Part shown: positions 1-64,000 of the stretch, one piece after another
How the letters are laid out: each line of letters begins with the position of its first letter
Numbering within the stretch: position 1 is the stretch's first letter
Assembly: GCF_000143415.4 (NCBI RefSeq)
Contig: NW_003314387.1
Location: 186,001-250,000, forward strand
Length of the DNA stretch: 64,000 nt
Direction: 5' to 3'
Origin: Selaginella moellendorffii
Taxonomy: Eukaryota; Plantae; Lycopodiophyta
Made by a program: the position numbers and the translations under genes
Notes under the pieces: model-generated
Told to the model about the DNA's origin: nothing
Database searches by the model: none
The model's input: only the letters and a program-made list of their open reading frames with translations

Positions 1-428
1 TAATGCAAATGTAGATGGCAATATGTAGCAATAAACCAAGCAATAGAAGATAATCTCAAGTTTGTATTAATTGGAGAGAATAATAAAAAACCTCTTGTTA
101 TAAAAACAAGCTTAGAAGTAAATATTAGATGAACTAATGCTAAATGAACCCTTTGATGAATAGCTATCAAAATCCCACTAGGCTAATATTAAGATACGGT
201 ATTATAACTATACATTTGGACATCACATCATCCCCTCTTAAAATGATGAAAGACAATCAAGGTTCTCTAGATGTTTTTCTTGATGATTGGGCTGGAAAGA
301 CACATAAAACAAGGTTAAGAACTAGCAAACCCAAACCACACAGACCAATGAGCGATTGTTATGGTGTTGATCAAGCTGGAGAAAGAATAGCAAGATCAAA
401 AACTATCAACTAGACAGAGAAAGCAAAC

Positions 429-925
429 CTGGGGCATGTCTTTGAACAAAAGTTTTGTTAGCAACCAAAGACACTCCACACCACTGCCATGAACTAGCCA
501 GGTGATGTGTTTTTGTTGAACAACAATGTTTCCACAGGAATCTTTGCAAGAACTCCTCCAAGGATTGGCCCCGCAACCATTCCCAGGGTCTGGGTGAGAA
601 TGAATGAGCAAGCTTGTGCACATTGTCTGCCTTTGAATACCAACAATACAGGGATCTGTACAATACCTTTTCACAAAGAACCACCCAGTAAAACCAATCC
701 CATTTACCATATGCCCCACCAGAATGAGGTAGAGAACTTTGGTCCGGTCTGCAAGATGATATGGCCAAGAAGCAGGGAAACCGATGACAAGTCTAGAGTT
801 GTGCCATACTTTCTCTCAAATTTTGGCAGGTTGGAGAGTGGAATCACCATGATAGATGAGACGAGAGTTACCACTCCCACAGTCAATCCGCTGAAAAGAG
901 GTCCTCCACCCAAATGTTTGGCATT
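429..925 (-). pseudogene. Decayed MFS transporter pseudogene, N-terminal half; may continue toward the window start
   Basis: Joining minus-strand frames across frameshifts gives AKHLGGGPLFSGLTVGVVTLVSS..LLLGHII/LADRTKVLYLILVGHMVNGIGFTGWFFVKRYCTDPCIVGIQRQTMCTSLL/ILTQTLGMVAGPILGGVLAKIPVETLLFNKNTSPG*FMAVVWSVF/WLLTKLLFKDMPQ. This has an MFS-type GxxxGPxxGG motif, a 4-bp CATT duplication frameshift and a TGG>TAG stop. Confidence 0.75.
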
Positions 926-1541
926 TGATTGACTTCAGCATTTGAGTTTATATGGAAATGAAATCACCTACATGATGTGGCCGTGGGTACAATAACAAAG
1001 AACATGTTAAAAAGGAAGTTTGCATAGAGAATGATGCATAGAGATACTAAAGGAGGAGCTGAAGCTTGGTTGCCATCCTTGCTCTTGGAATCAATGACAA
1101 ACACCTTTTTAAAATAATCCTAAACCTTTGTTTGGCCTAATCTACTCCCGGAGACATTAATCATTTTGGCAATGGTCCTCCTTCCTGACAAATTTCTCAC
1201 TCTTTACAGCCTAATTAGTTTGTGAATGCCATTAAAATTTTGCATAAGCTATAACTGGCTTCATTTTGGTTCACTTAATCGACAATTGTACATTTGACCA
1301 CCACCAAAATGTCTGTGGGCGAAATTCTCAGTCGCTTCTCAGTCGCACAAGGATAACTCTCGATCAGTGGAGGATTCAGTGTCAAGCACTGGCAGCATAG
1401 CAGATTCCGCGTTCTTTGAGGACCAGGAAAGACCTTACTTGCAAGAACTTCTATGGAAGGAAAGTTCGTGACAAGACAACATAGGGAATGGTGGGCGCCA
1501 ACCAAGATCATTGCTTCGCGAATGTGAGCACGAAATCGCTA

Positions 1542-2969
1542 TCATTGCTTCGCGAATGTAGGCATGAAATCGCTATACTGTTCCAACTGATGTGGAAAGA
1601 GGCAGAGCGAGACATCGATGCCGCCATCCACGGGCACAAACATGACGGTGCTCGTCTCTGGATCGAGCGGGAACACCGCGCGGCACGGCTTGCCCCACCC
1701 GAAATCCAGCTCCCGCGCGCCCAGCATCGCGCGCGGCCACGCGTTGATCCCCACGTCGCAATTCCCCGACGAGTACCAGAAATTGCGATTCTCTTCCAGG
1801 AAATCCCACCCGGATCGCAGGTACTCGTCGGTGATCTGCGCGCGCGCGCGCTGGATCTCGATCACCGCCGCCCCCAGCGGCTCGCCCACCAAATCGCGCT
1901 GCGTCATCTCCGCGTGAGCCCAGTAGATCGCGTTCCCCACGAACGTCGCGTCTAGCGGCGGCTGTACCGTGCGGCGGATGTCCAGTACGAATCGAAGCCG
2001 CGAGGTCTCCTCAGGCACCTTCTTGGAGTACCGCGCGGCATACCGCCAGACGTACGCCGCCAGCGCTTCAAACGTGGTGCAACCGCGCGGTACACTTAGA
2101 AGCACGCTGTTCTTGAGATGGGTTAGTGTTTCAAATGAGAAATGAAAGGCCTTGCGTCGCTTGATCTCTCCTGACGCTCTCTTGGATCGCTCGCCGACGC
2201 AAATGGCGGATTCCAGCGTGATCGCATAGCGGCTGGAATCCAGATTTGGGTGATGGATGAATTCATGGTGGGGGAAGCTGGGTTGGGGAGGATGCCTGGC
2301 CTTGAAGACGCTGCGATCGGAGTTGGGATGGAAGAGGAGACCAGCGCCGCGAGCAATCGATGCCAGATTGGAGAGAAAACTGATCCCCGAGGTAGCGTCG
2401 GTGATGGCGTGATGGCACAGCACACCGATAGCAAATCCAGTGTCGCCGCTCAATCCAGTCACCTACATCCAAAACGTATAAAGAAGAGCAAAACGATCGA
2501 TGACGTTCTTTACCTGGATCGTGAGCATTGGGAGCTCTTCGATCGATCGAGCGTCCACTGGGAAGCAAAAGAAAAGATGGGAGATGGAATCCATGGAAGC
2601 GAGCAAGCCCTCGAGGCGGAGATCAGCTCTAGCACTAGCCAGGATCGCCCCAGAGTCATCGCAGCGGATCTCAAGCTTTTGTGTGAGATGGTTTCGCTGA
2701 AACCTCCCGGAGAAGAAATCATGGCTCACGAGAAGTTCTTCCATGGCGTGCTTGATCCCGGAAGAGACCACCTCGGGATCTTCGGGGCCCGAGAAAACAA
2801 GGAGATTGCGCTGGTAAGCTCCAAATCGCTGGTCGATGCTGCTGAGAAACATGATCCTTGGTGAAATAGCATCGTCCCTCACGATGGATTTGGATTTGGA
2901 TTTGACTAGCAACACTTTCTCCACACGAACTATAGGAAGTTTGCTCTCGTATTTTGGAGCTATTTCCAT
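1542..2969 (-). CDS. BAHD acyltransferase; exons 2969-2514 and 2462-1542, 51-nt GT-AG intron
   Basis: HXXXD motif (HHAITD) and DFGWG motif. The intron sits at the conserved ...IQ|V... position (CAG|GTA ... TAG|GTG). Confidence 0.92.
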
Positions 2970-5115
2970 CTGAGCCTTCAGATTGGACAATTACTAACTA
3001 TATGAAGTGGACATGTGAAATTCTTTGGCGACAAAGCTGCCAATTTATAGTCAAAGATTGTTCAAAAAGAACTCGACTTCTTTGACTTACTGTGGCACAC
3101 GATTATCACGTCTTGATCATGGCGACGAATTTTCAAAGGCAACTCCAACATTCCATGAGTGTTCAATTTTCTCTTCTTTCTTCTTGTTCCTTTTCTACAT
3201 AAGTTTTTTATTTAAGCAAGCCATGATCAACGTAGTAAAAGCCTGTGAATGTGAAGCTCAAATTGGGAACTAATGGTTTGATTTAGGGCATTTCCAGGGA
3301 TTGGTCACTCTCATTCACATGCAATCGAAAGCACTTTCCTATACTATATAATAACGTTTTCTTCTTGGGTTACATATTCTTAACATGATTACTAAAACAC
3401 TAAAAACAACTTAAAGAGAAAGTAACAAGTATGACTTGCATGTTGTCAAATAGCTCAAGCTCACTATAAAAATATTATGACTAATTCTATCAAAGATTAT
3501 TCATATGACAATGATTATATGATTGCATATGTGAGTATTATATATTTACACATGTGTGATTTATTTTATTTTGTTTTGAGTTGCAAAAATATTATGCACA
3601 CAATCACTTTTTGATTGCTATAATAGCAATTGAAAACTTGATTGTCTGTATAATATTTACATGCCATGTATGTATGGGGCATGACATGGCATGTCATTCC
3701 ATACAAAGTGATGTCACCAAGAATACATTGAGAGCAGATTTTGAGCATGCAATTGGGCAGTGGTGCAGTGGTGTTGTACCAGAAGGGGTTGAAGAAGAGC
3801 TTGATGGTGGCTGGGAGCACAGCAAGCTCCAGGTTGTTAACCACAAGTCACTTGAACTTGTACTTGTATCCTAGGGAGATCTTAGTACAGCTCAAGGAGC
3901 ACCAAAGGCCTATATTGTGTCTAGTGCATTGGAAGATCTTTCCTTAGATGGCGACTGAGTAAGATCTTTGTCAGTGAGACACTATTGAAAGCATGATAGT
4001 TTTTACCACCACCACCATAATCACTACCAGGATGAGAGCTTGGACTAGAACTCAAGTCATCAGAATTCCAAAGGTGGTGGTGGTTCCCATAGAGTTTACT
4101 ATGAAGAGAGCTTGGACTATAGCTTGAGCAAATGTGACAGTAGGAAAGATGAGAGCATGTTAGAGGTCAACCACTTGATAAGTTATCTGGAAGTTGAGGA
4201 AGTTATTGAGAACTTTGGGATCAATCTCAAGCCTCTTAACTTGGGGGTTGTCAGATGGCACAATCTGTTTCATTCGAGAGCATCCAAACTTCCAGCCGTT
4301 GCTCTAGACTCCAAGGATGATTTCTTTTCCAGGACTGTCACTGAGTCTCATACAATTGTTGGTTTCTGTTTATCTCAATTGCTTACTGCACTTGTAAATA
4401 TGTAGCAACAAAAGAGAGACCTTTGTCTGGAGGCGCCAACCAGTCAAACTGCATGGCTTGCCAGCTCTTGTGAGACTCAGGACTGCCAAAGCTTAAGCAT
4501 TTCTCCATGAAGAAGTATGAAACAGCTGGTGAAGATTTTATTAATTCTACTCCATGCACATTTATTGAAAGATTGTCAGATGAAGAATTCAAAAGAGCCC
4601 AACCTTGAGTCTATTTTTTAATTCTTAGCCAAGTTTTACCACCCTCATTTCTTTTTGTGTTTATGCAAGTGAGAGCCATTCTCCTCTTTTCATATGGATA
4701 GTTTGGTACTGCCAGCAAGAAGGCAATTGTCCAATATGGGAAGATTGACCATGTGGCTTCATTTCCTTTTCTTTTAAAAATGCACTAAATGGTTTGTCAA
4801 GGTTTGTTGAGTGCAAAAAGTGTGGAACAGAAGCTTTCACTATATGTTTGTGGAGATCCATACATCTAACGAGAGATTGTATGCACTATCTAGAGCAAGG
4901 TAAATGGCAGTCTTTTTTTTTTCTCACTCAACATTTTATTTGCAGATAAAACAAATAAAAATGTATTTGTTGATTGCATCAAAGATTGATTTCCATTGCA
5001 TGGTATGATGTAACATATATGTTTTTCACCCTTTACCCTATAGTGATTTATTATAGATGGAGCCTTGGCCATATGTTCAAGAGCAACAGAGCAAAACCCA
5101 AGGTTTAGAGCCTTG

Positions 5116-6809
5116 TGTAAGCGACTAAATTTTCCATTCTATTTTAGTCACTTAACCACACTTCTGACCACTTGGAGGAGTCTCATTCACAACCTCTATA
5201 AGTCCAATTCAGGACTTGGGACTTGCTAGCCCCGAGAATGCCATCCATGCCACCCAACATTTGCACTTGGTCCAAGTGCTCCACGTGTCCGATCCCATGA
5301 CCGACACTCAAAGGTACCACCGACATGGCAGCTTGTCACGCTAAGGCCATGCCTAATCACCTTTACCACACTAGTAGTCCAATACCACATGCATCCCAGT
5401 CTTGGCTCTCCAAGACTAGGCAAACCATCCGTGAGTGGTCATCTCAGATCCACTCCTTAGCATCCTTAGGATGCCCACCGACAAGGGGAATAGCCTTCCC
5501 CAATATCCCTCTGTCAGTCCCCACTAAGTCCCTTTCTGCCCCTGGCCGTGTTTGCCAACACTGTCACTGGATCGAGGCCCACAGGCCCGACCACTAAGTC
5601 CCATGGTCCTCTGGGACTTCCTCACCATACGACTGTGTCCTTGGTCACTACCCCAGAGGACTGCTTCTCTTCCTTTCCACAGTCTGGGCCTTTGGGGACA
5701 ACATTTCGGAACACCATGGCCTCACGTGAGCCTCCTGGGTACTCTCCCCACCTTCCGCCCTTGGGTGCTCTAGCCATGGGCTTAGAGCGAGGTTCTGTTG
5801 AGCCACGCCTGGTATCCAAGTAGGTAGTGCCACCCACACTTGGACTGGGAGCATCGGCCAGTCGATCTCCCGGGGGAACTAGAGCCGGCTCTTGAACATT
5901 TCACCAAGCTACCCCGCTTGTCGGTCCATGTTCACTCTAGTCTTGGACTTCCCAGTGGTCAGCTCATCACCCAACACTGGGTCTAGCCTTCCTAGGCCAA
6001 ACTAGCCTTTCCTGGCCAAACTGGCTCCACTGTAGTCCTCCCCCTTTACTATACTTTTGGAGCTCACCAAACCCCCTAGGGTCTGGGAGACGAACACTTT
6101 GGGCTTTCACCCTCTCAGACTCGGACTCGGACTCAGACTCGGACTCGGACTCGGACTCGGACTCAGGCTTGGGCTCGGTCTCAGCCTTGGCCTCGGTCTC
6201 GGTCTTGGTCTCAGTCCCAGTCCCGGTCTCGGTCTCGGTCTCGGTCTCGGTCCTGGTCTCGGTCTCGATCTCGGACTCCATCTCGGGTCCTTCTCGGACT
6301 CCATCTTGGACTCCATCTCGGACTCCATCTCGGGTCCATCTCGGACTCCGTCTCGGTCCACCTCGGACTCCATCTTGGACTCCATCTCGGGTCCATCTCG
6401 GACTCCATCTCGGGTCCATCTCGGACTCCATCTCGGGTCCATCTCGGACTCCGTCTCGGTCCACCTCGAACTCCATCTCGGACTCCATCTCGGGTCCATC
6501 TCGGACTCCATCTCGGACTCCATCTCGGGTCCATCTCAGACTCCGTCTTGGTCCGTCTCAGACTCCATCTCGGACACTTCCACGTGTCATGTGTTGGTCC
6601 CTTTTGGGTCCCTTTTTGGAGCCTTGCTTATTTCTCGCTTCGTGTTCGCTCCTTGAGCACTTTGTTGGGAGTTCCACTCCCGCTCTCGACCTTCCAAGTC
6701 AGAGCTTTTAGTCTAAATGTGTTACACTCGTTTGGGTTTTTGCTTTGGCCACTACTATGTGACACCCTTTCCGGCTCCACTTTGGGGCCTAGGGATTTTG
6801 TGTCTCACA
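5116..6809 (-). repeat. 3' LTR of element A
   Basis: TGTAAGCGACT...GTCTCACA; direct repeat of 10805-12471. Confidence 0.95.
6114..6575. repeat. LTR-internal minisatellite: (TCGGAC)n/(TCGGTC)n followed by TCCATCTCGGAC / TCCATCTCGGG 12- and 9-mer units
   Basis: Directly visible. Equivalent arrays of different length lie at 11809-12237 and 38003-38581. Confidence 0.95.
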
Positions 6810-6810
6810 A

Positions 6811-6822
6811 CTCCACCACCCA
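6811..6822 (-). promoter_or_regulatory. Polypurine tract of element A
   Basis: Minus strand reads TGGGTGGTGGAG, one base before the TG of the 3' LTR. Confidence 0.7.
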
Positions 6823-7930
6823 TAAACGAAGTTTGATGTCCTCATCGAACGGTAAACCATTTTATAAAGTAACACCCGCATGTGTTACCATTTCCATCCT
6901 TGGCACCTAGCTAATATTTGTCAATGGTTTGACATTGAAGGCTCACCATGCCTTCTCCATATTTGTCAATGGTTTGACACCAAAGGCTCACCATGCCTTG
7001 CCCATCCTCTAAGGAGGATAGTCTCTCCAACTTAGAGACTCACTTGACCACTTGGGGTGGGTTGCTCCTTTTTATTGGTTCAGTCCTCGCTAAACCTGTT
7101 AAAGACACCCTCTCTAACTCAATTCCACTACTCATTTTTGAGTAGTCCCAGATTCCATTAATCTACCTTTGCACTTTGGAACGTTTACTTTTGACTTCTT
7201 GAAGTCAATTTCCTAGGTGTCTCTGACACCTTGCTTTGCACATTTTGTGCAACTCCACTTCCCCTCCTAGGAAGTTCTCTACTCGAGGGCACCCTCATCC
7301 TCTTTTCTATTTTTGTGCCCCTATTAGCATTACGTTCCATTCATCATTATTTGTGCTAGGGCTGTCCACGGCCCTATCTTTTGGCTACTTAGTTGCTTCC
7401 TCACTTGGAGCCTTTCCTTTGCCAAATTGGAGCACTTGGGAATCCATCCTTAGAAGTCCACTTCTTTTTCCGCAATCCGTTAGCATCAACCACATTAGTG
7501 TTCCTTGGCTAACTTTGCCACTTGGATTCTTTCCAATGGATTCCACGGCCCTATCATGGGCACTCGTCTTTTGCTCCTATCCTTGGATTGTTGCACCAAG
7601 CAACATAGGATCATTACTTCCATTTTTGAGGTTTCCTTTCAGTTCCATAGCAAACATTTTGCTTTGCCAAGTCCAAAGGGTGTTCACCCCTAGTACGTCT
7701 GTTTAACATTTTCTGTCGTGAGCTCTATCCACGGCCCAACTTTTTGAGACCCTCCCTTGGATCTTTTATAGAGACTACTTTCCTTGGACTTACTATGCTA
7801 TAGCATTGACATAGCTCATTTCCCTTAGATGTTCTTCCCACTTGGTCACCTCAACCTAGTGATCTTATCTTAACCCCTTAATAGGTCTATCAATAGGGAC
7901 TAGGTCTTCCAGACCCTTCTAAGTTGTTGA

Positions 7931-8539
7931 CTATGACCCCGGGGGCATCCCCCACACTTGGCAGTGCGCCCAAGCCAGCCCTTCCGGCCAAGGATCCATA
8001 GCAACTAAGACTGGGTGTCCCCATCTCATTCACCACGTTCTTGGTGCCCTTTGCACCAAAGTGTTCAAGTTAGATATGCCGAGCTTTCACTCTAAGCAAT
8101 CTAACCATGCATCACGACTCCGAAGCATCCCTCGTTTGGTGGTGTGCCCAAACCAGTCTCCACACTGAGAGTCCATGACCACCGAAAAATGAGTGTCCTC
8201 ATATTCCAAACCATCACCACGCCCTAGTGAGTTGGGACTCGAACCCAAGCACTAGAGGGTCGGGACTCGAACCCAACCTCCGTATATGCATCTACGGACG
8301 GCATCCCTCAGGATGCCTGGCGTGACTCTCCACGCTGGTGCACCAACTTTTACTCAAAGCGCGCTATAGATCACAGCTTAGGAACTTAGTTCCTCCGCAC
8401 TGCCAAGTCCTCTCACTTGACAAGTCTGTGATCATGCATGGACTCTTCCATGCTTGGCCCCATGGCCCACCCCTTTTGAAGTTATCACCTTCAACTAGGG
8501 TATTTGTTCCCCTGACTTGCCAATCTCACTTGGCAAGTC
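7931..8539 (-). ncRNA. Putative structured cis-acting RNA cassette of the LTR element: two cloverleaf domains, two tRNA T-arm mimics and a hairpin array
   Basis: About 15 short perfect or near-perfect stems. Compensatory changes between the two internal domains. Substitutions versus copy B (40179-40784) are biased to loops. G-U pairs work on the minus (element-sense) strand. Confidence 0.7.
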
Positions 8540-10790
8540 TTCCGACCACTGTAACATGGTTCCTGCATAAGCGTGAAAGCCCTTGATCATCGACTTTCGT
8601 TCAAAGCCCTCTCTTTGAACACTCAGGAACTATTTCCTTAACCTTAATAGCTTTGCCTCATGGCAAGCTTCAAGACCACGCTTCTGCTGCGCCACTCTGA
8701 TTTCACGCTTTCCTTGAACCATTTACGCTTGGCCTTTCTAGGTACTAAGCTACCTAGAATCGTCTTTGGGAACCTTGAAGGAACTCTGTCCCTTAGCTTG
8801 CTAAGGCCTCCCTTTTTGCAAGCTTTCCAATTACCATATAGTCTAATATGAACAATTCCATATTTTAGATTTTTTATGGCATCACGGTTGCTAGCGGCAA
8901 CACCCTTGAGCCCCCACTTGATTCTCCACTCCCAGCTGGCATAACCAACCTTGGTTATGCCCTTCGATTCCTATGATTCGGTTCTACCCCCTTACTTCTT
9001 GCTTTTGGCTTCACACCTTTGGTCATTCTCCTCTAGACCAGGAGGATAGCTTTACACTTTCTATCATGCCTTAGCAAGTATTCTTAGGGATGAACTTACC
9101 TGATAGCCTAGGGAGTGGTTCCTCAATCCAGGTATGCTCACCCTATAATCCCACACACCGAGATTACGTTTTTGCTTATGGGCCTTTACATGCCCATCGC
9201 TCGCCTTGCCAAAATTCCATTTTTGGCTTTGTCCAATTCGAGTAGACAGACTTCTCCTGTCTCCGCCACCTTGGACATTTGGATAGCACCTTCTATCCAT
9301 CATTCGCTAGGGACTTAGTCCCTTGGGCCTTATCTATTTCCCTCGCGACATCAAACACCACCTCCTGGTGTTCTAGAGTGTTCGGGTGTCCCAATGACGG
9401 CTTCCTTGACAATGAGTATTTCCTTTCATGACATTGACTTACTATATCACAACATAAGCAACTTATCCCCCGTAAGGGTATATTCAATTTCCTTATGCCA
9501 TTAAGAAGGCTTGGGTAGCTACCTTCTACCCATTTAACCAATTATTTTGCACCTCTTGCTTAGTTGCCTCATAGATGTCAAATCCTACAACTCATTGCTG
9601 GTGCTTCCACACCTCCATCATTATCTGGGTCACCACACTCCAACTGCATGCTCTGAAGTTTAGGTTATGCCATTCCCATTTCCATTGGGATTCCTTTGGC
9701 AAGGGGTTCTCATGAACCCACCAACATAGCCTCAAGGTATCACACCTTGGCACATTTGGTGTCTCCACACCATCGGCTCTACGAGCCTACCTCTATGACA
9801 CTTCTTCTTTGTGTCTAAGTCTTTTGCTAAGACGAATACCACTCTTTCTCATGCCAACCATCCATTAGCACTGCACCATAGAGGTCACACACAACTTTGT
9901 TTCAAAGTTGTTTTCTTTTGGGAACACCCTTCCCACGACTTTAGCATGGCACATTTTGCCATCGATGAGATACCCTCTGTTTTCATCCTTGGATCCTATG
10001 ATCCACCCCCATCCTTCGTGGGGTACCACACACTTTAGTCTAAATGCTTCTATTAGTCCTTTAGGACCATTCCTTGACTCTACTTGAGTCATCCAGCAGT
10101 TTTGGACTTGGTTAATCCACAGACCCGTAAGGTCCTACTTGTCGAGCACTAGCTCACTGGAATACACTTCTTGCATTCATGTTCTCACTCACAAGGACTA
10201 TTTTCACAAGTGTTACTCTGACACTTGATTTTGTTCTCTGGGGCAACCTTTGCCCCTTATGACTACTTGTCCATGTGATGAGAATACCAACACTTCTCTA
10301 AGTACACCCCCCAACTCCTTGGGTTGTTCCAGCATTTATTAAAGGTAGCCCCGGCTACCATTTCAAAGACTTGAGTCCTCTTCTGTATTTGACCTCCCAT
10401 AGTCATTACTTCTGGTCTCACATTCATGAGCACCATATGAGGATAATCTTGTGACTCCTTTATTGCTTTGGAGTCTTTATCTTTCCCGTGATCCCAACTA
10501 TAGTTGTTTATCACAACTACATTAGCCCGTTTGTTGTGTCAAACACTCATTTGGATCACATCCTCAACTCTCTAAAGAAACCTTATACTGTTCCCAATAT
10601 CCCAAAGTCGTTCCATTATTGGCCCTTTTCTATCCACCACATTGTGCCCAAGTTCACGCATGAACTTGAGTGGAGAGCCATGTCCTCTCGACATGCTACT
10701 CCTCAAGGATAAGCCCACTCCTAGGACCTTCCGATGCCAACATCAATGGTGATATACTTGAGCACCAATAAAAGTCGGACTAAGGAACAA

Positions 10791-10801
10791 CTCCGATACC
10801 A
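10791..10801 (-). promoter_or_regulatory. Primer-binding site (tRNA-iMet type) of element A
   Basis: Minus strand TGGTATCGGAG, 3 nt after the CA of the 5' LTR. The canonical plant iMet PBS is TGGTATCAGAGC. Confidence 0.88.
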
Positions 10802-10804
10802 AGT

Positions 10805-12471
10805 TGTAAGAAACTAAATTTTCCATTCTACTTTAGTCACTTAACCACACCTCTGACCACTTGGAGGAGTCTCATTCACAACCTCCATAAGTCCAATTCA
10901 GGACTTGGGACTTGCTAGCCCCGAGAATGGCATCCATGCCACCCAACATTTGCACTTGGTCCAAGTGCTCCACGTGTCCGATCCTATGACCGACACTCAA
11001 AGGTACCACTGACATGGCAGCTTGTCACGCTAAGGCCATGCCTAATCACCTTTGCCACACTAGTAGTCCAATACCACATGCATCCCAGTCTTGGCTCTCC
11101 AAGACTAGGCAAACCATCCGTGAGTGGTCATCTCAGATCCACTCCTTAGCATCCTTAGGATGCCCACCGACAAGGGGAATAGCCTTCCCCAATATCCCTC
11201 TGTCAGTCCCCACTAAGTCCCTTTCTGCCCCTAGCCGTGTTTGCCAACACTGTCACTGGATTGAGGCCCACAGGCCCGACCACTAAGTCCCATGGTCCTC
11301 TGGGACTTCCTCACCATACGACTGTGTCCTTGGTCACTACCCCAGAGGACTGCTTCTCTTCCTTTCCATAGTCTGGGCCTTTGGGGACAACATTTCGGAA
11401 CACCATGGCCTCACGTGAGCCTCCTGGGTACTCTCCCCACCTTCCGCCCTTGGGTGCTCTAGCCATGGGCTTAGAGCGAGGTTCCGTTGAGCCACGCCTG
11501 GTATCCAAGTAGGTAGTGCCACCCACACTTGGACTGGGAGCATCGGCCAGTCGATCTCCCAGGGGAACTAGAGCTGGCTCTTGAACACTTCACCAAGCTA
11601 CCCTGCTTGTCGGTCCATGTTCACTCTAGTCTTGGACTTCCCAGTGGTTAGCTCATCACCCAACACTGGGTCTGGCCTTCCTGGGCCAAACTGGCCTTTT
11701 CTGGCCAAACTGGCTCCACTGCAGTCCTCCCCCTTTACTATACTTTTGGAGCTCACCAAACCCCCCAGGGTCTGGGAGACGAACGCTTTGGGCTTTCACC
11801 CTCTCAAACTCGGACTCAGACTCGGACTCGGACTCGGACTCGGACTCAGGCTCGGGCTCGGTCTCAGCCTTGGCCTCGGTCTCGGTCTCGGTCCCGGTCT
11901 TGGTCCCGGTCTCGGTCTCGGTCTCGGTCCCGGTCTCGGTCTTGACCTCGGACTCCATCTTGGGTCCTTCTCGAACTCCATCTTGGGCTCCGTCTCAGTC
12001 CATCTCGGACTCCATCTCAGGTCCATCTCGGACTCTGTCTCGGTCCACCTCGGACTCCATCTCAGGTCCATCTCGGACTCCATCTCGGGTCCATCTCGGA
12101 CTCCGTCTCGGTCCACCTTGGACTCCTTCTCGGACTCCATCTCGGGTCCATCTCGGACTCCATTTCGGGTCCATCTCGGACTCCGTCTCGGTCCATCTCG
12201 GACTCCGTCTTGGTCCGTCTCGGACTCCATCTCGAACACTTCCACGTGTCATGTGTTGGTCCCTTTTGGATCCCTTTTTGGAGCCTTGGTTATTGCTCGC
12301 TTCGTGCTCGCTCCTTGAGCACTTTGTTGGGAGTTCCACTCCCGCTCTCGACCTTCCAAGTCAGAGCTTTTAGTCCAAACGTGTTACACTCGTTTGGGCT
12401 TTCGCTTTGGCCACTACTACATGGCACCCTTTCCGGCTCCACTTTGGGGCCTAGGGATTTTGTGTCTCACA
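10805..12471 (-). repeat. 5' LTR of element A
   Basis: TGTAAG...GTCTCACA followed by the CCTTG TSD. Confidence 0.95.
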
Positions 12472-12566
12472 CCTTGGACCTTTAAATAAAAAGATGAAGC
12501 CAAACTCTTAAGCATAAAGCCAAAGAGCAAAGGAAGTGGAGTATGATATGATTTATGAGTGTACAA

Positions 12567-12680
12567 CCCAAGGAGTGAAAGAATAGAAGTTTGGAACGAC
12601 TTCTAAGCATATAGCCCAAGGAGTGAAAGAGCAAGAGTTTAGAACAACTTCTAAACGTATAGCCCAAGGAATGAATAAGC
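12567..12680. repeat. 48-bp tandem repeat, about 2.5 copies
   Basis: CCCAAGGA(G/A)TGAA recurs at 12567, 12615 and 12663. Confidence 0.75.
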
Positions 12681-12774
12681 AAAAGCACAGAGTAATAAAA
12701 AAATAATTCTAGAGCATCTAGCATCGTAATGCTAGGACTAGCATGAAAAATAGAGCCAAATGGAATTTAGCACA

Positions 12775-13027
12775 ATTTTAGTATACTAGTGACTTAATGT
12801 GAGGATATAAGTATAAAGTTTAGGATTAAACCTAAGTTGGACACAAACTAAATACAGATACACAAATAGGAACTTGAGGAGCACTTTTAGCTTTCACCCC
12901 AATCCCAGGAGTTAATCTTTAGAACAATTATGAAAATTTATTAAATATAGAATAGTGCTAGATTGGGAATTTAGACATAAAAACAACCCCATCGTGTTTA
13001 AGACAATTTCTACATTCCATAAATATG
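12775..13027 (-). mobile_element. Old interspersed repeat fragment, homologous (inverted) to 36640-36983
   Basis: Its reverse complement TCTAAATTCCCAATCTAGCACTATTCTATATTTAATAA...GATTGGGGTGAAAGC aligns with 36693 TCTAAATTCCCAATGTAACGCTATTCTATATTTAGTAA...GATTGGGGTGAAAGC. Confidence 0.7.
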
Positions 13028-13204
13028 CCTTACTCACTAATCTAGACACTTTCCATAAATAGCAATTGGAAAAGAACAGAACTAACATATGGGACATGAT
13101 AATGAGGGTGTTTGGTGAACATGATAAGTTATTATATAGCAATATTAAAGAATTAGTCTCAATAGGCAAGGGTTTTGTCAAGTTAGTGCAAAATGAACCA
13201 AAAA

Positions 13205-13423
13205 AAAATTAAGAGTCAAGCTGAGTATGCTCAACAACAAACACATAAAAGTTTCTACTTTATATTTATTTGGCTAAGTATAGATACTAAACTTAGTTTA
13301 CTAACACTTAACAAAAGGGGCTGAAAAGGGGACAAACAATATCAATCTCTTACTATCATGGGAATAAATCTGAAAAAATTTACTAACATATGATTTTCGA
13401 TACCCATAATCACACTCATAACA
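13205..13423. mobile_element. Old LTR fragment homologous to 35485-35702
   Basis: Shared blocks TGCTCAACAA..GTTTCTACTTTAT..TACTATCAT..TACCCATAATCACA. Confidence 0.6.
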
Positions 13424-14533
13424 TGTGACTTCATTGCCTCCATTGCATGATTGTTATAAAATCACTGATCTATGAGAGATTCTCATGGATTTTAACTTCA
13501 ATTGGCAAGAAAGAGTGTCTCTTCATTAACCTAAGTTGCTATCACTTGAGATCCTTTTGGTATGATACCATTGCCTACTAAGGAGAAGATTGATGGAAAC
13601 CTTCTAATTCTTCTAGTCTTTTTTATCTATCTCATTGAGCTTGGATTTTGAGCATGTGATGGATAGTGGCGCAGTAGTGCCATATCAAGAGCAGGTGTTA
13701 AGGAGTTCAATTGATTGATGGAGGGATATGGTTGGAGATGTTTCTGCCAAGGATAAGCTCCTCCAAATGGGGATCTTGCTTAATACACAACACAATGCAC
13801 AACAGCTATTCAAGACTTCAGAAGAAATTTGTAGAGAGGTTAAACTTCTTGAGTAATGTGCAAGGATCAATTTTCTCCATGAGTAAAATTAAGGTGAGAT
13901 TGAACTCCTCAAACACCAAAGCTTAAACCATGGCAAAATAACCTGACATGGATTATGGCACATGAAGTGGCACTAATGTCACATGCATGCCAATATATAC
14001 ATACCTTGAAAAAAGAATCGTGTCCAAACATTATATTATGAGTCACATATATGTTTAAACAATTGAATCATATATATGTTTTAAATTTATTTATCTTGCA
14101 ATACATTATAATTTTTTGCCATGCCACACACCCAGATACACCTCGCCCCAAAATTTACAATCACATATTGCTTGCTATATATTCAACACAAAAATATATA
14201 TATCACTATACTATTGACTACTGTTTGGCAATATTATTCCAAGGACTTCAAAAGCATGCCATTATAAGATCTCTCATTGGAATTAAACAGAATTCCTTTG
14301 CAATTACTTCAAGCCCACAACTTCTTGCATCCATGCAAGCATGTAAAGGAGCAAGATCAATTATAAGCAACCATGCAAAGTTTATTATCAAAGCTAACAC
14401 TTAAAGCATATATTAAAATTGTATTGCATAACTAAAAGAATCGATAATATACTTTTTTAGAATTTCTTGAACCAAAATGGCAAGCTTAGTTTACAGTCTT
14501 TCTTGCAAATGAGAGAAAAAAGGCGTTATACAG

Positions 14534-14824
<291 letters not shown>

Positions 14825-14924
14825 NNNNNNNNNNNNNNNNNNNNNNNNNNNNNNNNNNNNNNNNNNNNNNNNNNNNNNNNNNNNNNNNNNNNNNNNNNNN
14901 NNNNNNNNNNNNNNNNNNNNNNNN
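14825..14924. other. Assembly gap (100 N)
   Basis: Run of N. Confidence 1.
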
Positions 14925-15044
14925 TAAGCATATATATAAATGGTTATGCATATCTAAAAGTATGGATCATATGCTTTCTTTGATTTTCTTGAACCAAAAT
15001 ACAAAGCTTAGTTTACATACTTTTTTGCAAATGAGAGAAAAAAA

Positions 15045-15114
<70 letters not shown>

Positions 15115-15479
15115 CTAACTAGCATAATCTAGTTTTTTAACCAATACTTACTTATATTTTTAAGTATGTTATGAATGATATACTTAGGTTTTCACTTAAA
15201 CATGAAGAAGAGCTTAAACATGAGCTCATTGAAATTTTATCTACCATGGTAAAGGCCTTACACTACAAATATCATTATTTATGGAATGGTTGGATTTGAG
15301 AGACATATCTATGTGTTGCAAATCACATTTTCCATCCACTCAAATTAATCAATAAATTTATAGACCAATTGAGTCTCCGCTCAATATAATCCAATACACC
15401 AAAGCAATAAACTATGATATTGATCTCTAAGGCAAAGAAACTTCACCAACACTAGATCACCTACTTGATGAGCTATGTT

Positions 15480-15840
15480 ATGCATTGTAAGTCCGTTCTT
15501 GATACTTTTGTGCTCTTACCAAAAACTCTAATGATTGTGTAGACAATGTTAATAACACTTAGTCTAAATACTCTAACCATGTTTTCCCCTCCGGATACCT
15601 TGGAGTGATCAGCATCAAACCCATAACAGGAAGCAAGACAAACTCCCACCCAAATAACGTGCTAGACTGAGAGATGCTAGTGGACTTCTGTGGCAGTGAA
15701 ACATAAGCAAGTTGCAATTAGAATTAGTATTACATACTTCACAATCATGCCTTCTGAGTGTCTAATTCACTTGCTTAACCAAGCCATTTGTCAGTCTTAG
15801 GATGATACTAGGAGAAATTAGGCATATAACGCCAAGTGTG
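15480..15840 (-). pseudogene. Degenerate LTR-retrotransposon (Ty3/gypsy-type) integrase remnant
   Basis: Across frameshifts: LGVI..S*YHPKT/NGLVKQVN*TLR..LQLAYVSLPQKSTSISQSSTLFGWEFVLLP..RAQKYQERTYN. This matches the YHPQTxGxxER..AY..ST..P..LFG..LP..AQxxQK pattern. Confidence 0.75.
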
Positions 15841-16354
15841 CTCTATTAATGTCAAATTGAATTTCTTTATTTTCAGCACAACCTGGAGCATGAACGATAT
15901 GGCCTTTTTGGCCAAATCAACCATCAGTGAGTAATATGAAGCTTTTTTTCTCTTTAATACAAATCCAATTGATGGACAAACCTGAACCTGAAAAAAAACA
16001 TGAACGTGTTACATGGAACTAAAGTACTCTTTATACTCTAGAAGTGTTAAGTGTAAGTTCCAAGGGTCTAAGTAATAAAATTAATGTTAAACAGTGATTT
16101 ACTTTAGGGAATATCTTAAATGATACCTGAATATGCTAGGTATATTCTTTACACCCGCAGATTAGGGTTCTTGACGAGGAGGAGCTACATTTCTGGGGAT
16201 CTTGTCAGGCAAGCGATCGGTTGTTTAGGAGCTAGCGAGCGTGGCTCCAGCGGGATTGAAGTTCCAGCATTTTGGTGCCGTGAAAAGATGATCGACAAGC
16301 TTCCCCGGTGGTAGAAGCGCTCTAGCAGGGAAAATCTTACGCTAGTTGGATTGG

Positions 16355-18189
16355 ATGGCTCGGCCAGCTCAGGTGATAATAGACGAAGACGACGACGACG
16401 AAGATGGGGATTTGCTTGTAGACTGGAAAGCATCGTCTTCTTCCATCCTTGCGAGTGCCTCTGCCAGCATTGCCATTGCTACCACCACCGCCACCACCGC
16501 CACTAGAACATTGAAAAGTTCTTGTGGTCTTTTTTCTGGAGGAACCAGCGTGAGCAATGTGTTGTGTTTGGATTCGGACTCGGATGGATCGGTCCCCATT
16601 GCTGTTGTTCTAGGCACGCAGACCAGCTCCGTGGATGATCCTCGAGAAATCAAAAGAAGAAAGCTGGAGCAAGAGAAAGAAGCTCGAAAGGAGGAACGAG
16701 CTGCGAGGAAGCAGGCAAAGGAAGCTGAGAAGCAAAGGCTGAAGGAGGAAAAGCGGCAAAAAAAAGAGGTATGATCTCTCTCGGTTCTTCTTCGCGAAGG
16801 TTCATTTTCTTCTTCTGCTGCCTAGGCCGAAAGATTGGAGAAGGCAAGAGCTAAGGAGAAAGCAGCGCAAGTACGAACGCAGGAGCAGCAAAAGGCGAAA
16901 TGGGAGAAAGGCAAGTTCTCGGCTGAGAACACTGTTGCGATAATCGATTGCAAGGTCGCAGAGAATGGACTGATTGGAGGCAAGTGCTGTTCTAGTTTTT
17001 TCTATGGTCTAATTGCTTACTGTTTCGATCGCACAGGCCAGTTGCTGAATCGTCTCGCTGGTAAAGAGCTGAAGTTCTCGCTCAGCTCGAATCCAATATC
17101 GGGGAGTATCATCTGGAAAACAAAGAGGCTAGCAGAGAGTTTTGACACGGAAAATGACGAGATAGAGGTGATCAATAACAATGTGTCTTGTGCTGGACTG
17201 ATCTTGCCTTGCAGCTCGAGGAAGTCGACGTGCCTTACGTCCTTCTCGTGTTTGGAGCGGAAGAATTCTCATCACTGCTTTGCCAAGGCTCGCTGGATGT
17301 ACACGTTCGTCGAGTCCAGGCACAGTATCCTGGATTTACCGTGTGTTATCTCGTCAACAAGCTCCACTGGTACTTGCAGAAGAAGTAAGTTTTCATGTCT
17401 CCTCGTTCGCAGGTTCTATAGTTTACACGCACAGAGATCAAGAGCAGTTTAAACGCGGAGAAAGTGAATGGCTCCGGCCAAACGCAGACAAGGTGCCTGA
17501 TTTCTATTCATCTTCTCTTGTTGGTTTTCATTAGTTTGTTTCCAGGCGCTGGCGGAGCTCGTGACAAACTACTGTGGAGTACATTCTCGCCTGTGTATCG
17601 ATGAAGCTGAAGTGGCGGATCATGTCATCGCTCTCACGCGGAGCTTGATAGAATGTCCTTACAAGTGATGAGCCACCAATTCTTTCGCTCTTGACGTAAC
17701 CACGACTTCTTTCTTGGGACGCAGGCAAAGGCTCACGTCTCTTTCTGTGAGCAAGAATGGAGATCATGTCGTGGACAAGGATCCCAACAAGGAAGTGATC
17801 AAGAAGAGCAGCTGGTATGGGGAATGAGAATCATTCAAGTTTGGACCTATCTTTGGTTGCAGGCTGAAAACTCTGGTTGCGATTCCAAAGGTTTCCGGAG
17901 CGGCTGCAATCGCGATATCCAAACGCTATCCTTCGTTTCGTTCGCTCTTGAACGCCTACATGGATCCTTCAATGACAGTTGAGTTCTAGCTTTTTTGAGT
18001 TTTTAACGCTTTGGCCAGGTGCATGACAAGGAACTTTTGCTTCAAGACCTGGAGAAGGAGGGAGCTGACAGCCGAAGGCGTGTCGGTCCAGCGTGCTCGA
18101 GACGAATCTACCGAATTCTCATGGCTCAAAATGGCGATCTTAAAACGGAGGATGTGGAAACCGGAGCGGATCAATTTGATTGCGAGTGA
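16355..18189 (+). CDS. EME1: Crossover junction endonuclease EME1 (multi-exon; start codon uncertain)
   Basis: E/K-rich coiled coil, KAKWEKGKFS, and C-terminal WLKTLVAIPKV..YPSFRSLLNAYMDP..VHDKELLLQDL..GPACSRRIYRILMAQNGDLKTEDVETGA typical of plant EME1. Short GT-AG introns. Confidence 0.88.
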
Positions 18190-18305
18190 GAAACCACTCA
18201 ACAAGGTTTGATATTGTCCTTAACTTTAACAGCTCTGGACATGATTTTGCAGCTAGGATCAAAGTAATCTAACAGCAAACTCTGGTTACGAAACGAAACG
18301 AAGTT

Positions 18306-19127
18306 TCATCCAAGCAAAACACTCAAGTCCTTGTATATTTTTTCAGCAACTTCATCCCGGTTTTTCTTGTCAAGTGTGAGAACTGCTACCCCCGGAAAGC
18401 TCACGACCTTCTCCACTGCAAGATGTAAGAAACAGTCATGCATTTCCCATTCTTTACGAAACTTCGCAATACCTTCTTTGGATGAATGTTTGATAGGAAC
18501 CGAGCCTAAGATCACAGCATTACGACGCTGTAGCAATGCTTCCACGGCAGGAAAAAACTTTGGGCTGAAGAGCTCCATCTTGCCAACTTCGTCGATCACA
18601 AAAAGCTGGGTGTCTTCCAGTGGCTGCGAAACGCAAAAGCATGACAAACTGTGAAGTTCTACCGCAGCATATATTTACCTCTAGCTCGGGCAATGCGAGA
18701 GCTTCAAAGCCAGGAACATTCACCTTGTATCGTCCCACCATAGGAAGCCGGCTACATTGTAAAAATCAGATTTTTACACGAACAAGTTCTCGAGATACCC
18801 TGGAGAATTGATCGAAGCTAGCATTTCCTTGCGTCCTCCATTAAAAGCGATGACTTCGAATCCAACTCTCTCGCCCTCCTTTCTCACTTCCTCTAAATCA
18901 CAAAGAGATGAGCAATCTTTGATTTTGTGTCAAGGAATTTTTTTCTTACTGGTATAGAAGCCTTGAACTTTGAGGTTTGGATGCGTAGCCCTGAGTTTCT
19001 CCACTACCTTGACGATAAGAGTGGTCTTTCCAATTCCCTGCCAAGCCCGAGGATCAATATGATTTTCAAGCAAAACTTTGTGATTTACCGGAGACCCTGT
19101 GACAAAGAAACTGCGACCAGCAGCCAT
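18306..19127 (-). CDS. NTPCR: NTPase_1 / THEP1-family (cancer-related) nucleoside triphosphatase, multi-exon
   Basis: FFVTGSP|GIGKTTL Walker A, GFYT|EEVR..GERVGF, VGRYKVNV, and LFVIDEVGKMELFS Walker B. Confidence 0.9.
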
Positions 19128-19315
19128 GAGCCCTATTGCAACCGTGGCAAATTTTAGATAGCCTATGTATCACGAGCAAAATGAAAGAAATTGGATTGAC
19201 AACGTTTTGATCAAGGCATTTTCCTGAAAGGTTGATGATTTAACATGAGCCTTTATGGATGAAAAGACTTTCATCTCAAACCTCCTGGCGCTCGATCGTG
19301 ATTCGAAACGATCGA

Positions 19316-19851
19316 TCACTTCTTTTTCCTGCCTCCCTTTCCTCCCCTCCCGGAAGATGCCGAAGCTCCAGAATGACTGCTCGCCGCGGCATGGCTTTGA
19401 TGGTCTCTCCTTCGAGTGGGAACCAGCTCGGCGATCTTGAGCATTAGAGCTTTCCCTGTCCAAAGGTTTCGTGATCTAGGAAGAAAAGATGGGAAGAACT
19501 TACTCGAAGTGATGCCGGGGTTCACTGGAGTCTTTGGAGCGTTCTTCTGGAAGAGCTGGACTCTCACCCGGCCTCTTTGCATGAAATCCCGAGAATACGC
19601 CTTCTCGGGCTGCCACAAGAGAGGGGAATTCTCGTGAGATAGAGCTAGATCTGGAGAGATGAGAGACCCAGTACCTCGGCGGCAGTGGAGAGCTTGAGGA
19701 GATGGCACGATTCGACGATCTCACCGAGAGTGGGGTTCTCGCACGCAAGATTGGCGGCGATGCGTCGGCCCTCCGCCAGCGTCTTCTTCGAATTGATGTA
19801 AACAGGGTAGACGATTACCCACCTAGAGATGTCGGGCACTTCCCGCTCCAT
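19316..19851 (-). CDS. SRP19: Signal recognition particle 19 kDa protein (3 exons)
   Basis: RWVIVYPVYINSKKTLAEGRRI...CENPT...KAYSRDFMQRGRVRVQL...RKALMLKIAELVP, with a basic GKGGRKKK tail. Confidence 0.95.
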
Positions 19852-20015
19852 AGCCAGACCAGCTCTAGAACCCTAGATCCGACGGACCTGAATATTTTAA
19901 TCTAGAAACGCACGGCCACGATCTAGATACATTCATCCAGCGAAAATTTTAGAACGATAGGTCAAAGGTAGCTAGGGCAGGGCGTGGGCGGAAGGCGCTT
20001 GCTGGATTTGGAGCA

Positions 20016-20353
20016 ATGACCAATATCCTTGATTCTTCTTCGTGTTTCTCTTCTGTTTGCTTGATCCTTAGCGAATCTCTCACGGGGAAATCAGCGAGAG
20101 AAAGATCGCGAGAGGGCTCAGGCGAGATCCGCCAAAGGCGGCAAGCCAAAGGATGATCTTACGCCGGAGCAGAGGAGAGAGAGGTAGCCCGAAATTTCGA
20201 TCGATTCGTGAGGAAACTGGGTGGATTTCTCTTTTGATTCCCAGAGATGCGAAGGCGCTCCAGGAGAAAAACGCTCGCAAAGCCGCGGGCGGAGAAGCAG
20301 GGGCTGGATCGAATGCTGCCGGGGGAGGAGCGAAATCTTCCGCGAAGAAATGA
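20016..20353 (+). CDS. SERF: Small EDRK-rich factor (4F5/SERF family), 71 aa; exons 20016-20022, 20084-20183, 20245-20353
   Basis: Spliced product MTRGNQREKDRERAQARSAKGGKPKDDLTPEQRRERDAKALQEKNARKAAGG...SSAKK*. Confidence 0.9.
20023..20083 (+). other. U12-type (minor spliceosome) AT-AC intron, 61 nt
   Basis: 5' site ATATCCTT, branch-like TCCTTAGC at 20065-20072, 3' end CAC. Removing it restores MTRGNQR. Confidence 0.88.
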
Positions 20354-20446
20354 CTGGATTGGTCGATAGAACCCTGTCTAATAAGCACAGCTTCTATACT
20401 GTATAGAAATGAAAATCTTTTTAAGCCTTAGGGTTCTAGAATAGCT

Positions 20447-23400
20447 ATGAAGAACTTGGAGGTTTTGCGAGAGAGGCATTCGCGGCTGGAGCTCGGCGAT
20501 GAGAAGATCGTCGCGGCGGCAGTCGACAGCGGGCACGATCGCGCCTTCTTTCTCTCGAATGGCGGCAATCTCCACTGGGAAGATGAGGTATGTCGGTTCA
20601 ATCCGAAATATTTTGCCAATCGTGGATCGTCTTCTTCGTTCTTGATCAGCTCTCGCGGCATTCGCTGTCCCTGGCGAGTGCCATCGAGTTCGACGCCGGC
20701 GTGGTCGGGATGGAATTCCTGCTGGAGCTGGAAGCGCTGGTCATTGGCATGGAGAGCGGTGATCTGGTACTGGTTGAGCCACGGTCTAGCAGCGCCATAG
20801 AAGTTATTGGCTCGCTCCAGGGAGGGATTCTTAGTCTCGCTGCTAGTCCGGATGGGGAACTGTTAGCTATAGTATCAGGACTCGGGCAGATCTTACTCAT
20901 GACTCCAGCAAACTGGGACACTGTCCACGAGTTTTCGATCAAAAACAACGATCGCCAGGAATTTTCTAGTAGCGCTGTGGAACTCTCGTGGCGGGCTGAC
21001 GGGAAGTACTTTGCTACAAGCGAATACAATGCTCAAGAAAGCAGCAGTGTCGTGAAGATCTGGGAAAGAGAAACGGGCAAACTCCATTCGAGCTGTGAAG
21101 CATTGCCATCGACGCATCGCTCGAGCATCTGCTGGAGTCCGAGTGGTGCTCGAATTGCTGCCAGCACTTCCAAGGCAGACCAGGCTCCCAGTGTGACGAT
21201 CTTCGAGCGGAATGGTCTGAAAAAAGATTATTTCCAGGTTACTGCTCCTGCCGGTGCTCGTGTAGAAAGTCTGCAGTGGGATTCCAGCGGAGAAGTCATG
21301 AAGATGGTTGTCAGGTGTGATGGCTGGGACGCGATCCAGTTCTGGTACTGCAGCAACTATCACTGGTACTTGAAACAGGAATGGCGCTACACGTCCAAAG
21401 AGACCGTGAGCACAGTGTGGCACCCAGAGAAGCCTCTCAGTGCCATGGTTTGGACTGTCTTGGGCAACATCAAAGCTACCACTTTGGGTTGGAAGTCGGC
21501 TGTGCTGGACTCTTCGGTGGCGCTGGTTATTGATGGCCCGAGTCTTTTGGTCACACCATTGGCTGTCTGTATGACTCCGCCACCTTTGTACTTCTCCAAG
21601 GTACGATTCCCCGCACCTGTGAATACCGTGACACTTACGAGCGAGTCTTCTGGTTTTACCACCGTTGCAGCCAGTTTATCAGACAAAAGTTTTGGCCTTG
21701 CTGTTCTCGCAACTAGTGACGGCTGGAATGATCTGGAAGACAGTGAAGTTGTGGGATACATATTGCAGAACTTCGATGGTGGTGTGAGGAACCTGATTTC
21801 TACGGGAGCGAACAGGTTTTGTGGACTCCTAGACAGCTCGAGCGGTCACGGTTCGTTACAGTTTACTGAGTTCGAGGCTACAGATTCTGGAGAAGGATGG
21901 ACTTCGCGTTCTCTTTCTCTAGTCTATTTGGACAAGCCGCTCATAGCAGCGGCGAGAAGTCCCCTTACAGAGAGCTCGCAGGCTTTTCTACAGCTAAATG
22001 ACGGATCGATCCTGAACCATTGCGCTGGAGAGCTTACTCCGGTTGGAAAGTTTCCAGTTGCATGTCCGTGGATGCAAGCTTTTGAAGATAAGGGACAGGT
22101 GCAGTTCGTCGGCCTTGACGAACGCGGCCAGCTCCATTTTCGTAATTCCGTCATCAGCAGCGAGTGCACCGGGTTTGCACTCCACATCACATCCACAAAA
22201 GCGAGGCCAAGCGTCGTTCACTTGGTTTATACAACAAGGCAAGACTTGCTCCACATTATCCCTCTCGGCAGCAGCAACTTCACGTCTTCTCCTCCGGAAG
22301 TACTAGACGTTGGTAGCGGTAAACGGCAACCAGCGCCGAAGGATTTCAACATTCAGCGTGTTTGGGAGAGGGGAGCCAGGATAGTTTCTACGCTAGGTGG
22401 CAGCGACGTTGCGGTCATCATGCAACCCAGCCGTGGGAATCTCGAAACCATTTATCCACGGGGATTGATACTTCACGCTGTCGAAGCGGCACTAGCTGAG
22501 CAAGACTTTGCAGAAGCTATCACCTGCGCGCGGCGGCACAGGATTGATCTAAACGTCATCGTGGACTTCCTTGGTGAGAAGGAGTTTTCCCGTTTGGCCC
22601 CGGACTTTGTCAAGCAAGTCGGCAAACTTAGCCTTGTCACGGAGCTGGTTAGCTGCCTGGGAAACGAGAACGTTTTGGAAACGACGTACAAGAAGACATT
22701 GTCTACGCTGAATCCGGAGGACAGGATGGTCCCGGCGGTTTCATCCAACAAGATGCAAGTGGTATTAGAAGCGCTGAGAAGTGCTGTCGAAAATCACGTA
22801 ACAGATAGTCCATCTCGAGAGATGTGCCTGCTGACTATTCTTGCTCGAAACGATCCGCCTTTGCTCGAAGAGGCGTTGAAACGCATCAAGCTACTACGTG
22901 AAGGAGAGCTTGGTCTCGGGACTTCAGATGATGAGGAGGCTCTGGAAGCAATTGAGTCACAGGGAAAACTTGTGGCGGAGAGCGCTCTAAAGCACCTGAT
23001 ATGGCTCGCGGACGCCGACGCGGTGTTTGATGCGGCGCTGGGACTTTACGACTTGCATCTAGCTGCAATGGTGGCGTCTCACTCCCAGCGAGATCCTAAA
23101 GAGTTCCTTCCTTTCCTTCAGGAGCTAGAAGACATGCCACCCTCCATAATGTGCTACAAGATCGACTGCAAGCTAAAACGATATGCAAGTGCACTGCGAC
23201 ACCTTTCGAGCGCCGGGGAGACGTATTTCAACGAGGCACTCGATCACGTCCAAAGTCATCCGGAGCTCTTCTCTCTCGCACTCTCCATCTTTACAGGCGA
23301 GAGCCAAAGGTCGTCTATTATGGAGGCTTGGGGAGAATACTTCCTTTCTCAGGAAAGGTTTGAGGATGCAGCTATCACTTTCAGGTCCTGCTCGCAGCTC

Positions 23401-24349
23401 CACAAGGCTTTAGCTGCGTACCGTGCTGGCGGTCACTGGCAGGGTGTGCTCATGGTTGCTGGCCAGTTGAGCATGACACCGGACGAGATCACCAACCTTG
23501 CACTAGAGCTCCGAGAAGAACTCCAAGCAATGGGACAGCCAAAAGAAGCTGCGAGAGTAGCTCTGGATTATTGTAAGGACGTCAAGGATGCTGTCGGCCT
23601 TTTGATCGAGGCAAGGGACTGGATGGAAGTCCTTCGGCTGTGCTACCTTCATGCTCAGCCCGATATCGTGGATACTATAGTACAGCCAGCTGCTGTGGAG
23701 TGCGCAAATGGATTGGTTGGTCAGTTCCAGGAGGGCGTCGAGAAAGTCGGGAAGTATTGTGCTCGATTTGTTGCGGTACATCAGCGCAGGGTACTGCTGG
23801 AAGCGAAGATAAAATCGGATCAAGGAGAAGACCGTTTCGACGACGACACCGCATCAGAGGCTAGTAGCAACTTGAGTGGGATGAGTGTTTATACACGCGG
23901 GTACGTTTGCTGATCTTTTTTACTTCTTTTTGCCATCTTAACTTTGAGGTTGTGTCAGGACTGCAAGAACAGCAGCGACAGGAAGAACCCGAGCCAGACG
24001 CCAAGGCAAAGTTCGAGCAGGGAGGTAAAAGGAACTTATGCTACTTCGTTTCGATTCTAACCTACCTCTTGTTTTTTTAAGTCCTGGAGAAGAGCTTGCT
24101 CTAGTGGAGCACCTTAAGAACATGGCTATAAGTCCGCAGCTGGCAGACGAGCTCAGGCCTCTGCTACAAATCCTTGTCTTCGTAAAGCGTGAAGACTTGT
24201 CGTGCAAACTCCAGCAAGCCGCATCAAAATTCCAAGCCACTCAAGCGGAGGCCATGCGAGCAGTTGAAGAAAATGGCATTACCGTCGACAAGACAGCAGC
24301 AAACAGGGTGGTAAACTGGTCCTATCAAGCCTTGGAAAGGGTCTTATAA
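20447..24349 (+). CDS. ELP1: Elongator complex protein 1 (IKI3/ELO2), multi-exon
   Basis: MKNL start, WRADGKYFA, FERNGL, NYHWYLKQE, QPSRGNLETIYPR, ARRHRIDLN, ALGLYDL..SQRDPKEFLPFL, C-terminal RAG|SPGEELALVEHL. Confidence 0.95.
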
Positions 24350-24509
24350 GCTGATAAAGATGGGGGCTGGCTCGTGGATAGGTTTCGCGATATGTGGACC
24401 TCGTGATTGAGTGGCGGAAGCTATAGCAGGGACGGCTTTAGTTTATTAGTAGCAGGAACAGAGGTTTAGAACTCGGGCTAGGGATTTCTTTGGAGGCAGG
24501 AGAAAGAGG

Positions 24510-25792
24510 ATGAGGAAGCTAGTAGCGGAGAAGTTGGGTCGACTGGTGAGCAATGCGGGAGGACAGATTCGTCGTGGGTTTGCAAGCGCAGCGCCTCTTG
24601 CCAGTGAGTCTCCTCCGCTAAAGAAGACGGTGCTGTATGATTTTCACGTGGAGAACGGGGCAAAGATGGTGCCTTTTGCTGGATGGAGCATGCCGCTGCT
24701 GTACAAGGACACCATCCTCAACTCGACGCTCAATTGTCGCCAGAATGGTAGCCTTTTCGACGTGTCTCATATGTGTGGCCTCACCCTCAAAGGCAAGGAC
24801 GCGATTCCTTTCCTCGAGACGCTGGTCGTGGGTGATATCGCGGGTCTGTCAGACGGCTCGTGTACTCTCTCGGCGTTCACCAACGAGAAGGGAGGAACCA
24901 TCGACGACACTGTGATAACCAAAGTGAAAGATGGTCACGTCTACCTGGTGGTAAATGCGGGTTGCCGAGACAAGGATCTGGCTCACATTGGCAAGCACCT
25001 GGAAGCGTACAAGTCCAAAGGCAAGGACGTGAGCTCTCACGTTCACGATGAGCGCTCTCTGCTCGCTTTGCAAGGCCCGCTGGCTGCGTCTACACTACAG
25101 CATCTGGTGAAGGAGGATTTGAGCAAAGTCTACTTTGGAAACTTCAGGATCCTCTCTGTCAATGGTGCCGAATGCTTCATCACTAGAACCGGGTAAGTTT
25201 CTTTTCCTCTTCTTGTTCTTCTAAGAGCAACACTTGTCTTTTTAGGTACACTGGAGAGGATGGGTTTGAGATCTCTGTTCCGTCGGAGCATGGTGTGGAG
25301 CTGGCGAAGGCACTTCTGGAGAAGTCGGAGGGGAAGATCCTTCTCACTGGTTTAGGAGCAAGGGACAGCTTGAGACTGGAAGCCGGCTTGTGCCTTTATG
25401 GACATGATATGGACGACAACACGTCGGTTGTGGAAGCTGGAGTCGCCTGGACGATTGGAAAGAGAAGACGTGCCGAAGGTGGCTTTCTAGGGGCCGACGT
25501 GATACTCAAGCAGCTCAAGGAAGGCGTTTCCAGGAAGAGAGTGGGAATGATATCCGAAGGAGCTCCAGCTCGCGCTCACTGCCCGATCTACAACGCAAGT
25601 GACGAGGTGATTGGCGAGGTGACGAGCGGTGGCTTTAGTCCCTGCCTCAAGAAGAACATTGCAATGGGGTATGTGTCGACTGGGAATCACAAGGAGGGCA
25701 CGCCTATCTCGGTGGCTGTTCGAGACAAGAAGAACGCGGGAGTTATCACCAAGATGCCTTTCGTCCCCGCAAAGTACCACAAGAAGCCATGA
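24510..25792 (+). CDS. GDCT: Glycine cleavage system T protein (aminomethyltransferase), mitochondrial; one intron ~25193-25245
   Basis: [33 protein letters not shown]|[27 protein letters not shown], with an N-terminal transit peptide. Confidence 0.96.
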
Positions 25793-26169
25793 TCGAGAAA
25801 CTGCCAAGGTACACACATTCTTCATGGTAACAGCTGACCTTGGTATTGTTTTCTTAGCAAAACCTCGACACGCCCCTATTCTTCTGCTACACGAGGGCAA
25901 TGTATGGAGGTCCTAAAGAACATGGACGTCCCTTGAGGTTCTAAATCTTAATTGGAATTATGACTTCTGGATCAACAATCTCTCTTTCGTTGTCAACGGT
26001 TGCAACGTGTTCCAGTGTATTGTCTTGTTTGTTCCAGGTACCTTGCCTGAGAATCTTGGCATTTCCGGTGGCTGCGATATTCGAAGAGACAATGTGCATG
26101 GTACATAAACTTGATTGATCTTTCAGAATGACATAACAGACTTTACTGCAGCAAAATATTATAGCAGCG

Positions 26170-28486
26170 AAGTTGTACAGCAGATTGCCGAGATGAAAGA
26201 AATCCCAGCTAGTTTCTTGCAAGAGATTGAAAAGGCCGTCCAGAATGAATCTGACGAGAGCATTTCCGTTATTGGTATGTAGAGTTTTTCGGAGAGAAGT
26301 TGAAACTCGGCCTGGAAAAGCTTGCAAAGACTGGGGATTTTTCCAGGAGCTCGCTTTTTAAAAACATTTTTCCTCTCTCATACTTTCTACTTTCAGGTAA
26401 TCAACCACGGCGTCTTCAGGCATTCTGCCATTTTAGACCACCGGTGCTCTCATGGGATACAGACGCTACGGCACGTCCTCTCATTCGGTCCTGGACTGGG
26501 TGGACATTCTCGATATGACCGTTCAAGAAAAGTTGAGACATCCCAACTTTGTGTTCGTTTCTATTCTTTTCTTTCTTTTCTCTCCATTGGCGAGTTTTTA
26601 TCATTCTTTGCAGAGAGGTGACTGGAGAGCAGATTCGCAGCAACCTCTGCAAGTCTCGGCTTGCCCGACGATTACATCGTGATCGAAGACGTGATTCGTG
26701 GAGGAGATTCTCCTTCAGTAGAGGATTGGAATTTCTCTGTTTGTTTTTTCTTTGGCTTGCAACTATGGACTTCTTCGCAGATAGCCTGACGAAATCTGGT
26801 GAAACTGATGCGTTCACAGCATTGGTAGCTTGGACTTCGTGTTCGTGAACTCGCAAGCTCTCTATGGTACGCGTTTAAGCCAGTTTTCTCTTTTAAGTTC
26901 TTACAGTCCAAATTCTCTTGTTCACAGGCTCCCTACACAAATGTTTCTTGGACCTTTGTCGCAACCTCCGGTAAGCAATGTGATTTCTTATTCTGATGTT
27001 TGCTATTTCAAAGACCGTGCTTTTCTGATGACATATAGCATTGTTTAGACCAGACAACAGACCCTGCGGATGCGTCAAGTAAGCTTTTCTCAGGTAATTT
27101 CTAAGGTCTTTTCACTGTTGATTGGCTACAGACTTAGGACGAACTGGTCACCCGGAAGGGTAATGTACGATGTTCTTCCACAGTGTATGCTCATGTATTT
27201 TATTTGATTTTGGTTTGCAAAGAAACCTGTGTTCTTCTATGGTGTTCTTGGGTCATGACCATGACCAATGCAAGACTGTTCATGCCACTCCCGAAGGGTA
27301 GTCTTTGTGTCCTTCCGGCTCAAGATTTCAACTGTGCATGGGATGAAAGCATTTCTTCTTCTCCATTACATGTTAACTTTGTTGCTTCACAGGTGTTCGT
27401 GATATCTGTGGTGGCAGCCTACAACGGACTCAAGGCAGCCAAGACGCAGAGTGGGAGATGCTCTGGGACGCCATGCATCTCATAAAGAAAAGCCTCCCAC
27501 AAACTAGCGTTTCAAAGCTCCCAGCGAAGGTTAGCTTTCCAATCACTGCTGCTACTTTTTATCAATCAATCAGTCAATCGAACGAAGTTTTTCTACAGAA
27601 GCAATGCCGTCCACAAAATCGAAAGCCTCCACCGTCCCGGACGAAGTTACACTTACACGAAGTTAAGCTTGGTCCGAGCGGCACGAATAGATTTCGGGAA
27701 AGCCAATGACGTTTCTCGCCACAGTGAACACGGTGATGAAAGGCTGGACGTAATACTTGCTTCTCTCTGGTAAGCCGGCAGCTCCACGAATTTAAATGTT
27801 TTTCCAGACCCAGTGCCTCAAATTTGATCGTGAGCTTCGTTTAAGCTTGTTTCCGCTGTAGATGAAAGGCAGATGAAAGGTCTTGATTCTTCTTTTCTCT
27901 CCACTGACGAGTTTTTATCATTGTCACAGAAGAATACATCTTCCGGCAAGCCGAGACTTGCAGAGATTCCTGCTACCAGACTAATGATGACAAGCTTTAT
28001 CTGCTTGCTTACATCGAGAAGCTGAGCAGGGAGTATGCGTCACTGATGCGAGTGAACTACTATCCGCCCTGTCCCCAACCGGACGAAGTTCTCGGCCTGA
28101 GCTCTCACTCGGACGCAACCATCATCACTGTCGTGATCGAAGACGCGGACGGTCCTAGCTGCAAGGATGGTAAGTGGCTGCCCGTCTCGAGGATTCTTCC
28201 GGGAGCTTCATGATCAAGGAGATGTAAAGCTTTTGAGAACTTTTTCGTCAGAGCTTCCGACAGGTGATTAGCAATGGAATCTACAGGAGTGTTGATCACA
28301 GAAGTTATCGTTAACACAAAGAAGGACCGGCTCTATGTGGTGCTGTTTCATGGACCCGAGTTTCCTGCCATCATGTCCCCCACAAAACAGCTCCTCGGCG
28401 AAGATCCCCCACCTCTTTATCGAGACATCTCTTTCGCTGATTACATGAAGTATTTTCTCACCTACAAGGCTGATACAAGCTGTTAG
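26170..28486 (+). pseudogene. 2-oxoglutarate/Fe(II) dioxygenase (DOXC-type) pseudogene interrupted by ~1.3 kb of foreign sequence
   Basis: Fragments VQQIAEMKEIPASFLQ, ACKDWGFFQ|[57 protein letters not shown] and PPLYRDISFADY, broken by frameshifts and stops. Confidence 0.85.
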
Positions 28487-28634
28487 TCAACTTCTTTAGT
28501 CCACGACGTTGACTTGAATATAAATGCAGTTCTTGCTAAAGTAACATGTTAACTACTCCCTCTGCCACTGGAACTAAATGTAGTTCTTGCTAAAGTAGCA
28601 TGACGTGATTTTTACAGATACGCTGGCTTTCGTG

Positions 28635-31600
28635 TCACCAGAAGTCTCCACACGAGCATTGCCCGTGCTTGAAATGGTGGAAGCGGCTGCTGTCTCTCAC
28701 CACAATCTCTCGTCCCACGACACTGGAGATGATCTTAGTCGCAGCGTGACAGTCGGAGCAGACCCGCAAGTTCTTCACCACCCGGATCGTTTCTCCCGGC
28801 CGGGTGGACATGAGACCAAACACAATGGCCAGCCTCTCGCTGTGCCGGGACAGTATCTCCTCCTTGTCGCCCTCCTCCACGTCGTGAACAACGTTTGTCG
28901 TGTCGGGAACATACCCCGCCTCCCTCATCCGGAGCGTGAGCTTCTCCAGCTCCTCGCAAATCTCCCTGATCTTTGGATGCTTGGATTCGCCACTGATGAA
29001 CTCGTGGACGCTGCCGCTGAGCTCGATCCAGCTACACCCGGGCTCCTTCTTCACGCTCATCCGTTCCATCATCTTCCGGATCCTGGACGCATCGCTCCAT
29101 CTTCCAACCGATGCGTACAAGTTGGCCAGCACCACGAACGATCCCGAGTGCTGTGGCTCCAGCTCGAAAACACGCTCGGCACACCGGATCCCGCGCTGCG
29201 GATCGCCATAGCTCTTGCACGCCGCCAGGAGCGTCATCCAGGCGATGGTATCGGCCTGGCACGCCGGCGAGGCGAGGATGAGCTCCTCCGCCGCGTCGAG
29301 AAAGCCTTTGCGAGCCAGCAAGTCGACGAGGCACTTAAGTTGGCCGGAGCTCGGCTCCAAGCCGTGGTCCTGGATGCTCGACCGGAAGTGCTCCACTCCT
29401 CGCTCGAGCAAACCGGCGTGGCTGAGCCCGTAGAGAATGCTGACAGAGGTGCCACTGTCGGGATCGAAGCCTTGGAGTAGCATCTCCTGGAGCGAGGAAA
29501 GAGCTTCCAGCGCGTGACCGTTGTGAGCGTAGGCGACGATGAGCGAGTTCCACGAGATGAGGCACTTCTCCGGCATTTGATCGAAGACCAGCTTTGCGTC
29601 GCTCGGGCTGCCGCACTTTCCATACATGTTGATGATGGTGTTGCCGAGAACGAGACTCGTCTCCACGAAGCCGCTGGCTGCTGCTCGCCTGTGCATGGAT
29701 CTTCCGTGCTCCAGAGTCGCCATGGCCGCGCAGGCGTCGAGAGCACTCACGAAAGTCACCTCTCCCGGCTTGATTCCTTCGGCCTCCATCTCTTGAAAGA
29801 ACTTAAAGGCTCTCCTGCCGGATCCATCTTTGCTTTGAGCGTAGGCCGCCAGCATTATGCTCCACGCCACGAGGCCTTTTTCCTCCAGAGAATCGAAGGC
29901 CTTCTTCGTGTCGAGCAAGCTTCCACAGCGAGCGTACATGTTGACGACGCTGTTCCCAACGGCAGTGCTGTTACCACCGAAGCCTCCAGCAGCAGCTCGC
30001 GCGTGAATTTGTCTCGCCAGCTTTAAGTCTTCCAGGCCGCCGCACGCTTCCAAGAGGCTGAGCAGCGTAAACTCGTTGCTCCTCAAGCCTTCTAGCTCCA
30101 TCCCGTGGAAAAGTTCCAGAGCGTCCTGGAACTTTGAGTTGCCTACGCTTGCGTTGATAACAGCGTTCCAGGAAACGTCGTCTTTCCGAGGCATGGCCTC
30201 GAAGACGCTCATCGCGGCCTCTGTTTGTCCACACTTTCCATACATGGTTATCACGCTATTCCCGACCGCAACCTCCCGTTGCAAGAGCCCGCACAGAAGT
30301 ACTCTCGCGTGGATTTCTCGTCCCTGTGAGAGAGCCTCCAAGTTCGCACAGGCCTCGAGGACGCTGAGGTAAGTCACCTTATTGGCACCGAAGCCTTCCA
30401 TATCCATCCTTCGCAGCAAATGAATCGCTTCCCAGTTATCCCCGTTTTGAGCACAAGCCGTTACCATTGCGTTCCAGGCAACCACATCTCGCTGGTACAT
30501 GTGCTCGAGCAGGCCTTTTGCTCGATCGAGAATTCCACACTGGCCATACAGACTGATGAGCGACGTCGCCAGCAGCGTGCTGGAGCAGAAAGGACTCTCC
30601 AAAATCCGGGCATCGATCATCTCCCCTTCCTTGACAGCATCCAAGTTCCGGCAAACTTCCACCATGCTCATGTAAGTCACCTCGTTGGCCTTGACACCTT
30701 CGAGGTCCATCTTCCGAAAGACCAACAATCCTTCCTCGTACTGCCCGTTTTGAGAACAACCGGCGATCATGGTCGTCCAGAGAAGAACACTGCTCTGTCC
30801 CATCCTGCTAAAGACGCTCTTCATGTCGTCAAAGCTCCCACAGCTCCCGTACATGTGAACCAGAGCATTTCCAAGAATTCCATCCGGCTCGAGTCCTTCG
30901 TTGATGATGCGGTGGTGGATTTTTCTTCCCAGGTCCAGCAGCCTCAACTTGGCACAAACGTCGACAATGGTGACGAAAGTTACTTGGTTGGGCTTCACTC
31001 CCTCGGCGTCCATTCTCGACAAACACTGGAGAGCTTGGCTCCAGCACCCGTTTTGAGCGTAGACAGCCAGCATTGCGGTCCACGACACCACGTCTCGCAG
31101 CAGCATCCCATCGAAAACTTTCTCGGCACAAGGCACGTCCTGGCATTTCCCATACATGTTGACGAGCGAGTTGGAGATAATGATGTTGCTCGTCAATCCG
31201 CTGTCCACCACCGAAGAGTGAATCTGTCGTCCATGATCCAGCTCTCCAGAAGCTGCGCATGCGTCAAGAGCAATCACGAACACGACTTTGTCCGGTCTCG
31301 TCCCTTCCCACTGCATCCTCGTGAAAAGCTCCAGAGCTTCTCGGTAATGCCCGTTCTGGGAATACGCTGCCATCATCATCGTCCACGAGAAGACGTTCTT
31401 TACCGAGATCCCGTCAAAGACCACGAGAGCGTCCGTAACACTGGCACACTTCCCATACATCTCCACCACCAAGTTCGCCAGAAACGTCTCGTCCGCGCAT
31501 GGATTCCTCTCCTGGATGCGAAGATGGACATGCCTCCCAGCACGCAAATCCTTGGCCGCACCACACTTCCGCAAGAGCAAGGCGTATACGTTGCTATGAA

Positions 31601-31775
31601 GACTCTCAAACTCGTCCAGCCTCTGCAATGCATCTTCCAGCCTCTGCTTCTTCCAATCCTCAAACCAAGTGTGATCGAAGCTGTCTTTAACTGGAGCTGG
31701 AACTGTGGCTGCCTGGGAATGAAGACCACCTTTCCCGTTCTTCCTGTTCCACCCGTGAAGCCAAGCTCGCCTCAT
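28635..31775 (-). CDS. PLS-class PPR protein with E and DYW deaminase domain (organellar RNA-editing factor), 1046 aa, intronless
   Basis: Repeated PLS motifs, KKEPGCSWIE (PG box), HSERLA, KNLRVCSDCH and the terminus CSCGDFW. Confidence 0.96.
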   Translation of the reverse strand: MRRAWLHGWNRKNGKGGLHSQAATVPAPVKDSFDHTWFEDWKKQRLEDALQRLDEFESLHSNVYALLLRKCGAAKDLRAGRHVHLRIQERNPCADETFLANLVVEMYGKCASVTDALVVFDGISVKNVFSWTMMMAAYSQNGHYREALELFTRMQWEGTRPDKVVFVIALDACAASGELDHGRQIHSSVVDSGLTSNIIISNSLVNMYGKCQDVPCAEKVFDGMLLRDVVSWTAMLAVYAQNGCWSQALQCLSRMDAEGVKPNQVTFVTIVDVCAKLRLLDLGRKIHHRIINEGLEPDGILGNALVHMYGSCGSFDDMKSVFSRMGQSSVLLWTTMIAGCSQNGQYEEGLLVFRKMDLEGVKANEVTYMSMVEVCRNLDAVKEGEMIDARILESPFCSSTLLATSLISLYGQCGILDRAKGLLEHMYQRDVVAWNAMVTACAQNGDNWEAIHLLRRMDMEGFGANKVTYLSVLEACANLEALSQGREIHARVLLCGLLQREVAVGNSVITMYGKCGQTEAAMSVFEAMPRKDDVSWNAVINASVGNSKFQDALELFHGMELEGLRSNEFTLLSLLEACGGLEDLKLARQIHARAAAGGFGGNSTAVGNSVVNMYARCGSLLDTKKAFDSLEEKGLVAWSIMLAAYAQSKDGSGRRAFKFFQEMEAEGIKPGEVTFVSALDACAAMATLEHGRSMHRRAAASGFVETSLVLGNTIINMYGKCGSPSDAKLVFDQMPEKCLISWNSLIVAYAHNGHALEALSSLQEMLLQGFDPDSGTSVSILYGLSHAGLLERGVEHFRSSIQDHGLEPSSGQLKCLVDLLARKGFLDAAEELILASPACQADTIAWMTLLAACKSYGDPQRGIRCAERVFELEPQHSGSFVVLANLYASVGRWSDASRIRKMMERMSVKKEPGCSWIELSGSVHEFISGESKHPKIREICEELEKLTLRMREAGYVPDTTNVVHDVEEGDKEEILSRHSERLAIVFGLMSTRPGETIRVVKNLRVCSDCHAATKIISSVVGREIVVRDSSRFHHFKHGQCSCGDFW

Positions 31776-32035
31776 TCATACGTTAAGTTGTCATCTCGCG
31801 TAGAACAAGTTGGATCTTGCTCGTTGACGAAACCTTCTCCATCGAGGGGAGGTGCCAACCATTTGTGCCTTCGCTCTTTCAACATCAACGTGTAGCAAAA
31901 CACTTTCTCCCACTCCACTGCCTGCTGAGCTCATCTCTCTTGTTGCCTTCTTCTTATTCTACGTGCTCCTGGGAATTTTCCTGTGCCTTGCGTGACTCGC
32001 CACTGTCCATCACTTAAATCCCGCTGCTGACGCTG

Positions 32036-33379
32036 CTATACTGCTGCTCCTGTTGTCACTGAATGCTTGTAAGGCCCTCCTCCGACCCACGGAAAAGAAG
32101 TCGTGCTTGAGTTGATGATCCTGCTGCTACTGCTCTCCCTTCTCATCAGCCAGTTGAGAGTCCTTCTGGCAATGGACCTCCACATCACTCGGCTAGCCTC
32201 CTCGTGCTCGTCAACTTGATGCCGGGTACTCGAAGCAAGGATGTCCTTCTTGGAGAACAACGTCGAGCTGTTGTGTAGCCTGTCCAGTCCTGTCATCTCG
32301 GACATACACCGCTGGGAGCACACCACGGACGAGCGAGTACTGCCCATCGTGTCTACGTTTCTTCCAAGCGACAAAGCTCTCTTGAGTAGCGAGGAAGGCT
32401 GCTTGGGGTGAGCGAAACTCGCGTGCTCTACGCTCGGACAAAAGAGTGCCTGTGAGCTGCCGAGGAAAAGCACGTCCGACGGAACCAAATCACTCCATCT
32501 CCTTTGTAGCAACACGTCTGAGACAATGATCCTGTGACCCACTCTCCGCAGACAGCCATGATCTGATCTAGCCGGTTCTCGAGGAGTAGAGCTCGCCGCA
32601 ACAAAACCAGAGGATTCGGACTCTTCCGCCACCGCATTCAAGGAATAGGCCGGCTCGTCGTTGTCCTCTCTCTGGATGTAGATCTGGAAGCCGGTACCGT
32701 GAGCCGATCCCATGTCGATATCCAAAGAACTTCTCGAAGGCTGCTGCTGAGGAACTTGATCCAGTGATCTCCTCCTGGAGGAGAGCATGAGCAGCATCAT
32801 CTCATCGACCACCAGGAGATCCTCGGCAGAAACATGGCTTCTACACAGCGGGCACGTCGAGTGAGATCCAAGCCAAGTATCGACGCAGTCGACATGAAAG
32901 GCGTGCTTGCACTTGGGAAGAAGCCGAAGTATCTCGCGCTCCTCATACTTGCAGAGACACACAGCGCACTCGAGGCCGTCTTTGTTCCCCTTGAGCGACG
33001 AAAAGGAGAACGTCGGAAGCCCTTCCACCACTGCCGAGTCGATGCCAGTGTCGGTCCGGCCGAAAAGGAGCTGCTGCTGCTGGTGACCTTGCGGCAAAAT
33101 CATTGGGAGCTCGTCACCACCTCCAAAGACTCCACCCGGATTCCTCTTACAGTGCTTAGCGTAGATGAGCAGTAGGAAAGTGAGCGAGAACATCGTCGTG
33201 AGAACTCCCACAATGACTGCGATGCTCGGCCGGAACGAAGCTGGAACGCTGCTGGTGTTGTTGATGTTCTCGCTACTAGTCTGATTCGTGCCACTGCCTT
33301 GCGGGCTTGTTGCTAGCTCTGCTGCCACTGCTGCTGCGAATCGAAATGTAGCAGCAGGAGAGAAGCGCGAGCTTCCCAT
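32036..33379 (-). CDS. ATL-family RING-H2 E3 ubiquitin ligase
   Basis: N-terminal TM helix (IAVIVGVLTTMFSLTFLLLIYA), GLD-like motif (GIDSAVVEGLP), and RING-H2 CAVC..RLLPKCKHAFHVDCVDTWLGSHSTCPLCR. Confidence 0.95.
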   Translation of the reverse strand: MGSSRFSPAATFRFAAAVAAELATSPQGSGTNQTSSENINNTSSVPASFRPSIAVIVGVLTTMFSLTFLLLIYAKHCKRNPGGVFGGGDELPMILPQGHQQQQLLFGRTDTGIDSAVVEGLPTFSFSSLKGNKDGLECAVCLCKYEEREILRLLPKCKHAFHVDCVDTWLGSHSTCPLCRSHVSAEDLLVVDEMMLLMLSSRRRSLDQVPQQQPSRSSLDIDMGSAHGTGFQIYIQREDNDEPAYSLNAVAEESESSGFVAASSTPREPARSDHGCLRRVGHRIIVSDVLLQRRWSDLVPSDVLFLGSSQALFCPSVEHASFAHPKQPSSLLKRALSLGRNVDTMGSTRSSVVCSQRCMSEMTGLDRLHNSSTLFSKKDILASSTRHQVDEHEEASRVMWRSIARRTLNWLMRRESSSSRIINSSTTSFPWVGGGPYKHSVTTGAAV

Positions 33380-35484
33380 GGCTCAATTTGGATCCCTGCC
33401 TTGGAATGCCCCTCTCGGCCTCTAGCAAGAGTTTTATCTATCCCGAGAACATACCTGGACAAGGAGAAAGAAGAATTCCTGTGATTTTCCAGACCTTTGT
33501 TGTGCCTGACGCTGATACTGCTACTGCTACTGCTACTCCAGTAGAGCACTGTGTTCCTACTCTTCCATCTCGGAGCGCGTGAAATGGCATTGATTTGCAT
33601 CCCTTCCTTTGCTATCTCTATCTATCTAATCTTCCTCTTCGCTTGTCAGTCTTGTCTGGCCTGGCCTGTAGCTCTCTCTTTTTTCTTTTCCTTGTTTTCT
33701 TCTACAGCTGCGTAAAATGGAGAGATTACCTGGATCGCGCTCGCACTGGAATCGATCGATCCATTTCGTGATTGCCCTAGCCTCGACAACGCAGAAATCC
33801 ACTGCCGCTGGCATTGGATCGCCCTGGATCACTCCCAGCGCAAGGCGCCCGTCGCCAAGCTCCATTTGCCCCCCATTCCATCCAGCCCCTAGAACAAGGG
33901 TTCCAAGAATTTATCGATTCGATTCTCCCAGCTCATGGGATATATATCTCCATCCCTCGGCCAAAATCTTCTCGATATTCTTCTTGGGATTGAAAAAGGA
34001 TAAATGAATATTCTTTAGGAAATTTGGTCCGTTTTGTCAACTAATTGACCATTCTTACGGAAATCTCTTTAAACTATATTTAATCTAAGCTTGAGTGGAG
34101 ATTTGGACCTGGTGATTGTTGTGGATGGTAAGAGTAAGTCATATCTACAACAATAGATAATGGGTGGCTCGCAGTTCTGAGGCAAGTTATGGTAAAACAA
34201 TTGGCTCTTATATAGTTAAGAATGAATATAGAATGGAAAACATTCCCATATTTATTCCTCTAAACTATAAAGAGTACCCATGGCATGGCCATCTCACTCA
34301 TGTGAATTGCATAGGCTTGGTGTATATATAAATTTTCAGCTGCTTGATTGGAAAAGTATACCAAAATAATCTTATAGTGCAACATTGTGAGAATGGCAAG
34401 AGGAGACAGGAAAAAAGTGGCTATTGGATTAGCTCTCACCTAGGGCAAATATAACTTCAGACTAATGGGTAGAAGCAATTTATCAGACTGTTGTTAAATA
34501 TTACTCATTATTACTCATTGAACCAGATGGTGGATTATATTTCAATTCTTTTCTAATTTGGACTTCCCAACATGAAATTTTCAATCAGATCTATATATCT
34601 ATCTTGATTGCGTCATATAATACAGTAGGTCATGTCAAACATTGTCTATAAGCCATAAATTTTTCTTTTGTCAATTTGTCAACTTACTTTATTTATCCAA
34701 TCATCTTTGATTTGGCTATAATTAAATTCTTTTCCTAAGGTTCACTTCTATTATACCAACTTTTATTTGATTTTATTCACTGCACAATTAACAAGGTGTT
34801 ATCTATTGTTCCAAACATTAAATTCAATCTATATCAGAAAGGGGGATTAGAAGAGAGAGTTTAGGAATCCATGACTTAAGCACAATAGTGCTTTTAAGTT
34901 TTTAAATTCCCTTCATATAACAAAACACTTTCTAAATCCCAAGCCTTTCTTAATTTAAGGGAAACATTTTCTCCATCCCAAAGGAAAGGCATAAACCCTT
35001 TAGAAAGGAGTGAAGATTAATGACACCATTCCATTTGAGCCACCCTTTTGAGAGTAAGAGTTGCTCTTAACACTTTCTTGAAAGGCCTCTTTAGTAGTTC
35101 TCAAATCCAACTACTAATCTATAGTCCCAACTCTAACATAATTCAAAACTAAATCCTTAGCTTCATACTTTTGGAACAAGGGAGTTGATTATTAAGAAAA
35201 GCTTTTATTTTCAAGGTGAAAAAAGTTGCAAATGGGCACACACAATTTAATATATGTTGTCTCCAAAATATATGAGGCATTCTCCTCTATAGATGTTATC
35301 TCTATTGAATTCATCTTGTGATTGGCATGCTAGAATCAACTATATAACCCATCTAGAATTTTAAAAAAAATAAAAATAAAAAAGTGAATTCTCTATAAGA
35401 AAGAGGGGGGGGGGGGGGGGGGTGGGGGAGGGTATGCCTCATCCTCTCCTCCTTCCTCACTAGCATCTATATGAGTTTTTCATA

Positions 35485-35717
35485 CCGAGCCAAGTGTGCT
35501 CAACAATAAATATATAGGAGTTTCTACTTTATGTTTATCTTGCATAAGTACATACATGATAATCATTTTCTCAACTAGTTTGGGTGGAGATTAATAAAGG
35601 GTTTAACAATATTAACCTTTTACTATCATAGTAGTAAAAGAAGAATATCTAAAAAGACTTGCTAACAAGTAATTTTTAATACCCATAATCACATTTACAA
35701 CACTCTCCCCCCCTTAG
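35485..35717 (-). mobile_element. Old LTR end with adjacent polypurine tract
   Basis: Minus strand CTAAGGGGGGGAGAG then TGTTGTAAATG at 35702. Homologous to 13205-13423. Confidence 0.6.
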
Positions 35718-35740
35718 GGAAGATCAATGTCTTCATCAAT

Positions 35741-36352
35741 GCTGAAACCCAGGCTCAAGGGACTCCAACTTTGAACCCAAAGCTGTATTGAAGCCATAGA
35801 TTTGATTATACACAGCATATAATTCATTAACATATGCTAGTAGTTAGAACTGCCAACCTTTTAAAGGGGGGGGGGAATCCAAGTTATGAATCCCCATCTC
35901 CATTCATTGTTTTCATATCAATATATAGCACTCAATTCACCCATCTTTCCCTCTCAACCCCTAGAGATCGGGCTCTTTCCCCCCTTTGTTTTCTCATTAG
36001 CAGTAAATATCTAGTGAAGAGGAGTATCCATACCTTTTCATTTGCATCCCATTGTGGTCGCCAAATGAAGAGGTATAGATACTCCTCTTCGCTAGATATC
36101 TACTACTAATGAGAAAAAAAAACGCGGAAAGGGCCTAACCTCTAGGTGAATGAGTATTATATATTGATATAAAAACAATGAATGGAGATAGGGATCCACA
36201 ACTCGAATTCCCCCTTCCCCCCCCCCTAAAAGGCTGGTGGTTCTAATTGCTAATATATGCTAATGAATTGTATATGCTATGCAATATCAAATCTATAGCT
36301 CTAATGTAGCCCTAGGTTCAAGGTTAGAGTCCCCTGAATCTGGGTTTTCGGT
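35741..36352. repeat. Long inverted repeat / foldback element (~300-bp arms, ~17-nt loop at 36045-36061)
   Basis: For example TATCTAGTGAAGAGGAGTATCCATACCTTTTCATTTG pairs with CAAATGAAGAGGTATAGATACTCCTCTTCGCTAGATA. Pairing continues out to GAAACCCAGG / CTGGGTTTTC. Confidence 0.92.
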
Positions 36353-39300
36353 TAATACAAATGCATATTCTAGTCTAGACCACCACCAAAGGAACAACTC
36401 TAAAAAAGTTTACGATATTCATACTTTATAAGAAATGCACCAACTTAAATAAGTTAGGGGGTAACTTTTTTGTTTAACACAAATGCATTACAACTCAAAC
36501 ACCTTTCAACTGTTACCAATAAGGAAATGACCAATAGAGTCACCCTTGTTACTCTAGGTATCACCCAACTTACAAAAAATGATATATCTATGCATGTAAG
36601 TGATATAAAGAGAGAAGCCAGAGGCCCTAACCCTTATGAACATATTTATGAAATGTAGAGATTATTTTGAATATGATGGTATTGTTCTTACCTCTAAATT
36701 CCCAATGTAACGCTATTCTATATTTAGTAAGTTCTATGATTGTCCCTGAGACTAACTACTGAGATTGGGGTGAAAGCCTAAAGCATGGTTCCTCGAGGGG
36801 GGCGGGGGGAGTTCCAAATGTATAGTTAAGTGGGCAAGGGCAATTAACTTGAGGCATAGTTTAACTCCCACTTACATACTTATTTTTGTCCTATATCTGG
36901 CTTGGGTTTATACCCAAACTCTATACCATACTAGTTGGTGGAGTACTTATATCCTTGCATTAGGCTATTAATATGTTAAAATATGTAAGCGACTAATTTT
37001 TCCATTCTACTTTAGTCACTTAACCATGCCTCCGACCACTTGAAGGAGTCTCTCTCACAACCTCCATAAGTCCTATATCGAACTTGGGCTTGCTAGCCCC
37101 GAGAATGGCATTCCCGCCACTCAACCTTTGCACTTGGTCCAAGTGCTCCACAAGTCCAATCCCATGACCGACACCCCAAGGTACCATTGATATATCAGCC
37201 TGTTACGCTAAGGCTATGCTCCTTCACCTTGGTCACATTGGTGGTCTAGCACCACCTGCATCATAGTCCCGCCTCTCAAGGACAAGGCCATCCGTCCATG
37301 AGTGATCATTCTAGATCCACTCCTTAGCATCCTTAGAATGCTCACAGACATGGGGATTCGCCTTCCCCAATATCCCTTTTCCAGTCCCCACCAAGTCCCT
37401 TTGGATCGAGGCCCACAAGCCCGACCACTAAGTCCCATGATCCTCTGGGACTTCCTCACCACCCAACTGTATCCTTGGTCACTACACTAGAGGACTACTC
37501 CTCTTCCTTTCCACAGTCTGGGCCCTTGGGACAACATTTCGGAACACCGTGGCCCTACGTGGGCCTCATGGGTACTCTCCTCACTTTCCGCCTTTGGGTG
37601 CTCTAGGCATGGGCTTAGAGCGAGGTTCCGTTGAGCCACGCCTAGTATCCAAGTAGGTAGTGCCACCCACACTTGGACTGGGAGCATCGGCCAGTCGATC
37701 TCCTGGGGGAACTAGAGCCAGCTCTTGAACACTTCACCAAGCTACCCCACTTGTCAGTCTGTATTCACTCTAGTCTTGGACTTCCCAGTGGTCAGTTCAT
37801 CACCCAACATTGGGCATGGCCTTCCTGGGCCAAACTGGCCTTTCCTAGGCCAAACTAGCCTTTCCTGGCCAAATTGGCTCCATTGGGCTCCAACCCCCAC
37901 ACTCTCCCTACTATACTTTTGGAACCCCCCCGCAGCCCCCCCAAACCCCCCCCCCCGGAGGACGATCGCTTTGGGCTTTTACCCAACTGCCTGTATTAGT
38001 ATTCGGACTCGGACTCGGACTCGGACTCGAACTCGAACTCAGACTCGAACTCGGACTCGGATTCAGTCACGGTCCCGGTTTCAGACTCGGTCTTGGTCTC
38101 GGTTCCATCTTGGACTCCATCTCAGGTCCATCTCAGACTCCATCTCAAACTCCATTTCGGACTCCATCTCGGGTCCATTTCAGACTCCATCTCGAGTTCA
38201 TCTCGGACTCCATCTCGGACTCCATCTCAGGTCCATCTCGGACTCCATCTTGGGTCCATCTCGGACTCCATCTCGGGTCCATTTTGGACTCCATCTCAGA
38301 CTCCACTTTAGACTCCATCTCGGACTCCGTCTCGGACTCCATCTCGGACTCCACTTCGGGTCCATCTCGGACTCCAACTCGGGTCCATCTCGGACTCCAA
38401 CTCGGGTCCATCTCGGACTCCGTCTCGTCCTCCATCTCGGACTCCACTTTGGGTCCATCTCGGACTCCAACTCGGGTCCATCTTGGACTCCATCTCGGGT
38501 CCGTCTTGGACTCCATCTTGGACCCCATCTCGAACTCCGTCTCGGACTCTGTCTCGGATCCATCTTAGATCCATCTCGGACACTTCCACGTGTCATGTGT
38601 TGGTCCTTTTTGGGTCCCTTTTTGGAGCCTTGCTTATTGGTTGCCTCGTGCTCGCTCCTCGAGCACTTTGTTGGGAGTTCCACTCCCACTCTCGACCTTC
38701 CAAGTCAGAGCTTTTAGTCCAAACGTGCTATGCTCGTTTGGCTTTTGCTTCGGCCACTACCACATGGCACCCTTTCCGGCTCCACTTTAGGGCCTAGGGA
38801 TTTTGTGTCTCACAACTCCACCCATAGACGAAGTTCAATGTCCTCATCGAACAGTAAACCCTTTTTATAAAGTAACACCCGCATGTATTACCATTTTCAT
38901 CCTTGGCACCCAGCCAATGTTTGTCTATGGTTTGACACCAAAGACTCACCATGCCTTGTCCATTTTCTAAGGAGCATAATCTTTCTAACGTATAGACTCA
39001 TTTGGCCACCTGTGGTGGTTTGCTCTCTTTTATTGGTTCAGTTTTCTCTAAACCCGTTAGAAACTCCTTCTATAACTCAATTCCACTATTCACTCTCGAG
39101 TAGTCGCAGATTCATCGACATAGCCTTTGCACTTTGGAACTTTTAATTTTGACTCTCAGAGTCAATTTCCTAGGTGCCTTTGACACCTTGCATTGCACAT
39201 ATTGTGCAAGTCCACTTCCCTATCCTAGGAAATTTTATACTTAAGGGCACCATCATCTTCTTTCTTATTTTCTGCCACCCTTGGCACTACGTTCTAATTA

Positions 39301-39523
39301 TCATCACTTATGCCAGGGCTGTCCACAGCCCTATCCTTTGGCCACTTTGCCGCTCCTCACTTGGAGCTTTTACTTCGCCAAATTGGAACACTTGGGAATT
39401 TATCTTTGGAAGTCCACTTCCTTTCCCGCAATCCGTTAGCATCAAACACATTAGTGTTCTTTGGCTAACTTTGCCATTTGGATTCCTCCCATTAAATTCT
39501 ATGGCCTAAACTTGGCCACTAGC

Positions 39524-39717
39524 TGTAAGCAACCAAAGAAAACAACTCAACAGACGGTCCATGGGGTTCAAATATAGAGGGAAAGGGCCCATGAACAAGA
39601 GTGCACCCCCTTTTCCAATCAGTTAAGGGTCTTGGGATATTTGGGGTTAAGCGTCCTTGGGTTTGAATAGTACTGGGCTGGGTGACTTTCCGGGAAGTCC
39701 AAACTTAGGAGCTTACA
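39524..39717 (+). mobile_element. Cassandra-like (5S-containing TRIM) solo LTR, 194 bp, nested in copy B
   Basis: TGTAAGC...GCTTACA inverted termini and TSD CTAGC (39519-39523 / 39718-39722). Absent from copy A. Contains a 5S rRNA internal-promoter region. Confidence 0.88.
39645..39700 (+). promoter_or_regulatory. 5S rRNA-derived domain (A-box, intermediate element, C-box; type-1 Pol III promoter)
   Basis: GGTTAAGCGTCCTTGGGTTTGAATAGTACTGGGCTGGGTGACTTTCCGGGAAGTCC versus plant 5S as recalled, AGTTAAGCGTGCTTGGGCGAGAGTAGTACTAGGATGGGTGACCTCCCGGGAAGTCC: 46/56 ungapped by hand. Confidence 0.88.
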
Positions 39718-40178
39718 CTAGCCTTTCCTCCTATCCATTGATTGTTGCATCAAGCAACACAGGATCACTACCTCCCTCCTTGAAGTATTCTTTTGGTTTC
39801 ATGACAAAGCTCCACTTTGCCAAGTCTAAAGGGTGCTCACCCCTAGTAGGTCTCTTTAGCATTTTTTGCTATGGGCCCCTTCCACGGCCCAACTTTGTGA
39901 CCCTCCCATATGTCCCTTCTAGAGACTACTCTCTTGAACTCACAATACCATTGTATTATTGTAGTTCATTTCCCTTAGGTGTTCTTCCCACTTGGTCCCC
40001 TTGACCAAGCCACACCATTATCAATAGTTCAAATCAACGTTTTGAACTAGGAACCTTGTTCCTTAACCTCACAAGGACCTCATCCCTGTTTAGCCTTGCA
40101 ATCACCTAGTGATCTAATCTTGATATCTTAACAGGTTTGCCAATAAGTACTAGGTCTTCCAGACCTTTAATTTGTTGA

Positions 40179-40784
40179 CCATGACCCCGGGGGCATCCCC
40201 CACACTTGGCGGTGCACCCAAGACAGCCCTTCCGACCAAGGGTCCATAGCAACTGAGACTGGGTGTCCCCATTTCATTCACCACGTCTTTGGTGCCACTC
40301 GCACCAAAGTGTTTAAGTTAGATATGCCAAGCCACACTAAGCAATCTAACCATGTATCACGACTCCGAGGCATCCCTCGCTTGGTAGTGTGCCCAAACCA
40401 GTCTCCTCACTGAGAGTCCATGACCACCAAAAAATGAGTGTCCTTGTATTCCAAACCATCACCACGCCCTAATAATTTGGGACTCGAACCCAAGCACTAG
40501 AGGGTCGGGACTCGAACCCAACCTCCGTATATGCATCTACGGACGGCATCACCCAGGATGCCTGGTGTGACTCCCCACGCCGGTGCACCAACTTATACTC
40601 AAAGCGCGCTATAGATCACAGCTTAGGAACCTAGTTCCTCCACACTGCCAAGTCTTCTCACTTGACACGTCTGTGATCATGCATGGACTCCTCCATGCTT
40701 GGCCCCATGGCCCACCCTTTTTGAAGTTATCACCTTCAACTAGGGTATTTGTTCCCCTGACTTGCCAATCTCGCTTGGCAAGTC
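40179..40784 (-). ncRNA. Structured RNA cassette, copy B
   Basis: Homolog of 7931-8539 with stems retained and loops changed. B-box cores at 40479-40491 and 40507-40519. Confidence 0.7.
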
Positions 40785-43700
40785 CTCTGACCACTGTAAC
40801 ATGGTTCATGCATAAATGTGAAAGTCCTTGACCATCGACTTTCATTCAAAGCCCTCTTTTTGAACACTCGGGAGCTACTTCCCTAACCTTGATAGCCTTG
40901 CCTTATGGCAAGCTTCAAGACCACACTTCTGCTATGCCACTCTGGTTTCACGCGTTCCATGAATCATTTACACTTGGCCTTTCTAAGTACTAAGCTACTT
41001 AGAATCGTTTTTGGGAACCTTGAAGGAACTCCGTCTCTTAGCTTGTTAAGGCCTCTCTTTACGCAAGCTTTCTAGTTGCCATATGGTCTAACATGGACAA
41101 TTCTATATTGTAGACTCTCCATGATATCACAATTGCTAGTAACAACACCCTTGAGCCCCCACTTGATTCTCCACTCCCAACTGGCATAACCACCCTTGGT
41201 TATGCCTTTTGATTCCTATAGTTTGGTTTTATCCCCTTACTACTTGCTTTTGGCTTTACACCTTTCCTTCGGTCATTCTCCTCCAGACTAGGAGGATAGC
41301 TTTGCACTTTCTATTATGCCTTAACAAGTATTCTTAGGGATGAACCTACCCAATATTCTAAGGAGTGGTTCCTCAATCCAGGTATGCTCACCTTATAATC
41401 CCACACACCGGGATTAACGTTGTTGCTTATGGGCCTTTACATGCCCATCACTAGCCTTGCCAAAATTCCATTTTTGGCTTTGTCCAATTCGAGTAGATAG
41501 TCTTCACTTGTCTCCGCAACCTTGGACATTTGAATAGCACCTTCTATCCATCATTCGCTAGGGACTTAGTCCCTTAGGCTTTATCTATTGCTCTCGCGAC
41601 ATCAAACACCACCCCCTGGTGTTCTAGAGTGTTTAGGTGTCCCAAATGATGGCCTCTTTGACAATGAGCATTCCCTTTTATGACATTGACTCACTATATT
41701 GTAACATAAGCAATTTATCCCCCATAAAGGTATATCTAATTTCCTTATGCCATTAAGGAGTCTTGGGTAGCTACCCTCTACCAGTTTAACTAATTATCTT
41801 GCACCTTTTGCTTAATTGCCTCATAGTTGTCAAGTCCTACAACTCATTGCTGGTGCTTCCACACCTCTATTATTATTTTGGTCACCACACTCTATTACAT
41901 GCCTTCCAACTTAAGCTATGCCATTCCCATTTCCGTTGGGATTCCCTTAGCAAGGGGTTCTTATGAACCCACCAACATAACCTCAAGGTATCACGCCTTG
42001 GCACATTTGGTGTCTCCACACCATCGGCCCCACGAGCTTATCCTTATGACACTACTTACTAGTGTCTAGGTTTTTGCCAAGACCAATATAATTGTTCCTC
42101 ATGCTAACTATTCGTTAGCACCACACCATAGAGTTTGCATCCAAATCTGGTCCAAAGTTGCTTTCTTCTGGGAATATCTTTCCCACAACTTTAGTATGGC
42201 ACATTCTGCCATCAATGAGATACCTACTGTTCTCATACTTGGATCTTATGATCCTCCCCATACCTTATGGGGCACCATACACCTCAGTCCAAATGCTTCA
42301 ACCAATCCCTTAGGACCATTCCCTGACCCCACTTGAGTCATCCAGCATTTTTGAACTTTGCTAAACTAACGACCCGTAAGGTCCTCTTTTTGAGGTGCCA
42401 ACTCACTCGAATACAACTTCATGTATTCATGTCCTACTCATAAAGACCATCTTGCAAATGTTACTCCAACACATCATTATTTTCCGTTCTCTGTGGGATA
42501 CCTTTGCCCCTTAGGGCTATCCATCCCTATGATGAGAATACCAACTCATCTTTTGAGCACACCCCAAACTCCTTGGGTTCTTTTCAGCATTTATAAAAGG
42601 TAGCCTTAGCTATCATTTCGAGAGCTCATGCCCTCATCCGTACTTGACCTCTCATGGTCATCAATTCTGGTCTCAAATTCATGAGCACCAGCCTCAACTA
42701 TGTGAGGAGTATCTTGTGACTCCTTTATTGTTTTGGAGTCTACATCTTTCTCATGATCCCAACTATAGTTTTTTACCACAACTACCTTAGCTAGTTTGTT
42801 GAGTCAAACGCTCATCCGGATCACATCCTCAACTCTTTGAGGGAAACTTTATACCGTTCCCAAGATCCCGAAGTCGTTATCTTACTGGCCCTTTTCCATC
42901 CACCACATCGCGCACAAGTTCACACATGAACTTGAGTAGAGAGCTATGTCCTCTCGCCATACTACTCCTCCAGGATAGGTCCATATCTAAGACCTTCCAA
43001 TTCCAATACAAGTGGTGATATACTTGGCCACCAATAAGAGTCAGACTAAGGAATAGCTCCGATACCAAGTTGTAAGTGACTAATTTTTCCATTCTACTTT
43101 AGTCCTTTAACCATGCCTCCGACCACTTGGAGGAGTCTCTCTCACAACCTCCATAAGTCCTATTTTGGACTTGGGCTTGCTAGCCTCGAGAATGGCATTC
43201 CCGCCACTCAACCTTTGCACCTGGTCCAAGTGCTCCACGTGTTTGATCCCATGACCGACACCCCAAGGTACTATTGACATATCAGCCTGATACACTAAGG
43301 CCATGCTCCTTCACCTTGGTCACACTGGTGGTCTAACACCACCTGCATCACAGTCCCACCTCTCAAGGATAGGGCCATCCGTCCATGAGTGATCATTCCA
43401 GATCCACTCCTTAGCATCCTTAGAATGCTTATAGACATGGGGATTCGCCTTCCCCAATATCCCTTTTCCGGTCCCCACCAAGTCCCTTTCTGCCCATGGC
43501 TGTGTTCGCCAACATTGCCACTGGATTGAGGCCCACAAGCCCGACCACTAAGTCCCACAGTCCTCTGGGACTTCCTCACCACCCGACTGTATCCTTGGTC
43601 ACTACACTAGAGGACTACTCCTCTTCCTTTCCACAGTCTGGGCCCTTGGGATAACATTTCGGAACACCGTGGCCCTATGCGGGCCTCATGGGTACTCTCC

Positions 43701-43867
43701 CCACCTTCCGCCTTTGGGTGCTCTAGCTATGGGTTTAGAGCGAGGTTCCGTTGAGCCACGCTAGGTATCCAAGTAGGTAGTGCCACCCACACTTAGACTG
43801 GGAGCATCGGACAATCGATCTCCCGGGGGAACTAGAGCCAGCTCTTGAACACTTTTATACATATACA

Positions 43868-44713
43868 TACTACTTTAGTCACTTAACCATGCCTTCGACC
43901 AAGGTACCATTGACATATCAGCCAACATTGCCACTGGATCAAGACCCACAAGCCCGACCAAGTCCGTTGTTTTAACAAAGGTTTTCTCCTCTAGTGTTGA
44001 CTGTATCCTTGGTCACTACACCAAAGGAGTACATATGTAAGTCTTCTCTGGATTCGTGTTCACCAACATTGCCAGAAGCCTGACCACTAAGTCCCACGGT
44101 TGGGTCCCCACCAAGTCCCTTTCTACCCATGGCCGACTAAGTCCTACAGTCCTCTGGGACTTCCTCACCACCCGATTGTATCCTTGGTCACTACAGAATA
44201 TTGGATGGCTCAATGGAACCTCACTCTAAGCCCATAGCTAGAGCACCCAAAGGCAGAAGGCGGGGAGAGTACCCATGAGGCCCGCGTAGGGCCACGGTGT
44301 TCCGAAATGTTGTCTCAAGGGCCCAGACTGTGGAAAGGAAGAGGAGTAGTCCTCTAGTGTAAGGATAATCCAGAGGACTACATATGTAAGTCTTCTCTAG
44401 ATTTGTGTTCACCAACATTGCCACTGAATCGAGGCCCACAAACCCGACCACTAAGTCCCACAGTCGTTTCCCCACCAAGTCCCTTTCTGCCCATGGCCGA
44501 CTAAGTCCCACGGTCCTCTAGGACTTCCTCACCACTGAGGAGCCCGTGGTGGCTCAACGGAACCTCGCTCTAAGCCCATAGCTAGAACACCCAAAGGCGG
44601 AAGGCGGGGAGAGTACCATGGAGCGTAGGGCCACGGTGTTCCGAAATGTTGTCCCAAGGGCCCAGACTGTGGAAAAGAAGAGGAGTAGTCCTTTAGTGTA
44701 AGTCCCATGGTCC
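43868..44713. mobile_element. Patchwork of short LTR fragments in both orientations, including a duplicated ~340-bp forward+inverted unit
   Basis: Pieces match 43095-43760. About 44207-44361 and 44549-44700 are reverse complements of ~43603-43758. Confidence 0.88.
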
Positions 44714-44857
44714 ATATATATATACATATACATATATATATATACATACATACATATATACATATATATACATACATATATATATATATATACATATATA
44801 TATACATATATATATATATACACATATATATATACATATATGTATATGTATATATAT
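44714..44857. repeat. (TA)n/(TACA)n microsatellite
   Basis: Directly visible. Confidence 0.96.
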
Positions 44858-45194
44858 AACTGGAATACAATATAATCTTTGTGATTCCCTTAGCTAATCA
44901 ATAGAACTCAAAATTCTTACTAAATATCAATCTCAATATGTTATGTGATTTTCTTCATTCTTTAAAAGCAAACTTTGGGCTATAAACAATGTTGTGGTGT
45001 CTTATATATAATACAAAACTGGAACAGGTTTTAATATGAATGACATATGGTTTTCTCAAGAATTTAAAATGTAATACAGAACTAGAATATAATATCATTT
45101 TAATGAAGATAAAATTTAATTCTCACAATTATAAACTGAAACACAATAAAGTTTTTAGTATAGATGACATATATTTCTCTTAAGCATTATAAAT

Positions 45195-45330
45195 GATGAA
45201 ACAAAACACAATATCTGTTGTGTCTTATAGTAGCACATTTTTAAAATAAAACACAGAAACTAGATGAAACAAAACACAATATCTGTTGTGTCTTATAGTA
45301 GCACATTTTAAAAATAAAACACAGAAACTA
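45195..45330. repeat. 68-bp tandem duplication
   Basis: GATGAAACAAAACACAATATCTGTTGTGTC...ACACAGAAACTA at 45195 and 45263. Confidence 0.92.
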
Positions 45331-45556
45331 AATCTTGAAATTCAACAGAAAAATAAAATTTAAACACAAAAAAGAAATGTATTGAATATTTATTTTTAAT
45401 GTATCTATTTATATCATATAAGTCTAAACAACGGTTTTGTTAGGGTATTTGTTGGTAATGTCTGCGACACTAACACTGTTCATATATCTGCTCCAAAGGT
45501 TATGTAACTTACTCCCTCCATCAAAGTTTTTAAGAGAAGTATACATCCAGATTGTC

Positions 45557-46283
45557 TTAAGGCATGGCTAAGGTAGGAAGGAATGCCATGGTAACATTGC
45601 TTATTCCCTTCGTCAAAGTTTTCTCAGGTGAGAAATGCCAATGCCGATCCTGGTAGAGCACGACGTGTTGGTCCTTCGTCAAGTAAATCCTCCATGACAA
45701 TGACCTGTTGCAACACGAATACATGATCCCTAGAAGTATGGAGTTGGACATCAAACGATCAGGATCATGATAAGCTCCCCAAGCCTTTGTCTTCGAATCA
45801 TAATCCATGTCGAGCTTGGCAAATATATTCCCACGGCTTCTCCTTGGGAAGAATTCTCCACGCATTCGTCAGTGGATTTCCAACAGCTGAAGTCATACCA
45901 GTCTGGTCCAGATCCTCCAGCCTCCCACACACAAGCCCCAGCGAACACGCCACGAGGCGAAACCGGTGTCCCGGCGGACCGACGGAGAAAGACCCATGAT
46001 CAAGCTCCCTGGCCTGATTGTTGAGGAGAGCGTCCAGTGAAGGATACCAGCAACAGAAATTAACTGTTGCATATTGGATATTGGATATGCAAGCGGTGGC
46101 CACACTGTAGCACAACCCATGGCTCCAGATCTCCAAACCATGGATCTCTGGGAGTTTTGCTCCCCGAGCTCCGGGGAGTGTGCAAGGCGATGCCATTGCT
46201 TGCAGACGCGCGCGGCTTTGAGGAAGAGATCTGGGCTTGAAGCAAGACAAGATTTCGAACACTAGATCATCGCCTAGCATCAC
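45557..46283 (-). pseudogene. F-box gene pseudogene (inverted copy of 51121-51915)
   Basis: LGDDLVFEILS..., YPSLDALLNNQ..SVGPPGHRF..VACSLGLVCGRLEDLDQTG and SNVTMAFLPTLAMP, split over several frames. Confidence 0.85.
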
Positions 46284-46341
46284 AAGCCCTGGATGAAAAA
46301 GGAGGTTTTACAGGTTGCGAATCGCACGAACTTGAGTGCTA

Positions 46342-48594
46342 TTATTTTCTTACACTGGAATAGATGTTTGAGAGGAGAACATATGTACTAGTACCTCTTG
46401 GCACCATTTCCACCACCTGCGTGGCTACTCTAGATCCAAGTTTTACCTCTCCATGCGTGTTGCAAGCACCCAATAGAGCTTGCCAGGCTATTGCATCGGC
46501 TTGCACTGGCATATGGTCAATCAAAGTTTTTGCTTGCTCAAGCCACCCAGCCTTTCCAAGGAGATCAACCATGCAGCCATAGTGATTCATTTGTGGGATC
46601 AATCCATAGTCATCACACATCCTCGTCAGGTACTCGAGCCCATCTTCCAAGAGCCCAGCATTGCCACAACCAAAAATCACTCCCAGCAAAGTTATGTGGT
46701 CGGGTTCTATCCCTTCCAAGCTCAACTCTAGCAAGAGCTCCACGGTTTCACTGCCATGCCCGTTATGGGCATACGCTGCGATCATGGCATTCCAAGAGAC
46801 GAGATCTTTTCTCATCGACTGGAACGTTTCTCTTGCTAGAACCAAGTTGCCACACTTTCCATACATGTTTACAAGCGCGTTTCCAAGGTTTGTGTCGAGT
46901 TGAGACCCATAGACTCTCTCGATTCTTTGGTGGATATTTCTTCCTCGTGTAAGGCACGGAAGGCTAGCGCAAGCATCCACCGCTCCAATGAAAGTCACCG
47001 AGTCAGGCTTTATACCCTCCAGATCCATCTCTCTCAAAAGGTGGAGAGCTTCTCTCCCGAGTCCTCTCTCGGCATATCCACACAGCATGGCCGTCCATGC
47101 CACCACTCCTCGTCTCTCCACTAGATCGAATATCTTCCTGGCTTGCTCCAAGTTTCCACTGCGACAATACAAGCTCACAAGAGCATGACCTACGAAGAGA
47201 TTGGATTCTAAACCATCGGAGACAATCCTCGCAAAGACGCGATCAAAGAGTGGAGTGTTTGGAGTTTCCAGCGAGCTTACAACGTTGAGATAAGTGATCT
47301 CGTCCGGCCTTAAGCCTTCGTTGTCCATCTTGCAAAGCAAGTGTAGAACATCACTGAATTTCTCATGCTTGACAAACATCGTCATCAGTGTGTTCCAGGC
47401 CACCACATTGTCGTGAAGAAGGATCTCAAACAAACTTCTAGCATCCTCCAAGCTCCCACACTTCGTATACATGTTCATCACACTGTTCCCCAGGATCACG
47501 TTGCTCGAGAGCCCAGCTTGGACGATCCGAGCGTGCAATTCTCGGCCCTTTTCTAGCGCAACAACATCGGCACAAGCATCCAAGATCGTCACAAATGTAA
47601 CCACGTTTGCCTTCACCCCTTCCTGGTCCATCTCTCGAAACAATCTCAAAGCGTCCCAGCCATGGCTGTTTTGAGCGTAGACCGATATCATCCCTGTCCA
47701 AGTGACAACGCTCCTGCGACCATCCATCGACTCAAAAACTTTAGCTGCGTCGTCCACGCTGTGGCATTTGCCATACATGTTGAGCAGCGAGTTCCCAAGC
47801 ATAGTGTCCGAGAGAAGCTGCTCGTCCTCCACAGCTATGCGATGGTGGATCTCTTTTCCTCGTTGCAAAGCAGCCATTGTGGCGCATGCGTCCAGAACCG
47901 CAAGATAAGTCACCTTGTCCGGCTTCACATCCATCTCCTCAAACAATCCCAAAACTCGAGTGGAATACCCATTACGGGCATATGCTGAGAGGAAGGAGTT
48001 CCAGGAGACAACATCTCGTACCTCCATGCTCGAAAACACCATCTTTGCTTCGTCCATCCCGCCACACCTCCCATACATGTTGATCACGCTGTTTGCCACA
48101 GCCAAGTCTTGATCACAGCCACTCTCATTGATAAGCCTGTGGATTTGTCGTCCGATATCAACGCTCAAACCCGAGCAAGCATCGAGAGCACTGAGATACG
48201 TTACTTTGTGTGGCCTGGTTCCATCGAGCAGCATTCTCCGGAAGACTTCGATGGCTTGGGCGTGCTGCTTGTTCTTGGCCATGGCAGAAACCATGACATT
48301 CCAAGACACCACATTTCTTTCTCGCATGCTCTCGAACACCAAGGACGCATCTTGGCTGCTGCCACACTTGCCATACATCTCCACCAGCAAGTTCTGAATG
48401 AATCGACTGTCCCGGTGCTCGCTCTTGCGCAGCTTGGAGTGCGCTAGCCGGGCTTGCTCGAGAGATTTCTCGACGCAGCACTTGCGGAGGATGCTGGCAT
48501 ATGTTGCCGCGTCGGTGGCATCGGTCACGCATCGAATTTCTTCTGCTAGTGTAGAGCGCGAGTTTGCGATTGCAAGCTCGCTAGTGGGAGGCAT
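46342..48594 (-). CDS. PLS-class PPR protein ending in a partial E domain (no DYW), 750 aa
   Basis: PLS repeats, HYGCMVDLLGKAGWL, AWQALLGAC and STYVLLSNIY followed by a stop. Confidence 0.93.
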   Translation of the reverse strand: MPPTSELAIANSRSTLAEEIRCVTDATDAATYASILRKCCVEKSLEQARLAHSKLRKSEHRDSRFIQNLLVEMYGKCGSSQDASLVFESMRERNVVSWNVMVSAMAKNKQHAQAIEVFRRMLLDGTRPHKVTYLSALDACSGLSVDIGRQIHRLINESGCDQDLAVANSVINMYGRCGGMDEAKMVFSSMEVRDVVSWNSFLSAYARNGYSTRVLGLFEEMDVKPDKVTYLAVLDACATMAALQRGKEIHHRIAVEDEQLLSDTMLGNSLLNMYGKCHSVDDAAKVFESMDGRRSVVTWTGMISVYAQNSHGWDALRLFREMDQEGVKANVVTFVTILDACADVVALEKGRELHARIVQAGLSSNVILGNSVMNMYTKCGSLEDARSLFEILLHDNVVAWNTLMTMFVKHEKFSDVLHLLCKMDNEGLRPDEITYLNVVSSLETPNTPLFDRVFARIVSDGLESNLFVGHALVSLYCRSGNLEQARKIFDLVERRGVVAWTAMLCGYAERGLGREALHLLREMDLEGIKPDSVTFIGAVDACASLPCLTRGRNIHQRIERVYGSQLDTNLGNALVNMYGKCGNLVLARETFQSMRKDLVSWNAMIAAYAHNGHGSETVELLLELSLEGIEPDHITLLGVIFGCGNAGLLEDGLEYLTRMCDDYGLIPQMNHYGCMVDLLGKAGWLEQAKTLIDHMPVQADAIAWQALLGACNTHGEVKLGSRVATQVVEMVPRGTSTYVLLSNIYSSVRK

Positions 48595-48711
48595 AAGCCA
48601 GCTTGGCCGTCATGAATCATACCAAAACTACACACTATAAATAAATCAAGTTCATTTCATATAAGACACTCTAAATGAAAGCTTCTAGTTGGCATGCCTC
48701 CTACACTCCTG

Positions 48712-49120
48712 GCGTGCTCGCTGAGGATCTGGACGAGGCTGGCAGCGAGGCGACCACTCTAGCTGTTGGAAATCCACTCACGAACGTATGGAGAATTTGA
48801 TATCAATGCTTAAAAGATCATGGCATTACCATGTAATTCTCAAGTTTGACGACCAGCATGCTATGGATTATGATTCCAAGAAAAATGCTTGGGGAGCTCG
48901 TCCTTGTCGTCGGATCTCAACTCCACTATAACTCCATGTAACACTTGGCATGGGGACAAGTTCGTGTTGCGGGTGGATAAAGGCTCATTGAGATGGAGGT
49001 GAGGTTCTTCTTGACGAAGCGCCAACACATTCTGCTCTACCAGGACGAGCACTTGTCAGATGAGAAAACTTTGATGAAGGAAGTAAGCAATGTTACCGTT
49101 GCATTCGTTCCTACCTTGGC
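48712..49120 (+). pseudogene. F-box gene 3' fragment (paralog of 51121-51915)
   Basis: GAGGATCTGGAC..GGCAGCGAGGC..AGCTGTTGGAAATCCACT and ..SNVTVAFVPTLA, with deletions and no F-box N-terminus. Confidence 0.8.
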
Positions 49121-49139
49121 CAGAAAAGAGAGAACATCG

Positions 49140-50239
49140 TCAAGTGATCCGGATGACTGCGATCATGAATATGAAGACGCAAAACATGGCAAAGATGAGA
49201 AGCCAAGTGTAGCATCCAGTGCTAAAGCCTCGCGAGTAGAGCTCGCCGGCTCTTCGAGTCACACGGTTCGCGGAGGCCAAGCTTCGCTCTACAGCCTCGC
49301 CAGTGGCATCCACAACCTGGACAGAGTAACAAATCATGTCAGAAATAAAAGAAAGAATCCTGAAAAAAAAGGAACAATTCTAGGAGATGATTTGGAACAA
49401 ACTTTGTCTGTGTCTTGCAGGGATTGTTGCATGAGCAGTGTCGACTCTTTCATGTGTCGAGCTAACGCCACCATTTCATCTGTTAGATCGTCCTGGAGTC
49501 GCCTGAGCAAAAGAAGAAACTAAAGTACGATCCAGAAAAACAAAGAGAAAGTACCGATGCTTTCCAATGAATTCGTGAGTGGCACTGTCGAGTTTCACTT
49601 CTTCTTTTGAAGGACCAGGCTCGGGATCGTCACGCTGGATGCTGCTTGGCCGAAAGAATAACACAAGATGATCATGTAGTAGACTTGATAACTTACTGTC
49701 TCTTTCGAAGATTGCGCTCGGGAACTGGAGTTTCGGCAGGAGTCGCCGAGAATTCGTCCTCGACATCGGCGTTCGAGGTAGAAGTTTTGAGCGCATCCCA
49801 CATATCTGCCTTTTTTTTTTTTTTATCCTCGTAATAGTCTACAAGAGAAAAACACAAAAGGAAAAAACGTTTCTAGCTTACCATTTGTGTGACGTTGATC
49901 TTCTCGGCAAACGCTTCAATCTGTTCGCCATACTCTCGGGCTTTGTCCATTGAAATGCTGCCATGGATGGAAGAAAACTTGTTAGCAATGAATGAATCGA
50001 TATTTTTCCCATCCTTTTAGCTAAGATCTACCTGGGAAGATTTTGCTGGGCGTTCTCTCCCGTGAGAACAGTGAGGAGCTCTCTAGCCGTTGCCACATAC
50101 TACAATCCCTCGTCAAATTTGATCGAATCAGGGCTCCAATCTAATCAATGCTTACATGGACGAGCTTGCGCTCATTCTCCTGCCTGGGCATCGACGCCAG
50201 CAGCCTCCGCAGCTTCACCTCCGCCTTGCTCAGCCCCAT
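49140..50239 (-). CDS. USE1: Use1-family ER Qc-SNARE (multi-exon; frame across an A14 run uncertain)
   Basis: MGLSKAEVKLRRLLASMPRQENERKLVH|YVATARELL..., VKLDSATHEFIGKHR|RLQDDLTDEMVALARHMKESTLLMQQSLQDT, and a C-terminal TM TWLLIFAMFCVFIFMIAVIRIT. Confidence 0.8.
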
Positions 50240-50559
50240 GATCGATCGATCACTCTATTTCTCAAATTTTAGGGTTCTTGAGCTACATTTTCATGGAAAT
50301 TTATTTTCCATGACCTCCGTTGACTTCCATTGACTTTAGCTTGACCAACAGCATGGTCTCAACGATCTCTCTGGAAGAGTGCTTTCTGGGGTTGATCATA
50401 GTCCCTCCATACCAGAGGAAGGACGATGGCATGTTAATTCAGTGCATGGATCCAAAAATGGCGAGCTAGATTTAATAGAGCACAAGACACTGCCAAACAC
50501 ACAGTATAGTCATGATCGCATCGCATCTTGCAGCACCTTCGCTCGGCATTTTTCATACA

Positions 50560-51012
50560 CGGTCACGAGCGCCTACACGTCCCTAGCGACTGATTCTCTT
50601 GTGGAGAGCTCTTCCTTGTTTAATGGCATCGCCACCATCGTTGGAGCAAGCTCCCAGCGCGAGCATGGGAGAGACTGTGCTCGGTTTGCTGAGATACGGT
50701 ATTGTTTGTGGCCTGGTTCCATTGAGCAGCATTCTCCGGAAGACCTCGATGGCTTGGGCGTGCTGCTTGTCAGAAACCATGACATTCCAAGACAACACAT
50801 TTCTTTCTCGCATCCAAGTACGCATCTTGCCCTTGCCATACATCTCCACCACCAAGCTCTGAATGAATCGGCCGTCCCGGTGCTCGCTCTTGCGCAGCTT
50901 GGAGTGCGCTCGAGAGATTTTCTCGACGCAGCAGGATGGTGGCATATGTTGCCGCATCGGTGGCATCGGTCACGCATCGAATTTCTTCTGATAGTGTCTT
51001 CGTGGAAGGCAT
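50560..51012 (-). pseudogene. Chimeric PPR pseudogene: 5' part copies the 48594 PPR, 3' part matches 52820-52925
   Basis: EEIRCVTDATDAATYA..AHSKLRKSEHRD..QAIEVFRRMLL fused to LALGACSNDGGDAIKQGRALH, with frameshifts. Confidence 0.85.
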
Positions 51013-51120
51013 AAGCCGAATCCCAAAATCACGTTCATTTGATATAAATATAGGGATAAGGAAACCTTTTTTCCCCGCGACTATAAAAGGTACCCACCGA
51101 AGAAGATAACGGAGCCAAGC

Positions 51121-51915
51121 ATGGGAGCGTTTGATGCTCTGGGCGATGATCTAGTGCTCGACATCTTGTCTCGCCTCAGCCCAGCAGATATAATCCTCAA
51201 AGCCGGGCGCATATGCAAGCAATGGCATCTGCTTGCACGCTCACAGGAGCTTAGAGAAGCTGTGGCGCGCAGGGCAGCCGGAGATCCATGGTTTGGAGAT
51301 CTGGAGCCATGGCTTGTGTTACAATGTGGCCGCCGCTTGCTCTTGTATCCTTCACTGGACGCTCTCCTCAACAATCAGGGCAGGGAGCTTGATCATCGCT
51401 CCTTCTCCGTCGGTCCGCCGGGACACCGGTTTTGCTTCGTGGCGTGTTCGCTGGGGCTTGTGTGTGGGAGGCTGGAGGATCTGGACCAGACTGGCAGCGA
51501 GGCCATGACTTTAGCTGTTGGAAATCCACTGACGAATGCGTGGACAATTCTTCCCCGTCTTGATGTCAAGGAGAAGCCGTGGGAATACGTCTTTAGAGTT
51601 ACGAGGTCAGGGCATTACCATGTGGATGTCGCATTTGCCACGCTCGTCATGGATTATAATTCGCAGACAAATGATTGGGGATCTTATCATGATCCTGATC
51701 GTTTGATGTCAACTCCATACTTCGTGGGATCATGTATCGAGGGCATATTCGTGTTGCGGGTGGACAAAAGGTCTTTGTCATGGAGGATCTACTTGACGAA
51801 GGACCAACACGTCGTATTCTACCAGGATCGGCATCATTTCTCACATGAGAAAACTTTGACGACGGGAGTAAGCAATGTTACCATGGCATTCCTTCCTACC
51901 TTAGCCATGCCTTAA
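51121..51915 (+). CDS. F-box protein, 264 aa, intronless
   Basis: F-box-like LGDDLVLDILSRLSPADIILKAGRICKQWHLL, then ACSLGLVC and AVGNPLTNAWTILP. TATAAAA lies ~40 bp upstream. Confidence 0.8.
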   Translation: MGAFDALGDDLVLDILSRLSPADIILKAGRICKQWHLLARSQELREAVARRAAGDPWFGDLEPWLVLQCGRRLLLYPSLDALLNNQGRELDHRSFSVGPPGHRFCFVACSLGLVCGRLEDLDQTGSEAMTLAVGNPLTNAWTILPRLDVKEKPWEYVFRVTRSGHYHVDVAFATLVMDYNSQTNDWGSYHDPDRLMSTPYFVGSCIEGIFVLRVDKRSLSWRIYLTKDQHVVFYQDRHHFSHEKTLTTGVSNVTMAFLPTLAMP

Positions 51916-52015
51916 AACAATCTGGACGTATACTTTTAAAAACTTTGAGCAAGTGACATAATCTTTGGAGCATATATATGAACAGTGTTACTACCAGCTT
52001 AGAGACTCGTGCTTG

Positions 52016-52660
52016 TCAAGTGATCCGGATGACTGCGATCGTGAATATGAAAACACAAAGCATGGCGAAGATGAGAAGCCAAGAGTAGAACTCGCCGGTT
52101 CTTCGGTTCGCGGAGGCCAAGCTTCTGTAGAGCGTCGCCAGTGGCATCCACAACTTGGACAGAGCATGCAAGCAAGCAAACCGTGTCAGAAAAGAAAGAA
52201 TCGTGAATTCCAGGAGAGGTTTTGGAACAAACTTTGGGGGTGTCTTTGCAGGGATTGTTGCATGAGTAATGTCGACTCTTAATTGTGTCAAGCTAGCGAC
52301 CATTTCATCTGTTAGATCGTCCTGGAAGCAAAAGAAGAGATTAAAGTACGATCCGAAAACAAAGAGAAGTACCGAATTTTACACGATCCATTGATCTCCT
52401 TTATCTTGTATTTTCAGCATCCAGCATGACGATCCCGAGCCTGGTCCTTCAAAAGAACAAGTGAAACTCGACTGTGCCACTCACGAATTCGGTAACCAGA
52501 GAAAAACTTACTGTCTCTTTCGAGAATTCCTCCTCGCATCGGCGTTCAAGGTAGCGCATCCCTCTAGCGTACCCATACTCTTTGCCATGGATGAAAGAAT
52601 ATGATATTTTTGCCATCCTTGTTGTACGATCCACCTGGGAAAAGTTTGCTGGGCGTTCCA
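52016..52660 (-). pseudogene. Use1 pseudogene (deleted, one exon inverted)
   Basis: Ends SWLLIFAMLCVFIFTIAVIRIT*. Colinear with 49140-50060 but with many deletions. Confidence 0.85.
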
Positions 52661-52814
52661 ACCTAAGCATGTGGAGCCCCGATTCGATGAGGGATTGCTC
52701 TTGAGCTATTTTAATGGAAGTTTTTTGTTTGTCATTCACCATGTCCGTCATTGACCGCCATTGACTTTAGCTTGACCAACAGCTTGGTAAAGCGATCTCT
52801 TGGAGGAATGCTGT

Positions 52815-53625
52815 TGGCCTACACGTCGCTGGCGACCGATCCTCTCGTGGAGAGCTCTTCCCTGCTTGATGACATCGCCACCGTCGTTGGAGCAAGCTTC
52901 CAGCGCAAGCATGAGAGAGACTCTGCTCGAAGATCCATCTCGCGGAAGATTTGCAGCGCTTCCTTGCCGGATCCAATCTGAGCGTAGGCAGCGACGAGCG
53001 AGAGTTCCAGCACATCGCGTCCTCGTCGAAATCTTTCCTTGCATCGTTGAGGCTATGGCAGCAAATCGCGTGAAGACTTTCCTTGCATCGTCGAGGCTAT
53101 GGCAGCGAGCATACATGTTGAGCAGCGCCGTGTGGAGCATCTCCAGCGATCTTCCTCGCCATTGCGAGAGAATGGATCGTTCCAGCGAGTTGCAAGCATC
53201 CACAACGCTAAAGAACGTCAAGCAATCCGGCTTGGGGCCACTGGGATCTTCCAGCATTCTCTTGAAGAGGTTGACAAGTTCTTCCTGTGTAATCCGAGAT
53301 CGTATTCCAGTTCACATGTCTGCTCTTCATGGATCAAAGGTCTCCCTCGCAGTGTCCAGTGATCCGCTGAGTAGAGGCAATTGGCAATGGAGAGATTATC
53401 GCCTCCAGAGCGAATGTATAAGATCCTCGTGAGACGTGATCATCGGTGATCGAGATAGACGACACGATCCCTTCGAGGAGCATCATCAGGGATCCACGAT
53501 GGTTGTGAGCGCACGCCAAGATCCTTCTCGCACTTGCCAGTTCTGGGCAAATGCTGCGATCGCAATGTTGACCTTCCATCTTGTGAAAGACTCCCAACGC
53601 CGCGCGGACGCACTTCCCTGCATTT
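52815..53625 (-). pseudogene. PPR pseudogene fragments
   Basis: KPDCLTFFSVVDAC, HTALLNMYARCHSLDDARKVF and LVAAYAQIGSGKEALQIFREMD in shifting frames. Confidence 0.8.
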
Positions 53626-53710
53626 CCCTGAGGATATTTCCGGAGAACCTGTGACGATCTAGGCCACCGTGAATGCGCTTGCCCCGTGAAACGGGTTTCG
53701 ACCTAGAAAA

Positions 53711-53719
53711 TTTCCCGCC
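53711..53719 (+). promoter_or_regulatory. Candidate E2F site (TTTCCCGCC); telo-box AAACCCTA at 54071-54078
   Basis: Motif matches only, upstream of the ORF at 54233. Confidence 0.3.
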
Positions 53720-54232
53720 AAGCGACTAGGATATTCTATTATATTCGATATTTTGAAACATCCCGCCATTGTTTGCCCTTTGCTTGGATGGAGACCTAAA
53801 TTGCGCATTGCTCTTCAATGCGTGCTCATCCATGGCGCCGACGCCGGCGTGCGTCGCTAGAATCTCCTCGGCGTGGCACTGGCGTATTTCACTCTCTGGC
53901 CGGTCCGATCTTTGGGATCAGGCAGCTAGCCGCCATTCTTGGTGCGTATTTTCCAGTTTTCTCGCGGTTTTCTCGATTGAGTCTCGCGCTAGCTGGCTTT
54001 GATCGGTACGCGAGACGAATCGATCTTGCAGATGGATGGCGTCGGCCACCGCGGTTGTTCTTGGGGGAAGAAACCCTAGCTTGGCGACGACGGAAGAATA
54101 TAAAGGTCCATTCCTTGATGCTAACTTAGTAACTATTTTATTCTCCAGGATCACTTTGGTTTTTACCGATGGTTTTCTATCGAGCTATAAAGGTATGGGT
54201 TAAAAGCCAGAGGTCATATTGTAAGCAAGAAA

Positions 54233-57200
54233 ATGGCAGGAGGTCGGCTCGGGGAGCCATGGAAGCGCCGGCGAATTGCGGCACCAGTGGCATCGGAAAT
54301 GGGAGAGATCCATGCTACCGAGCTTGAACTTCTCGGCGAGGCGGCAGCGGTCGGTAACGAAGCAGTGACGACGAGCTTCAGCGATTCCGGGCCAGTAGTG
54401 ACAGATGATCCCGCAAGAACTTCTCTTCCCAGGTCTTCATCATCCATCCAGCTTCCAGCGGTCGCAGCAGAAGACCAAGTCTTTGTCCCTAGCGATCCAG
54501 GCTCCGGATTTGATCACCTCGGCGACATTCAGCGGTCGCATGCGAGGATCGGGGGCGAGGCAGCGACGGATGATCCTTTTCCAAGCTTTGGTTCGCTGAC
54601 AAGCTTCGCGGATTTGTCATCTTTCCAGCGCAGCTCGACCTTAGCGATCGCAGCAAAAGTGGAAGCCTTTGAGCAGCCGGGAAGCACAGCTCAGGATTTC
54701 TCTCCCGTGGGAGTGGTGGCGGCCACCTTGGTCCCAGCGGTCGCAGCGAAAGACCAAGCCTTCGGTGCTAGCAGTCCAGGCTCCGGCCTCCGCGGCATTC
54801 AGTCCCATGCGGCGATCAGTGGCGAAGCAGCGACAGGAGATTATGGGCCTGTAGCGACTGATGATCCGACCAGCTTGAGCGCTAGCGATTCCAACGTCCA
54901 GGTGTGGGAGGCAACGCAGGATTTCTCTCTAGGCGAAATAGCGGACGCCATCGTACGCAACTATTTCGATGGCAAGCTTCCACGGGACTCCGCCAGACCA
55001 GCCGAGGCCATCATGCGCAACTATTTCGATGGTACGCCTTCATGGGACTCCGACCGAGCCCAGGTTTCTCCTGTGAGAATGACGTCGGCCAGCTTGGGCG
55101 ATTTATATGGCAGGCTGGAGTTCTACCAGACGGTACGTGTAGCTCAGGCGGTAGAAATGGTCGCACACTCCTTTGGCGATTTCCATAAGTACAGGAGTTG
55201 GCATCCATGGGCTTTCGAGGAGGCGCACCAGTTCTCTCGACACGACGATCCAACGATAGTAGAAGTGGAGAACCAATTTTCGTGGGCTGAAGGGGAGCTC
55301 CCCTAGAAGCGGAGGACCATGCAGCAAGAGAAGAAGAAAAAGATCACGAAACGGGACAAGAAGACGATGTAGACGAAGATGAATTCGCACAGATAGAAGA
55401 GGATCCAAGAGTGGATGATGCTCAATGCGACAGGCTTGAGAGTAAGGACGACGAGGCAGTGGAGATACAGGTTCCGGCGCACCAGTTCCCTCGAGACGAT
55501 GATCCAGCGGAAATCCAAATTTCATGGGACGAAGCTGTGCAGGAGCTCCTCCGGGACGGCACAGAATCGGAAAGTATGGAAGAAGTAAGAGAAGAAGACG
55601 AGCACGCAGAGATAGAAGCGGAGGACCATGCAGCGAGAGAAGAAGAAGAAGAAGATAACAAAGCAGGAGAAGCAGACGATGTAGACGAAGATGAATTTGC
55701 ACAGATAGAAGAGGATGCAGGAGTGGACGATGCTCAATGTGACGGGCTTGAGAGTGAGGACGACGAGGCAGCGGAGATACAGGTTCCGGCACACAAGTTC
55801 CCTCAAGACGACGATCTAGCGGAAATCCAAATTTCGTGGGACGAAGCGATGCAGGAGCTCGTCCGAGACAGCACAGCAAGCTTGGAAGGTATGGAAGAAG
55901 CACGACAAGAAGACGAGCACGCAGTGATAGAAGCGGAGGACCATGCAGCGAGAGAAGAAGAAGAAGAAGATAACAAAGCAGGAGAAGCAGACGATGTAGA
56001 CGAAGATGAATTTGCACAGATAGAAAAGGATGCAGGAGTGGACGATGCTCAATGTGACGGGCTCGAGAGTGAGGACGACGAGGCAGCGGAGATACAGGTT
56101 TTGGCACACCAGTTCCCTCAAGACGACGATCTAGCGGAAATCCAAATTTCGTGGGACGAAGCGATGCAGGAGCTCGTCCGAGACAGCACAGCAAGCTTGG
56201 AAGGTATGGAAGAAGCACGACAAGAAGACGAGCACGCAGTGATAGAAGCGGAGGACCATGCAGCGAGAGAAGAAGAAGAAGAAGATAACAAAGCAGGAGA
56301 AGCAGACGATGTAGACGAAGATGAATTTGCACAGATAGAAAAGGATGCAGGAGTGGACGATGCTCAATGTGACGGGCTCGAGAGTGAGGACGACGAGGCA
56401 GCGGAGATACAGGTTTTGGCACACCAGTTCCCTCAAGACGACGATCTAGCGGAAATCCAAATTTCGTGGGACGAAGTGATGCAGGAGCTCGTCCAAGACA
56501 GCACAGCAAGCTTGGAAGGTATGGAAGAAGTACGACAAGAAGACGAGCATGCAGTGATAGAAGCGGATGACCATGCAGTGAGAGAAGAAGAAGAAGAAGA
56601 AGACGAGGATGTGGTGGTAGACGAGGACTTTGCACAGATAGAAGAGTATGATCCAGGAGTGGACGATGATCAATGTGACTGGCTCAAGAGTGAAGACGAC
56701 GAGGCAGAAGTTGACAATTGGATAGTCGAGCCTAAAGAGGACAAGGATCCGACAGGAGGTGCGGCAGTGCCAGATCTCGACGAGCAGGCAAAAGACGACT
56801 ATCTCGTGGCTGTGCCATATCAAACACTGGAGCCTGAAGATCAACTCGTGGCAGTGGCACCACGAGATCCAAGCATGGATGAGGAATCAAACGACGATGA
56901 TCTAGTCGTGGCAGCGAACGCGGCGACAGTGCCAGATCCAGAAGCTCCGGCGGCTGTGGAACCAGGTTTGTCACACTTGTGCATTTGTTTTTCATGATCC
57001 CTTAATTTCTTTGCAGACTTCTACGAACAGTTCTCTCCGGATTTCTGGGCTTTGCCTCGCAGCTACGACCAATTTCTCGACAATTTGTTTTTACAAACGA
57101 CCCTTTTGTTCGATCTCATGTATTAATTCGCGCCAATAATATATTTGTGCCCTATCCCCGTGTAAAGGAAGAACCTTAATGGAGATAGCTGTAGGATGGA

Positions 57201-59419
57201 ATCCAGCGGTGGGCTATCGTGTGACGCAATGGTTCCGCGGCGCCCGGGGGCAGCAGATTCTCAGAGTTGCGAGGGCGCTGTTTCATCAGTTTGGGCTGGA
57301 GCTGGATGAGCCGGCGGGTGCGTGGTTTTTTGAAATCCTTCCAGACGGGAGTGTTTCATCCACTGTTTCGGAGGTGAAATGGAAGATCTGGAGTGCGATC
57401 GCTGTGTGTTTGTTGGATTGCCCCGTGCCAGACGCTGCCGTGCACCTGTTGATTGCCTCCGACTATTTCACGCGCAGGGAAGGACGACAAAGGGAGATTG
57501 CTCATCACAGGTATGATCGTTTGTGTGCACTGCGTCTTCATTGCTGCAAGCCCCAGTGCCACTACATCGTCGCCAAGCTCGACAAGGTGAGATTTTTCTC
57601 TAGAAACCATTTCATCTTTGTGAAGAATTCTCTATGGTCTTGCAGAAAATGGCCGAGGGATGGGTGGACAAGAGTGACGAAGAACTGATAGCAAGTATGT
57701 GTTCCTTTGTTCTTTCCCCTCCTTTTTCCTGGTTACTGATGGCATATATGATCCAGATCTAAAGAAGGTGGTGGAAGGAATTCCCTCTCCCCAGCACGCA
57801 CAATCGCGTCTCTCGGATGCTATGCGACTGTTCGATGTGACTGCGTCACTGGCCGACCTCGTCCTTGCATGGTTTTTGATCAGGCTTGGGAACGACGAGG
57901 AGAAATCTCTGGATTGGCTCGTCTATTCCGAAAAGAAGGCTATGGTGGATCGTCACGCTGGCGGCAGGGGCCAATTCGAGAATCTCCTCTTCTTCTTCTT
58001 CCAGAATGTCAAGATTTTTGATCCACCATCCCCGGAAAGAATTGAAAAACTCTGTGCCTGGTTCTACGTTCTACCGAAGGTCGAGTTCAGAGGCATCGAT
58101 ATCACGAGTGCTGTCCGCCAGATACTTGTGGTACGTTATTGGTTTTCTATTTCCCGATGTTTGACTCCACGTCTTTCTCATCTTTTCAGCATTTCATAGG
58201 TGCGCGAGTTTTACGTTTATCATTTGGTGACCATGAATGCCTCAAGCATTTCATTGAAGACCACTCCCAAATCTTCCACAACTTTCGACTGTATCTGCGA
58301 TCAAACATCTACAATTGTCACAAGGTGAGCGCGCTGATTGGTCGCCTGCTGTTCACTTGGACGAGAACGAGCAAAGGGCAGCGTGATCATGACGAGCTCA
58401 AGGAGCTGTGCAAATTCACCGGCAACAGTTTCGTGGAGCACGTCAAGTCCACACTCGGCTCAAACAACTCTTGTGAAGACGAGCGCCAGCTTTTGTTTCA
58501 TGCCGCGGCCAGAGTGTTCGGGGAAGATTTCAGTGGCCAGTTTGTGACCCTGTGCGCGAACTCGCAGTGGGAGGACAATGCCAAGCTCTTGCAGACAAGC
58601 GAGCTTGGAGAAATCATGGAGTTGGCGAAGCAGGGACAGTTCCAAGTTGCTAATCCTCTCCCCAAGAAGGTTGTGACCAGCAGTTGGCTCGGTGAAATAA
58701 TCCTCTACTTGGCCAATGTAAGTGTTGTTTTCTCGTTCTTGCTTTGCCTTAGTGTTCTTCTTGCTTTGCCTTAGTGTTCTAAGCACGAACATTTTCTTTC
58801 AGCTGGTTCTCGAGGATAGCATGCCATACACCTTTGATCGTACAACATGGATACAGGATTGTGAGTATATCAATTTCAACTTAGACGCTTCTTGTAATGT
58901 GATTTTTGATTTGCAGGCAAAGGATTACTTATCGATCCCGTTATAAACCGCCAACACATGACGCTGTTATTAACCTCTAGTCGCCGTAAGGAAGGGGTTT
59001 ACTTGGCTGAGACTGTGACAAAGAAGATCTGCCAAGAGCTTGGAGCGTGGATTCACTCCCCAAAGACAGTGAAAAAGCTAGAAGCTAGCTTGGAAGACAT
59101 AGATAATGCCCTGAGGGATGTTATGTTGCGCGCTGCTGGGGGTGAATTTAGTGACAAGCACGAAACTTTGCTAGCTAAGATGGCCAAGTTACTTGGATTT
59201 GGAAACATGGACAGTATGTATGGACTCGCCAGAGCTTACGTTCTACACGGCATGCCTGGAAAAGGTGGCGGTGAGGGCCATCCCAACTCTACAAAATCTA
59301 GTAGCATGGTACGATGGAATTCTCAATTATACTTCAATCCCCTCAAGCGCCGGGAGATGACAGAAAAACGATGTTTAGAGTTTCAACAAAGAAAGCGGTG
59401 TTGCATTGCCACGAAATAA
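54233..59419 (+). CDS. Uncharacterised multi-exon gene: low-complexity N-terminus, acidic 105-aa repeats, helical C-terminal region. Possibly disrupted near 55300-55370, or two genes
   Basis: Successive plus-strand ORFs (54233-55306, 55411-56997, 57179-59419) joined by short GT-AG introns in the 3' half. No family recognised. Confidence 0.55.
55304..56707 (+). repeat. 315-bp coding tandem repeat, about 4.5 units
   Basis: ATAGAAGCGGA(G/T)GACCATGCAG at 55612, 55927, 56242 and 56557, with a degenerate unit from 55304. Confidence 0.95.
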
Positions 59420-61266
59420 TCTAATAAGATATTTTTCAAACTTTGACAACAAAATCATAGACCCTTGGAAAGAACAGAATGGCCGGGCGAGGTTAAGGTC
59501 CTTTCGATGACGAGGCATCCCTCCAAGCGCAACGCTCCGTCTCCGCAGCTTCCAGCAGCCTCGACCATCGACGGGCTCCAGCAGTGGTGATTCGAGGTCA
59601 TGGGCGGCAGTAAGCGCCTCTGATCCTGCTGCAATCTCCACGCTTGCATCGATGCGGATTGCGAGAGACGTCGTGGCCCTCAGATGATGAAGCCACCACG
59701 AACAATGACGATCCCCATTGATGAATCTTCACCATCGTCGTCTCGGCTTCGCACCTCAGCTAGCTTGCCAGTGATCCCAGAGGCAGCAGTTCGGGACGAG
59801 GAGAACGTTCCAAAAGAGGAGGAGAGGACATGATTCCCTACATGGATGGTTTTCGATCGAGCAGCTGGAAGTTGCAGCTCACTTATAATTCTTTCTCCAG
59901 ATCGAGTAGTGACGAGGTGCATTTCCCATGGGGTTTTGGGGAGCTGGAGCTCGCAATGCAGGACCTTCCTCCTCTATGTAGAGGAGCCAATGATATTGAG
60001 AACCCTTGCTGGCTCCTCGATGAGCCAGCAGGGGCAGCACCACTGGCAGCACTGCTAGACAGGACTTTGCAAAGAATACCAGATCTATGAGGCCTAAACC
60101 TCGCACCTTGCCAGCAGGAATTAGGAGCCATGTAAGAAAAAGAAGTTTTTTATTTTTGAATATGCCATAAAGATGGTGTGCAATTTGTAAATTACATGCA
60201 TGTTGTCAAATCTAATTCATCCCATGTGTCAAAATCCAATTCGTTGCAACACAACATCTCATTGTGTGCCCAAAACATGCAATTTCCACATAGCAGAACC
60301 TCTATTGCTTGATATAGAGAAGCACATTCTTTTAGAATGGGATGTTGATCTTGATGAGGAATATGGCATTAGTGTTGTGATGAGGAAGAAAAGATTTTTA
60401 ATGATGTTATTGCAAAGCAAAAACACAAGATTATTGATGTTTATAATGATATTAAAGAGGTAAAAGATTCTATTAATCTCATGTACTTCACATTGACCTT
60501 AAATTTTTAAATTAATTTCAGTACCATTGATACATCAAACATACCAAGAATTATAATATTATGAAATGAAAGTTGCCACCATATATTTATCACAATCAGA
60601 AAGTTAATTGTTAGTTAGAGTTTGTTAGCCTCGAAACACCCTTCTGAGGACAAGGTGAAAATTGATTTCCTATAACAAAATTTGTGAGGTATATTTCTTT
60701 ATAATGGAATAACTATATCAAAATTAATTTGAAGTCAACTTCTTAGACAAAGGTTTTCCACACTTTTTTTGTTAAAAATTTGTAAAAACTTTATAAATCA
60801 GCTACTAAATATTAATGAAAGGACTTTATTTTAGTCTTACAAACATATACAATGAGTTATTTGTAAAATTTTGTTTTGGGAACTCAATGTTATTTAAACC
60901 TAAAGATATTTAACCGTAAGTGCAATTCAAACCCAACGATATTTAACTCTAAATATTCCAAAAACCCTTAACCAATTGAAAAAGGGGGTGCATTTTTTTT
61001 CATGGGCCTTTTTCTTTTATATTTAAACTTTTATGGATTAATAATAATGTTTCATCCAAAGTTTAAGATCATTAAATATATAATAAAAAGTTAAGAAGGA
61101 TTTTCCACTAATATTGATTAATGCTATTCTAAGGCTTAGATCTTTTTGTTAAAACCACCAATCAACTTGATCAACTCTTATTTAATAGAGAAGCTTGTAA
61201 TAACTAATAAGCCAATACTTTATATTCAGAAAAGAAATTGCCACAATGCTAAACATCATAATAAGA

Positions 61267-61363
61267 TGTACTCTTTAGATTTGATTTTCCAAGAGGTCAC
61301 CCATCTTAATACTAAATAACCCTAATAAAACACTTTTCAAATTATTTTTTTTAGTTGTTTACA
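61267..61363 (-). mobile_element. Heavily decayed, internally deleted copy of the 5S-containing solo LTR
   Basis: GATTTTCCAAGAGGTCACCCATCTTAATACTA is the reverse complement of the 5S C-box region. Both ends resemble the 39524-39717 termini, e.g. ATTATTTTTTTTAGTTGTTTACA versus GTTGTTTTCTTTGGTTGCTTACA (all differences are transitions). Confidence 0.6.
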
Positions 61364-61758
61364 ATCAATTATGCTTCTCTGCAAACTCACACATTTGTGA
61401 ATGGAAATTGGAAGTTAAAGTTTTTTTTACTCTCTTAATACCCTACCCTTTGGGGGTAAACTAGATTGATAAATGTTAACTTATTATCTTGACTTGAGTG
61501 TAGCCCAATAGGGGAAAAATTAGACCATCATATGTCAATATAACCCTTCAAGTTTAGCTTAGCAAGAGTAAACTAAACTACTAACCCAGGTTCAACTGCA
61601 TCCCACATGTCTATAATAAAACATTATGAAGTAAAAAGTGAAAACCACATGCACTATAAATGGGAGGTGAAAGTTTTAACATTAATTCATGACTTAATAA
61701 TTTGATAATATGTGTTTAAATTTGAAGCACAAGATGAATCAATCAAGTCATCACTCAC

Positions 61759-61867
61759 CTGTCCCGAATGGTGCTGTGCATTAGCCTTGATCTAGCAACT
61801 TGGTGACAATCCACTATGCAATGAAGCTGCTGACCCAAACCACACAAGCTCTCTTCCCTCCCTCCAT
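61759..61867 (-). pseudogene. Orphan first exon of a CCR/DFR-like NAD-dependent epimerase/reductase
   Basis: MEGGKRACVVWVSSFIA*WIVTKLLDQG*/HSTIRD then a GTGAG donor; matches the KxVCVTGASGFIASWIVKxLLxxGYxVHxTVRD pattern. Confidence 0.7.
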
Positions 61868-62259
61868 AGTCCTCAGAAAGTACTCTTAAGATTTTCACTT
61901 CCCACTCAAAAACCATTCAAACAGTTCGTACAGTGCTCTCACTTCTTGTATTCTTCTTCGCCTTTCAGCTGCTGTTACAAATCTTGTAAATGGCTCTCAA
62001 AAGAGTAAAAAATGATTACAGAGAACTACTGTGGCTTGATTGCTGTTTAGTTGATCAGAATTGTTGCCCGGATCAGCATGCAGCAGCTCGGAACCCATAC
62101 TTGATTTCCAAATTACCATCTTTGAAACAAGAAAAAGAAAGACAATAAACCTCGAATGTTGCAGGACCAAGTCCGCATGGAGCAGGGAGCATCTTGGCCA
62201 AGCGTGCTTCTTAGAGAATAGAGAAAACTACACGCCCTGATTATGGCATCGCTTCACCA

Positions 62260-62530
62260 TCTTGGAGCTGAAGCAATCAGTGGAGGAGCTTGAGCGCGAT
62301 GCAAATCTTTACGCACTTATGGTTGGAAGCGGGCAAAAGAATCCATCGCCATTCGATGGTGTGTGGAATGAGGAAGAACAGGCAACTCGTGGAAAATCTT
62401 CCTATCAACATGGGAGGATTCCAACGTTTTCCAATGTTCTCTCATTGATAATGCTCGCAGCGTATGCCAGAATGGGTAGCTCAACGATGCTCTTGAGTGC
62501 TTTTGCAAGATGGAGCTCGAGGTGGTGAGT
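62260..62530 (+). pseudogene. Short PPR-like remnant
   Basis: NVLSLIMLAAYARMG resembles a PPR WxxMLAAYAxxG motif. Confidence 0.4.
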
Positions 62531-63018
62531 GACAATCATCAGCGCACTTGATTTATGAGACAGCTTCTCTCAAGCGCAGTGGCCACATTCTCGGATCAAA
62601 GGGGGCATAGGCTTACGAGCACTTACATCGAGCTATGGTGTGTTTTTGGACATGCAAGCTGAAGTGTATTTCTCCAGGCTGTGAATGGAGACGACGGAAG
62701 ATAGATAACAGCTCCCATCTCCGATTCACGGCACCTGGCCTTTGCGAGATCCACCACCATTGTGGTCCACGCTCTGTTTTGATGATCACGGTTGCTTCCA
62801 TTCCAATAGGATCTGACAAGCAAGTTGAGGAGGCTGACATCTTTTTCCAATCTAGTTTCGACGATTTGGAATTCGTGAAATGCCAGATTCATGTATGACG
62901 TCTCCAGGTTGCCGCTGGTGCTGCTGCTCGGTCATCGTCTGGTTTTGTTAGATCTTTATAAAGGATGAATTCCCATCTTCTCTTTTTCTTTTCCCTGGTG
63001 GTGACACTGCGAATGGTG

Positions 63019-63950
63019 GTGCCACCAAAGGTGCTGCCCCTGCTGGCTCAGCTTTGGCTCGTAGAGGAGAAAGATCTTGCATTACGAGCTCCAGCTCCCA
63101 ACATGCCACAGAAAATGTACCTTCTCCTCCACATTCACTACTCGATCGGGAGAAAAGGGCCCGCGAGCTATAACAACTTCCAGCTGCTCGGAATCCCAGG
63201 AAATACCGTCATCCACGTATAGCGTGATCTCCTCCTTGTCTGGAACGTACTCCTCGTCCGCCACTGGGATCACTAGCAAGCTAGCCGAGTGGCGAAGCCA
63301 AGAGGACGGTGAAGATTCATCACTGATTGCTAGCGTTTCTGTAGTGGTGATTTGATCATCTGGGGGCGGCGACGTCGCCTCTTGCAGCCCGGAGCTTTGA
63401 TCATCGCTCGGACTCGCGGGGCTCCCTATCCGCATCAATGCAAACCTGGATGTATGATGTATCGCTCACTGTCGGCTTCCTGCTGGAGCTCGTCCGTGCT
63501 CGAGGCTGCTGGAAGCTGCCGCGGAGACGGCGCGTGGAACTTGGAGTGCTGCATCGTCGATGGGATCCTCCCCCGGCCATTCTATTCTTTCTGGTTTCCT
63601 CTTCTCTTTGTGGGATGCCGCCTTATACGATTTCATTTAAGAAACGACAGGGTCCAAAAAACCATGGTCAGTGATAAACTTATTAGATCGCAATGCAACG
63701 CCACTTTCTCTGTTGAAACACCGTTTCTCTGCCGCCAAAGAATTCAATCGTGAGGCTTTACCATATGCATACTAGAGTTGGAATAGCCATCCTTTCCAGG
63801 CATGCCATGCAGAACGTAAGCTCTGGCGAGTGTCCATGTTTAGTGGCTTGGCCATCTTAACCTTCAGAGTTTCATGCTTGTCACCAGTGGTGTGCGACAT
63901 GACATTCATCAGGGCATTGTATATGTCTTCCACGCTACATTCTTACTGTC
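63019..63950 (-). repeat. Inverted, diverged duplicate of ~59065-60051 (3' end of the orphan gene plus downstream sequence)
   Basis: Reverse complement encodes VEDIYNALMNVM..DKHETL..KMAK..LARAYVLHGMPGK, matching 58958-59419. Downstream blocks also align. Confidence 0.88.
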
Positions 63951-64000
63951 TTAATGACGGTAAGAATGTAGGGAAGACATAGACAATGACCTGAGGAATG

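What the first reader, a model, noticed from the sequence alone, without database searches (positions are those of the whole stretch)
7931..8225. Two diverged cloverleaf RNA domains with compensatory base changes inside the LTR element
Seen on the minus (element-sense) strand: a ~100-nt module occurs twice (~8025-7931 and ~8205-8112) with modest sequence identity but the same fold. Lead hairpin: TGGG-GACA-CCCA versus TGAG-GACA-CTCA. Closing stem: CTATG.GATCC/GGGTC.ATAG versus TCATG.GACTC/GAGTC.GTGA. Three inner arms: TGGCC-GGAAG-GGCTG versus TCAGT-GTGGAG-ACTGG; CTTGG-8nt-CCAAG versus TTTGG-8nt-CCAAA; GGGG-GATG-CCCC versus CGAGG-GATG-CTTCG. Several pairs switch G-C to A-T on both sides. The spacer has two more stems (TTGGTGC/GCACCAA and GTTAGAT/ATCTAAC) whose loops differ in copy B while the stems do not. 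Inference: a selected four-way-junction RNA element, such as a packaging signal, tRNA mimic, translation element or ribozyme-like fold. I do not recognise it as a known family.
Basis: partly seen in the sequence, partly recalled or inferred. Interest (0 to 1): 0.88.

Follow-up and report, generated by a model that had tools for sequence, protein, structure and literature searches.

The report
Duplicated cloverleaf RNA in Selaginella LARD
A protein-less but very abundant jumping gene (probably of the spikemoss Selaginella moellendorffii) carries two diverged copies of a ~70-base four-armed RNA fold that stayed foldable through matching base changes. It looks like a selected signal in the element's RNA, but its function is untested and it is one part of a much larger hairpin-rich region.

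Summary
On the minus strand, 8221-8116 and 8037-7935 are a true diverged direct repeat (55% identical in the core). Each copy alone folds into the same ~70-nt four-way junction. That shape occurs in about 1% of dinucleotide shuffles. RNAalifold recovers it from a plain MAFFT alignment, with 5 pairs changed on both sides (column-shuffle z -3.8, 0 of 500; SCI 0.85).

In a read pile-up of thousands of family contigs, listed variants avoid paired bases (8 of 23 against 61% expected, P 0.009), and 7 of those 8 keep the pair.

Limits:
- Folding energy of a single module is no better than shuffles (z -0.2 to -2.4).
- Only four sequences could be aligned.
- The lead hairpin is broken in one copy.
- The outer stem has a competing partner.

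Context: a 7.4-kb non-coding LARD-type LTR retrotransposon with TSD CAAGG and an iMet-type PBS. Its whole 2.9-kb upstream interior is unusually structured (mean z about -2.7, against -0.3 in host DNA).

There is no Rfam, tRNA or ribozyme match.

Best reading: a selected cis-acting RNA module used for mobilisation in trans. The mechanism is inferred.

Other first-stage notes of this scan describe the same duplicated cloverleaf on other pieces of this genome, and a single copy in a chromovirus 3' UTR. None of these notes is checked.

The parts
5116..12471 (-). Element A: complete non-autonomous (LARD-type) LTR retrotransposon, sense on the minus strand, flanked by the 5-bp target-site duplication CAAGG (12472-12476 and 5111-5115).
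   Evidence: LTR pair 93.3% identical. TG..CA ends and TSD read. No ORF over 83 aa on the sense strand of the interior. No Pfam hit for 10 ORF pieces.
10805..12471 (-). 5' LTR of element A
10791..10801 (-). Primer-binding site TGGTATCGGAG (tRNA-iMet type), two bases after the 5' LTR. The same 11 bases open the internal part of Helenus-1_SMo.
   Evidence: Helenus-1_SMo sequence in the supplement of PMC10886601
5116..6809 (-). 3' LTR of element A, preceded by a G-rich tract (6810-6820) in the place of the polypurine tract
7900..10804 (-). Hairpin-rich non-coding internal domain. Mean z of 200-nt windows is about -2.7 on both strands.
   Evidence: against host-DNA control z -0.28 +/- 1.2
8112..8221 (-). 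Module M2: conserved block CGTGGTGA, lead hairpin (8189-8202, loop GACA) and cloverleaf core (8112-8178)
8041..8105 (-). Spacer with two hairpins (GTTAGAT/ATCTAAC at 8069-8105; TTGGTGC/GCACCAA at 8041-8059). Loops and apical part vary in copy B and in the family; stems are kept.
7931..8037 (-). Module M1: conserved block CGTGGTGA, lead hairpin (8009-8025, loop GACA) and cloverleaf core (7931-8001)
40179..40466 (-). The same two modules in element B (cores 40179-40249 and 40357-40423). Element B spans 36984-43854, has a truncated 5' LTR and carries a 204-bp insertion at 39520-39724.

Best explanation
The two modules are a diverged direct repeat inside the non-coding interior of an abundant LARD-type LTR retrotransposon, probably of Selaginella moellendorffii. 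In the element-sense RNA each repeat folds into a ~70-nt four-way junction, preceded by a small GACA-loop hairpin.

The fold has been kept by selection in the lineages that gave rise to new copies, while individual inserted copies decay. The most likely role is a cis-acting signal in the genomic RNA. A protein-less element must keep such a signal to be recognised in trans by the Gag/nucleocapsid or reverse-transcription machinery of an autonomous partner, for packaging, dimerisation or both. The two copies would give two binding sites.

Shown: the element's anatomy, the repeat, the common fold, the paired changes, the stem-sparing variation and the strand specificity.

Inferred: selection at the RNA level, and above all the function.
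For: - Element anatomy: LTRs, TSD, PBS and no coding capacity.
- Real repeat.
- Same fold from independent MFE predictions, a shape seen in about 1% of shuffles.
- Cross-mapped pairs: 27/29 and 25/31 standard, with 4-5 double changes, P 0.0002-0.003.
- RNAalifold recovers the fold from a sequence alignment; z -3.8, SCI 0.85. 96.9% of cells are paired, against 37-50% when partners are slid.
- The family is very abundant: 16,539 contigs laid in one run. Listed variants fall in paired bases 8 of 23 times against 61% expected (P 0.009), and 7 of 8 keep the pair.
- About 18% of paired cells are G-U, and the plus strand does not form the fold.
- One 2,580-nt contig joins an LTR end directly to 8522 and keeps 8522-7921, so this block persists in a shorter variant.
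- The modules are 87-92% identical between copies A and B, against about 86% for the interior.
Against: - Only four sequences (two elements, two modules each) could be aligned, and they form just two deep lineages.
- Single-module energies are not better than shuffles.
- Double transitions always restore a pair, so some paired change is expected without selection.
- The lead hairpin is broken in copy B, and the apical part of spacer hairpin 1 is not kept.
- At 8091, 97% of family depth has a base that breaks the predicted pair.
- The outer closing stem has a competing partner.
- Only the 40 best-supported of 124 variant places were listed.
- The A-B conservation peak lies upstream at 8580-8230, not on the modules.
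- The whole interior is hairpin-rich on both strands, so the modules may share a general property rather than a specific function.
- Known packaging signals usually lie near the 5' end; this lies about 2.6 kb downstream of the PBS.
- Only one RNA-seq read was laid, from a run of which about 12% was read.
Confidence: 0.45

Rival explanations
1. Neutral relic. An old internal duplication of a hairpin-rich sequence, with the shared fold reflecting common ancestry, a transition-biased mutation spectrum and the reader's selection of a good-looking case. It has no function of its own.
For: - Single-module z-scores are not significant.
- There are only two deep lineages.
- The whole interior is equally structured on both strands, so hairpins are the background here.
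- Individual stems are broken in single copies.
- A break at 8091 is carried by 97% of family depth.
Against: - The null that keeps the substitution spectrum is exceeded (P 0.0002-0.003).
- The column-shuffle test gives 0 of 500.
- Variants avoid stems although stems are G+C-rich.
- At 55% identity, neutral drift should have destroyed several of the 25 pairs.
Confidence: 0.25
2. Nuclear export or stability element of the unspliced, non-coding transcript. It would be analogous to the constitutive transport element of simian type D retroviruses (two repeated binding loops) or the multi-stem RTE of mouse IAP elements, which lie in the 3' part of the RNA.
For: - Position in the 3' part of the interior, about 1.1 kb upstream of the 3' LTR.
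- Duplication of a structured module.
- Unchecked notes of this scan place a single copy in a chromovirus 3' UTR.
- The comparison with CTE and RTE rests on my knowledge of the literature, not on a test here.
Against: No sequence or structure match to any Rfam family. No data on RNA localisation. Plant export factors for such elements are not known to me.
Confidence: 0.12
3. Relic of a tiny nested LTR element (TRIM or Helenus-like), or another tRNA-derived sequence. M2 and M1 would be its two LTRs, the ~75-85-nt spacer its interior, and the cloverleaf a decayed tRNA-like part.
For: - The layout of repeat (about 105-115 nt), spacer, repeat resembles Helenus-1_SMo of the same species: LTR 120, interior 85 (PMC10886601).
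- The repeats can be read as starting with TG and ending with CA, with TGG right after M2.
- The core has tRNA size (67-71 nt).
- Two box-B-like motifs GGTTCGAGTCC lie just upstream.
Against: - ARAGORN and the Rfam tRNA model find nothing.
- There is no box B inside the modules.
- A 21-nt probe from the Helenus-1_SMo tRNA-like part has no match with up to 3 mismatches.
- There is no TSD and no real polypurine tract.
- 88% of family depth has C in place of the T of the TGG (8107).
- The arm loops (3-4 and 5-6 nt) are unlike T and D loops.
- Even if true, this explains the origin, not why the fold was kept.
Confidence: 0.08
4. Source of small RNAs. The hairpin-rich interior, the modules included, is processed into siRNA or miRNA-like RNAs. 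Alternatively, tRNA-like parts are cut by RNase P or RNase Z.
For: - Pervasive hairpins on both strands.
- T-arm-like hairpins just upstream give a very weak resemblance to the tRNA-like mascRNA (E 9.9, far below threshold).
Against: - The arms are only 4-6 bp long, too short for Dicer substrates.
- No small-RNA data were examined.
- The Rfam match is not significant and lies outside the modules.
Confidence: 0.05
5. Self-cleaving ribozyme, as in retrozymes.
For: A multi-helix junction in a non-autonomous LTR element. Retrozymes are such elements with hammerhead ribozymes (PMC5680766).
Against: - No hit to any ribozyme family even at E up to 10.
- The junctions have 0-2 unpaired bases and no conserved single-stranded core.
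- The loops vary in the family.
- The modules are in the interior, not in the LTRs.
Confidence: 0.02

Closest known systems
LARD elements (large retrotransposon derivatives, e.g. Sukkula of barley; Kalendar et al. 2004 as cited in PMC7215508)
   Same: Long LTRs, a several-kb interior without gag/pol, high copy number, presumed mobilisation in trans, and an interior said to specify conserved RNA secondary structure.
   Different: The host is a lycophyte, not a grass. No sequence relation was tested. The specific duplicated four-way junction is not described there, as far as I could find.
Retroviral and retroelement cis-acting RNA signals (packaging signal and dimer initiation hairpins; mouse VL30, a non-coding LTR element packaged by MLV, PMC4859993)
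   Same: Structured RNA kept in a protein-less LTR element that depends on a partner's proteins. Repeated stem-loops act as binding sites.
   Different: Those signals lie next to the PBS in the 5' leader; this one lies about 2.6 kb downstream. No binding or packaging data exist. There is no homology.
Constitutive transport element (MPMV) and RTE (mouse IAP)
   Same: A 3'-proximal, internally repeated or multi-stem RNA structure in an unspliced retroelement RNA.
   Different: No match in Rfam. Different architecture (a four-way junction rather than an extended stem with internal loops). Function untested. The comparison is from my knowledge.
Helenus-1_SMo, the tRNA-bearing TRIM of Selaginella moellendorffii (PMC10886601)
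   Same: Same species by the scan's note. Identical PBS start TGGTATCGGAG in element A. Similar size layout of repeat, spacer, repeat around the modules.
   Different: Its LTR holds a recognisable tRNA-like sequence with boxes A and B; the modules do not.

Membership tests
LARD-type non-autonomous LTR retrotransposon | Two long terminal repeats with TG..CA ends and a target-site duplication | tested here: met
   LTRs 1.67-1.69 kb, 93.3% identical, TSD CAAGG
LARD-type non-autonomous LTR retrotransposon | PBS after the 5' LTR and a purine-rich tract before the 3' LTR | tested here: met
   TGGTATCGGAG at 10791-10801. The G-rich tract at 6810-6820 is weaker than a classical PPT.
LARD-type non-autonomous LTR retrotransposon | Interior of several kb without gag, pol or env | tested here: met
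   4-kb interior; longest sense ORF 83 aa; no Pfam family at E up to 1 in 10 ORF pieces. Degenerate remnants below this sensitivity are not excluded.
LARD-type non-autonomous LTR retrotransposon | High copy number of structurally uniform members | tested here: met
   16,539 contigs of one DNA run and 260 of another lie on 7800-8650 at 80% identity or more. Two copies are in the window.
tRNA or tRNA-derived element (SINE head, Helenus LTR) | Detectable by tRNA models | tested here: not met
   ARAGORN found 0 genes in the window. No tRNA hit in Rfam at E up to 10.
tRNA or tRNA-derived element (SINE head, Helenus LTR) | Box A and box B (GGTTCRANNCC) inside the unit | tested here: not met
   Box-B-like motifs occur only at 8235-8245 and 8263-8273, upstream of M2, and at the matching places of copy B.
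Self-cleaving ribozymes (hammerhead of retrozymes, twister, pistol, hatchet and others) | Match to the family covariance model, with a conserved catalytic core | tested here: not met
   No ribozyme family among Rfam matches at E up to 10.
Self-cleaving ribozymes (hammerhead of retrozymes, twister, pistol, hatchet and others) | Self-cleavage in vitro | not testable with these tools
   Needs a transcription and cleavage assay.
Retroelement packaging or dimerisation signal | Binding by Gag/nucleocapsid and requirement for encapsidation | not testable with these tools
   No partner element is in the window. An experiment is needed.
Retroelement packaging or dimerisation signal | Shared between the non-autonomous element and its autonomous partner | not tested
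   Only unchecked first-reader notes say that a chromovirus 3' UTR holds one copy. No chromovirus sequence could be fetched.

The most novel reading that the evidence does not exclude
A new class of tRNA-sized, covarying four-way-junction RNA that an autonomous chromovirus carries once in its 3' UTR and that its protein-less LARD parasite carries twice. It would serve as the handle by which the parasite is recognised for packaging or reverse transcription. It might use a loop contact: the invariant GUGGUG before each module is complementary to the arm-2 loop CAC(C/U)(A/G)C, and part of the family has the palindrome GUGCAC in that loop.
Probability: 0.2. Interest if true: 0.7.

Novelty: new member of a known kind. 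Interest (0 to 1): 0.45.

Why it matters
It is poorly understood how protein-less LTR elements (LARDs, TRIMs) are chosen for packaging and reverse transcription by autonomous partners, especially in plants. A small, defined, duplicated RNA fold that is conserved in a very abundant lycophyte LARD would give a concrete handle for testing this, through binding, packaging and helix-swap mutants. It would also add a family to RNA-structure catalogues, which hold almost nothing for plant retrotransposons. If instead the fold is a by-product of a generally hairpin-rich interior, the finding is ordinary.

Tried and rejected
1. More copies through ORF products. Two searches (82-aa ORF 8338-8586 +, and 156-aa ORF 7236-7706 +) found no protein. 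The third search was not spent.
2. A degenerate module pattern scanned in metagenome contigs gave one hit, in a G+C-rich, apparently bacterial stretch (my reading of the sequence). Model R1 matches only the arm-2 part there (13 bits), so it is spurious.
3. Covariance model R1 found only its four training modules in the 64-kb window.
4. The window holds no autonomous retroelement. The long ORFs are host genes: ELP1, PPR-DYW, RING, GCV_T and an acyltransferase. The chromovirus lead could therefore not be tested.
5. tRNA, ribozyme and other Rfam families: nothing.
6. Peptide coding. Two short sense ORFs (48 and 53 aa) cover the modules, but they read the shared block CGTGGTGA in different frames and have no Pfam hit. 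Rejected.
7. A third module upstream, or a repeat of the spacer downstream: local alignments are not above shuffles (z -0.1 to 1.8).
8. A longer four-sequence MAFFT alignment mis-registers the cores. It was not used for pair counts, so the pseudoknot idea was not counted formally.
9. RNA evidence: one read in about 12% of one RNA-seq run, and one contig from a run only guessed to be RNA. No conclusion on expression.

Full report
**What is there**

The finding lies inside a complete LTR retrotransposon whose sense strand is the minus strand of the window.
- The 5' LTR is 12471-10805 and the 3' LTR is 6809-5116. The two are 93.3% identical.
- Both begin with TG and end with CA. The element is flanked by the 5-bp duplication CAAGG.
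- Two bases after the 5' LTR comes TGGTATCGGAG, a primer-binding site of the initiator-tRNA-Met type.
- The 4-kb interior has no sense ORF longer than 83 aa. Ten ORF pieces gave no Pfam family at E up to 1.
- A second, damaged copy (element B, 36984-43854) is about 86% identical in the interior.

By anatomy this is a LARD-type non-autonomous element. An earlier follow-up note of this scan names the genome as Selaginella moellendorffii. The PPR-DYW and other host genes in the window fit a land plant, but I did not verify the species.

**The observation**

On the minus strand, 8221-8116 (M2) and 8037-7935 (M1) are a genuine diverged direct repeat. The local alignment score is 48.5, against 21.5 +/- 2.8 for shuffles. 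The cores are 55% identical.

Each module starts with the shared block CGTGGTGA. A small hairpin with a GACA loop follows, then a 67-71-nt core. Folded alone, the core gives a 10-bp closing stem with one bulged G and three arms at matching positions. This holds for A-M1, A-M2 and B-M2. In B-M1 the cloverleaf ties with the minimum-energy fold.

The spacer has the two hairpins described. In copy B the loop of the second changes at three of five bases. The apical part of the first changes by two substitutions and a 3-nt deletion. Both basal stems stay identical.

**Is it more than chance?**

Energy alone does not say so. Single modules have z of -0.2 and -0.95, and the cores -0.3 to -2.4. The sequence is G+C-rich and shuffles fold well.

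Four other tests do say so.
1. The closed three-arm shape appears in only 0.7-2.7% of dinucleotide shuffles.
2. I mapped the pairs of one module onto the other through a purely sequence-based alignment.
   - Of M2's 29 pairs, 27 are standard pairs in M1 (16 unchanged, 6 changed on one side, 5 on both). The expectation is 21.2 +/- 1.7 when partner letters are reshuffled with the substitution spectrum kept (P 0.0002; P 0.003 for the double changes).
   - In the other direction 25 of 31 are standard pairs (P 0.003).
3. RNAalifold on the plain MAFFT alignment of the four cores returns the cloverleaf with 5 pairs changed on both sides.
   - Its energy is -23.5, against -12.8 +/- 2.8 for column shuffles (0 of 500).
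   - The structure conservation index is 0.85, against 0.57.
   - With partners slid by one to three columns, only 37-50% of cells pair, against 96.9%.
4. Laying public runs on 7800-8650 shows a very abundant family: 16,539 contigs of one DNA run and 260 of a run of a second organism label.
   - Of the 23 listed variant places in 7931-8221, 8 fall on paired bases although 61% of bases are paired (binomial P 0.009).
   - 7 of those 8 keep a standard pair.
   - Several places where the window copy departs from over 80% of the family are places where the family base makes the stronger pair (7994, 8124).

About 18% of paired cells are G-U. The plus strand does not form the fold. The structure therefore belongs to the sense RNA, not to a DNA palindrome.

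**Weaknesses**

- Only four sequences in two deep lineages could be aligned, so shuffles overstate significance.
- Two transitions on the two sides of a pair always restore it, so some paired change is expected by drift.
- The tool listed only the 40 best-supported of 124 variant places.
- At 8091, 97% of family depth breaks a predicted pair in the spacer hairpin.
- The lead hairpin of M2 is destroyed in copy B.
- With the upstream block included, the 5' half of the outer closing stem can pair instead with CGTGGTGA in an extended lead hairpin of similar energy. The exact model is therefore open.
- A longer alignment that mis-registers the cores gives only z -2.4.

**Context that changes the reading**

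Scanning the interior in 200-nt windows gives z-scores of about -1 to -5 (mean about -2.7) from the PBS down to about 7900, on both strands. Host DNA at 16-36 kb gives -0.28 +/- 1.2. The modules are thus the 3' end of a 2.9-kb hairpin-rich domain, not an isolated oddity.

Their windows do favour the sense strand (-4.2 against -2.3, and -2.6 against -1.4). The A-B identity peak (93-97%) lies just upstream at 8580-8230, and the modules are at 87-92%.

One 2,580-nt contig joins an LTR end directly to position 8522 and keeps 8522-7921, which suggests a shorter variant built around this block. Conserved RNA structure of LARD interiors has been asserted before (PMC7215508, citing Kalendar et al. 2004).

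**What it is not**

- ARAGORN finds no tRNA.
- Rfam gives nothing for the modules even at E 10, in a 4-kb and in a 461-base search. That excludes tRNA, hammerhead and the other catalogued ribozymes at this sensitivity.
- The tRNA-bearing TRIM Helenus-1_SMo of the same species has a similar size layout (LTR 120, interior 85) and the same PBS start (PMC10886601). However, a probe from its tRNA-like part has no match in the window.
- Box-B-like motifs lie only upstream of M2.
- The short ORFs over the modules use different frames.

**Mechanism**

The best-supported reading is a cis-acting RNA module kept by selection in the transposing lineages of a protein-less element. Such an element must be recognised in trans.

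Packaging or dimerisation is my first choice. An export or stability element of the CTE/RTE kind is second. A neutral relic remains a serious rival.

Two things seen by eye and not tested:
- The invariant GUGGUG before each module is complementary to the arm-2 loop CAC(C/U)(A/G)C in all four sequences.
- Copy B, and about 46% of family depth at 7968, have the palindrome GUGCAC in the M1 arm-2 loop. This is the kind of sequence that makes kissing-loop dimers in retroviruses (my knowledge).

**Other notes of the scan, and what could not be done**

Unchecked first-stage notes report the same duplicated cloverleaf in other copies, and a single copy in a chromovirus 3' UTR. I could not test this. 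The window has no autonomous element and no route to further plant sequence worked.

Family variation is described site by site only.

**Verdict**

The function is inferred. It is a new, uncatalogued member of a known kind: cis-acting structured RNA of a non-autonomous LTR retrotransposon.

Noticed in passing
window 8225-8345 (-), and 40470-40590 in copy B: Two tandem T-arm-like hairpins with exact box-B-like motifs GGTTCGAGTCC (8235-8245, 8263-8273) lie directly upstream of M2. There are 4 matches in the window against 0.2 expected. They give a very weak, non-significant resemblance to the tRNA-like mascRNA (E 9.9). This is the subject of another first-stage note (s1-361271).
   Followed up: partly
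window 7900-10804, both strands: The whole non-coding interior of element A folds far better than shuffles: mean z about -2.7 in 200-nt windows, down to -5.1 (minus strand) and -7.8 (plus strand) at 8604-8405. Host DNA gives -0.3. Why a 2.9-kb interior is so rich in hairpins on both strands is unexplained.
   Followed up: partly
window 8522 (junction seen in a run's contig): A 2,580-nt contig of a run guessed to be RNA joins an LTR end (…GCTTACAAC) directly to 8522 through the shared letters TTGG and continues to 7921. This is a shorter family variant lacking 10800-8523 and apparently the PBS.
   Followed up: no
window 7858-7915: Family depth drops about 100-fold here (9,000-19,000 against 1-2 million), and copy B has a gap. 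This stretch just after M1 is nearly private to element A.
   Followed up: no
window 8031-8036 and 8215-8220 with arm-2 loops 7961-7966 and 8139-8144 (-): The invariant GUGGUG before each module is complementary (with G-U) to the loop motif CAC(C/U)(A/G)C of arm 2 in all four sequences, a possible pseudoknot. The M1 loop of copy B reads GUGCAC, a 6-nt palindrome. Seen by eye only.
   Followed up: no
window 5960-6660, 11580-12320, 37980-38600: The LTRs hold long arrays of 11-23-nt tandem repeats (repeat families D2-D5) that create spurious ORFs of up to 330 aa on the antisense strand.
   Followed up: no
window 55257-56624: Four to five tandem copies of a 312-315-bp unit (76-97% identical), unrelated to the element.
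   Followed up: no
window 28635-31775 (-) and 46342-48594 (-): Two long PPR genes, one with a complete E/DYW deaminase end. An ELP1 gene lies at 20590-23913. These are ordinary host genes between the two element copies.
   Followed up: partly
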